Of a DNA stretch of 64,000 nt, positions 1-64,000 are shown piece after piece. The translations under genes and the position numbers were made by a program. Origin of the DNA: Eledone cirrhosa. Taxonomy: Eukaryota. The DNA lies in NCBI GenBank assembly GCA_964016885.1, contig OZ024747.1, forward strand, positions 48,050,001 through 48,114,000, given 5' to 3'. The notes beneath the pieces are model-generated. The model saw only the letters and a list, made by a program, of their open reading frames with translations. It was not told the DNA's origin and made no database searches. The number at the start of each line of letters is the position of its first letter. The first letter of the stretch is position 1.

Positions 1-196
1 TCATTCCACTGCAAAGTGGTCGTGCAGGTGCCACGGCAAAAAAGCACCCAGCACTCACTGTAAATGAGGTTGGTTGTTAGGAAGGGCATCCAGCTGTAGA
101 AATCAAGCCAGAATCAGTTCCCGTCCCACTCTTGCAAGCAGGGAAAAAGCGGACGTAAAATGAAATGAATGAAAAAAAATGAATGAATGAATGAAT
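1..196 (+). mobile_element. 3' part of tRNA-derived SINE family 1 with RTE-A-type tail (runs off the left edge)
   Basis: Body matches 8980-9148 and 47100-47289. It ends in CTTGCAAGCAGGGAAAAAGCGGACGTAAAATG followed by (AATG)n, the same 3' end as RTE family A. Confidence 0.8.
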
Positions 197-276
197 ACAT
201 ATATATATATACATATGTATATATATGTATATATATATACATATATATATATATACATACATATGTATATATATAC

Positions 277-324
<48 letters not shown>

Positions 325-353
325 GTTTATATATATATATGTATATATATGTT

Positions 354-789
354 TGTCAACTCTGGATGTCGGTGAGCATGTCCAGCCAACCTCAGTCTCC
401 TCTGTGTCACTTTTGAGCTAACTTTTGGGATGCTCCCATACAGCTCTGAGTTTTTCATCCTCAGTGTATACTGATTAATGTTCAGAGCCATCCTCAGCAT
501 TCTCGTGTAGCACCCATCCACCATCTGAGCGAGTCTCTTGGTCAGTGTCCTAGTCTCAGACCCATACAGCAGCACAGACTCCACTACAGCAATGAAGAGG
601 CGGATTTTGGGAGCCCCTACATGGACACACTAGAAGGGGAAGACCAAGGTTAACATATGTTGATGCCCTAAGGACAGACACTGGTCTGTTGGAGATGCAG
701 GATATGGCAGCGATAATGAGGGACAGAGACCGCTGGAGAGAACTCGTCCATGGATCTCGGGAATTTTACCCGCCTTAGATAGATAGATA
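354..789 (+). mobile_element. 5'-truncated RTE family D copy with 5' inversion
   Basis: 354-608 is the reverse complement of about 51524-51779. 606-779 matches about 51794-51966 on the + strand and ends FYPP-stop plus (ATAG)n. Confidence 0.9.
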
Positions 790-797
790 TATGTATT

Positions 798-850
<53 letters not shown>

Positions 851-939
851 ATATGTTTTATGTGTATATATGTATATATGTGTGTGTGTATATATATATA
901 TATATGTGTGTGTATATATATATATGTGTGTGTGTATAT

Positions 940-1997
940 AAGCCATAACAGAAGAGTTTAAGACTGGCTGTCCACGGGAATTTCTCTATGCTGACGATCT
1001 GGTTCTTATAACAGAATCAGTAAAGGAGCTAGAGTATAAATTCTGGCTATGGAAACAGCAGTTGGAATCAAGATCTGGTTCTTATATATATAAGCAAGAG
1101 GACTGAGAGTGAACCTAGCTAAGACAAAAGTGTTGATGAGTAGAAAAGACAACAAAACTCTGATTTCGTCAGAGAAATGGCCATGTTCGATATGTAGAAA
1201 AGGAACTGGCATAAATTCTATAAAATGCACACAATGCAGATCCTGGGTACACAAGAGATGTAGCAGGAGAGCAGGCAAACTAACAGGTAGGGAGAAATAC
1301 GTATGCAGTAGATGTATATTAGACAATAGATGTATATTAGACAGTAGAAGTCGCATTGATAGACACATTTTTCAAATGCAGGTGGGTGCTATGGAAGTGG
1401 TGGATAGCTTCCGGTACCTAGGAGATCAGATTAGCATGGGAGTGGGGGGGGGGGGATGTTCCGAGGCCATAGTATCTAGAATAAGGACGGGTTGGAAGAA
1501 GTTTAGGGAGATGCTTCCTCTGTTAATGGAGAAGAGGTTTCTCCCTGCGTACGAAAGGCCGGTTATATGATGCCTGTGTGAGGAGCGCGATGCTGCATGG
1601 TAGTAAGACATGGGCAGCAACTGCAGAGGATATGCAACGGCCGGAGAGAAATGAGGCAAGCATGCTCCGTTGGATGTGCAATGTCAATGTGCGATAACGA
1701 CCCAGCATGAATGGGTTTAGAGAGAAACTGTGTCTGAGAGGGATAGAATATAGTGTGCGAGAGAGGAGACTGAGGTGGTATGGTCATGTGATGCGCATGG
1801 AGGATGACCGATGGGTGAAGAAGTGCCAGGAAATGCCAGTTGAAGGAAGACGTGGTAGAGGTAGACCACGAAAAACATGGGCGGGGGTGGTGAGAACAGA
1901 CCTCAGATCGCTGAAGCTCACAGTGGAGAGAGGCTGTGCTGAATAGGACCCGTCCCACCCTTGCAAGCAGGCAAAATCAGACGTAAAATGATAATGA
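940..1997 (+). mobile_element. 5'-truncated, frameshifted RTE family A LINE (RT C-terminal half)
   Basis: YADD-region DNA at about 986-1000. ORF pieces 1109..1570 ([11 protein letters not shown]) and 1707..1946 ([18 protein letters not shown]). Family A tail plus ATG repeats. Confidence 0.92.
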
Positions 1998-2040
1998 TAC
2001 ATATATACATTTACATATACACATATACATACATATATAC

Positions 2041-2092
<52 letters not shown>

Positions 2093-2133
2093 CATATATA
2101 TATACATATACATATATATACATACATATATAC

Positions 2134-2191
<58 letters not shown>

Positions 2192-2217
2192 CATATATAT
2201 ATACATATACATATATA

Positions 2218-2286
<69 letters not shown>

Positions 2287-2300
2287 CATATACATATATA

Positions 2301-2376
<76 letters not shown>

Positions 2377-2406
2377 TATATACATATACATATATATACA
2401 TATATA

Positions 2407-2455
<49 letters not shown>

Positions 2456-2489
2456 CATATATATATACATATACATATATACATATATA

Positions 2490-2542
<53 letters not shown>

Positions 2543-2816
2543 CATATATATATACATATACATATATATATATATACATATATATATACATATATATATA
2601 TTATATATATACATATATATATACATATATATATATTATATATATACATATATATATACATATATATATTATATATATACATATATATATACATATATAT
2701 ATTATATATATACATATATATATACATATACATATATATATATACATATACATATATATATACATATACATATATATATATACATATATATACATACATA
2801 TATACATATATATATA

Positions 2817-2881
<65 letters not shown>

Positions 2882-2947
2882 CATATACATATACATATAT
2901 ATATATACATATATATATACATATACATATATATATATACATATATA

Positions 2948-3008
<61 letters not shown>

Positions 3009-3017
3009 CATATACAT

Positions 3018-3104
<87 letters not shown>
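1998..3104. repeat. (TA)n/(TACA)n compound microsatellite, about 1.1 kb
   Basis: Seen directly; has recurring ATATTATATA interruptions. Confidence 0.98.
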
Positions 3105-3106
<2 letters not shown>

Positions 3107-3306
3107 GCCGTGTAGGCAACACGGTAAAAACCTCCCAGACCCACACTGTAAATGTGGTTGGTGTTAGGAAGGGCATCCAACTGTAGAAAACCTGCCAGAC
3201 AGTCCTATGCGAGCAAGAAAATCACTCTTGCCTCAAGTGGGACTACCCCCGTCCAAACCCATGCAAGCGTGGAACACGGATGTTAAACGTTGATGATGAT
3301 GATGAT
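3105..3306 (+). mobile_element. 3' UTR/tail fragment of RTE family B
   Basis: Near-identical to about 63186-63390; ends GCGTGGAACACGGATGTTAAACGTT(GAT)n. Confidence 0.88.
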
Positions 3307-3492
3307 ATACATATATATATATACATATACATATATATATATACATATATATATACACATATATATATACATATACATATATATATATATACACATATGT
3401 ATATATATATACACATATGTATATATATATATACACATATGTATATATATATATATATACACATATGTATATATAGACTATATATATATATT

Positions 3493-3700
3493 TTATATCT
3501 GTATTTTTAACCGTTGGTCAGTCAATGATAAACATTGATGGCCGAATGAATTAACTATGAAGATATAAAAGATACAGTAGCGAAAACCAACCAAACAGTG
3601 AGTGTGTTCTGTTATTATTTCTGGCAATAGTATTACAACAATATCACCCTCCCCAAGTATAACAATATTTGTTTCGACACACGATTTCATATAAAAATCA
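3493..3700 (+). repeat. About 200-bp dispersed repeat of unknown class (second copy at 19163-19375)
   Basis: The two copies align along their length. The 3' part GACCCTCCCCAAGTATAACAATA also matches 9197-9265 on the minus strand. Confidence 0.7.
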
Positions 3701-3884
3701 AATATATATATGTATATACTAGCTGGCCCATCCATCTGGCGCCCGGCTACCATTGGTGTGTTCTATGGCATCCAGATATATATATAGCTGACGTACCTAG
3801 CTTCGCTTGGATAAACAGACGATAAGCCGTCTGTGTAGTATAGTATTACTGTTATAGTATAGTATTATTATATAGTATAATATA

Positions 3885-3982
3885 TACCGCCGAGGTTTAC
3901 TTTGCCTTTCATCCTTACGGGGTCGATAAAATAAAGTACCAGTAATGCACTGGGTAATTGTGCCAAAAGTAGAAACAATTAT
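3885..3982 (+). mobile_element. SINE family 2 fragment (central domain plus tail)
   Basis: CCGCCGAGGT..ACTTTGCCTTTCATC..CGGGGTCGATAAAATAAAGTACCAGT...GTGCCAAAAGTAGAAACAATT, shared with copies at 20723, 27998 and 36347. Confidence 0.8.
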
Positions 3983-4097
3983 ATAGTATAGTATTACTGT
4001 TGAAAATATATAGTAAACTATAGTATTACTGTTGAAAATATATAGTACAGTACAGTATTACTGTTGAAAATATATAGTACAACAACAACAGCAGCAG

Positions 4098-7000
4098 AAC
4101 CACCTCTCTAGTGCTGGTGACACAAATAAAAGCACCCAGTTCATGCTGTAAAGTGGCACTGGTGTTAGGAAGTGCATCCAACCAGCGTATTAATGCCAAG
4201 ACAATTATGAGCACAACAACAAATATATATCGCATTAACTGCGTAAATAGCAATAGCACTAACCATGTTAGGGCTGCGCACGGTAGTGGGGTGGCTGGTG
4301 AGGCCATGTGCGAGAACCCCCGACTGCCTTCAAGCAATCGCACTACAGGGAAAGGAACAACAAAAATATGAAGACGTCGCATCTCAGGGTTGCAACACAA
4401 TGTTAGTACTCTCACAGATAGATCTGGTGAAATAGCAGAGAAGCTAGAGAGAAGGCATGTGGATATGTGCTGCGTGCAAGAGGTGAGATGGAGGTGCCTC
4501 TGCGAGACTAATCGCAGGCAGACATCTTAGTTATTAGCTTTTCTGGGTAGGTAAGGATGATGGGTTACGGGGAGTAGACATTTTCCTGGCTGAGAGATGT
4601 ATCAATAAGACAATAGAGGTAGTTCGAGTTAATAATAGAATAATTAAGCTTAGATTAGTTGTAGGCAGGAGACTACTGACAATCATCTCTGCCTATGCTC
4701 CCCAATCAGGCCTAGGTAAAGAAGAGAAAGACTGCTTTGACGAGCAACTTTTACAAACAGCCGCAATGACAGAGGACAGAGACATCATTATGCTAGCAGG
4801 GGACTTCAATGGTCATGTTGGACAGAAATGAAGAAGGAGTGAGACTTCTTGAATTTTGTGATGAATGTACACTAACCATTTGCAACACTAACTTCCAGAA
4901 ACCTGCCAACCTCCTGATAACCTACAAATCAGGCGAGCACATAAGCCAGATTGACTTCTTGCTAGTTAGGCAGCAGGACAGACAGATGGTGTCAAATACC
5001 AAGGCATACCCTGAGGAAGAATGTACCCCACTGCATAGGTTAGTCGTTAGTGATATCTCAGTAAGCAAGAGACGGAATGAGACATACGGGATGGTGTGAT
5101 GAAGAAAGGTCTGGAAGCTAAAAGACTTTTCACCAAAATACAAATTTAGGAAAGTCCTTCAAGATGTGTATGGCGAAAAAGAAAACGATTGAGAGTTGTA
5201 TGACATAGATGATAACTGGAATTTCTTACGTGAAAACTTACTGCAGGCTACTGATGAAACTTGTGGCTGGAGCAGAGCTCCAACCAGACAGAGAGTGACC
5301 TGGTAGTGGAACAGCACAGTAGATAGGGCCATTAGAGACAAAAGACTAGCATGGAGGGCTTGGAAAAAAGGTGGGAGTAGAGAAGGGTATACAGCCACCA
5401 AGAGAGAAGCTAGACGTCAGGTGAACTTAGCACGCAGGGAGGCTGAGAGTAGGAGGTTTGCCAATGTTCTGCGACAGGAAGATCAGAGACGTGCGGTGTT
5501 CCACATCGCAAGGCAGTGTGTCAATGCAAATGAGGATGTTGTTGGAGATAAATGTGTCCGGAATGATGCCGGTGTACTTAGGGTCACAAATGATCAGAAA
5601 AAGGAGGCCTGGAAATGTCATTATGAGAGACTGATGAATGTAGAGAACGAATGGAAGAGAGAGAAATTACCCTCAGTACATCTGACAGAGGGACCGGCTA
5701 TTGATACTGAGGAATATAGGGTCCAAGAGGCGATTAAGGAAATGAAAAATGGTAAGGCTGCTGGACCGTCAGGGATAGTTGCTGAGATGCTGAAGGCATC
5801 AGGAGACGGACGTAGGCACTAAACTGGTTGCACGCATCATCAATCAGGCTATATATGGTGGTGTCATACCCAAAGACTGGTGCAGCAGTATTCTCATAAA
5901 TTGCCACAAAGGTAAACGGGATGCTCTGGAGAGGAGCAATTATAGCGGTATAAAACTGATGGATCAGGTTATGAAAGTGGCAGAAAGGATATTAGCACAA
6001 CTAATTAGAGAAAGGGTCAAACTAGATGAGATGCAGTTTGGTTTTGTGCCTGGGAAAAGTACAACAGATGCCCTCTTCTTGGTGAGACAATTACAAGAGA
6101 GGTTCTTAGAGAAGAATAAGCCACTATAGTTAACCTTTGTTGACCTAGAAAAGGCCTTTGATAGGGTACCCTGATCTGTCATCTGGTAGTCCCTAAGGAA
6201 ACTAGGTGTTGAGGAATGGCTTGTGAGGACAGTGCAAACTTTGTACAGAGGTGCTGTCAGTAAAGTCAGGGTAGGAATGGAGTTTAGTGAGGAATTCCAG
6301 ATACAAGTAGGAGTACATCAGGATTCAGTCCTCAGCCCGCTCTTGTTCATTATAGTCCTCCAAGCCATAACAGAGGAGTTTAAGACTGGCTGTTCATGGG
6401 AACTTCTCTATGCTGACGATCTGGTTCTTATAGCAGAATCAGTAGAGGAGCTAGAGAATAAATTCTGGCTATGGAAACAGCAGTTGGAATCAAGAGGACT
6501 GAGAGAGAACCTAGCTAAGACAAAAGTGTTGATGAGTAGAAAAGAGGACAAAACTCTGATTTTTCAAATGCAGGTGGGTGCTATAGAAGTGGTTGATAGC
6601 TTCCGGTACCTAGGAGATCAGATGGGGGGGGGGGGGTTGTGAGGCCATAGTATCTAGAATAAGGACGGGTTGGAAGAAGTTTAGGGAGATGCTTCCTCTG
6701 CTGACGAAGAAGGCTTTCTCCCTGCGTACGAAAGACCGGTTATATGATGCCTGTGTGAGGAGCGCAATGCTGCATGGTAGTCAGACTTGGGCAGCAACTG
6801 CAGAGAAATGAGGCAAGCATGCTCTGTTGGATGTGCAATGTCAATGTGCGTGAACGATCCAGCATGGATGTGTTGAGAGGGAAACTGTGTCTGAGAGGCA
6901 TAGAATATGGTGAGTGAGAGAGGAGACTACAGTAGTATGGACATGTGATATGCATGGAGGATGACCGATGGGTGAAGAAGTGCCAGGATATGCCAGTTGA

Positions 7001-7186
7001 AGGAAGACGTGGTAGAGGTAGACCACGAAAAACATGGGCGGAGGTAGTGGGAACAGACCTCAGATCGCTGAAGTTCACGGTGGAGATGACGAAGGACTGT
7101 GACAAGTGGAGAGATGCTGTGCTGAATAAGACCAGTCTCACCCTTGCAAGCAGGCAAAATCAGACGTAAAATGATAATGATGATGA
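4098..7186 (+). mobile_element. Near-full-length decayed RTE family A LINE (APE + RT), multiple stops and frameshifts, PHD deleted
   Basis: Structured 5' UTR, ATG at 4207. APE motifs ([25 protein letters not shown]). RT motifs ([26 protein letters not shown]). Family A tail. Confidence 0.93.
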
Positions 7187-7388
7187 TACATATATACATT
7201 TACATATATGTATATATATACATATATACATATATATATGATTATGTGTATATATAAATATATATATGTATATGTACATATATACATATATATATATGTA
7301 CATATATACATATATATATATATGTACATATATACATATATATATATATATGTACATATATACACATATATGTATATTTATGTATATG

Positions 7389-7427
<39 letters not shown>

Positions 7428-7845
7428 GTAAATTTATACATATATATGTATATGTACTATATATACATATATGTGTATGTATATATATACATATATATGA
7501 ATGTATATGTATATATATACATTTATATGAATATATATGTATATGTATATCTATACATATAGTTCGAACAAGTCGTTAAAAGAATGAGATGGTTGAGCAC
7601 TATATATACATATATATAAATATGTATATGTATACATATTTATATATATGTATATATTGGCCTTGCAATCAAAAGTATATATTATATGTATATATATATA
7701 TTCATATATATATACATATATATATACATACATATATATACATACAGATATATATATATATATGTATATGTATATATATACATATGTATATATATATACA
7801 TATGTATATATATATACATATATATATATGTATATCTATATATGA

Positions 7846-8580
7846 TGTTGTTTCTCGAGAGAAGGCTACGTTGGTATGGTCACGTGATGCGCATGAAAGA
7901 CGATAGCTGTATAACAAAGTGCAGGGCAATAAAGATGGACGGTAGCCACGGAGTAGGCAGACCCAGAAAAACCTGGGACGAGCTGATAAATTCCGACCTC
8001 ACACACACCTCTCCAAGACAATGTCACTGGACCGAGACCTTTGGCGGTACTCAGTAATAGAGAAGACCCGCCTTACCTAAATACAAAGTAAAACCTACTA
8101 CAGTCAGTAGGCATCTCTAACAAAATACACCCCTGTCCCACCACCCCCACCCCATCCACACCGCCCCTTTCAATGTAAAGTTATGTTGGTGCCACAACAT
8201 CCAGGCCGAAACAAACGAGATCGTGTAGGTGTCACGACAAAAAAACACACAGTCGCAAGCTGTAATGTGGCCATGTAGGCAACACGGTAAAAACCTCCCA
8301 GCCCCACACTGTAAATGTGGTTGGTGTTTGGAAGGGCATCCAGCTGTAGAAAACCCGCCAGACAGTCCACGCTGTAATGTGGCCATGTAGGCAACACGGT
8401 AAAAACCTCCCAGTCCACACTGTAAATGTGGTTGGTGTTAGGAAGGGCATCCAGCTGTAGAAAACCCGCCAGACAGTCCTATGCGAGCAAGACAATCACT
8501 CTTGCCTCAAGTGGGAAAACTCCCGTCCAAACCCATGCAAGCGTGGAACACGGACGTTAAACGTTGATGATGATGATGAT
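7846..8580 (+). mobile_element. 3' fragment of RTE family B with internal 3' UTR duplication
   Basis: [13 protein letters not shown]...GRPRKTWDE coding remnant, family B 3' UTR, (GAT)n tail. Confidence 0.9.
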
Positions 8581-8750
8581 GTATATGTATATATATACAT
8601 ATATGTATACATATATATATACATATATATGAATGTATATGTATATATATACATTTATATGAATATATATGTATATACATTTATATGAATATATATGTAT
8701 ATATATACATATATATACATGTAGTTCGAACAAGTCGTTAAAAGAATGAG

Positions 8751-9146
8751 ATGGTTGAGCACTATATATACATATATATAAATATGTATATGTATACATA
8801 TTTATACATATATATAAATATGTATATGTATACATATTTATATATATGTATATATTGGCCTTGCAATCGTAAGTTTGTGAGTTCAATTCTCAGACCGGGT
8901 GAGCAAGACACTTTATTTCACATTGCTCCAGTCTACTCAGCTGTAGAAATGAGATGATAAGGACTGGGGTCCCTATCATTCCACTGCAAAGTGGTCATGG
9001 AGATGCCACAGCAAAAAAGTACCCAGCACTCACTGTAAATGAGGTTGGTGTTAGGAAGGGCATCCAGCTGTAGAAATCAAGCAGAATCAGTTCCCGTCCC
9101 ACCCTTGCAAGCAGGGAAAAGCGGACATAAGATGATGATGATGATG

Positions 9147-9148
<2 letters not shown>
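8751..9148 (+). mobile_element. tRNA-derived SINE family 1 (A tail); head interrupted by a TA-rich tract
   Basis: B box GAGTTCAATTC at about 8879; body matches the 13095-13488 copy; RTE-A tail plus (GAT)n. Confidence 0.8.
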
Positions 9149-9193
<45 letters not shown>

Positions 9194-10182
9194 CATATAT
9201 TGTTATACGTGGGGAGGGTCACATTTGTGTAATATTGCTAGAATTAATAACAGAATACACACAAAGACAAAAATATTAAATATAGCATCTTTTGGAAGAA
9301 GGTTTCTTCTGCGTCTCCATACTTGAACAGTTCTCTATCCAAAATCTGCAATCTCTGTCTAAATGGAAATTTACCATTATCTCTAATCTAGATTCTATAA
9401 TAAATAGACGCACTGACTTGTTTTCTATCTGCTTGCATAAATTCCATAAAACATTTCACAAAGTATACAGCTAATATTCAATTTTTTAGCAATTTAGAAT
9501 CTTTTTCTCAAAGGCACATATATATATATATACACTTCTTTTAAAAATATACCTATCTTTCTACCTTATTTCAAAGGTTATTATACATTCTATAATACTT
9601 GTTTACTCATTCTACATCGCCCCTATTTATCACTTCCCTTTCTTCTCTTCTGCTAATATCTAACCCCCTTCTAACCTCTTCTTCTAAATTCTCACTCCTG
9701 CCTAACATAGAATCAATTATTACATAATACAATACACTCTTACTCTATATCACCTTGTAAAAATCCTTCGTAAACATATACATTTTTTTTTACGTTAGAT
9801 TATTAATCCTCAATTCATTATTCTTTTCTCCCTTTCATCTAACTCATTATTCTCAATACATATTAACTCTTTCTTTTTCTTCGCACATATTATCAAACCC
9901 CTCAATATACAAACCTTAACTTTACATTATTTTTCTCTTCGTTAATTTTCAAATTCTTTTAATTTATACATTATCTTCCAACAGTTTTCAACCTCTCTAT
10001 GTAAAACAATATATCTTTCTCAGTTATAAAAGCTATCTCTCTCTCTATCACCCATCTCTCCTCCTATCTCCTCCTTCCTCATTATACTCCTCCCTCTCCA
10101 CTTTTTACTCTCACCCCCCCCCCCTCCCCCCTCAAAATAAAATATTTTTCCCAATATCACACATCAATCTAAAACTACTTTT

Positions 10183-10444
10183 CATATGTTGATTTAAAAC
10201 TGCACTGTACACAAGTGTTTTTTAACCTTCATATCATGTCTTCCTGTTTTATCTGATGAAAACACAAATATTATTGCATGATGATATTTGTTTTGAAATG
10301 CGCATAATAAAATACATGGAACTCTTTTAACCATCTTTTGTTCTTATATATTATGTATACTCCAGTCCTACAAACTGTAGAGTGCTTCTTATCCAATATC
10401 TGCATTGCTTTATTGTACTACAATAAAACTCACCTCCTACATAA

Positions 10445-10448
<4 letters not shown>
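10183..10448 (+). mobile_element. Non-coding hammerhead-bearing repeat (Penelope pLTR/retrozyme-like), copy 1
   Basis: Aligns with 13636-13895 (minus) and 15356-15525 (plus). Contains a hammerhead core and ends at a TA tract. Confidence 0.75.
10245..10314 (+). ncRNA. Type I hammerhead ribozyme (family H1)
   Basis: Stem I TGTTTTAT/ATAAAATA; CTGATGA at 10253-10259; long stem II; GAAA at 10295-10298; palindromic A-TGCGCA-T stem III; AUA triplet with predicted cleavage after 10306. Confidence 0.85.
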
Positions 10449-10485
<37 letters not shown>

Positions 10486-10559
10486 CGTACATATATATAC
10501 ATACATACATATATATATACATGTATATATACATACATATATATATATATATACATACA

Positions 10560-10640
<81 letters not shown>

Positions 10641-10696
10641 GTATATATATATATACATACATATATATATATATATATATACATACATGTATATAT

Positions 10697-10727
<31 letters not shown>

Positions 10728-10894
10728 AATACATATATATATATATACATACATATATATATACATACATATATATATACATACATATATATATACATAC
10801 ATATATATATATACATACATATATATATACATATATATATATACATATATATATATACATACATATATATATATATACATACATATATATATAC

Positions 10895-10943
<49 letters not shown>

Positions 10944-11026
10944 CATATATACACGTATATATATATACATACATACACGTATATATATATATATATACAT
11001 ATATACACGTATATATATATACATAC

Positions 11027-11057
<31 letters not shown>

Positions 11058-11221
11058 CATATATACACGTATATATATATATATACATACATATATATAT
11101 ATACATATATACACGTATATATATATACACGTATATATATATACATACATATATATATATACATATATACACGTATATATATATACATATATACACGTAT
11201 ATATATATACATATATACACG

Positions 11222-11253
<32 letters not shown>

Positions 11254-11408
11254 CATATATACACGTATATATATATACATACATATATATATACATATAT
11301 ACACGTATATATATACATACATATATACATATATACACGTATATATATACATACATATATATATATATACATACATATATATATATACATACATATATAT
11401 ATATATAC

Positions 11409-11442
<34 letters not shown>

Positions 11443-11643
11443 ATATTACATATATATATACGTACATACATATATATATACGTACATACATATTATATAT
11501 ATATACACATACATATATATATACATACATACATATATATATGCGTACATACATATATATATACATACATATATATACATATATATACATATATATATAT
11601 ACATACATATATATATATATACATATATATATAAACATACATA
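10447..11643. repeat. (TA)n/(TACA)n compound microsatellite, about 1.2 kb
   Basis: Seen directly; carries a local ACACGTAT variant. Confidence 0.98.
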
Positions 11644-12933
11644 TCATCATCATCATCATCATCATCAACGTTTAACGTCCGTGTTCCACGCTTGCATGGG
11701 TTTGGACGGGGGTAGTCCCACTTGAGGCAAGAGTGATTGTCTTGCTCGCATAGGACTGTCTGGCAGGTTTTCTACAGTTGGATGCCCTTCCTAACACCAA
11801 CCACATTTACAGTGTGGGTCTGGGAGGTTTTTACCGTGTTGCCTACACGGCCACATTACAGCGTGGACTGTGTGTTTTTTTGTCGTGACACCTACACGAT
11901 CTCATTTGTTTCGGCCTCGATGGCGCGGCACCAACATAACTTTACATAGAACGGGGTGGTGTGGATCGGGTGGGGGTGGGGGTGGTGGGACGGGGTGTAT
12001 TTTGTTAGAGATGCCTACTGGCTGGAGTAGGTTTTACTATATATTTAGGTAAGGCGGGTCTTCTCTGTTACTGAGTACCGCCAAAGGTCTCGGTCCAGTG
12101 ACATTGTCTTGGAGAGGTGTAAGTGTGTGATGTCGGAGTTTATCAGCTCGTCCCAGGTTTTTCTAGGTCTGCCTATTCCGTGACTACCGTCTATCTTTAT
12201 TGCCCTGCACTTTGTTATACAGCTATCGACTTTCATGCGCATCACGTGTCCATACCAACGTAGCCTTCTCTCGAGTAAACAACATCTGATCCCTCTTATC
12301 TCTAATTTATTCCTTAGTTCGTTTATGCTTTGCCGTTCACGTATATTACTGTTACACATCCAGCGGAGCATGCAAGCTTCGTTCCTCTCTAGTCTGCGTA
12401 TATCCTCTGCACACAATGCCCAGGTCTCACTGCCATGCAGCATTGCTGTTCGTATGCAGGCATCGTACAACCTGCCTTTCATTTTTAGTGAGAACCCTTT
12501 AGCAGCTAATAGTGGTATAAGCTCTCTGAACTTTTTCCAACCAGTTCTGACTCTAGCTACAGTACTTTCAGAGCACCCTCCCCCACTGCTGATTTTATCG
12601 CCCAGGTAACGGAAGCTGTCCACTATTTCTATAGAACCCTCTGCGCAATTGAAAGAGCTAGTAGTTTGTGGGCACTTGCTGCTACTTATTGCACCAGAGC
12701 ATCGGCCACATGTAAAATCTATGTTCTTAGTTAGCTTACCTGTGATCCCACTACATCTTTTATGCACCCATACTTTGCATTTAGGACATAAAATGGAGTT
12801 TCTACCTACGCCTTTCCTACACACCGAGCACGACCATTTCCCCGAAGGGACCGCCGCCTTGTTTTCTTTCCTACAAACTAGTACTTTGGTCTTAGCCAGG
12901 TTAATTTTAAGTCCTTTTGACTCTAGGCCGTGC
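11643..12933 (-). mobile_element. 5'-truncated young RTE family B LINE
   Basis: Open frame KHGLESKG...TEKTRLT (real part of ORF 12045..13136), 3' UTR, (GAT)n tail; near-identical to the copies at 53662 and 60121. Confidence 0.95.
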
Positions 12934-13094
12934 TTATATAAATATATATATACATACATATATATATATACATACATACATATATATACATACATACATA
13001 TATATATATACATATACACATACATATATAGATACATATATATATATATACATACATACATATATATATATACATACATACATATATATACATA

Positions 13095-13890
<796 letters not shown>

Positions 13891-13895
<5 letters not shown>

Positions 13896-14749
13896 ATATA
13901 TATATACATACATATATATACACATATATATATATATATACATACATATATACATACATATATATATATATACATACATATATATATATATATACATACA
14001 TACATACATATATATATATATACATACATACATACATACATATATATATACATACATATATATATATATACATACATACATACATACATATATATATACA
14101 TACATATATATATATATACATACATACATACATATATATATATATACATACATACATATATATATATACATACATACATACATATATATATATATACATA
14201 CATACATACATATATATATATACATACATACATACATATATATATATACATACATACATACATATATATATATATACATACATATATATATATATATATA
14301 CATACATACATATATATATATACATACATACATATATATATACATATACATACATATATACATATACATACATACATATATATATATACATACATATATA
14401 TATATATACATATATATATACATACATATATATATATATACATATATATATACATACATATATATATATATACATATATATATACATACATATATATATA
14501 CATACATATATATATACATACATATATATATACATACATATATATATACATACATATATATATATATACATACATACATATATATATACATACATATATA
14601 TATATATACATACATACATATATACATACATATATATATATATACATACATATATATATACATACATATATATATACATACATATATATATATATACATA
14701 CATATATATATACATACATATATATATATATACATACATATATATATAT

Positions 14750-14782
<33 letters not shown>

Positions 14783-15295
14783 CATACATACATATATATA
14801 TACATACATATATACATACATATATATATACATACATATATACATACATACATATATATATACATACATACATATATATATACATACATACAAACATATA
14901 TATATACATACATACATACATATATACATACATACATATATATATACATACATACATATATATATACATACATACATATATACATACATACATATATATA
15001 TACATACATACATATATACATACATACATATATATATACATACATACATATATATATACATACATACATATATATACATACATACATATATATATATATA
15101 CATACATACATATATATATACATACATACATATATATATACATACATACATATATACATACATACATATATACATACATACATATATACATACATACATA
15201 TATACATACATACATATATACATACATACATACATATATACATACATACATATATACATACATATATACATACATACATATATATATATATACAT
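13891..15295. repeat. (TACA)n/(TA)n compound microsatellite, about 1.4 kb
   Basis: Seen directly. Confidence 0.98.
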
Positions 15296-15416
15296 AGGGA
15301 GACATGATATGAAGGTTAAAACACACTTGTGAATAGTGCAGTTTTAAATCAACATATGTTGATTTAAAACTGCACTATTCACAAGTGTGTTTTAACCTTC
15401 ATATCATGTTTCCCTA
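15295..15416. repeat. Spacer-less palindrome, 61-bp arms, one mismatch
   Basis: TAGGGAGACATG...CAACAT|ATGTTG...CATGTTTCCCTA, centred at 15355/15356. Confidence 0.95.
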
Positions 15417-15485
15417 TTTTATCTGACGAAAACGCAAATGTTATTGCATGATGATATTTGTTTTTGAAATGCGCATAATAAAATA
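15415..15485 (+). ncRNA. Type I hammerhead ribozyme (family H1)
   Basis: TATTTTAT-CTGACGA(15423-15429)-stem II-GAAA(15466-15469)-TGCGCA-TA-ATAAAATA. Confidence 0.87.
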
Positions 15486-15515
15486 TATGGAACTCTTTTA
15501 ACCATCTTTTGATCT

Positions 15516-15597
<82 letters not shown>

Positions 15598-15598
<1 letters not shown>

Positions 15599-16277
15599 CG
15601 TGAACGGCAAAGCATAAATCAACTAAGGAATAAGAGGGATCAGATGCTGTTTACTCGAGAGAAGACTACATTGGTATGGTCACGTGATGCGCATGAAAGA
15701 CGACAGCTGTATAAAAAAAAGTGCAGGGCGATCAAAATTGATGGAAGTTACGGAGTAGGCAGACCCAGAAAAACCTGGGACGATTTGATAAATTCCGACC
15801 TTACACACTTACACCTCTCTAATACAATGTCACTGGACCGAGATTTTTGGTGCTACGCAGTAATACAGAAGACCCGCCTTGCCTAAGTACAAAGCGAAAC
15901 CAACAGTCAGTTGGCACCTCTTAACCAAAAGTCAGTTGGCACCTCTTAACCAAATATACCCCCCCCCCCCACCGACATCAACACCACTCTTTTCTCTGTA
16001 AAGTTATGTTGGTACCACAACATCTAAATAAATGGGGTCGCGTAGGTGCCACGACAAAAAAAACACAGTCCACGCTGTAATGTGGCCATGTAGGTAACAC
16101 AGTAAAAATCTCCCAGTCCACACTGTAAATGTGGTTGGTGTTAGGAAGGGCATCCAGCTGTAGAAAACCTGCCAGACAGTCCTATACGTGCGAGACGACC
16201 AATCTTGCCTCAAGTGGGACAATTCCCGTCTAAAGCCAAGCTAGCGTGGAAGATAGACGTTAAACGATGATGATGAT
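15598..16277 (+). mobile_element. 3' fragment of an older RTE family B-like LINE
   Basis: [21 protein letters not shown] remnant, B-type 3' UTR and tail. Confidence 0.88.
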
Positions 16278-16369
16278 ACATATATATATATATCTAAAGA
16301 TATATCATCATTATCGTTTAACGTCCATCTTCCACGCTAGCATGGGTTTATACATACATACATATTAGG

Positions 16370-17750
16370 TCACATTACAGTTTCATTCCATGTCCAGAAA
16401 ATAAGCTTCAGATGAGGAGAGTAGCCCCAGATGATATGTACATTGTTGTGAATGTAGGGGATGATATGGAGGACCAGGCTAGTCTAAACTGGGATGACTA
16501 TCAACCAGGCAAGTATGTAGCCTGCGTCTAGGCTTCGAACTGGCATTTGGGAAAAATTATCGAACGCTTATTTGAACATTATGATATTCTTGTTTCCTTT
16601 ATGAAAGGATCGAAAAACAATGTACTTTCTTGGCCAGCAGCATCCCATAAGGATGAATGTTGGGTTCCTTTACAACATGTCATGTGTGTAATCAGTGCAC
16701 TTACACAATTAGTTAAAGTGACCTGAACAAAATTCTCACTCTATTCCCACAATTTGTGCAGGACTAATATGATTCACATTTGTGTTTGACCTAAGCATGT
16801 TTTATCATTATTTAATACAAGTTATTGAGTTGGTCACTGAAAGTTTTTAATATTTACTTTTGTTGTATTTAAATCATTTTGTGGCATTCTGTCTTGTCAT
16901 TTTGGTACTAATTCCTGTGTGACTCTGTATAAAGTGTATTAGTTACTTGTCTGCAGCTGTATGTAAAAAGTGCTCAAGGATATGCCTTGTTTGTCATCAA
17001 TGAATCAATAGGTACTGTATTGAATAATTCAAATAAGGGCAATATAGTATTCTATCTCTGATTAAAATAAATCTATGTTGAATTTTTGTGAATTCTAGCT
17101 GTTTAACATTTGTGTCCTATGTGTGGCTCTATTATGTAAAATGTGGTTATAGATATACATGTAGTAGTTTGCCATTTGTTGAATCTATAAATACCCATTA
17201 ATCTAAAAGATGTTTATTTATACTATATTGAATAAATCACTGATGGATAATATACTGTTTTATATCCAGGCTTTATGATTCAGTTGATCCTGTACAAAAT
17301 AATGACAACTGAATTTCTAAAAATTCACAACTCTGAAAAGAAGCTCAGTAACAAAACCAAATTTCTCTTACATTATCTTCAGAAGTATAAGAATGCATGG
17401 TAAAAATTTGAAAATGATAGTGAACTGCCTACATGGTCAACTAAGGGCATCAAAATGTGCATTTTGGGAGAAATTTTGAAATTGCACATATTTCAAAAGA
17501 TTATTGACACTCCCATGGTTACTGCTCAGAAATGGTCTACTATATGCTAAATAACAGGAAAAAAATTGTGGTTGCTTTATCTAGAGTACCTATTGAGATA
17601 AAAATACCTAAAAGAAGCATACATTTGATGTATGTTTAATTTTTGGCAATTTTCAGAGGCCTGTAGATGGAAAAATATACAAGACACAATTTGATAAGAT
17701 ATTTGACCTCTACAGAAAAAGTTAGCCCCTAACACATGATTTCAAAGTTG
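16370..17750 (+). mobile_element. Probable decayed DNA transposon 3' part (transposase C-terminal remnant plus AT-rich end)
   Basis: Manual translation of about 16372-16700 gives SFIPCPENKLQMRRV...GKYVACV*..WHLGKII..ILVSFM..WP..DECWVP, resembling C-terminal domains of invertebrate transposases. Family not assignable. Confidence 0.4.
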
Positions 17751-19148
17751 TGCCTACCTGTTGAGTCATTTTTATGCTTGGATATTATTTTAATTTCTAT
17801 GTTGTCTATATTACCGTCATGTCTTTGCCTAGCGTGTTCATATAGTACTGAACCGTTTTTTTGTCCTTTTAGTTCCCCTCCAGTGTTGGTCTATTCTTTC
17901 TCCTAAGCTTCGAGCTGTCTCACCTATGTATGTCATTGTCATGTTTCTGCAAGTACCCTCTGTACATCTTATGCTATAGACTACATTTCTAGTTTTACAA
18001 TTTATCTTTTTACATATAACACATTTCTTATTTGTACAGTGGGTTTTCTTAAAAGGGTGTGTCTTGCTGATCAGGGATTTTATGGTAGTTACTGGCTTTT
18101 CTACCACTTTAATCTTTAGATGGGTTTTTCTTAGGGCCTTTCTACATTGCTTAGCTAATTTCCCTCCAAGGGTAGCATCCACGAACATGACACTCTGGTG
18201 TCTCTGGTTGTCGTACCTTGAAGTGGCTTTGCCTATCTTATGTTTAGTCTTATCTTAGCCATTCCATGATTTGCTCCTGTATAATTCCTTTCATGTCCAT
18301 TTCTATGAGGGTCTTATATTACTCCATGGCTCATTTGTATACTCTGATTCTGTCTTTTTGGTTGTAGCTAGAGTACTACATGCAATCGATGAAGTGTTGG
18401 ATGTGTCTTTCTATTTCAGTTGGGTCACACATGCGGGACACATTCTTCATCACTCTTACCAAGTGCGATCAGAATATTAAACTTAGCACTATTGGACATT
18501 ACTGAGTTTTTGAGTATCAGGTATTTGGAGGCCATGGGTTTAGCATAGTGTGAGTGGAGAATTTGGGCCCTCTCGTCGATAGTACTAATAAACATGAATT
18601 AGAAAATAGCACAATGGAGAGCATCCAGCAGATAGCAAACTCCATACACCAGAGTATAACTGTAACTGTTGACTACCCTTCCAAACACCCTAAAAATAGA
18701 CTACTAGTATTAGACATGGAACTCTGGATAAACACTATAGATGAGAGGGCCCAAAAATGACTCAACAGGTAGGCAAATCAGAGAAGCAACTGAGATAGAA
18801 CTAAGAAGAACATACTTGAACAGAAAGAACGAATGGAATAACAACAACAACCATACCCAAACAATCAATACTGACTTCAAGGAAATATCAATAAATATAT
18901 ACACAAGTACAATAACAACTAAACATATAAACACACACTAGTGAACAAAGAATACAAAAACAAAAACACATACACTCAAACGCGAACACACACAACAAAC
19001 ATTATACACACGCAAACGCGGAGACAGAGACAAGAAGAAATGAATAAATTAAATAAAAATTGCGTAGACATTACAATAGAATGAGAGAAAACATAATAGT
19101 ACCACTGATGATGTTGCAGATGTGTGATGAAAGAACTTTGATAGACTA
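17751..19148. mobile_element. Rearranged Penelope-like element remnant (RT, GIY-YIG endonuclease, 3' hammerhead)
   Basis: 17838..18188(-) gives CKTRNVVYSIRC..C..YIGETARSLGERI (GIY-YIG). About 18545(-) gives HYAKPMAS. 18554..18760(+) gives ITVTVDYPS..LLVLD (RT). 18753-18840(+) gives RQIREATEI..LNRKNEW. Confidence 0.85.
19097..19148 (+). ncRNA. Degenerate minimal hammerhead at the Penelope 3' end
   Basis: TAGTACCA-CTGATGA-T-GTTGCA-GATG-TGTGAT-GAAA-GAAC-TT-TGATAGACTA. Core intact, stems eroded to G-U pairs. Confidence 0.55.
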
Positions 19149-19162
19149 TATATATATATATA

Positions 19163-19375
19163 TTTATATCTGTATTTTTAACCGTTGGTCAATCAATGAT
19201 AAACATTGATTGCTAAATAATATGGAGATATAAAAAATACAGAAGCGAAAACCAACCCAAACCAAACAGTAGGTGTGTTCTGTTATTATTTCTGGCAATA
19301 TTCTAACAATATGACCCTCCCCAAGTATAACAATATTTGTTTCGACACACGATTTCATATGAAAAACCTTGCAAA
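19163..19375 (+). repeat. Second copy of the 3493-3700 repeat
   Basis: Direct alignment; sits immediately after the Penelope end across a short TA run. Confidence 0.7.
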
Positions 19376-20722
19376 ACAAATATATATATATATATATATA
19401 TATAAATATATATACACACACACACACATACATACACCCATACAAGTATATTAAATTACAGATGACAGATAATAACTGTAATTTTACACTTTCAAATAAT
19501 ACATTGCAACAGACATATTTGCACACACACACACACACATCCTATGCACACTAAACATAAGTATTTTACATCCCCGATGATATCAACATGCCTTTATTAG
19601 CTCTTAACATCTTGTACTGCATAAAACCTCATTAGGAAGATATTCTTGAAAAAGTATAAAACAAAACTGACTATCACATTAAAAAGTCTTTACGATAATA
19701 CTGCAATATTTCACAATGTCCTATCCACCAACAAAGATACTATAAGCATTTGAATTAACAAACCTGCTAAATCATAAAAGAATGCTAAAAGTTAGATAAC
19801 ACATTGTAAGGTTCGGTTAGAATTGACAGTTGTTACCGTGGTATTTGTTCTGCTTTCAAATTCCACCAAAGTCAACTTTGCCTTTCACATTTTAAGTGTC
19901 AATAAAATAAAGAATCAGTTCACAGTGGTGGGTTGGAGGAATTGTTAGTGTGTTGAATAAGATACCTTGCAGTATTTGTTCTGAGTTCAAACCCTACTTC
20001 TTAAGCTTTTAGGGGGGGCCACCGCCCCCCTCAAGGCCCTCCAACCCTCTTTCCAGAGAGACCTGCCTACACGCAAATTGTAAATAATATATAATAAATA
20101 AAATCGTTACTTTATATATAATAAATAATATAAATTATACTATGTATAAATAAATATATATATTTTTATTTTACTGTGTTTATATATGTATCATTTGATA
20201 TTTAATGTACTATTATATCATTTCAAACTCCACTACCCTCCCTGGCAACACAGTAAAAAAAAATATATAAAAAAATTAAAAAAACAGGAAAGAAGAGAAC
20301 CATAATATCACATGATGTTGCTGGAACTCCATCTATTCCAAAGACAAATGTTCCAGTTGTTCAATTAACGAAACAGTCTCATAAAAGTAAAGTGCAAGTA
20401 GCTGAGAATTCCACAGATCCATTTCTCAGAGAAATACAGTGTGCGAGTAGATGACAAGGGTGACCGTTTGAATTACAGATACAACTCATTTTTCCCAGCT
20501 GTGTGCCTGGAGCAACATGAAAAACTGTCTTGTTCAAGAACGTCACATGCAGCTTGGAATCAAACTCCCAACCATAAAATTGTGAGCCAAACATCCAAAA
20601 CCACAAAGATATGTGCCTTCATTGTACACACATTAAGGGTGCTAATCAAGGAGCTTGTCTAGATGTTATTCTTTAACCACAGAATTCTAGATCTGACATC
20701 TGGCTCTATATGTCCTTCTGTT

Positions 20723-20837
20723 GCAATAATTGTTTCTACTTTTGGCACAAGGCCAGCAATTACCCCAGTGTACCACTGGTACTTTATTTCATCGACCCCG
20801 TAACGATGAAAGGCAAAGTTAACCTCGGCGGGATTTG
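20723..20837 (-). mobile_element. SINE family 2 fragment
   Basis: Matches 27998-28112. Confidence 0.8.
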
Positions 20838-20899
20838 TTACAATAATTTTACCCAAATAGGAAGGGAAGTTGACAACTGGTTCCTGACTGATCTGAATA

Positions 20900-21330
20900 G
20901 TTGCTCTAGTCTGTCCATTAGGATGCAGTACTTTGGTTTTCCCACAGTTCATTTTGCCAAGATCACTCAAAAACTCAATTGGTGTTTGCACAGAATGTTT
21001 AAAATCACATACAGAAACCAGTTCACCAACAATAAGGTCCTGAGGAGAGTCAAGTTGTGTAGGCTGCAGGAAATTGTGGCAGAGCGAAGACTGAGACTTA
21101 TGGGACATACATTCTGAATACCAGAGGAAGGAGTAACCAAAACTACAATGATTTGGGTACCATTATAAGGAGGAAGGAAAAGAGGACAACCAAAGACAAC
21201 ATGGCAAGATACTCTTAAAAACAACTTAGATAGCTTAACATTATGTTGAATAAGGCAGGCAACCAAGCACAGAACTGAGATTATTGGTGAAATATACAAG
21301 GTGAAATATACAAGATGAATATACAAGAGA
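20900..21330 (+). mobile_element. Old RTE 3' fragment
   Basis: Remnants RRLRLMGH and GRKRGQPKTTW. Confidence 0.65.
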
Positions 21331-21487
21331 AACTGAATACACATATTAGAAGCAATGGTATGTATCGATAATAAATGTTATGTTAGGTTACTCAACATAA
21401 AACTTTTTTTTCTTTTTCTTTTCTTGATAAACTGAAAGAAAGCGAGATAAAATATTTTTTTATTAAAATCCAAAATGTTCTACTTAC

Positions 21488-21574
21488 TTCTCTAAAATAT
21501 CTTGTCCATCTGTAGACTTTAAGACATTCACGTATATGCATTTACTAACCATTTTATTAGCATCACGCATCAAA
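21488..21574 (-). CDS. PPP1R10: PNUTS/PP1 regulatory subunit 10, internal coding exon (87 bp, phase 2 to phase 2)
   Basis: tttcAG acceptor and GTAAGT donor. Encodes (S)LMRDANKMVSKCIYVNVLKSTDGQDILE, compared with human PNUTS [29 protein letters not shown] (recalled). In frame with the 30305 exon. Confidence 0.9.
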
Positions 21575-21739
21575 CTGAAATTGCAGAAGACAAAATTTAA
21601 TATATCATAAACATTACGCAGAAAAGATGCAAGTTTATACATATATTTATATAATTAGTATTTCTGAGATTTGAAACAGCTGTATAGGATTAGTTTAGAC
21701 ATAACAAGAAATAGAATATTTTTATATTCTGATTACTTT

Positions 21740-21850
21740 TGTACCTGTCATATGTATTACATTATATAATTATATTGTCCTTGTCATATGTATTACATTA
21801 TATAATTATATTGTACCTTGTAATATGTATTACAATATATAATTATATTG
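21740..21850. repeat. Three tandem copies of a roughly 37-bp unit
   Basis: TGTCATATGTATTACATTATATAATTATATTG repeated. Confidence 0.85.
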
Positions 21851-21946
21851 TTTTCTCTAATATTCTTGTATAAGTGTGCTCAGGAATGTTTTTTTTTTTT
21901 AAAATCTTACTTCATACAGAACAATCAAAACAAGATGTTTTTATTT

Positions 21947-21978
21947 GAGAGAGAGTGAGAGAGAGTGTGTGTGTGTGT

Positions 21979-22045
<67 letters not shown>

Positions 22046-22052
22046 CGTGCGT
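21947..22052. repeat. (GA)n-(GT)n microsatellite
   Basis: Seen directly. Confidence 0.95.
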
Positions 22053-22679
22053 GCAAAGTATTTCCGTAGAAAAGGTAGAGTGCTCTATGTCCAGTTCATT
22101 CATCGGGAGAAATAGTTTATCTCCTCTGGTGGACGAACTGGACGTTTCTGTAATGATTGTCTAGTCTCCTGAAACCTTTGGTAATGGAATAATTATATTG
22201 TGTTGTTTATTATGTAATTATATATATATAATATCTAATCTACTAATATAATAGCCTTGTGTCCATAACACACTACAGATGACTGAGGAAGAAAGGGGTC
22301 ATTACGTGTTTGTATGTGTGTTTATTGAGAAAGATACATAGACAATAGAATTTCAAACACTTGAATCTAAACACATATATATATATAAACAGACACACTT
22401 AGAAAAAAATATTTATTACATACACACAGATCAATGTGATAACTGAGGAAGGAGGTGGGTGGGAAACTATAGAATTCCAGTGTTCTAAGATTCGTCACAG
22501 CTGTGTATTTGTATCACTTGTGTGAGGGAGCGCAAAGAAACCAACCAACAAACCAACCAACAAACAAACATCTCTTTTTTTTTATATTATGTATTACAAT
22601 TAGCTGCCATTTTTGATTGCATGGTGCCCGCTAATAAAAAAATATATAATTTTACAAAAATTAAATTAAATTATAGTAC

Positions 22680-22830
22680 AGGTATGGTTGTATAGTTACA
22701 AATATTACTTTAGAACCACATGGTTTAGGGTTTAATCCCACGTAAGGCACCATGGGCAAACAAACCCCTTCTACTATATAGCCTCAGACTGAACTATGCC
22801 TTGCAAGGAAGCTCTATATATGCATGTATC
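22680..22830 (+). mobile_element. Old tRNA-derived SINE remnant (relatives at about 23975-24105 +, 25320-25465 -, 31520-31655 -)
   Basis: Degenerate A/B boxes (GGTTTAATCCCA) followed by a GGCACC.TGGGCAA domain. Confidence 0.55.
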
Positions 22831-23766
22831 AGTTGACACCATTAATAAAATAATGCTGCTTTTTTATGTCCTCCTACACTGTAGAACATGACAAACACCA
22901 ACTATATATATACCATAGTTAAAACAAAGTATGAGCTGACATCAGGAAGAACATCTGGCTATATCTGATTAAAAAAGAATTTTCGAACTCTAATAATCAT
23001 GGAAAAATGGATGTAAAAATGATAAGTACACTCTTGTTTGATGGACCTAATGAAAAAATATGGGAATCTAAGTGATTGATGATTAAATGAATATTCAGCT
23101 GTTGAAAATTTACTGTAGCAAATTAAATATTTGAAAAACACCTAACACTAGATTAATATAACAAAAAGCAAAAGTTATAAAACCATATAAAAACAGAATA
23201 TACAAAGGCCTCCAGCTATAGAAAACATCAAAAATGGAATGTATTAGCAAGATGTGGTGCTGACATCTTCAGGAGGGCAGCCACTCCAAATAGTGAAGAT
23301 CTGTTTCATGCCAGCATCCAAAAGGGTCATAAAATGCTGATGATAATGTTAATGAGTACAAAAACTCAGTAGGGTGCTTAATCCAAATCTCTCCAATCCC
23401 CCACCCACTCCACTAAAACAACCTTAATTTCAGTGATTTATTGTTTTTAAATATTTAATTTTTTTTTCATACCTACTCAAGTTAACCTCAACGGGATTTG
23501 AACGTATGCTTATAACTATATGCTGCAAATTGTCCAATGTTCTATTGTCCAGTGTTCTACCAATACTGCCAATCCACGGCACATTAATAGTAATGTCTAT
23601 GTCCACCTAAACCAACTAGTTACTATATAAGGATATAAAAGGCAAACGAATATTGAATATCTATTTTACAAGTGGCTGAATGGATGGTAAGGTTACTTAG
23701 CAATTATGAGGCTTCAGATTTACAAGAGTAGCAAAAGCCAGCTATTTGAACAAGGCAATGAGACAA

Positions 23767-23807
23767 CTCTAGACATATTTCAGTCTTATTATACCTCTTC
23801 AGCAAAA
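23767..23807 (-). ncRNA. Possible degenerate minimal hammerhead
   Basis: TTTTG-CTGAAGA-GGT-ATAATAAG-ACT-GAAA-TATG-TC-TAGAG; core and GUC triplet intact, stems weak. Confidence 0.4.
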
Positions 23808-24711
23808 ACATAGACAATACTTTACTTGCTGGGAGAGAGAATGACTACATAGATAAACAATGCTGCTTACAAGTATGCATAGGACAATGTACCAAGAAAA
23901 TAATTCATCTCGGATTTCATTGTGAATTTTGACAATTCCTCTGCTTATTAGATATGAATGCTAGATGTTCAAAAAATGTTAGCATGTAGTTAAGGAGTTT
24001 GCTTCACAATCACATATTTTGGTATTCAGCCCCACCATGTGGCACCTTGAGCAAGTGTCTACAACAGGTAGATCAATGTTCTGTAAGTGTAATTTGCTAG
24101 GCCAAATATATATATAAGAAAAGTAAACAAGGAAAAATAAGACAAGAGAACACTACAATGATAGTATATCAAGTTTAAGGCTTAATATAGTTTGAAAAAA
24201 GTCAACGTTTCGGAAGCTAGTCCTTCATTGGAAGATAGAAATAGAGAGGCAAAAGGATGTTTGGAAAAGAGAACAAAAAGGAAGATCAACAAGAATAAAG
24301 AAAATAAGTAAAATAGTAGATTGTGAGTGTTCTAATGATAAGAGACCCAGTCCTATCATGAAAAGCAACATGAAGTATTTGCTCAAGAACACAATGCACC
24401 ATTAGGCAACATGCCTTCACATGTATCTATCGATGACCTAGTGAATAAGCTCATTATGACTTCAATTTCTGTAGAAATAAAGATTTTTAGATTGTATCCA
24501 GCTTGTTGCTATGTACACATCCAGTAGCAAGACATCTGATGCCAACAGAGGATCGAATAGATCTATCCTTTTTAGTCCCACTTATCTAAGATTCCATCAG
24601 AGCGTCCTTTCACTTTTTTTCTTTATCATGTCCTTTGTTAGGTTCTTTATCCTGTGATTTGCTTTCACTACTTATGCCTACGTCTTCTTCAGTCAAACAT
24701 TTCATCATTCC

Positions 24712-25010
24712 TCACCATTTAATGCCTATTTTCCATGCTTGTATGGGTTACACAGGTCACATGCTCTTGGCTTGATTTCTAAGGCTGGATGCCCTTCCTT
24801 ACAACAACCACTTTACAGCATGTACTGAGAGCATGGTCATTTTAAAGGCTGGATGCCTTTCCTAACACCAATGACTTTACAGCATGTACTAGGAATATTT
24901 TATTGTGACTCCAGCACTACCACCTAACAGGGTGAACTGGGTGCTTTCTGTCATGGCACCAGCACTACCTGTTACAGTACAAACAGTGCTCTTCATCATG
25001 CACCATCACA
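24712..25010 (-). mobile_element. Old RTE-tail SINE/LINE end with duplicated GGAAGGGCATCCAGCC module
   Basis: AACCCATACAAGCATGGAAAA tail; the module occurs twice (about 24781 and 24845). Confidence 0.65.
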
Positions 25011-25480
25011 AACGTATGAACAACAATTCAACTCATACATCTAAACAGCGAAGCTGGTTTGGAAACCTAGTTGGAAAACAGTAGAAAGAAGAAATCACAC
25101 AGAATAAGCTCAAAGAGATATGTCAGCTCTGGAATAAAATGGAACTCCATTGGTTTCAACAGTATTGTTCAGTTGTTCAATCAATGCAACAACCAGCTCA
25201 TGAAAATGACCAAGAACAACAGACAGACATGTAATAATTCTTAACATAATTCTCAGGAATGACACAATGTGAGACATAGCTGGACCATTGAATTACAAGT
25301 ACAGTCCAACTAACGGGATTCCACTCAGTTTCCATCAACCCAATTTCACTCATAAAGCTTCAGTCAAACCAAGGCTATATAAATGACACTTGTCTAAGAT
25401 ACTACAGTATCTTGGGACCAAATGTTTGTGAAGTGAATTCCTTAACCATTCAGTCATAGTTGCATCTATGATATCTGTAT

Positions 25481-25775
25481 CATCATCACCGTTTTACATT
25501 CGTTCTTCCACGCTAGCATGGGTTAGACGGGTTGTCCTGTTGTGGGCAGTGTCTGGTCGGCTGACCATGCCTTGCTCATACAGGAACTGATTTGGCTTGA
25601 TTTCTACAGCTGGATGCCCTTCCTAACACCAACCTCATTTACAGTGAGTGCTGGGTGCTTTTTCGTGGCGCCTACATGCCCACTTTACAGTGTGGGCTGG
25701 GTGCTTTTTTGCCTTGGCACCTCCACGACCACCTTGCGGTGGGAGGTGTGGGGGCATATTGTCTATATGCTTCAG
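25481..25775 (-). mobile_element. 3' UTR/tail of RTE family C
   Basis: Near-identical to 41275-41570. Confidence 0.9.
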
Positions 25776-25984
25776 TTATCAAACAATCAAATACATATGT
25801 TGTGAAAATTTTACCAATTATAAGCCACCACAGCATTATAATAGAACACACCCCTTCAATTTCAGAAGAAAAAATATTTTTTCCATGTGCTAACTCCTCT
25901 GTTTTCCTGGTTTCCAGGAAAACAGGTCAGATTAGTTGATAGCACACAAAAAAAAACAAAGTAAAATAATTATTTCCCTCCAAA

Positions 25985-26809
25985 CTAGCAGAGGTACCCG
26001 ACGTTGCTCAGGTATTAAATAGCAGTCATGTATAGCATTCATGTCAATACTTCAGTGCTGCTTCGCAAACTATACTTGTACAAAATCATCAGCGTTTTCT
26101 AAAAGAGGGTTCCTGCCCCCAGGGGTCCGCTACTCAATATGTGCCAATTCTGAGTGTTCAAATTCATCTGTAGAACATACATAGCCCATGTGTCAAGTTT
26201 CATGAAAATCGGTTGCGAATTTTGTTGCATTGCACTGCAGTGCTTTAGTCAACTCCAAAGCAGTTACAACAGGGTTATCTGCCCCTTGGGATCCCTATAA
26301 TCAATATCTGGAAAAATGAAAGTGCACATGTCCAACCGGAGTACATAAGTAACCTATGTCTTAAATATAACATTCCTCGTAGTAGTTTTCTAACGCTCTT
26401 GCAGTAGCTTTACATTCAGCATCTTGCGATCGTCTAATTGCAGCCTCCATTGACGATTCATTTGTTTTTCTTCTTTTCCCTCTCTCAGCTTTCGCCATTT
26501 TTCGACCAATGGCAGATCTCTTCCTTGGAGGCATTATCAAAGGAAAGAGGACGTAACACACTAAGATGAATAAAATGTTAACCAACAATTATTTAAGTTT
26601 TGCACATGTAACGTGATTGTCACGGTGATCCAGAGACAGCCTACGTCCACCTAGGGGCAGCATTAGAAAAAGACTTGAAAATTTTATGAGTCCACAACAC
26701 TTCTGGGAACATAACACATGTTTGTTCTAAATTTGAAGAAAATCGGTTGCAAACTGTAGAAGTTATGTGGGTACAGACATACACACATCCTCAGTTTTAT
26801 ATATATAGA
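25985..26809 (-). mobile_element. Internally deleted Helitron
   Basis: 5' A|TCTATATATATAAAA; 3' hairpin ACCTGAGCAACGTCGGGT followed by CTAG|T; internal MPPRKRSAIGRK..RRKTNES.. resembling the N-terminus of RepHel proteins. Confidence 0.7.
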
Positions 26810-27622
26810 TGCATGTTTGTGTGTGCGCGCGCGCACGCGGACATTGTAACTTCCCCGGGGTCACACACACAGTCACAGTACGTCTTGTGAGAAAGAGAGA
26901 GAAAGAGACGTAAGGTTGAGGAAGGGAGAGAGTTAAACAGTGTGTAAAGAATAAATAAATAAATTATCGAACGCTGCCATCATTTTCTCCCCTCCCCTAT
27001 CCCCCCTCACTCTTTCTTTCTCAGGATCGGATCACTGGTGTAAGCGCCAACTGGTGATACACATATACACAGACAGACAGAAATTGCCATTTATATAGTA
27101 GACTAGCAGAAAACCACCCGGTGGGCGGTTTTCTGCTACCAAATCTAGTGTATATACTGATATTGTTGAGATTTGGATGAGAAATGTTTTCGGCACCACA
27201 TGTTCACCGTCTTACTGTGTGTCTTTTATGCATGTATAAATATATATGTTATCTATACGGTGAAATCTTTGAAATAAATATATGTTAAAACTAAAAAGGA
27301 GAAAAAGAGATTAGTGACGGAAATATAAACGTTATGATATAACGATGGAAATATATCTTCAAATGGTCCTTGGCATGGTGTCAAGTCAGAACCGCCTCGA
27401 AATGGTTACTTCTGGGTTGTGCAAGGTGTCTCTATAGCAACCAGCGATTCCCTCAGCCTCAGTGACCAAAGTCAGTGGAGAGGGGAAGGTAATGTTTCTA
27501 TAGCGACAGTGTTTCTCTTGGTAGTACCAAAGTGGAGAATGGAAGGGGAAGGTAATATTTCTGTAGCACCTACATTTGAGTTTTAGGGAAGGACAGACAG
27601 ACAGATAAACAGAGAAATGCCC

Positions 27623-27886
27623 ATATATTTCTGTGTGTGTATATATATATATATATATATTACACACACAGAAATGTATATATATTTCTGTGTGTGTATA
27701 TATATATATATTACACACACAGAAATGTATATATATTTCTGTGTGTATATATATATATTACACACACAGAAATGTATATATATTTCTGTGTGTGTATATA
27801 TATATATATTACACACACAGAAATGTATATATATTTCTGTGTGTATATATATATATATTACACACACAGAAATGTATATATATTTC
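27623..27886. repeat. Tandem array of four self-complementary units of about 60 bp
   Basis: Unit is ATTTCTGTGTG(TG)TA-(TA)n-TTACACACACAGAAAT-GTATAT. Confidence 0.95.
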
Positions 27887-27997
27887 TTAGAACAAAATTA
27901 TTATTAATGTTTTGTTGTTCATAACAATTGAAAAATTACTTTTGAAATTATTAGTTATTTTACTAATGCTTAGATATGTAAAAATGAAGCAATGTTT

Positions 27998-28192
27998 CTA
28001 ATAATTGTTTCTACTTTTGGCACAAGGCCAGCAATTACCCAGTACATTACTGGTACTTTATTTTATCGACCCCGTGACGATGAAAGGCAAAGTCAACCTC
28101 GGCGGTATTTGAACTCAGACCGTAAAGGGACGTAACTCCATGCTATGAAGCATGGTGTCCGACTCTACAGATTCTGCCAATCCACCGCCCTA
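27998..28192 (-). mobile_element. Full-length tRNA-derived SINE family 2
   Basis: A-box-like TGGCAGAATC, B box GAGTTCAAATAC, conserved central domain, (ATT) tail. Confidence 0.82.
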
Positions 28193-28514
28193 ATGTCTGT
28201 ACGTAATGAGGGAGTGAGAGGGGAGAGAAAGAAAGGCAGAGGTGAAGTGACGGACTCTCTCCTCCTCCTCCATCTCCCCATTCGTCACAGCAATAGAGGG
28301 GAGGAATGTTAGTGTGTTACAAAGAGAAAGAGTGAGAGTGAGAGAAACAGACAGACTAAAAGAGAGGGATAGCTGGAGAGAGAGAGAGAGATAGCAACCA
28401 CGCGCGCACGTGTTTCCACTGTCGGACAGACAGACAGAGAAATTGCTGGTTATATATTATAAGGAAATTAGAAAATAAAAAGGCATAAAAAAATTCTAAA
28501 TTAATATAATCAGT

Positions 28515-29153
28515 TGGCTGTTGTCTGCAGACGACATGGTGTTACTCAACTCGACAGAAGGTGATCTTCGACTTGCACATGATAGGTTTGATGCCGAGTT
28601 CTGCATGGCTGGAATGAAAATCAGTGCTGCAAACACTAGTCCTCTCAAGGAAGCCTGCACAGTGCATGCTACAGTTCAAGTATCTCGGGGCTGTGTTCAC
28701 AAGTGATGGAAGGCAGGAGGCTGAATTAAGTGCAAGAATTGCAAAAGTTGGTACAGTAATGCACCGGCTTCAACATTGAGTTTCCGTGCAAACAAACTTT
28801 GGGTGATGAATACAAGCAGCCAAAATGGGATTCCTAAAGTATGTAGCTCAGAGATCAGAGAGTCACTACTTCTCCAAATTGACAGATCACAGCCCTGATA
28901 CTATGTGCACGTGGTTAGAATGTCTCAGGAAAGAATCACAGGACAGATTTTATGGGCAAAACCAACGGACAAGAGACCCAGGGGTAGACACTGAGCAATA
29001 TGGTTGGATAACATCCATGAGCTTGGCTGGTCATGCTTTGGGATCCAGCAGGATCAGTTGGAGATGGTTGCTTTTAACAGGACCCGCTGGAATGAGTGCT
29101 TGAGGACTCTGCCCCCAAAACCCACCCAGGAATGAGTGGCCGAAGAAGAAGAA
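28515..29153 (+). mobile_element. Old deleted RTE-like 3' fragment
   Basis: SADDMVLL..GMKIS remnant; ends in (GAA)n. Confidence 0.65.
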
Positions 29154-30304
29154 ATGGAGATATATTTAGTTTAAGGTATTATTTTTTTTTAAATTTCCTT
29201 TAACCATTATGGAGACTAGCAAAAAAAATCACCCTGCAGGTAGTTTTCTGCTAGCATGTGTCGTGTGCATATTGATATTATAAGCAAATATATATGCATG
29301 TAGATATGATAGGTCAAATGAAATCATAATTGACAATATGCACAGAAATTGAACAAAGTCTGTGTTACACTCTCTTCTGTAATCAGTAACGTAATCCATG
29401 ATACATTTAAAAAAAGACGATATTATATATAAACTGCATATATAATAAACTAAAATGTTATGGAAACGAAGAAGTAGAAAATTAGCAACCTAAATATAAA
29501 CCTTATATAATGATGCAAATAGATGAACATTTATATAAGCGATGTAATAAATGTTATAATATAACGGACGCTAACCGGAAGTATTGACATTTGAAAATTT
29601 TAAAGAAATGAATCTTAAAATAAGCAATAGTTTATATATAAGAATATTTATGTTTAATCAAGAGCTACAAAATTTAGTACATAAATTACATAATATTCAT
29701 TCATTATTTATTTAAAGTAATCCAACTTATTTTACTAACGGGATAAAAAGTTATAAAACTGACGCTGTCCCGCACTCCTCCCTTTATTATATTATAGATA
29801 ATTTAAAACACTAGGGAGAGATTGAAATGAATAGGGATTCAACTAAGAGAACATTGTAAAATGATTCAGAGTAGAAGGAGGGAGGAAGGGACAGCGAGAG
29901 AAGAGAGGCAGAGTAAGATAAAGAGAGGGAGAGAGAGGAAGCAAAATAAAACAAAACAAGATTGGAAGAAAAAATCTAAGTCGCAAAGAAAAACAGTCAG
30001 TGCACGTGTCATTATGCATATATATGTAGGGAATATTTATGTATTAAAATGTTAAAATAATAAAACTGTTAAAAAGTTAAAATAATAAAATAAAATGTTC
30101 TCAATGCAATGCAATGCATAATAAAACCTATGACGATATAGGAAATGTAAAAAAACAGTGTTGCATTATGAAATAATCACTCCAGATATTTTTAGAAGTT
30201 GATGAAAATTACCAAAATATTGACCTTGAATATAACCAGTATACCATTGATTTTTTTTTGGTCATATATTCATCAGCTTATATTTGAACATTTATGGTAC
30301 TTAC

Positions 30305-30405
30305 CTAGCTATGGTTGAAGCTTCCTCCTCTCCTTTTATACCACCATTCTGGCACAACAGAGGAGCCATACCTTTTAAAATCTTGAAAGGATCCATGGTT
30401 GGCAC
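30305..30405 (-). CDS. PPP1R10: PNUTS/PP1 regulatory subunit 10, N-terminal exon (101 bp; in-frame ATG at 30396)
   Basis: tttcAG acceptor and GTAAGT donor. Encodes VPTMDPFKILKGMAPLLCQNGGIKGEEEASTIA(S), compared with human [33 protein letters not shown] (recalled). Its phase-2 end matches the next exon. Confidence 0.87.
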
Positions 30406-30989
30406 CTGAAATATTCACATACACTAATTAAAACAAAATATAGAATCATTTAAAAAATGTTTATTCTTTTTCTCGTTTCCCTTTTGTAACTCTAACAAGA
30501 ATATACTGTCTTTGTGTATTTTATCTCTTAACATCCTGTAATGATTTAGCAGACAATAGCTAAAAATGACTTTGTTAATGACAGATTGTTGTGAAAATTT
30601 ACAGCTAACTAAAACCTTTAATGCAATGCAGTCATACTGCTGCATTGTTCTCTTCAAGAATGTCATCTTGTTAATGTGGTTTTATGTGGTACAGGACGTT
30701 AAGAGCAAAGTAATAAAAAAATGATGCAAGGTTATTCTAATTTTCAACTCAACACTTGATAACAAACCACATGAAACCAACCCTGGTTTAATGATGCAAT
30801 GCAGTTTATTTAAAAGTGCATATATTTATCTAACAAGCTTCCAATCATTAAACTATGTTCTAAACATCAGCTTTAAAATGAAAGTTAATAACTAAATCAG
30901 ACCAAATTATTTGAAAGTCATTGGCAGTGTTTTTTATTAACAACTCTTTTGTTCATGAGACACTACCATGATTCTCAATTAATTTGGTA

Positions 30990-31255
30990 AATAATAAAGA
31001 AATAAATTGCAGAGTGATAGGAATAGAGCCAGTGATAAATGTTGTGAAGAGAAATGGGATGAGATGGTTGGGTCACATGTTGGGGAGGCATAAAAGTGAC
31101 TGGGTGAGAGGAGTAATAGAAATGAATATGGAAGGAAGTAGTAGAAGGGGAAAACAAAGAAAGATATGGTCAAAGATGAAGGAAGAGGAGGATATAAAAG
31201 CTAGTGAGGGGTATGCAGACGATGGGCTGAAATGGAGAAGCTTGTAGAGGGGAAG
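30990..31255 (+). mobile_element. Old RTE 3' fragment (similar at 36805-37090)
   Basis: MRWLGHML..RRGKQRKIW remnant. Confidence 0.6.
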
Positions 31256-32122
31256 ATGGCCTTAAAAGACTTGTTATCTTTCATATGAAATATGGTAACA
31301 AAAGGGTTAATAATAAAAAAAAACACATTTAACTACTGTTATGTATCAGTCTAAGGTTTGAATTTAACTTTCAACATTTTAATAGAGGCATGTCAGTGTT
31401 TAGAGGGTTAGAGAACCCAAATCGACACCAGTACTTTTAAGCTTGGTTCTTATTTTATTAATTTCTATTTGTCAAACTACTAAGCTACTGGACCTACATA
31501 CACACAAGTATATACACATGGTGGTCTTCTGCAGTTTCTGTTTACCAAATTTTACAAGGCATTGGTCAACTTAAGGCAATACTAGAAGACACTTGTCTAT
31601 GATGCCATGGAGACTGAACCCAAAGCAAACTCCTAAATCAAAAAGCCATGCCTACATTTGTTCAAACCGGCCCTTAAAGCCCAATAACACCCACACTGAA
31701 ATATTGTTCTAAAAATAAACGATACCGTCATAAAAATCTCGTCAATTCGAGATTACTGCGAGATTAGGCCCTTACCATGAAAATTAACACTAAACATTGT
31801 GAAACTACTTAAAATAACACGTGCTTTTTTAACATTGAAAGTAGAACAGATTTTTTGTGTGTATCAAGATGGCTTGTGAAAGTAGTGATACCGACTTTGA
31901 AGGTTTTACACATGACGAGATTCAGAATGAACAAGAAACAAAAGATAATAATAGTGATTTATCCTCAAAGAATCAGACGTTTACATTTCTGAAATTTCAT
32001 TAGACGATGATTGTTATTTTGAAAGTGAAAACGGAGATCTCCAGGACGCCATTGAAGATATTACAGTAACGTGGCCGAAAAATACCACACCTATACATGT
32101 TCCCGATTTTATTGAACATTCT

Positions 32123-34427
32123 GGCATACCCCAGGAAAGAATGTACCCCACAGCATAGGTTAGTCGTTAGTGATATCTCAGTAAGCAAGAGACGGAATGA
32201 GACATACAGGAAGGTGTGGAGAAGAAAGGTCTGGAAGCTAAAAGACCTTTCACTAAAATACAAATTTAGGAAAGTCCTTCAAGATGTGTATGACGAAAAA
32301 GAAGACGATTTAGAGTTGTATGACATAGATGATAACTGGAATTTCTTACGTGACAACTTACTGCAGGCTACTGAAGAAACTTGTGGCTGGAGCAGAGCTC
32401 CAACCAGACAGAGAGTGACCTGGTGGTGGAACAGCACGGTAGATAGGACCATTAGAGACAAAAGACTAGCATGGAATGCTTGGAAAAATGGTGGGAGTAG
32501 AGAAGGATATACAGCCACTAAGAGAGAAGCTAGACATCAGGTGTACTTTGCACGCAGGGAGGCTGAGAGTAGCAGGTTTGCCAATGTTCTGCGAGGAGAA
32601 GATCAGAGACTTGCAGTGTTCCGCATTGCAAGGCAGTGTGTCAGTGCAAATCAGGATGTTGTTGGAGGTAAGTGTGTCCGGAATGGTGCCGGTGTACTTA
32701 CTGTCATGAATGATAAAAAAAAGGAGGTCTGGAAATGTCACTATGAGAGACTGATGAATGTGGAGAACGAATGGGAGAGAGGGAAATTACACCCAGTAGA
32801 CCCGACAGAGGGACCATCTATTGAGATTGATGAATATCGGGTCCAAGAGGCGATTAAGGAAATGAAAAATGGTAAGGCCGCTGGAACGTCAGGGATAGTT
32901 GCTGAGATGCTGAAGGCATCAGGGGACGGACGTAGGCACTAAACTGGTTGCATGCATCATCAATCAGGCTATATATGGTGGTTTCATACCCAAAGACTGG
33001 TGCAGCAGTATTCTTATAAATTGCTACAAAGGTAAAGGGGATGCTCTGGAGAGGAGCAACTATAGGGGCATTAAACTGATGCATCAGGTTATGAAAGTGG
33101 CAGAAAGGATATTAGCACAACTAATTAGAGAAAGGGTCAAACTAGATGAGATGCAGTTTGGTTTTGTGCCTGGGAAAAGTACAACAGATGCCCTCTTCTT
33201 GGTGAGACAATTGCAAGAGAGGTTCTTAGAGAAGAATAAGCCACTATACTTAGCCTTTGTTGACCTAGAGAAGGCCTTTGATAGGGTATCCCGATCTGTC
33301 ATCTGGTGGTCCCTAAGGAAACTAGGTGTTGAGGAATGGCTTTTGAGGACAGTGCAAACTTTGTACAGAGGTGCTGTCGGTAAAGTCAGGTTAGGAACGG
33401 AGTTTAGTGAGGAATTCCAGATACAAGTAGGAGTACATCAGAGTTCGGTCCTCAGCCCACTCTTGTTCATTATAGTCCTCCAAGCCATAACAGAGGAGTT
33501 TAAGACTGGTTGCCCATGGGAACTTCTCTATGCTGACGATCTGGTTCTTATAGCAGAATCAGTAGAGGAGCTGGAGAATAAATTCTGGCTATGGAAACAG
33601 CAGTTGGAATCAAGAGGACTGAGAGTGAACCTAGCTAAGACAAAAGTGTTGATGAGTAGAAAAGAGGACAAAACTCTGATTCCGTCAGGGAAATGGTCAT
33701 GTTCGATATGCAGAAAAGGAACTGGCATAAATTCTATAAAATGTACACAATGCAGATCTTGGGTACACAAGAGATGTAGTGGGATAGCAGGCAAACTAAC
33801 ACGCAGGGAGAAATATGTATGCAGTAGATGTACAGGGAAATTAGACAGTAGAAGTCGCATTGATAGACACATTTTTCAAATGCAGGTGGGTTGATAGCTT
33901 CCGGTACCTAGATGATCAGATTAGCATGGGAGGGGGTGTTCCGAGGCCATAGTATCTAGAATAAGGACAGGTTGGACGAAGTTTAGGGAGCTGCTTCCCC
34001 TGCGTACGAAAGGCCGGTTATATGATGCTTGTGTGAGGTGCGCGATGTTGCATGCTAGTGAGACATGAGCAGCAACTGCAGAGGATATGCAACGGCTGGA
34101 GAGAAATGAGGCAAGCATGCTCCGTTGGATGTGCAATGTCAATGTGCGTCAACGACCGGGCATGGATGTGTTGAGAGAGATAAATTGTAGTGTGCGGGAG
34201 AGGAGACTGCGATGGTATGGACATGTGATATGCATGGAGGATGACCGATGGGTGAAGAAGTGCCAATTGAAGGAAGACGTAGTAGAGGAAGACCACGAAA
34301 AACATGGGCAGAGGTGGTGAGAGCAGACCTCAGAAGCTCACGGTGACAAGTGGGGAGATGCTGTGCTGAATAGGATCCGTCCCACCCTTGCAAGCAGGGA
34401 AAAGCGGACGTAAAATGATGCTGATGA
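32123..34427 (+). mobile_element. 5'-truncated RTE family A LINE inserted in the piggyBac ORF
   Basis: ORFs 32097..32942 and 33079..33894 (RT plus PHD); family A tail; CTGG on both sides. Confidence 0.95.
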
Positions 34428-35726
34428 CTGGTCCTCAACACACATTACCTCCCGATGCTAAAGCACTGGATTATTTTGTGTTGTTTTTGCCACAAACTTT
34501 CTTCGAAGTTGTGGCAAAAGAGACTAATCTATATGCCCAACAACAGATTTCAAATCGATGAAAACCAATCTGTTATGGCGACCAACAGATGCTGCGATGA
34601 TGCAAGCATTTTTTACAATAAATATGTTTGTTATAAAACAATTTCCAAGACTGTGGAATTACTGGAACACTGATATAAGGTTTAGTGACTCTTATATGTC
34701 AAGTATTATGGCAAAAACAAGATATTTAAAATTAAACCATTAATTAAAATGCTATCTGAAAAATTTAAAACAGTATATATACCTGGGAAAAATCTTAGTG
34801 TTGATGAAGCTATGATTGGGTATAAGGGTAGAATACATTTCTGACAATATATGCCAGCTAAACCCACCAAATAGGGCATCAAGGTGTGGGAACTCTGTGA
34901 ATCGGACACAGGCTACTGTGTAAACTTTGATGTTTACACAGAAAAGAAACACAACAGAGAGAGAAAAAATGGATTGGGGTACGATGTTGTGTGGTCTCTG
35001 ACTGAACCCTTCCACTCTCAACACAGACACATATATTTTGACCATTTTTTTTCTTTAGTGCTTCTAGCAGAGGATCTTACCCTCATAAATACGTACACCT
35101 GCGGTACAATAATGGGGAATCGCAAAGAGCTACCCCAAGAAATAAAAGTCACAAAATTTAAAAAGATAGAGGATATTCTCCAAGTGCAAAAAGGGAACAT
35201 GTAAGCCACATTGTACAAAAACAAAAGGCTAATTTTGTTCCTATCTTTTAACCAACATCCAGGAGTTGAGGCTGAAGGTAAACCTTTAGTCAACCATTCC
35301 TATAATAAATATATGGGCGGAGTTGACAAATCCGACCAATATTGTGCGTATTACCCAGTTGGATGCCCTGGAAAGAAATGGTGGAGATATATCTTACGGT
35401 TTTTAGTGAATTTAACCATTGTCAATTCTTTTATTGTATTCACTAAAAGCCACAAGGATCTGCCACCACCAAAGGACTACTGCCACATGAAATTTTGTGT
35501 GGACGTCGCATCTCAGCTACATGGAGGATATACTTCTCGCAAACACAAGGCTGAGAGAAAGTCAAAATTATCTGAGGTGAACAAAGAAAATATTGATTTT
35601 CATAACGTGGAGAAAATTGATGGGAGGAATAAGGTTTGCCGAATATGCTCGTTTATTTGTTCATTTTGCAAAGTGACATTATGTAAAAGCTGTTTTGGCC
35701 AATATCATGATAGAAATATTGTCTGA
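34428..35726 (+). pseudogene. piggyBac (PGBD4-like) transposase pseudogene; N-terminus at about 31868-32124
   Basis: LSVDEAMIGYKGR..QYMPAKPTK*GIKVW, IYFDHFF, YNKYMGGVDKSDQ, and a C-terminal Cys-rich CRIC..CSFCKVTLCKSCF..YH; stops and frameshifts. Confidence 0.9.
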
Positions 35727-36346
35727 CAATATTGGAAAAAATATTTTAAAAATATATTGGAACACATTAGATACAAAAACACTGCATTCACCTGTGTCAC
35801 ACTTGCATTTACCTGTGTCACACCTGCATTCACCTGTTCATACCTGCATCACACCTGTTAATGAACTTATATATTGAGCACATTCTTTTATATGAATTTA
35901 CTGAGTACATTGCCAATATTATTTTGACTGGTGAAAGAGTTTTATACATTTTTTTCAATGAAAATATTTGCATGAAATGTAGAGACAGACTAAAACTGTG
36001 TACTGATTATACCTGCATTTTAAATTAATTCACCTGTTCGGAAAAGTGCTAAAATTGTTGGAAGTCAACATCTAGGTCATTGTTGGATATTTTTTGTAAC
36101 AAATCTAACAGGTAAGTCAGATAAAGTTTAAATTTTTGTGTTTATCCATAAAGTCATTACTTTTACACCTGTTAAATAATTTCACCTGCCCATAAAAGTC
36201 AAATTTAACAAAAAATATCAGTAAAAATATACAATTGTAAATTATTGATATTTTAACATCTGACAAAATTTCAAGTCTGCACATAGAAAATTAAAAAAAT
36301 TACAAACAAATAAAATTGATAACCCTCTTGAGTATGATTAACTCAA

Positions 36347-36522
36347 AATAATTGTTTCTACTTTTGGCACAAGGCCAGCAATTACCCAGTGCATTACTGG
36401 TACTTTATTTTATCGACCCCATAAGGATGAAAGGCAAAGTTAACCGGGATTTGAACTCAGAATGGCAAGGGCCGTAACTATGCGTCAAAGCATGGCATCC
36501 GACCCTCTACTGATACTGCCAG
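36347..36522 (-). mobile_element. SINE family 2 copy
   Basis: Aligns with 27998-28185. Confidence 0.8.
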
Positions 36523-37376
36523 TGAATAGATAAGCATGACATTTGAAAATTAATGTGAATGCTAAAGGGTTAAGAGGTTTCATGTGGTACAAATTGTTAA
36601 GCCTATATTAAGCAAAACTGACAAAAAATCAACCAGTAAGAAAACATTTATATACATACCTTCAACTTTTCTTCTCTTCATAAGTGAGCAAGAAATGACA
36701 AGATGTAGAGTCTCTATCCATCAATTTTTAATCAAAACTACAAAGAAAAAAAAATTGAGTCAGCTTCTATGTTACAATTTTGCATTCATTTTTATTCTAC
36801 ATTGGTAATGTTGTGAAGAAAGAGATGGTTAGGTCATGTGTTGATGATGAATGTAACTGGGTGAGAGGAATAGAGTTTGTGATGAATGTTGTGAAGAAAA
36901 ATGGAATGAGATGATTAGGTCATGTGTTGATGAAGATGAAAGTGACTGGGTGAGAGGGTTAAAGCCAGTAATTAATGTTGTGAAGAGAAATGATTGGGCT
37001 ATGTGTTGAGGTAGGATGAAAGTGAATGATGGGCCAGAAGAGTGGGCGGATGCAGACAATAGGGCAAAATGGTGAAGCTTGTCATGAGTAACTGCAAGAG
37101 TAACCACTGCTTTAACAGAGAAAATTACCTTAACATGTTTGTTGTACCGGTATGAATGGAACAATTAGTCTAACTCTGAACATTTAATTACATATTGTAG
37201 GAGTAATTATAAACAGGATCTGTGGAAATTCCAGTTTATTAGTTTTCTTATTTTTTTTATATATAAATGTAAATCTCCATAACCCTGTTACATTATGCTA
37301 AAGATTTCAATTAGGACTTTGATTTCTATTCATAATTAAAACTGTTTAAAGTCTAACACTAACTTGTTTTGCTATG

Positions 37377-37605
37377 TTAACCCTTCTGTAACCATATTTC
37401 TAATACATTACCATTAATTTTCAAATAATTCTGAAATTAATCAAGATATTGAAAGAATTTTGTAATTTAACTAACTCTCTCATTAAGCTGGTATTTGAAA
37501 CATAACTTAAGATTCGTAGATAAAATTATAATGGAAGGTATTTAAATGAATATAAACAGTGCAGCACCAGGGGCAGTTTGATATCAAAAGGATCAAAAAT
37601 TTTGA
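37377..37605 (+). mobile_element. piggyBac-type MITE end (a related end in opposite orientation lies at about 30840-31311)
   Basis: TTAA|CCCTTCTGTAACCATATTTC compared with GAAATATGGTAACAAAAGGG|TTAA; internal similarity. Confidence 0.55.
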
Positions 37606-38048
37606 ATCATCATCATCATCATCATCATCATCGTTTAACGTCCATATTCCACGCTTGCATGGGTTTGGACGGGAGTTTTCCCACTTGAAGCAAGAGTGGT
37701 TGTCTTTCTCGCATAGGACTGTGAGGCGGGTTTTCTACGGCTGGATGCCCTTCCTAACACCAACCACATTTACAGTGTGGAACTGGGAGGTTTTTGCCGT
37801 GTTACCTACACGGCCACATTACAGCGTGGACTGTGTGTTTTTTTTTGTCGTGACACCTACACGACCTCATTTGTTTTGGGCTGGATGTTGTGGTACCAAC
37901 ATAACTTTACATTGAAAGGGGTGGTGTTGATGGGGTGGGGGTAGTGGGACGGGGGTGTATTTTGTTAGAGGTGCCTACTGACTAGTAGGTTTCACTTTGT
38001 ACTTAGATAAGGCGGGTCTTCTCTATTACTGTGTAGCGCCAAAGATCT
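37606..38048 (-). mobile_element. 3' fragment of RTE family B
   Basis: [14 protein letters not shown]-stop, B 3' UTR, (GAT)n tail. Confidence 0.9.
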
Positions 38049-38090
38049 ATATATACATATATATATATATATATATACATATATATATAC

Positions 38091-38139
<49 letters not shown>

Positions 38140-38154
38140 CATATATATATATAC

Positions 38155-38189
<35 letters not shown>

Positions 38190-38242
38190 CATATATATAT
38201 ACATATATATATATACATATATATATATACATATATATATAT

Positions 38243-38849
38243 ATGGTGGCTGCCAACTCGTTTTCGAGTACGGCCACTACTTTATATCCATGTAGGAGAA
38301 CCCCTACTGATGCGCTAAACAAGTGTGACTTTTTAGTCAGGCCAGCGACTTGAAAACTCTGGTACAAACACTACACTTGTGACAATTATTGACACATAGT
38401 GCTGGGCCCATGGTACCATGTGATGGCAAGTGCAGAGAGATCTCCAGATATAAAGCAATGCCTGTGCCGTGAAGCTTTTATAGTGAGCAAAGGCACTGCA
38501 CAAAGCCAGTCCCACTCTCTTAACCAAGATGATATTTACCAAAAAGAAGAACATGTCAACATCATTGGATACCATCAGAGTTGCAGGTGTTATATCAGAG
38601 TTTTCCTTCTCCTAGAATTCTGCCTTGACAAAGGCTAAGGGGTCATCTCTCCCGGTGATTTTGGATGGCCATTGACTCTTAAGAGCTCCTTTGCCCTTTG
38701 ACAGGTTTTGTTTTTAGTCCTGCAGGATGTCCAAAGTCACCCTCCTCACCAAGGAACCTTGGTGGGGTTGCCAGTTTAGTCGCCAACGACCCGACCATGA
38801 GACAGGTTGTACTGGGATACATGTTACCAGTAGCACCACTGGTGACCTG
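38243..38849 (-). mobile_element. Probable non-autonomous RTE-type element of another family
   Basis: CTAGGAGAAGGAAAACTCTGA motif. The 3' stem-loop GGCCGTACTCGAAAACGAGTTGGCAGCC is shared with the tail-only piece at 46452-46495. TA tracts on both sides. Confidence 0.5.
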
Positions 38850-38852
38850 ATA

Positions 38853-38884
<32 letters not shown>

Positions 38885-39023
38885 CATATATATATATATA
38901 CATATATATATATACATATATATATATACATATATATATATACATATATATATATACATATATACATATACATATATATATATACATATACATATATACA
39001 TATACATATATATATATACATAT

Positions 39024-39114
<91 letters not shown>

Positions 39115-39163
39115 CATACATATATATATATATACATACATATATATATACATACATATATAT

Positions 39164-39196
<33 letters not shown>

Positions 39197-39201
39197 CATA
39201 C

Positions 39202-39282
<81 letters not shown>

Positions 39283-39359
39283 CATATATATATATACATA
39301 TATATATACATACATATATATATATACATATATATATACATACATATATATATACATAC

Positions 39360-39390
<31 letters not shown>

Positions 39391-39452
39391 CATACATATA
39401 TATATATACATATATATATATACATATATATATATACATACATATATATATA

Positions 39453-39484
<32 letters not shown>

Positions 39485-39546
39485 CATACATATATATATA
39501 TACATATATATATATACATATATATATATACATACATATATATATA

Positions 39547-39612
<66 letters not shown>

Positions 39613-39630
39613 TACATATATACATATATA

Positions 39631-39664
<34 letters not shown>

Positions 39665-39730
39665 TACATACATATATACATATATATATATATACATACA
39701 TATATACATATATATATATACATACATATA

Positions 39731-39768
<38 letters not shown>

Positions 39769-39789
39769 CATACATATATACATACATAT

Positions 39790-39856
<67 letters not shown>

Positions 39857-39975
39857 TACATACATATATACATATATATATACATACATATATACATACA
39901 TATATAGATATATATATATATATATATACATACATATATACATATATATATACATACATATATACATATATATAT
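38849..39975. repeat. (TA)n/(TACA)n compound microsatellite, about 1.1 kb
   Basis: Seen directly. Confidence 0.98.
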
Positions 39976-41259
39976 CATCATCATCATCATCATCATCATT
40001 TTACGTCCGCTTTTCCCTGCTTGCAAGGGTGGGACGGGTCTTATTCAGCACAGCATCTCTCCACTCGTCACGGTCCCTCGTCATCTCCACCGTGAGCTTC
40101 AATGATCTGAGGTCTGTTCTCACCACCTCCGCCCATGTTTTTCGTGGTCTACCTCTACCACGTCTTCCTTCAACTGGCATTTCCTGGCACTTCTTCACCC
40201 ATCGGTCATCCTCCATGCGCATCACATGTCCATACCACCTCAGTCTCCTCTCCCGTACACTACATTCTATCCCTCTCAGACACAGTTTCTCTCTCAACAC
40301 ATTTATGCTGGGTCGTTCACGCACATTTACACTGCACATCCAACGGAGCATGCTTGCCTCATTTCTCTCCAGCCGTCGCATATCTTCTGCGGTAGCTGCC
40401 CATGTCTCACTACCATGCAGCATCGCGCTCCTCACACAGGCATCATACAACCGGCCTTTCGTACGCAGGGAGAAACCCTTCTTCGTCAACAGAGGAAGCA
40501 GCTCCCTAAACTTCTTCCAACCCGTCCTTATTCTAGATACTATGGCCTCGGAACACCCTCCTCCCATGCTAATCTGATCTCCTAGGTACCGGAAGCTATC
40601 CACCACTTCTATAGCGCCCTCTCGCATTTGAAAAATGTGTCTATCAGTGCGACTTCTACTGTCTAATTTCCCTGTACATCTACTGCATACATATTTCTCC
40701 CTACCTGTTAGTTTGCCTGCTATCCCGCTACATCTCTTGTGTACCCAGGACCTACATTGTGTGCATTTTATAGAATTTATGCCAGTTCCTTTTCTGCATA
40801 TCGAACATGGCCATTTCCCTGACGGAATCAGGGTTTTGTCCTCTTTTCTACTCATCAACACTTTTGTCTTAGCTAGATTTACTCTCAGTCCTCTTGCTTC
40901 CAACTGCTGTTTCCATAGCCGGAATTTATTCTCTAGCTCCTCTACTGATTCTGCCATAAGAGCCAGATCGTCAGCATAGAGAAGTTCCCATGGACAGCCA
41001 GTCTTAAACTCCTCTGTTATGGCTTGGAGGACTATAATGAACAAGAGCGGGCTGAGGACCGAACCCTGATGTACTCCTACTTGTATCTGGAATTCCTCAC
41101 TAAACTCCATTCCTACCCTGACTTTACTGAGAGTACCTCTGTACAAAGTTTGCACTGTCCTTACAAGCCATTCCTCAACACCCAGCTTCCTTAGGGACCA
41201 CCAGATGACAGATCGGGGTACCCTATCAAAGGCCTTCTCTAGGTCAACAAAGGCTAAGT
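39975..41259 (-). mobile_element. Young RTE family A LINE, 3' part (RT, PHD, tail)
   Basis: Intact ORF 40001..41155 ending LASREKRT-stop directly before (ATG)n. Confidence 0.96.
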
Positions 41260-43217
41260 CATCATCATCATCATCATCATCACCGTTTTACGTCCGTTCT
41301 TCCACGCTAGCATGGGTTAGACGGGTTGTCCTGTTGTGGGCAGTGTCTGGTCGGCTGACCATGCCTTGCTCATACAGGAACTGATCTGGCTTGATTTCTA
41401 CAGCTGGATGCCCTTCCTAACACCAACCTCATTTACAGTGAGTGCTGGGTGCTTTTTCGTGGCGCCTACACGTCCACTTTACAGTGTGGGCTGGGTGCTT
41501 TTTTGCCGTGGCACCTCCACGACCACCTTGCGGTGGGGGGGGGGGGGGGCATATTGTTTATATGCTTCAGCATGTACCCATGGGAGGTCGGGTACCCTGT
41601 ATTACTGCGTGACGCCAGAAGTCACGGTCGTGTGTCATTGACTTTGAGAGGTGTAGTTGGGTAAGGTCGGCTTTTATCACCTCATCCCAAGTCATCTTGG
41701 GTCTCCCCACTCCGCGGTTTCCATCAACTTCTAGTGCTCTGCACCTTTTTATGCAGCTGTCATCCTTCATACGCATCACATGTCCATACCAGCGTAACCG
41801 CCTCTCCTGCACGCAGCATTTGATTCCTCTTATGCTCAGTCTCTCTCTCAATTCATTTATGCTTTGTCGTTCACGTATATTACTGTTACACATCCATCGG
41901 AGCATGCAGGCTTCGTTTCTCTCTAATCTACGTAAGTCTTCCACCTTCAGCGCCCAGGTCTCACTACCATGCAACATCGCTGTTCGGATACACGCATCAT
42001 ACAGTCTGCCTTTCATTCTGAGGGAGAAGCCTTTTGCAGCTAGCAGTGGTAGTAGTTCCCTAAACTTCTTCCATCCCGTTCTTACCCTAGTTATTGTACT
42101 TTCTGAGCACCCACCTCCGTTGCTAATTCGGTCACCTAGGTAGCAGAAGCTGTCTACTGTTTCTACAGGGCCCTCCCAGAGATTGGTGGTACTTGTTTCC
42201 TGTGGCTGTTTGCTTGCTGTTTCAGCACAGCTGCTGCATGTGAATCCTACATTCTTAATTAAGCTTCCTGAGATCCCGCTACATCTCTTGTGTACCCATT
42301 GTTTGCATTTGGGGCAAAGAATGGAGTTCCTACCTACACCTTTCCTACATACTGAGCAAGGCCATTTCCCTGAGGGGATCTGGGTTCTGTTTTCTCGTCT
42401 ACTTATAAGGACCTTAGTCTTTGTCATGTTGACTTTGAGGCCCTTTCTCTCTAGTCCCTGCTTCCAGGTTTGGAATTTATTCTCTAGTTCTACCATAGAT
42501 TCAGCTATGAGTGCGAGGTCATCAGCATACAGGAGTTCCCATGGGCATCCGGTCTTAAACTCCTCCGTTATTGCCTGCAGGACTATGATGAACAGGAGAG
42601 GGCTAAGAACAGAGCCCTGGTGGACCCCAACCTGTACGCTAAATTCCTCGCTATACTCATTGCCAATCCTAACTTTGCTGACTGCTCCCCTATACATGGC
42701 TTGTACCGCTTTCACAAGCCATTCATCTACTCCTAGTTTTCTAAGAGCCCACCAGATTACTGCACGTGGAACTCTGTCAAAGGCTTTCTCAAGGTCGACA
42801 AATGCCAAGTAGAGTGGCTTACTTTTAGCTAGGTACTTTTCCTGTAATTGCCTCACAAGGAAGAGCGCATCAGTGGTGCCTTTCCCTGGAACAAACCCAA
42901 ATTGCATCTCGTCTATATTCACCCGGTCCCTAATCAGCTGTGCTATAACTCTTTCTGTTACTTTCATGACCTGGTCCATCAACTTTATACCTCTATAGTT
43001 TCCTCTATCTAGTGCATCGCCTTTACCTTTGTAGCAGTTGACAATGATGCTACTGCACCAATCTTTTGGTATGGCCCCCTCTAGTATTACCTGGTTAACG
43101 ATACGTGTGGTTATAGTGTGACCTACAGACCCAGATGCCTTCAGCATCTCGGCAGCTATACCCGATGGACCGGTTGCCTTCCCTATCTTCATATCTCTGA
43201 TTGCCTTACTTACTTAC
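41260..43217 (-). mobile_element. 5'-truncated young RTE family C LINE nested in the family A copy
   Basis: Intact ORF 41567..43192 (541 aa, full RT plus PHD), structured 3' UTR, (GAT)n tail, AGT duplicated at 41257-41259 and 43218-43220. Confidence 0.95.
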
Positions 43218-44769
43218 AGTATAGTGGCTTATTCTTCTCTAAGAACCTCTCTTGCATTTGTCTCACCAAGAAGAGGGCATCTGTTGTACTCTTCCCAGGC
43301 ACAAAACCAAACTGCATCTCATCTAGTTTGACCCTTTCTCTAATTAGTTGTGCTAGAATCCTTTCTGCCACTTTCATAACCTGATCTATCAGTTTTATAC
43401 CCCTATAATTGCTCCTCTCCAAAGCATCCCCTTTACCTTTGTAGCAATTTATGAGAATACTGCTGCACCAGTCTTTGGGTATGACACCACCATATATAGC
43501 CTGATTGATTATGCGTGCAACCAGTTTAGTGCCTACGTCCCCTGATGCCTTCAGCATCTCAGCAACTATTCCCGATGGTCCGGCCGCCTTACCATTTTTC
43601 ATTTCCCTAATCGCCTCTTGGACCCTATATTCGTCAATCTCAATAGCTGGTCCCTCTGTCGTATCTACCAAGGGTAATTTCTCTCTCTCCCATTCGTTCT
43701 CCACATTCATCAGTCTCTCATAATGACATTTCCAGGCCTCCTTTTTCTGGTCATTCGTGACACTAAGTACACCGGCATCATCCCGGACACATTTATCACC
43801 AACAACATCCTGATTTGCATTGACACACTGCCTTGCAATGTGGAACACCGCACGCCTCTGATCTTCCCGTCGCAGAACATTGGCAAACCTCCTACTCTCT
43901 GCCTCCCTGCGTGCTAAGTACACCTGACGTCTAGCTTCTCTCTTAGTGGCTGTATATTCTTCCCTACTCCCACCCTTATTCCAAGCCTTCCATGCTAGTC
44001 TTTTGTCTCTAATAGCCTTATCTACACTGCTGTTCCACCACCAGGTCACTCTCTGTCTGGTTGGAGCTCTGCTCCAGCCACAGGTTTCATCAGTAGCCTT
44101 CAGCAAGTTGTCACGTAAGAACTTCCAGTTATTATCTATGTCATACGTCTCTAAATCGTCTTCTTTTTCGTCATATACATCTTGAAGGGCTTTCCTAAAT
44201 TTGAATTTTAGTGAAAGGTCTTTTAGCTTCCAGACCTTTCTTCTCCACACCTTCCTATATGTCTCATTCCATCTCTTGCTTACTGAGATATCACTAACAA
44301 CTAACCTATGCTGTGGGGTACATTCTTCCCCAGGGTATGCCTTGGTATTAGACACTATCTGCCTGTCCCGCTGCCTAACTAGCAGGAAGTCAATCTGGCT
44401 TATGTGCTCACCAGATTTGTAGGTTATTAGGTGATTGGCAGGTTTCTGGAAGTTTGTGTTGCAAATAGTCAATGTACTTGCATCACAAAATTCAAGAAGT
44501 CTCACTCCTTCTTCATTTCTTGAACCGTAACCGTGCCCACCATGTACCCCAGTGTAACCATCCTGGAGCCGTCCAACATGACCATTGAAGTCTCCTGCTA
44601 GCATAACGATGTCTCCGTCCTCTGTCATTGTGGTTGTTTGCAAAAGTTGCTCATAAAAGCAGTCTTTCTCATCTTTGCCTAGGCCTGCTTGGGGAGCATA
44701 GACCGAGATGATTGTCAGTAGTCTCCTACCTACAACTAATCTAAGCTTAATTATTCGATTACCAACTCG

Positions 44770-44770
<1 letters not shown>
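43218..44770 (-). mobile_element. Young RTE family A LINE, 5' part (APE, linker, RT N-terminus)
   Basis: Open frame [26 protein letters not shown], which continues as LAFVDLEK after the family C insertion. Confidence 0.95.
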
Positions 44771-46451
<1,681 letters not shown>

Positions 46452-46563
46452 TGATGATGGCTGCCCCCTCGTTATCGAGTATGGCCATTGCACGAGAAGA
46501 AAAAAATAAATAAATAAATAAATAAAATAAAATAAAATAATAATAATAATAAATAAAAATAAT

Positions 46564-46613
<50 letters not shown>

Positions 46614-46708
46614 TATAATGCTCGGTTTGTTTGTAAACAAACATCCCGAATTAAGCCGTACAGTGTTTAGCAACCATCGTTGCCCTTTTGTTCAACATTG
46701 ACAAAGGA

Positions 46709-46751
46709 ACGATGTACTAGTTTCAAGCTTATTAGCTATCGTCAGCACTGT
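46709..46751 (-). ncRNA. Minimal type I hammerhead ribozyme (family H2)
   Basis: ACAGTG-CTGACGA-T-AGCT-AATA-AGCT-T-GAAA-CTAG-TA-CATCGT; one stem I mismatch. Confidence 0.8.
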
Positions 46752-46798
46752 AGGAAAGTATAATCTTTCAGACGTTCAATCATCTGGCAGGAAGGTAT

Positions 46799-46841
46799 AC
46801 GGTGCTGACGATAGCTAATAAGCTTGAAACTAGTACATCGT
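46799..46841 (+). ncRNA. Minimal type I hammerhead ribozyme (family H2)
   Basis: ACGGTG-CTGACGA(46805-46811)-TAGCTAATAAGCTT-GAAA(46826-46829)-CTAG-TA-CATCGT; palindromic ACTAGT stem III; GUA triplet with predicted cleavage after 46835. Confidence 0.87.
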
Positions 46842-47013
46842 TCCTTTGTCAGTGTTGAACAAAAGGGCAACGATAGTTGCTAAACACTGTACGGCTTAAT
46901 ACGGGATGTTTGTTTACAAACAAACCGAGCATTATTATAAATGTTCGGTGAATCCATATATATATACATACTACTGTACATTTGTATGCATATATGTATG
47001 TATGTACGTATAC

Positions 47014-47289
47014 ATTCTCAGACCGGGTGATGTGTTGTTTGCTTGAGCAAGACTCTTTATTTCACATTGCTCCAGTTTACTCAGCTGTAGAAGACGGGGG
47101 TCCCTATCATTCCACTGCAAAGTGGTCGTGGAGGAGCCACGGCAAAAAAAAAAAATCACCCAGCACTCAGTGTAAATGAGGTTGGTATTAGGAAGGGCAT
47201 CCAGCTGTAGAAATCAAGCCAGAATCAGTTCCCGTCCCACCCTTGCAAGCAGGGAAAAAGGGGACGTAAAATGAAATGAAAGAATGAAT
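47014..47289 (+). mobile_element. SINE family 1 (A tail), 5'-truncated at the B box
   Basis: Aligns with 8885-9148 and 1-196. Confidence 0.85.
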
Positions 47290-47295
47290 ATATAC

Positions 47296-47336
<41 letters not shown>

Positions 47337-47337
<1 letters not shown>

Positions 47338-47918
47338 CTGCAATGTAAGGACCAAAAACGTGAGGTGTTCAGGATTGCTAGACAATGTGTCAAGGAAAAC
47401 CGTGATACTGTCGGGGAGAAGTGTGTCCCTAATGATAATGGTGTACTTGCGCTCACTGATACTGATAAGAAGATAGCCTGGAAGTGTCACTACGAGAGAC
47501 TATTAAATGAGGAGAATAAATGGGAAAAAGATAGTCTGCCCCAAATCAATCCAATAGAAGGACCAGCGGTGCAAGTTAAAGGTAGTATAATAAGGCAATC
47601 AAAGATATGAAGACAGGCAAGGCAGCTGGGTCTTCGGAGATAGTTGCTGAGATGTTGAAGGCATCTGGTATGGTGGGACACACTATGGTCACCCGTATAG
47701 TTAGCCAAGTAATACAGAATGGGGTCATACCGAAAGACTGGCGTAGCAGCATCATCATTAACTGCTACAAGGGTAAAGGGGATGCTCTAGATAGGGGAAA
47801 CTATAAAGGCATTAAGTTAGTTGACCAGGTCATGAAGGTCACAGAAAGAGTTATAGCGCAACTAATCAGAGAGCGAATTGATCTAGATGATATGCAGTTT
47901 GGGTTTGTGTCAGGTAAA
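47337..47918 (+). mobile_element. Internal fragment of an RTE family B-like LINE, no tail
   Basis: DQKREVFRIARQCVKE...MQFGFVSGK; both ends abut TA tracts. Confidence 0.88.
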
Positions 47919-48176
47919 CATATATATACAAACATATATATATATACATATATATACAAACATATATATATATACATATATATATATATACATATATATA
48001 CAAACATATATATATATACATATATATATATACATATATATACAAACATATATATATATACATATATATATATACATATATATACAAACATATATATATA
48101 TATACATATATATATATACATATATATACAAACATATATATATATACATATATATATATACATATATATACAAACA

Positions 48177-48208
<32 letters not shown>

Positions 48209-48688
48209 CATATATATACAAACATATATATATATATATATACATATATATACAAACATATATATACATATATATATATACATATATATACAAACATATA
48301 TATACATATATATACAAACATATATATATATACATATATATACAAACATATATATATACATATATATACAAACATACATATATATACAAACATATATATA
48401 TACATATATATATACAAACATATATATATATACAAACATATATATATATACATATATATACAAACATATATATATACATATATATACAAACATACATATA
48501 TATACAAACATATATATATACATATATATATACAAACATATATATATATATACAAACATATATATATATACATATATATACAAACATATATATATACAAA
48601 CATATATATATATATACATATATATATACAAACATATATATATACAAACATATATATATACAAACATATATATACATATATATATACA
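47918..48688. repeat. (TA)n tract with TACAAACA variant
   Basis: Seen directly; the same variant continues at 51968-52634. Confidence 0.97.
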
Positions 48689-51600
48689 TGGGTATGACAT
48701 TAAACTACATCCAGTGGCAAGGCTCCAGTTCGGGAGTTCAGGAGATGTGGGGAATGTGGAGTTACCCCTTAGTTGTCATGACTCCCAGGTCTGCCCTGGC
48801 CCGGGGTGGTAGTACCTGTTAGGGCTCCATTTATGGGTTAAATAACTACCTTATTCGAGTGGCGCCGGTAAGGTATTGTCAGCCATTGAAAAGAAATATG
48901 GAGAGTCGATCTAACAGCACTAGGGTTAGAGCCCCTAATTACACTGTCAAGGAGCAGCCTGGTCGTTATGACTCTGCTGGCTTAGAGCCACAGAGAGGGC
49001 CAGTGGATGATGGATCAGCTGTCTCTGAGACAAATATAAAGAATGCAGTTTTGTCCTGCAGAAGAGCCATCAAAATGGGCACTTTGAATGTGAGGACTAT
49101 TCGGACGCTGGAGAAGAGAGAGGAGTTGGGACATCAGTTCGAGGAGAGTGGTATACAGATACTTGCGATCCAAGAACACAGGATTCTACACGATGAGCTC
49201 GTGAGGAGTGTGATGATCGGCAGTGAAGAACACAACAAATGCTGCAGGAGGAGGAGTGGGTTTTGTGTTCAGTGCAAACACCAATCTGTTGGTGAGGGAA
49301 ATAATGCCTATCTCCCCGCGAGTGTTGAGGGTGACTTTCAATGGAAACCCAAGACTGACAGTCATCTCAGCCTATAGTCCAACCGAGGGGGACAGTGATA
49401 TGAATGCGGAAGAGTTCCATGAGGAGGTGTGTAGAGCTGTCAACACCACTCAGGCACACAATATCCTGCTTGTTTTGGGGGACTTCAATGCACATCTGAG
49501 TAAGGAGGGCAGTGAAGATTCTTGCTGGTACTTCCATAACAACACCAACCGAAATGGAAGAGTACTGAGAGACACCCTGCTGGAGGCGAACTTGATGGCG
49601 ACCAACCTAGGGTTTAGGAAGAATCTGGGGAAGATGTGGACCTACATCTCAGATATGCACCTGTCCAAGTCCCAGATTGATTTCATTCTGGTGAGGAAAA
49701 AGTGGCGGAACAGTGTTCTGAACACGGAACCATACAGCTATTTCAGTACACTGGGTAGTGACCACCGGCTTGTTATGAGTGAGGTCCGCGTGAGCTTAAG
49801 AAAGAGCAAGGCTCAGCCCCGGAGAACAATCTATGACTGGGGAGCTTTCAAGGAAGATGATAGGCTACAGGAGAGGTTCACAGTGGAAGTGAGAAACAGG
49901 TTTAGTGCTCTGTGTGGAGAGTCAGAGGAGAGAGAGATTGGATGGACTGAGGAGAGTGTGACGAGGAGGTACGGGCACTTCACCAATGCAGTGGCGGAAG
50001 CAAGTGAAACCCTGGTGCCGAGGAAAAAGAACAAAGGGAAGCACGTCAGCTCTGCAAACCCAAAAGTGTGTGCAGCCAGAGAACACCTGAAAGCTGCCAG
50101 GGATCAATTCTATGCTGATCCTACGGAGGAGAGAATGGAGACTGTGGAGGTGATGAGGGAAGAGCTCTGTACCGCTTACACTGAGGTCAGAGAGGAGGCA
50201 CTGATAGAGAAGATCAGAAGTGTGGAGAGAGCGGTTGACAGATCTGGATGTAAGGAGAGCTGGATGATCATCAACGAGATCACAGGGAGGAAGAGAAGGT
50301 GTTCGAGTCAGATCCAGGGAACGGGGCCCGAGGATAGGAAGAGGAAATGGCTAGACCATTTTAGGACCCTACTAGGAGAGCCACCCTCCACAGCCCAGAG
50401 CACTGGGGAGATCAGGCGGCTGTTTGGGGAACTGGATGTTGAGACAGAGCCCTTCACCAGAGAGGAGCTTCAGAGAGCCAAGAAGAAGATCAAGGAGGGC
50501 AAGGCTCATGGAGAAGATGGAGTGGCATCAGAGGTGATGAAGATGTGTGATTTTGATGATATCATCCTGGGGTTCTGTAACGGGGCACTGGAGAAAGGAG
50601 TTGCCCCGAATCAGTGGAGGATCAGTAACATCGTCCCAGTGCCAAAGAAGGGAGATCTCTCTAACACCAACAACTACCGGGGATCTCACTGACGTCACTT
50701 GTGGCAAAGACCCTCAACAGGATGATTCTTAACAGGATCCAGCCTGAGATGGAGAAGAAGCTCAGGGACAACCAGAACGGCTTCAGAGAGGGTAGATCAA
50801 CCACCAGTCACATCCTGATGCTGAGGAGGATATTAGAGGGAGCTAGAGCAAAGTGCCTTCCTGCGGTCATGGTTTTCATTGACTTTAGGAAGGCCTTTGA
50901 TTCTGTGGACCGTTACTGCCTGATGAAGATCTTACAGGCTTATGGAATCCCCAAGAAGATAGTGGACCTGATATCCCTGCTCTACACCAACACCAAAGCC
51001 CAAGTCATTACACCTGATGGGATGACAGAGTTCTTTGAGATACTGGCTGGCGTGCTCCAGGGAGATACATTGGCTCCCTACCTTTTTATCATCGTAGTGG
51101 ACTATTGTATGCGCCTTGCACTGGATAAACACCAGGACTCTGGCTTTACTGTGGCACCGGCTCAGAGCAGGAGAGTTAGGGCGAAAAAGGTATCGGATGC
51201 TGAATTTGCCGACGACATAGTTTTGGTGACAAATACAGTGAAGGAGGCAGAGGATTTGATGCGGGAGGTTGAGACTGTGTCAATGAGTGTGGGGCTGAGA
51301 ATGAATGAGACTAAAACAAAATATCTGGTAGAGAATGTTGAGAAGCCAGAGGGGATCACTAATGTAGGCGGGAAGCCGCTGGAATTGGTTGAGGACTTCC
51401 TGTATTAGGGAGCAAAGATTGGGAATACGGAAGATGGTGTGGTTGAGAGGAAGAGCAACGAGGCCTGGGCGGCGTGCCACAGCTTCAGATCGGTGTGGAA
51501 GTCGGACCTTCGTAGAGACCTGAAAATCCGCCTCTTCATTGCTGTAGTGGAGTCTGTGCTGCTGTATGGGTCTGAGACTTGGACACTGACCAAGAGACTC

Positions 51601-51968
51601 ACTCAGATGGTGGATGGGTGCTACACGAGAATGCTGAGGATGGCTCTGAACATTAATCAGTATACACTGAGGATGAAAAACTCAGAGCTGTATGGGAGCA
51701 TCCCAAAAGTCAGCTCAAAAGTGACACAGAGGAGACTGAGGTTGGCTGGACATGCTCACCGACATCCAGAGTTGACATTGCACTCAGTGCTCCTTTGGGA
51801 GCCCCTACATGGACACACTAGAAGAGGAAGACCAAGGTTAACATATGTTGATGCCCTAAGGACAGACACTGGTCTGTTGGAGATGCAGGATATGGCAGCG
51901 ATAATGAGGGACAGAGACCGCTGGAGAGAACTCGTCCATGGATCTCGGGAATTTTACCCGCCTTAGAG
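48688..51968 (+). mobile_element. Near-full-length RTE family D LINE (APE + RT, no PHD), three frame disruptions
   Basis: 5' UTR; MGTLNVRT/IQEHR, LGDFNA, QIDF, SDH (APE); QNGFR, FIDFRKAFD, GVLQGDTLAP, FADD (RT); RLRLAGH..RGRP; ORF pieces 48859..51966. Confidence 0.94.
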
Positions 51969-52163
51969 ATATATACAAACATATATATATATACATATAT
52001 ATATACAAACATATATATATATACATATATATACAAACATACATATATATATAAACATATATATATACATATATATACGAACATATATATATATACATAT
52101 ATATATATACATATATATACAAACATATATATAAACATATATATATACATATATATACGAACA

Positions 52164-52195
<32 letters not shown>

Positions 52196-53107
52196 CATAT
52201 ATATACAAACATATATATATACATATATATACAAACATATATATACACATATATATACAAACATATATATACAAACATATATATATACATATATATACAA
52301 ACATATATATATACATATAAACACATATATACAAACATACATATACATATATATTATATATATACATATATATATATACAAACATATATATACATATATA
52401 TAATATATACATATATATACAAACATATATATACATATATGTATAAACATATATATACATATATATACAAACACATATATATATACATATATATACAAAC
52501 ATATATATATATATACATATATATACAAGCATATATATATATACATATATATACAAACATATATATAATATATATATATATACAAACATATATAAAATAT
52601 ATATATATACAAACATATATAATATATATATATAGTAGAATAATCGAGTATCGAAAAATCGGCGCACGAGTTCACGATAAACAAAATTCGACATGAGTGG
52701 CAGAGGGCTCAATAATTCAGATAAATCAGAGCTATAACTATCGTTAAAATACCAACACACATAGATTATGTCTAAAATCAACCATACGACCGAAAAATTA
52801 CGATCCGGAAGATTTGGGTCACTCAGATAAAATATCAATAAATCAATAAATCATATGAATATATATATATATATATATATACAAACATATATAAAATATA
52901 TATATATACAAACATATATATAATATATATATACAAACATATATACATATACATATATATACACATACATATATACACAAACATATATATACATATATAA
53001 TATACATATATACATATATATATATATATACATACATATATACATATAAACATATATATATATACACATACATATATACATATATATACATACATATATA
53101 TCCATAC

Positions 53108-53168
<61 letters not shown>

Positions 53169-53283
53169 CATACATATATATACAAACATATATATACATA
53201 TATATACATACATATACATATATATATATATATATACATACATATATATATACATACATATATATATACATACATATATATAT
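51968..53283. repeat. TA/TACAAACA/TACA tracts enclosing an unassigned island (52636-52858)
   Basis: Seen directly. Confidence 0.95.
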
Positions 53284-53600
53284 AGAGAAACTGTGTCTGA
53301 GAGGGATAGAATGTAGTGTACGGGAGAGGAGACTGAGGTGGTATGGACATGTGATGCGCATGGAGGATGACCGATGGGTGAAGAAGTGCCAGGAAATGCC
53401 AGTTGAAGGAAGACGTGGTAGAGGTAGACTACGAAAAACATGGGCAGAGGTGGTGAGAACAGACCTCAGATCATTGAAGCTCACGGTGGAGATGACGAGG
53501 GACCGTGACGAGTGGAGAGATGCTGTGCTGAATAAGACCCACCCCACCCTTGCAAGCAGGGAAAAGCGGACGTAAAATGATGATGATGATAATGATGATG
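53284..53600 (+). mobile_element. Short 3' fragment of young RTE family A
   Basis: Near-identical reverse complement of 39975-40295. Confidence 0.93.
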
Positions 53601-53661
53601 ATATATACATATATATATATATACATACATATATATACAAACATATATATATATATACATA

Positions 53662-56600
53662 CATCATCATCATCATCATCATCAACGTTTAACGTCCGTG
53701 TTCCACGCTTGCATGGGTTTGGACAGGGGTAGTCCCACTTGAGGCAAGAGTGATTGTCTTGCTCGCATAGGACTGTCTGGCAGGTTTTCTACAGTTGGAT
53801 GCCCTTCCTAACACCAACCACATTTACAGTGTGGGTCTGGGAGGTTTTTACCGTGTTGCCTACACGGCCACATTACAGCGTGGACTGTGTGTTTTTTTGT
53901 CGTGACACCTACACGATCTCATTTGTTTCGGCCTCGATGGCGCGGCACCAACATAACTTTACATAGAACGGGGTGGTGTGGATGGGGTGGGACGGGGTGT
54001 ATTTTGTTAGAGATGCCTACTGGCTGGAGTAGGTTTTACTATATATTTAGGTAAGGCGGGTCTTCTCTGTTACTGAGTACCGCCAAAGGTCTCGGTCCAG
54101 TGACATTGTCTTGGAGAGGTGTAAGTGTGTGATGTCGGAGTTTATCAGCTCGTCCCAGGTTTTTCTAGGTCTGCCTATTCCGTGGCTACCGTCTATCTTT
54201 ATTGCCCTGCACTTTGTTATACAGCTATCGACTTTCATGCGCATCACGTGTCCATACCAACGTAGCCTTCTCTCGAGTAAACAACATCTGATCCCTCTTA
54301 TCTCTAATTTTTTCCTTAGTTCGTTTATGCTTTGCCGTTCACGTATATTACTGTTACACATCCAGCGGAGCATGCAAGCTTCGTTCCTCTCTAGTCTGCG
54401 TATATCCTCTGCACACAATGCCCAGGTCTCACTGCCATGCGGCATTGCTGTTCGTATGCAGGCATCGTACAACCTGCCTTTCATTTTTAGGGAGAACCCT
54501 TTAGCAGCTAATAGTGGTATAAGCTCTCTGAACTTTTTCCAACCAGTTCTGACTCTAGCTACAGTACTTTCAGAGCACCCTGCCCCACTGCTGATTTTAT
54601 CGCCCAGGTAACGGAAGCTGTCCACTATTTCTATAGAACCCTCTGCGCAATTGAAAGAGCTAGTATTTTGTGGGCACTTGCTGCTACTTATTGCACCAGA
54701 GCACCGGCCACATGTAAAATCTATGTTCTTAGTTAGCTTACCTGTGATCCCACTACATCTTTTATGCACCCATACTTTGCATTTAGGACATAAAATGGAG
54801 TTTCTACCTACGCCTTTCCTACACACCGAGCACGACCATTTCCCAGAAGGGACCGCCGCCTTGTTTTCTTTCCTACAAACTAGTACTTTGGTCTTAGCCA
54901 GGTTAATTTTAAGTCCTTTTGACTCTAGGCCGTGCTTCCATGTTTGGAATTTCTTCTCTAGCTCGGCCATTGATTCCGCTATGAGTGTCAGGTCGTCTGC
55001 GTATAGGAGTTCCCATGGGCAGCCTGTCTTGAACTCCTCTGTTATAGCCTGAAGGGCAATAATAAATAGTAGTGGGCTGAGAACAGAGCCCTGATGGACG
55101 CCAACTTTTACGCTAAACTCTTCACTATATTCGTTGTTAATTCTAACCTTGCTGACTGTTTCTTTATACATGGCTTGTATAGCCCTCACAAGCCATTCGT
55201 CAACGCCTAGTTTTCTAAGAGCCCACCAGATAATGGAGCGGGGGACTCTGTCGAAGGCTTTCTCCAAGTCGACAAAAGCTAAGTAGAGGGGTTTACCTTT
55301 AGCTAGGTACTTCTCCTGTAGTTGTCGTACTATGAAAAGAGCGTCTGTGGTACTTTTGCCTGACACAAACCCGAACTGCATTTCATCTAGGTCAATTCTC
55401 TCTCTGATTAGTTGCGCTATTACTTTTTCCGTGATCTTCATGACCTGGTCGATTAATTTAATGCCTCTACAGTTGCTCCTATCTAGGGCGTCTCCTTTAC
55501 CCTTATAACAGTTAACGATGATGCTGCTATGCCAGTCCTTCGGAACAACCCCATTCTGTACGACTTGGTTAACTATGCGGGTGACCATGGTGTGTCCCAC
55601 CGTGCCAGATGCCTTCAGCATCTCAGCAACTATTTCCGAAGGCCCAGCCGCCTTACCCGTCTTCATATCCTTGATTGCCTTACTTATTATACTCCCCTCG
55701 ACTAACAATGCTGGTCCCTCTATTGGGTCGATATGGGGGAGACTGTCTTTCTCCCATTTATTCTCCTCATTTAGTAGCCTTTCATAGTGACACTTCCAAG
55801 CTACCTTCTTATCAGCGTCGGTGATGGCAAGTGTGCCATCGTCGTTTAGTACACACTTCTCCCCGACAATATCACGGTTTTCCTTGACGCATTGCCTAGC
55901 AATCCTGAACACCTCACGTTTTTGGTCATCGCGTTGTAGAACATGCTTGAACTTTCTTTCCTCAGCTTCCCTTCTTGCTAAGTACACTTGTCTCCTAGCT
56001 TCCCTCCTGGCCACTTGATAGTCTTCTCTACTTCCCCCATCCCGCCATACTTTCCAAGCCTGCTTTTTGGCCTTAATTGACCCCTCCACCTTACTGTTCC
56101 ACCACCATGTTACTCTCCTCCTGCCTACAGGCCTGCTCCAGCCACAGACTTCGTCTGTTGCCAACAGCAGGTTTGCTTTCAGAAATTCCCACTCTCCCTC
56201 TATATTGTCCGACTCTAAATGTTCTTCCTTACTGTCGAAAGCATCAAGTAATATGCTTTGAAATTTATTCCTGGCTGTGGGGTCCTTTAGCTTCCATATT
56301 TTTCTCCTGAGGATAGTCCTCTTCTGCTGTCGAGTACGTCTCGTCCTGACTATGAGGTCGCTAATTATCAGTCTATGTTGGGAGGTGCATTCTTCATGGG
56401 GGAGGGATTTAGTGTTTACAACAGACACTCTGTCACGTCTTCTGGTAAGGATATAATCTACCTGGCTTGTGTGTTCCCCGGATCTATAGGTGATCAGGTG
56501 ATTGTCACGTTTTTTGAAGTTAGTGTTACAGATAGTTAGGTTATTTGCATCACAGAATTCCAGGATTCTGGAGCCTTCCTCATTTCTAGTACCAAACCCA

Positions 56601-57177
56601 TAGCCTCCATGGATTTCGTCGTAGCCGTCACAATGTTGTCCAACGTGACCATTTAGGTCGCCTGCGATAATTATATAGTCACTGTCGGATATTTGGGAGG
56701 TAGTTAGCATCAGTGTCTCATAGAATCTGTCTTTTATAGTGCCGGGCAGTCCGGATTGGGGTGCGTACGCAGATATTACTGTCACCGTAGTTCTATTGAG
56801 GACAAGTCGTATTTTAATTATTCTGTCGTTCACTCTATTTACGTCTATTATCTTATCTGCCCACTTTTCTGCTACCATGATTCCTACTCCACCCAGCCCA
56901 TCGTCGTTTCCCACCCAGAAAAGCTTATAACATCGTTTTTTACCCTCAATGAACCTAGCAGACCCACCCCTCCACCTGGTCTCTTGAATACAACAAACAT
57001 CGACCTCCTTACGTTCAAGCATTTCTACAACGTCGTTAGCGCGACCCTTTAGGGTGCCTACATTTATGGTACCAACTCTGAAGTTTTGGATTGCGTTTGG
57101 GGGTTGGGGGTGGTGGGGGGCGATGGGGTTATGTTAGCCGTCCGCGGTCGAAACAATGAGGAGTGCTCGCATTCTCG
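53662..57177 (-). mobile_element. Near-full-length young RTE family B LINE
   Basis: Intact ORF, structured 3' UTR of about 370 bp, (GAT)n tail, TA tracts on both sides. Confidence 0.96.
54047..57022 (-). CDS. RTE-clade ORF: AP endonuclease plus reverse transcriptase with inserted PHD-type finger (991 aa from the first ATG; frame stays open upstream through [11 protein letters not shown])
   Basis: CIQETRW, SAYAPQ, AGDLNGHVG, QVDY; [24 protein letters not shown]; CxxC-x-CxxCxxWVHKRC-x-CxxC; RLRWYGHV. Confidence 0.93.
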   Translation of the reverse strand: MLERKEVDVCCIQETRWRGGSARFIEGKKRCYKLFWVGNDDGLGGVGIMVAEKWADKIIDVNRVNDRIIKIRLVLNRTTVTVISAYAPQSGLPGTIKDRFYETLMLTTSQISDSDYIIIAGDLNGHVGQHCDGYDEIHGGYGFGTRNEEGSRILEFCDANNLTICNTNFKKRDNHLITYRSGEHTSQVDYILTRRRDRVSVVNTKSLPHEECTSQHRLIISDLIVRTRRTRQQKRTILRRKIWKLKDPTARNKFQSILLDAFDSKEEHLESDNIEGEWEFLKANLLLATDEVCGWSRPVGRRRVTWWWNSKVEGSIKAKKQAWKVWRDGGSREDYQVARREARRQVYLARREAEERKFKHVLQRDDQKREVFRIARQCVKENRDIVGEKCVLNDDGTLAITDADKKVAWKCHYERLLNEENKWEKDSLPHIDPIEGPALLVEGSIISKAIKDMKTGKAAGPSEIVAEMLKASGTVGHTMVTRIVNQVVQNGVVPKDWHSSIIVNCYKGKGDALDRSNCRGIKLIDQVMKITEKVIAQLIRERIDLDEMQFGFVSGKSTTDALFIVRQLQEKYLAKGKPLYLAFVDLEKAFDRVPRSIIWWALRKLGVDEWLVRAIQAMYKETVSKVRINNEYSEEFSVKVGVHQGSVLSPLLFIIALQAITEEFKTGCPWELLYADDLTLIAESMAELEKKFQTWKHGLESKGLKINLAKTKVLVCRKENKAAVPSGKWSCSVCRKGVGRNSILCPKCKVWVHKRCSGITGKLTKNIDFTCGRCSGAISSSKCPQNTSSFNCAEGSIEIVDSFRYLGDKISSGAGCSESTVARVRTGWKKFRELIPLLAAKGFSLKMKGRLYDACIRTAMPHGSETWALCAEDIRRLERNEACMLRWMCNSNIRERQSINELRKKLEIRGIRCCLLERRLRWYGHVMRMKVDSCITKCRAIKIDGSHGIGRPRKTWDELINSDITHLHLSKTMSLDRDLWRYSVTEKTRLT

Positions 57178-57188
57178 TATATATATAC

Positions 57189-57225
<37 letters not shown>

Positions 57226-57477
57226 CATACATATATATACATATATATATATATATACATACATTGTATATATATGTATATATGTATGTGTATATATATA
57301 TATGTTTGTATATATATGTATATATGCATGTGTATAAATATATGTTTGTATACATATATGTATATATGTATATGTATATATATTATATATATGTTTGTAT
57401 ATATATGTATATATGTATATGTATATATGTTTGTATATATATATTATATATATGTTTGTGTACAATATTGTACAATA

Positions 57478-59876
57478 TTGCAGTGGAGAAAACTCTACTC
57501 TCTGATCATGACATGGTTCTCTGTGATCTGAGATTCCACCGTCCAATATACAAACCCAATGTCATTTCTCCTGTCCATCCGTTTGACGCTATGGATTTCC
57601 ACAATGCAAACTGGGAAGCGATCAGTCATGATCTTGCACATGTCGACTGGTCCTTCACGCACACTCATACACCCACTAACATCAAAAAGTCCTGGCAGAC
57701 ATTTGTGGACACTGTTACAAACATATGTGCTAAACACACCCCATTAAGAACTATAAACAAATCTAAGAGCAGAATCCCTAGAAATAGAAAAACACTCATC
57801 AGAAAAATTAAGAGAACGAACAAAAAAATCAACAAGCTGAAATACTGTCAGCAGCAACACATCAACTTGACTGCCATTTCATCACTAGAGATTAAAAAAC
57901 ATAACCTCCAAAACAACATAATGTCCCTCATCAACAATCAGAGAAGAGCTGAAGAGGCCTGGGCCATTGAGAAGATCAAACTCAATCCCAAAGTGTTCTT
58001 TTCATTTGCAAAAAAACACAAAATCACTGGCTCTACTGTTGGCCCTCTAATTGATGAAAATGGCACTCTTCAAGACAATGCTAAAACCATGGGTGAGATA
58101 CTGCAGAAACAATACTGCTCTGTTTTCAGCAATCCTGATATGGCCGATCTGGGCTGTATCGGCGATGTTACTCCCCATTACACCTTATCGGACATAACGT
58201 TTGGCGCCCCTGATGTCTTGGCGGCAATAAAGGAAATCAAGCATAATTCAGCAGTAGGTCCCGATAGGTTCCCTGCTTGTGTCTTGAAGGCGTGTCAACA
58301 CCAACTTGCTTCTCCTCTTGCCAATCTGTGGCGGAACTCACTGGATGCTGGATATGTGCCAGAAAACCTTCTATCCCAGTCTGTTGTCCCAGTTTTCAAA
58401 AAGGGAAACAAATCCCTTGCCGTGAATTACCGTCCAATCTCACTCACCTCTCATATCATTAAGGTATTTGAGCGAGTGGTGAGATCGCGAATGACCCACT
58501 TCCTTGAGAGTAACAATATGCTGAACTCCAACCAGCATGGATTCCGTAATGGAAGGGATTGCCTGACGCAACTACTGCATCACTTTGATGACATTTTGAG
58601 AGCCTTGGGAGAGGGTTCCAACACTGATGTTATCTACCTTGATTTCAGCAAGGCCTTTGACAGGGTTGATCATAACATTCTACTGAGAAAGCTGTCCAAT
58701 ATTGGTGTCACTGGAAAGCTGCTGCAGTGGATCAAGAGCTTCCTGTCAAACAGAACCCAACATGTTGTAGTTGAGGGAGTCAAATCAAGCCCAGCCAAAG
58801 TCAGTAGTGGAGTCCCACAAGGCACTGTGTTGGGCCCACTTCTCTTCATCATCTATATTAATGACATCACTGACATCATCAAACACAGCAACATTAAAAT
58901 TTTCGCTGATGATTCCAAGCTCCAAAAGGTCATCAATGGCGTGGATGACCGGATAAGCCTTCAGTCAGACCTACTGGCTGTTACCCAATGGGCAGAAAAG
59001 AACAACATGTTACTGAACGAAGACAAATTCGAACTGATCCACTTTGGAAAAGAGGATGCTCTGAAACTCCCGTACTCCCTTCCCTCCGGGGAAACTCTCG
59101 TGGCATCTAACAACATCAGAGACTTGGGAGTAACCGTGGACAGCAACATAAGCTGGACCACGCATATAAGCAGCAAAGTTGACATGGCCCGCAGAATGTG
59201 TTCCTGGATCCTCAGAACCTTCCAGTCGAGAGATTCCCGCACCATTATCCTTCTCTTCTCTACTTTCGCCCGACCACACCTTGAATACTGTTGTCCACTG
59301 TGGTCTCCCCACACGAAACAAAGTATCATGAAACTTGAAGCTCCTCAAAGGGCAATCACGAAAAAGATAGATGGCATGTCAGACCTTGACTACTGGGGTC
59401 GATTGGAAAACCTGTAACTTTACTCACTCCAACGTCGCCGTGAGCGTTATATTATCTGCATGATGTGGAAAATGTTCCATCATCACTGCCCAAATGATGT
59501 TGGCATCGCCTTCAAGATACACCCAAGGCTTGGGCCCCGTGCTATCCGTCCCATTCAAAAATTTAAATCGCAACTCATAACAACAATACGGCACAATTAT
59601 TTCACCTCAATCGGCCCTGCTCTCTTCAACATCACACCAGGACACGTCAAAACAGAAACTGACCACACAAAATTCAAGAAGTCTTTGGACAAATTCCTCC
59701 AAGTAATCCCGGACAAACCACCCACACCCGGATATGTCTCCGCAAACAGTAATTCTCTTCTCGAATGGGCCATGGTGCCCAAATCCTGAATTGAAAGACT
59801 TCGCCAGGTGGTGCTATTAAGTTAGACATGGCCTGGGCCAATACTGGCCAAAACATTTCAAAGTTATTCAAAGTTA
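57478..59876 (+). mobile_element. 5'-truncated CR1/L2-group (Daphne-like) LINE with a single in-frame stop at 59415-59417
   Basis: [59 protein letters not shown]; ORF ends at 59789; tail (TTCAAAGTTA)x2. Confidence 0.9.
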
Positions 59877-60005
59877 TATATATATATACATATATATATA
59901 TACATATATACATATATATATATATACATACGTATATATACATACATATATATATACATACGTATATATACATACATATATATATACATACGTATATATA
60001 CATAC

Positions 60006-60042
<37 letters not shown>

Positions 60043-60078
60043 CATACATACATACATATATATATATACATACATATA

Positions 60079-60116
<38 letters not shown>

Positions 60117-60120
60117 CATA

Positions 60121-61814
60121 CATCATCATCATCAACATCATCAACGTTTAACGTCCGTGTTCCACGCTTGCATGGGTTTGGACGGGGGTAGTCCCACTTG
60201 AGGCAAGAGTGATTGTCTTGCTCGCATAGGACTGTCTGGCAGGTTTTCTACAGTTGGATGCCCTTCCTAACACCAACCACATTTACAGTGTGGGTCTGGG
60301 AGGTTTTTACCGTGTTGCCTACACGGCCACATTACAGCGTGGACTGTGTGTTTTTTTGTCGTGACACCTACACGATCTCATTTGTTTCGGCCTCGATGGC
60401 GCGGCACCAACATAACTTTACATAGAACGGGGTGGTGTGGATCGGGTGGGGGTGGTGGGACGGGGTGTATTTGTTAGAGATGCCTACTGGCTGGAGTAGG
60501 TTTTACTATATATTTAGGTAAGGCGGGTCTTCTCTGTTACTGAGTACCGCCAAAGGTCTCGGTCCAGTGACATTGTCTTGGAGAGGTGTAAGTGTGTGAT
60601 GTCGGAGTTTATCAGCTCGTCCCAGGTTTTTCTAGGTCTGCCTATTCCGTGACTACCGTCTATCTTTATTGCCCTGCACTTTGTTATACAGCTATCGACT
60701 TTCATGCGCATCACGTGTCCATACCAACGTAGCCTTCTCTCGAGTAAACAACATCTGATCCCTCTTATCTCTAATTTATTCCTTAGTTCGTTTATGCTTT
60801 GCCGTTCACGTATATTACTGTTACACATCCAGCGGAGCATGCAAGCTTCGTTCCTCTCTAGTCTGCGTATATCCTCTGCACACAATGCCCAGGTCTCACT
60901 GCCATGCAGCATTGCTGTTCGTATGCAGGCATCGTACAACCTGCCTTTCATTTTTAGTGAGAACCCTTTAGCAGCTAATAGTGGTATAAGCTCTCTGAAC
61001 TTTTTCCAACCAGTTCTGACTCTAGCTACAGTACTTTCAGAGCACCCTCCCCCACTGCTGATTTTATCGCCCAGGTAACGGAAGCTGTCCACTATTTCTA
61101 TAGAACCCTCTGCGCAATTGAAAGAGCTAGTAGTTTGTGGGCACTTGCTGCTACTTATTGCACCAGAGCACCGGCCACATGTAAAATCTATGTTCTTAGT
61201 TAGCCTACCTGTGATCCCACTACATCTTTTATGCACCCATACTTTGCATTTAGGACATAAAATGGAGTTTCTACCTACGCCTTTCCTACACACCGAGCAC
61301 GACCATTTCCCAGAAGGGACCGCCGCCTTGTTTTCTTTCCTACAAACTAGTACTTTGGTCTTAGCCAGGTTAATTTTAAGTCCTTTTGACTCTAGGCCGT
61401 GCTTCCATGTTTGGAATTTCTTCTCTAGCTCGGCCATTGATTCCGCTATGAGTGTCAGGTCGTCTGCGTATAGGAGTTCCCATGGGCAGCCTGTCTTGAA
61501 CTCCTCTGTTATGGCCTGAAGGGCAATAATAAATAGTAGTGGACTGAGAACAGAGCCCTGATGGACGCCGACTTTTACGCTAAACTCTTCACTATATTCG
61601 TTGTTAATTCTAACCTTGCTGACTGTTTCTTTATACATGGCTTGTATAGCCCTCACAAGCCATTCGTCAACGCCTAGTTTTCTAAGAGCCCACCAGATAA
61701 TGGAGCGGGGGACTCTGTCGAAGGCTTTCTCCAAGTCGACAAAAGCTAAGTAGAGGGGTTTACCTTTAGCTAGGTACTTCTCTTGTAGTTGTCGTACTAT
61801 GAAAAGAGCGTCTG

Positions 61815-61815
<1 letters not shown>
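60121..61815 (-). mobile_element. 5'-truncated young RTE family B LINE
   Basis: Open frame TDALFIVRQ...TEKTRLT, 3' UTR and tail. Confidence 0.96.
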
Positions 61816-62835
<1,020 letters not shown>

Positions 62836-63390
62836 AGTCGATAGATGTATAACAAAGTGCAGGGCAATAAAGATAGACGGTAGCCACGGAATAGGCAGAC
62901 CTAGAAAAACATGGGATGAGCTGATAAACTCCGACCTCACACACTTACACCTCCCCAAGACAATGTCACTGGACCGAGACCTTTGGCGGTACTCAGTAAC
63001 AGAGAAGACCCGCCTTGCCAGTAGGCATCTCTAACAAAATACACCCCGTCCCGCCACCACCCCCACCCCATCCACACCACCCCGTTCTATGTAAAGTTAT
63101 GTTGGTGCTGCGCCATCCAGGCCGAAACAAATGAGATCGTGTAGGTGTCACGACAAAAAAACACACAGTCCACGCTGTAATGTGGCCGTGTAGGCAACAC
63201 GGTAAAAACCTCCCAGACCCACACTGTAAATGTGGTTGGTGTTAGGAAGGGCATCCAACTGTAGAAAACCTGCCAGACAGTCCTATGCGAGCAAGACAAT
63301 CACTCTTGCCTCAAGTGGGACTACCCCCGTCCAAACCCATGCAAGCGTGGAACACGGACGTTAAACGTTGATGATGATGATGATGATGAT
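62836..63390 (+). mobile_element. 3' fragment of young RTE family B
   Basis: [12 protein letters not shown]...TEKTRL, with a short deletion across the normal stop; B 3' UTR and tail. Confidence 0.94.
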
Positions 63391-63513
63391 ATACATACAT
63401 ATATACATATACATATATATATATATACATACATATATACATATATATACATATATACATATATATATATACATACATATATACATATATATACATATAT
63501 ACATATATATACA

Positions 63514-63591
<78 letters not shown>

Positions 63592-64000
63592 CATATATAT
63601 ATATACATATATATATATACATATATATATATATACATATACATATACATATATACATATACATATACATATATACATATACATATATATATATATATAC
63701 ATATATATATACATATACATATATATATATACAAAACTCTGTATTCCGTTTATCTTTCACCGAAAGTGATTTTTGAATGCATCTCTTCTTTTCATGATAT
63801 CCGGATTACATTGAGTTCTTCATACGGATTGGACACTACCGTAAACTTTTGGTAGATTTATCTACATATATATATATACATACATATACACATATATATA
63901 TATACATACATATACACATATATATATATACATACATATACAGGTATATATACATACATATATATATATATACATACATATATACATATATATCCCCACT

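What the first reader, a model, noticed from the sequence alone, without database searches (positions are those of the whole stretch)
46615..46935. A 321-bp fold-back element carrying two outward-facing hammerhead ribozymes
Seen: 138-bp inverted arms around a 45-bp spacer, next to TA runs, with no ORF. Each arm holds a complete minimal type I hammerhead (CUGACGA, GAAA, palindromic ACUAGU stem III, GUA site), one on each strand. Known: minimal hammerheads with palindromic stem III are typical of Penelope-like elements and act as dimers, and Penelope insertions often have inverted terminal repeats. Inference: this is a tiny non-autonomous, strand-symmetric ribozyme element. A transcript from either strand contains one ribozyme preceded by its own antisense copy, so self-cleavage would compete with a long duplex that could be an ADAR or Dicer substrate. 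That could act as a built-in switch, or this could be the minimal product of hairpin-primed Penelope replication.
Basis: partly seen in the sequence, partly recalled or inferred. Interest (0 to 1): 0.82.

Follow-up and report, generated by a model that had tools for sequence, protein, structure and literature searches.

The report
Head-to-head Penelope tail-end insertion
The fold-back with a hammerhead ribozyme motif on each strand is real, but it is made of two shortened copies of a very common repeat joined head to head, likely the ordinary dead-end by-product of a Penelope-type jumping gene rather than a self-propagating ribozyme switch.

Summary
The palindrome and both minimal type I hammerhead motifs are real. 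The arms are 145 bp (46608-46752, 46798-46942; 5 mismatches), and the right copy carries an extra 16-nt tail. Reads show that spacer + arm + tail is the end of a high-copy family. At the inner junction most molecules continue into one other upstream sequence, not the fold-back (RAD run: depth 129 beside 7,851), so this palindrome is not the family's unit. Other features match published Penelope-like insertions: head-to-head 5'-truncated copies, a tail on one side only, a palindrome at the junction, TA-repeat flanks. Hammerhead pairs on opposite strands were reported in 2014, and siRNAs from Penelope inverted repeats are also known. The family's stem I appears to covary, so the ribozyme likely matters to the family. 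In this copy it is predicted to be locked in the duplex (54-65 kcal/mol), and the minus-strand copy has a broken stem I, so there is no switch. A link to a Penelope ORF could not be tested. The scan noted the same arrangement twice before on other genomes. Ordinary.

The parts
46608..46752 (-). Left copy: inverted, more strongly 5'-truncated copy of the family's 3' end (145 bp), without the tail
   Evidence: family match
46753..46797 (+). 'Spacer': the upstream part of the right copy, shared by the family; most family molecules continue upstream of 46752 into another common sequence
   Evidence: tables 2 and 7
46754..46769 (.). 16-bp palindrome with a TATA-like centre at the inversion junction; perfect in the family, two mismatched pairs in this copy (46763, 46764)
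   Evidence: table 3 (about 99% of X21 reads carry the palindromic letters)
46798..46942 (+). Right arm (145 bp) of the longer copy
46799..46841 (+). Minimal type I hammerhead motif: 6-bp stem I, U-U plus 4-bp stem II, 2-bp palindromic stem III, GUA site; predicted cut 46835/46836
46709..46751 (-). Second hammerhead motif; stem I broken at the 4th pair (46749, CpG-type change)
46907..46949 (+). Two predicted stem-loops near the 3' end (46907-46922, AC-rich; 46924-46949); the left copy ends at the mirror of 46942, inside the second one
46943..46958 (+). Tail present on the right copy only; it is family sequence, which runs about 5 letters further and then into TA-rich repeats
   Evidence: tables 2 and 7 (6,237 loose ends behind 46958 in X21; 7 X1 contigs carry the tail where the left arm stops)
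46569..46607 (.). (TA)n flank, likely the insertion target
46956..46966 (.). (TA)n at the right end, overlapping the end of the tail

Best explanation
This is two 5'-shortened copies of the 3' end of a high-copy hammerhead-bearing repeat, joined head to head in a TA microsatellite, and it is likely a single dead-on-arrival insertion of an endonuclease-positive Penelope-like retroelement. Shown: anatomy, family membership, one-sided tail, junction palindrome, rarity of this junction among reads. Inferred mechanism (about 60:40 over snap-back priming): the element's protein nicks both strands of AT-rich DNA and primes two cDNAs from the family's two start sites. One starts in the tail and stops at the 16-bp palindrome (46753); the other starts in the terminal stem-loop and stops at 46798. 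They are joined with only 1 nt of shared sequence. The hammerhead likely serves the parent element, cleaving as a dimer or with protein help. Here it is a passenger: any read-through RNA is predicted to form a 145-bp duplex that buries it, and both arms have since picked up private mutations.
For: (4 runs laid): 8,346 contigs (X1), 149 (X4), 71,716 reads (X21) and 559 contigs (X5, another species) lie on the 441-bp stretch; part of these belong to the simple-repeat flank. X21 depth is 129 at 46735-46749 against 7,851 at 46750-46764. Loose ends before 46752 agree on one upstream sequence in 4 of 4 runs (5,325 reads; 40, 2 and 2 contigs). Family sequence continues to 46958 on the right only. The family's 16-bp palindrome sits at the junction. 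Stem I pair 46802/46838 varies G-U, U-G, A-U, with matching frequencies in X21 (5,830 of 10,916 and 6,265 of 12,616; 400 of 7,242 and 308 of 7,752) and X4 (227 of 1,608 and 200 of 1,566). None of the 12 core positions is among the 40 variant rows shown. Published anatomy: an inverted 5'-truncated copy plus a 30-40-bp tail at one end, with microsatellite bias hiding TSDs (PMC8557442); head-to-head inverted pLTRs with junction palindromes and an optional tail (PMC3846280); dual minimal hammerheads about 100-700 bp apart on opposite strands (PMC4209133); both DNA strands cut and extended, two RT start sites defining the tail (PMC11167929). Forcing the hammerhead stems costs 54-65 kcal/mol in fold-back RNA but 0.8 kcal/mol without the antisense arm.
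Against: No Penelope ORF has been linked to this family: no genome is held, only 30 letters of upstream sequence were visible, and collection scans found no copy. The tail is about 16-21 nt, shorter than the usual 30-40. Stem II lacks the G10.1-C11.1 pair and the extra base typical of metazoan PLE hammerheads; U-U is a known natural variant. No TSD is discernible. No start codon continues into an open frame in this copy. Stem I frequencies match less well in X1 (53% and 40%) and X5 (60% and 25%), are unphased, and 93 variant rows were not shown. RAD and PCR libraries may under-represent hairpin molecules, and no listed contig spans the junction, so the 1.6% figure is soft.
Confidence: 0.75

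Rival explanations
1. A single truncated copy inserted first, and the left arm arose later by a local DNA template switch (inverted duplication during replication or repair beside the TA tract).
For: The arms share the same allele at the family-polymorphic sites listed; the left copy starts at the centre of a 6-bp palindrome (46795-46800); TA tracts are unstable (general knowledge).
Against: The left copy ends inside the terminal stem-loop, short of the tail, as Penelope inverted copies do, and does not copy the tail or the flank. The arrangement is common in Penelope-like elements across animals.
Confidence: 0.1
2. One reading: a small strand-symmetric non-autonomous ribozyme element that is copied as a palindromic unit, with cleavage and duplex formation in competition.
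For: Clean symmetry; some X21 reads do lie on the left-arm bin next to the junction (depth 129); hairpin molecules may be lost in library preparation.
Against: Depth there is about 1.6% of the neighbouring spacer bin; thousands of reads leave the junction into another sequence; the ends are asymmetric (tail); the apparent 9-bp TSD is an illusion caused by one private change at 46936; the minus ribozyme is damaged; the duplex is predicted to win by more than 50 kcal/mol.
Confidence: 0.06
3. The family is another hammerhead-bearing non-autonomous retroelement (dispersed retrozyme or SINE-like), not the pLTR of an autonomous Penelope, though probably moved by Penelope proteins.
For: No ORF start is visible; the family is very abundant; animal retrozymes are proposed to be non-autonomous Penelope derivatives (bioRxiv 2026.07.22.740005).
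Against: Non-LTR retrozymes are tandem repeats. Here the 3' end runs into TA repeats, and none of the 15 joints shown loops back to the upstream part (68 not shown).
Confidence: 0.06
4. Assembly artefact (fold-back chimeric read).
For: No listed contig piece spans the junction (24 pieces shown, 9,113 not).
Against: The arms differ at 5 of 145 sites; at least three of these are rare alleles private to one arm or the other (46698 left; 46875 and 46936 right). The two flanks differ, and the ends fall at Penelope-like positions.
Confidence: 0.03

Closest known systems
Insertion units of canonical endonuclease-positive Penelope-like elements (Penelope/Poseidon, Neptune): pLTR with adjacent inverted 5'-truncated copy and one-sided tail (PMC8557442 Fig. 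2 legend; PMC3846280)
   Same: Head-to-head inverted copies of unequal length, tail on one side, palindrome with TATA-like centre at the junction, AT-rich or microsatellite target, hammerhead within the repeat
   Different: Both copies are so short that no ORF is present; tail about 16-21 nt; no TSD visible; parent element not identified
Dual minimal hammerheads on opposite strands in Schistosoma mansoni, linked to truncated PLEs (PMC4209133)
   Same: Two minimal type I motifs close together on opposite strands
   Different: Cores here are 60 nt apart, against about 100-700 bp; stem II is short with U10.1-U11.1; stem III has the 2-nt palindromic insert described for D. virilis, rotifer, shrimp and mosquito PLEs
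PAc (Poseidon of Anolis carolinensis), studied in vitro (PMC11167929)
   Same: Hammerhead followed about 70-120 nt later by an AC-rich stem-loop region and a tail; AT-rich target
   Different: In PAc the ORF starts at stem II; no such open frame is seen here; no activity tested here
Rearranged Penelope copies with inverted repeats that yield siRNAs in Drosophila (PMC3681739)
   Same: Inverted repeat able to form long dsRNA
   Different: No RNA evidence for this locus
Non-LTR retrozymes (PMC7229834; bioRxiv 2026.07.22.740005)
   Same: Type I hammerhead, non-coding, high copy
   Different: Those are direct tandem repeats giving circular RNAs; this is an inverted pair ending in TA repeats

Membership tests
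Type I hammerhead ribozyme (minimal, dimer type) | Core C3-U4-G5-A6-N7-G8-A9, G12-A13-A14, A15.1-U16.1, H17 | tested here: met
   Both strands; no core position among the 40 variant rows shown, 93 not shown
Type I hammerhead ribozyme (minimal, dimer type) | Stem I closing the cleavage site | tested here: met
   6 bp on the plus strand with apparent G-U/U-G/A-U covariation; only 3 contiguous bp on the minus strand
Type I hammerhead ribozyme (minimal, dimer type) | Stem II opened by G10.1-C11.1 | tested here: not met
   U10.1-U11.1 then 4 bp; a natural variant reported in PMC3088659
Type I hammerhead ribozyme (minimal, dimer type) | Short palindromic stem III allowing dimer formation | tested here: met
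   ACUAGU is self-complementary; predicted duplex -6.8 kcal/mol
Type I hammerhead ribozyme (minimal, dimer type) | Self-cleavage at H17 | not testable with these tools
   Needs an in vitro assay; no listed holder was on record as RNA
Type I hammerhead ribozyme (minimal, dimer type) | Match to an Rfam hammerhead model | tested here: not met
Endonuclease-positive Penelope-like element | Parent ORF with telomerase-like RT and GIY-YIG endonuclease | not testable with these tools
   No genome; no family copy in collections; no meaningful match of the element to three PLE proteins, best E 0.073
Endonuclease-positive Penelope-like element | Hammerhead within the terminal repeat | tested here: met
   Motif lies about 120 nt from the family's 3' end
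Endonuclease-positive Penelope-like element | 5' truncation with adjacent head-to-head inverted copy | tested here: met
   Family continues upstream of 46752 in 4 of 4 runs
Endonuclease-positive Penelope-like element | Optional 30-40-nt tail at one end | tested here: inconclusive
   One-sided extension present but about 16-21 nt; end blurred by TA repeats
Endonuclease-positive Penelope-like element | Target-site duplication of 7-10 bp, or microsatellite target | tested here: inconclusive
   TA repeats at both ends; the apparent 9-bp TSD was rejected; no empty site seen
MITE / foldback DNA transposon | Palindromic unit recurring with the same ends and internal spacer | tested here: not met
   Junction rare among reads; ends asymmetric
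MITE / foldback DNA transposon | Fixed-length TSD | tested here: not met
   The 9-mer repeat depends on a private change at 46936 and lies inside family sequence
Non-LTR retrozyme | Direct tandem units each with a hammerhead | tested here: not met
   Inverted pair here; 3' end runs into TA repeats; no loop-back joint among 15 shown, 68 hidden

The most novel reading that the evidence does not exclude
A minority lineage of this family has become a palindromic, strand-symmetric mini-retroposon that is re-copied as a unit by Penelope proteins from either strand, seeding long hairpins that feed ADAR or Dicer and silence the parent family. The reads bound this junction to a small share of molecules but do not show that it is unique, and hairpins may be lost from the libraries.
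Probability: 0.06. Interest if true: 0.6.

Novelty: new member of a known kind. Interest (0 to 1): 0.17.

Why it matters
As it stands, little: one more truncated inverted Penelope-type insertion. The modest value is as raw material. How Penelope elements make their head-to-head copies is unresolved (self-priming is proposed in PMC3846280; two-strand cutting and two start sites are shown in PMC11167929). A high-copy family with a one-sided tail lets junction and end positions be counted over many loci to separate those models. The U-U stem II variant with a covarying stem I is also a candidate for a cleavage assay. If the palindrome did spread as a unit, it would be a new minimal retroposon and a built-in source of silencing RNA.

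Tried and rejected
1) 9-bp TSD (46610-46618 / 46932-46940), suggesting a MULE or foldback-type element. Rejected: the family has A at 46936 (650,800 of 652,106 summed depth in X1; 606 of 627 and 7,014 of 7,299 reads in X21) and family sequence continues to 46958. 2) Rfam: 0 hits at the gathering score; the 23 matches at E<=10 are generic hairpin models, none a hammerhead. 3) Other copies in the window: none by blastn; the upstream family motif had 0 matches with up to 3 mismatches. 4) Collections: 0 matches in metagenome contigs and genome contigs. The 20 viral matches to a loose pattern are chance: 0 of 20 pass the descriptor with stem I of 4 bp or more, and blastn hits cover only the pattern. 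5) Scans for Penelope ORF loci with alignment A1: 0 confirmed of 122 and 0 of 62 candidate stretches. 6) Expression: no RNA holder listed; this is no evidence either way. X4 is of unrecorded kind and was not treated as RNA. 7) The one opposite-strand joint shown (46663/46890) lies 3 nt off the mirror position and is read as a small indel placed across the two arms, not a second fold-back. 8) Host identity: 1,266 relatives of a window LINE protein gave no useful name in the 120 rows listed. 9) Lunse et al. (PMC5785218) is not held; known only as cited in PMC6765202. 10) No whole genome is held, so the genome-wide count could not be done. 11) Scan look-ups by sequence, genome and relatives gave nothing relevant.

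Full report
Observation. The inverted repeat is as described: 138-bp arms with 4 mismatches around 45 nt, extendable to 145 bp with 5 mismatches, 46608-46752 and 46798-46942. It folds at -247.5 kcal/mol, z -34, and 0 of 100 shuffles fold as well. Each strand has a minimal type I hammerhead motif. On the plus strand (46799-46841) stem I has 6 pairs, stem II is U-U plus 4 pairs, stem III is the self-complementary ACUAGU, and the site is GUA with a predicted cut at 46835/46836. The minus copy has an A-C mismatch at the fourth pair of stem I, from a CpG-type change at 46749. These were the only two hits of my descriptor in the window; 0 of 100 simulated windows gave a hit with a 6-bp stem I. Rfam has no hammerhead hit. 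U10.1-U11.1 departs from the usual G-C but is a reported natural variant (PMC3088659, passages).

Context. The window is rich in TA microsatellites and in LINE fragments with RT, AP-type endonuclease and PHD domains. No convincing host gene appeared among 137 further frames scanned. The host is evidently an animal. That it looks cephalopod-like and that the LINEs are RTE-type is my recall, not a tool result (one search gave no useful names). No genome is held, so family evidence comes from one laying of four public runs on 46600-47040: X1, X4 and X21 of one species label, X5 of another. X1 may be the assembly's own sample.

The spacer is not a spacer. All four runs cover spacer, arm and the bases right of the arm (8,346, 149, 71,716 and 559 records laid, some on the simple-repeat flank; summed depth is no copy number). 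In the raw-read run X21, depth is 129 on the left-arm bin beside the junction and 7,851 on the first spacer bin. Loose ends before 46752 agree on one upstream sequence in 4 of 4 runs (5,325 reads in X21; 40, 2 and 2 contigs), and a second subfamily diverges at 46772 (3,957 reads). The right half is therefore a 5'-truncated family copy cut at 46753, and the left arm is a second copy cut at 46798 and inverted. Caveats: RAD samples only part of the genome, hairpin molecules may amplify badly, reads inside the arms can be placed on either arm, no listed contig spans the junction, and only 15 of 83 joints were shown, so other fold-back junctions were not visible.

The ends. I first read a 9-bp TSD. 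It is an illusion: the family has A at 46936 (606 of 627 and 7,014 of 7,299 X21 reads), and family sequence continues to 46958, where 6,237 loose ends lead on through about five more letters into TA repeats. Seven X1 contigs carry this tail where the left arm stops. The insert thus has a 16-21-nt tail on the right only, and the left copy ends inside a predicted terminal stem-loop (46924-46949). Both ends abut (TA)n. At the inner junction the family has a perfect 16-bp palindrome with a TATA-like centre (46754-46769; about 99% of X21 reads carry the palindromic letters at 46763-46764), damaged in this copy. At least three of the five arm differences are rare alleles confined to one arm (46698, 46875, 46936), which fits decay after insertion and argues against a chimeric read.

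The ribozyme. At family level the motif looks selected. Of 40 variant rows shown (93 hidden), those inside the motif fall on N7, loop II and one stem I pair, and none on the 12 core positions. That pair (46802/46838) takes G-U, U-G or A-U. The two changes giving U-G have matching frequencies in both read classes of X21 (53% and 50%; 5.5% and 4%) and in X4 (14% and 13%), less so in X1 (53% and 40%) and X5 (60% and 25%); they are not phased. In this copy, forcing stems I and II costs 0.8 kcal/mol in a plus RNA without the antisense arm, 6-10 for the minus copy, 62-65 in the full fold-back, and 54 in a nascent plus RNA ending just past the motif. The antisense arm is transcribed first on either strand, and each strand has only one motif, of a type that did not cleave as a monomer in PMC4209133. 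A real competition between cleavage and duplex is therefore unlikely. This is prediction, not assay.

Mechanism. I favour one Penelope-like insertion event (0.75). PMC11167929 (parts 1-2 of 4 read) shows a PLE protein cutting and extending both strands of AT-rich DNA, starting at two sites in an AC-rich stem-loop that define the tail, without homology to the target; its hammerhead needs the protein. Two cDNAs, one from each strand and start site, joined at their truncated ends would give this head-to-head pair with a one-sided tail (my inference). The alternative is self-priming, proposed from junction palindromes in PMC3846280 (passages and Discussion). The palindrome here fits that, but a simple snap-back at it would copy from 46770, not 46798, and would be expected to include the tail; only 1 nt is shared at the junction. 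I put these at about 60:40.

What is known. PMC8557442 (12 of 18 passages) and PMC8969392 (passages) describe inverted 5'-truncated copies and one-sided tails as routine for PLEs. PMC4209133 (parts 1-2 of 4) reports dual minimal hammerheads about 100-700 bp apart on opposite strands and relates single motifs to truncated PLEs. PMC3681739 (passages) reports siRNAs matching Penelope inverted regions. PMC6765202 (passages) reviews dimer cleavage. PMC7229834 (passages) and bioRxiv 2026.07.22.740005 (part 1 of 5) define retrozymes as tandem units. PMC6962438 (passages) counts 235 hammerhead loci in giant squid. Six completed literature searches listed no paper on a palindromic Penelope-derived unit spreading as such, judged from listings and abstracts; subscription papers and Repbase were not searched, and I opened no supplements, where this family may already be catalogued. 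Two earlier scan notes on other genomes reached the same reading; they are leads, not evidence.

Limits. Membership in the Penelope-like elements rests on anatomy: the parent ORF was not found. A different, decayed Penelope-like element with a GIY-YIG domain and its own inversion lies at 17750-19150. It shows that such elements and such rearrangements occur in this genome, but it shares no DNA similarity with this family.

Verdict. Observation confirmed; interpretation partly supported; a new member of a known kind; interest 0.17.

Noticed in passing
window 17750-19150: A second, unrelated, decayed Penelope-like insertion: GIY-YIG piece at 17841-18254 (-) with a cysteine linker (Pfam E 1.4e-4; 37-48% identical to three PLE-like proteins), itself rearranged. 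A 23-bp overlap (17751-17773 inverted at 18753-18775), a further inverted protein-matching piece at 18560-18745, and a hammerhead core at about 19105-19135 beside (TA)n suggest a twin-priming-like inversion.
   Followed up: partly
window 46754-46769: The family's 16-bp palindrome has a TATA-like centre readable both ways, as described for rotifer pLTRs; it could be a two-way promoter in intact copies.
   Followed up: no
window 46772 and 46864: A second subfamily diverges upstream of 46772 (3,957 X21 reads) and downstream of 46864 (9,775 X21 reads) but keeps the hammerhead region in between.
   Followed up: no
window 46620-46640 and 46905-46925: The AC-rich stem-loop varies among family copies by 4-letter units added on either side (table 4).
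   Followed up: no
window 34528-35723: piggyBac-like transposase fragments (DDE_Tnp_1_7, best E 7.6e-19).
   Followed up: no
window 32070-33891, 40004-43213, 49217-51405, 54050-63030: Several LINE copies; most of those scanned have a PHD finger right after the RT domain, and one frame is open for 1,027 aa (54050-57130, -), suggesting recent activity.
   Followed up: partly
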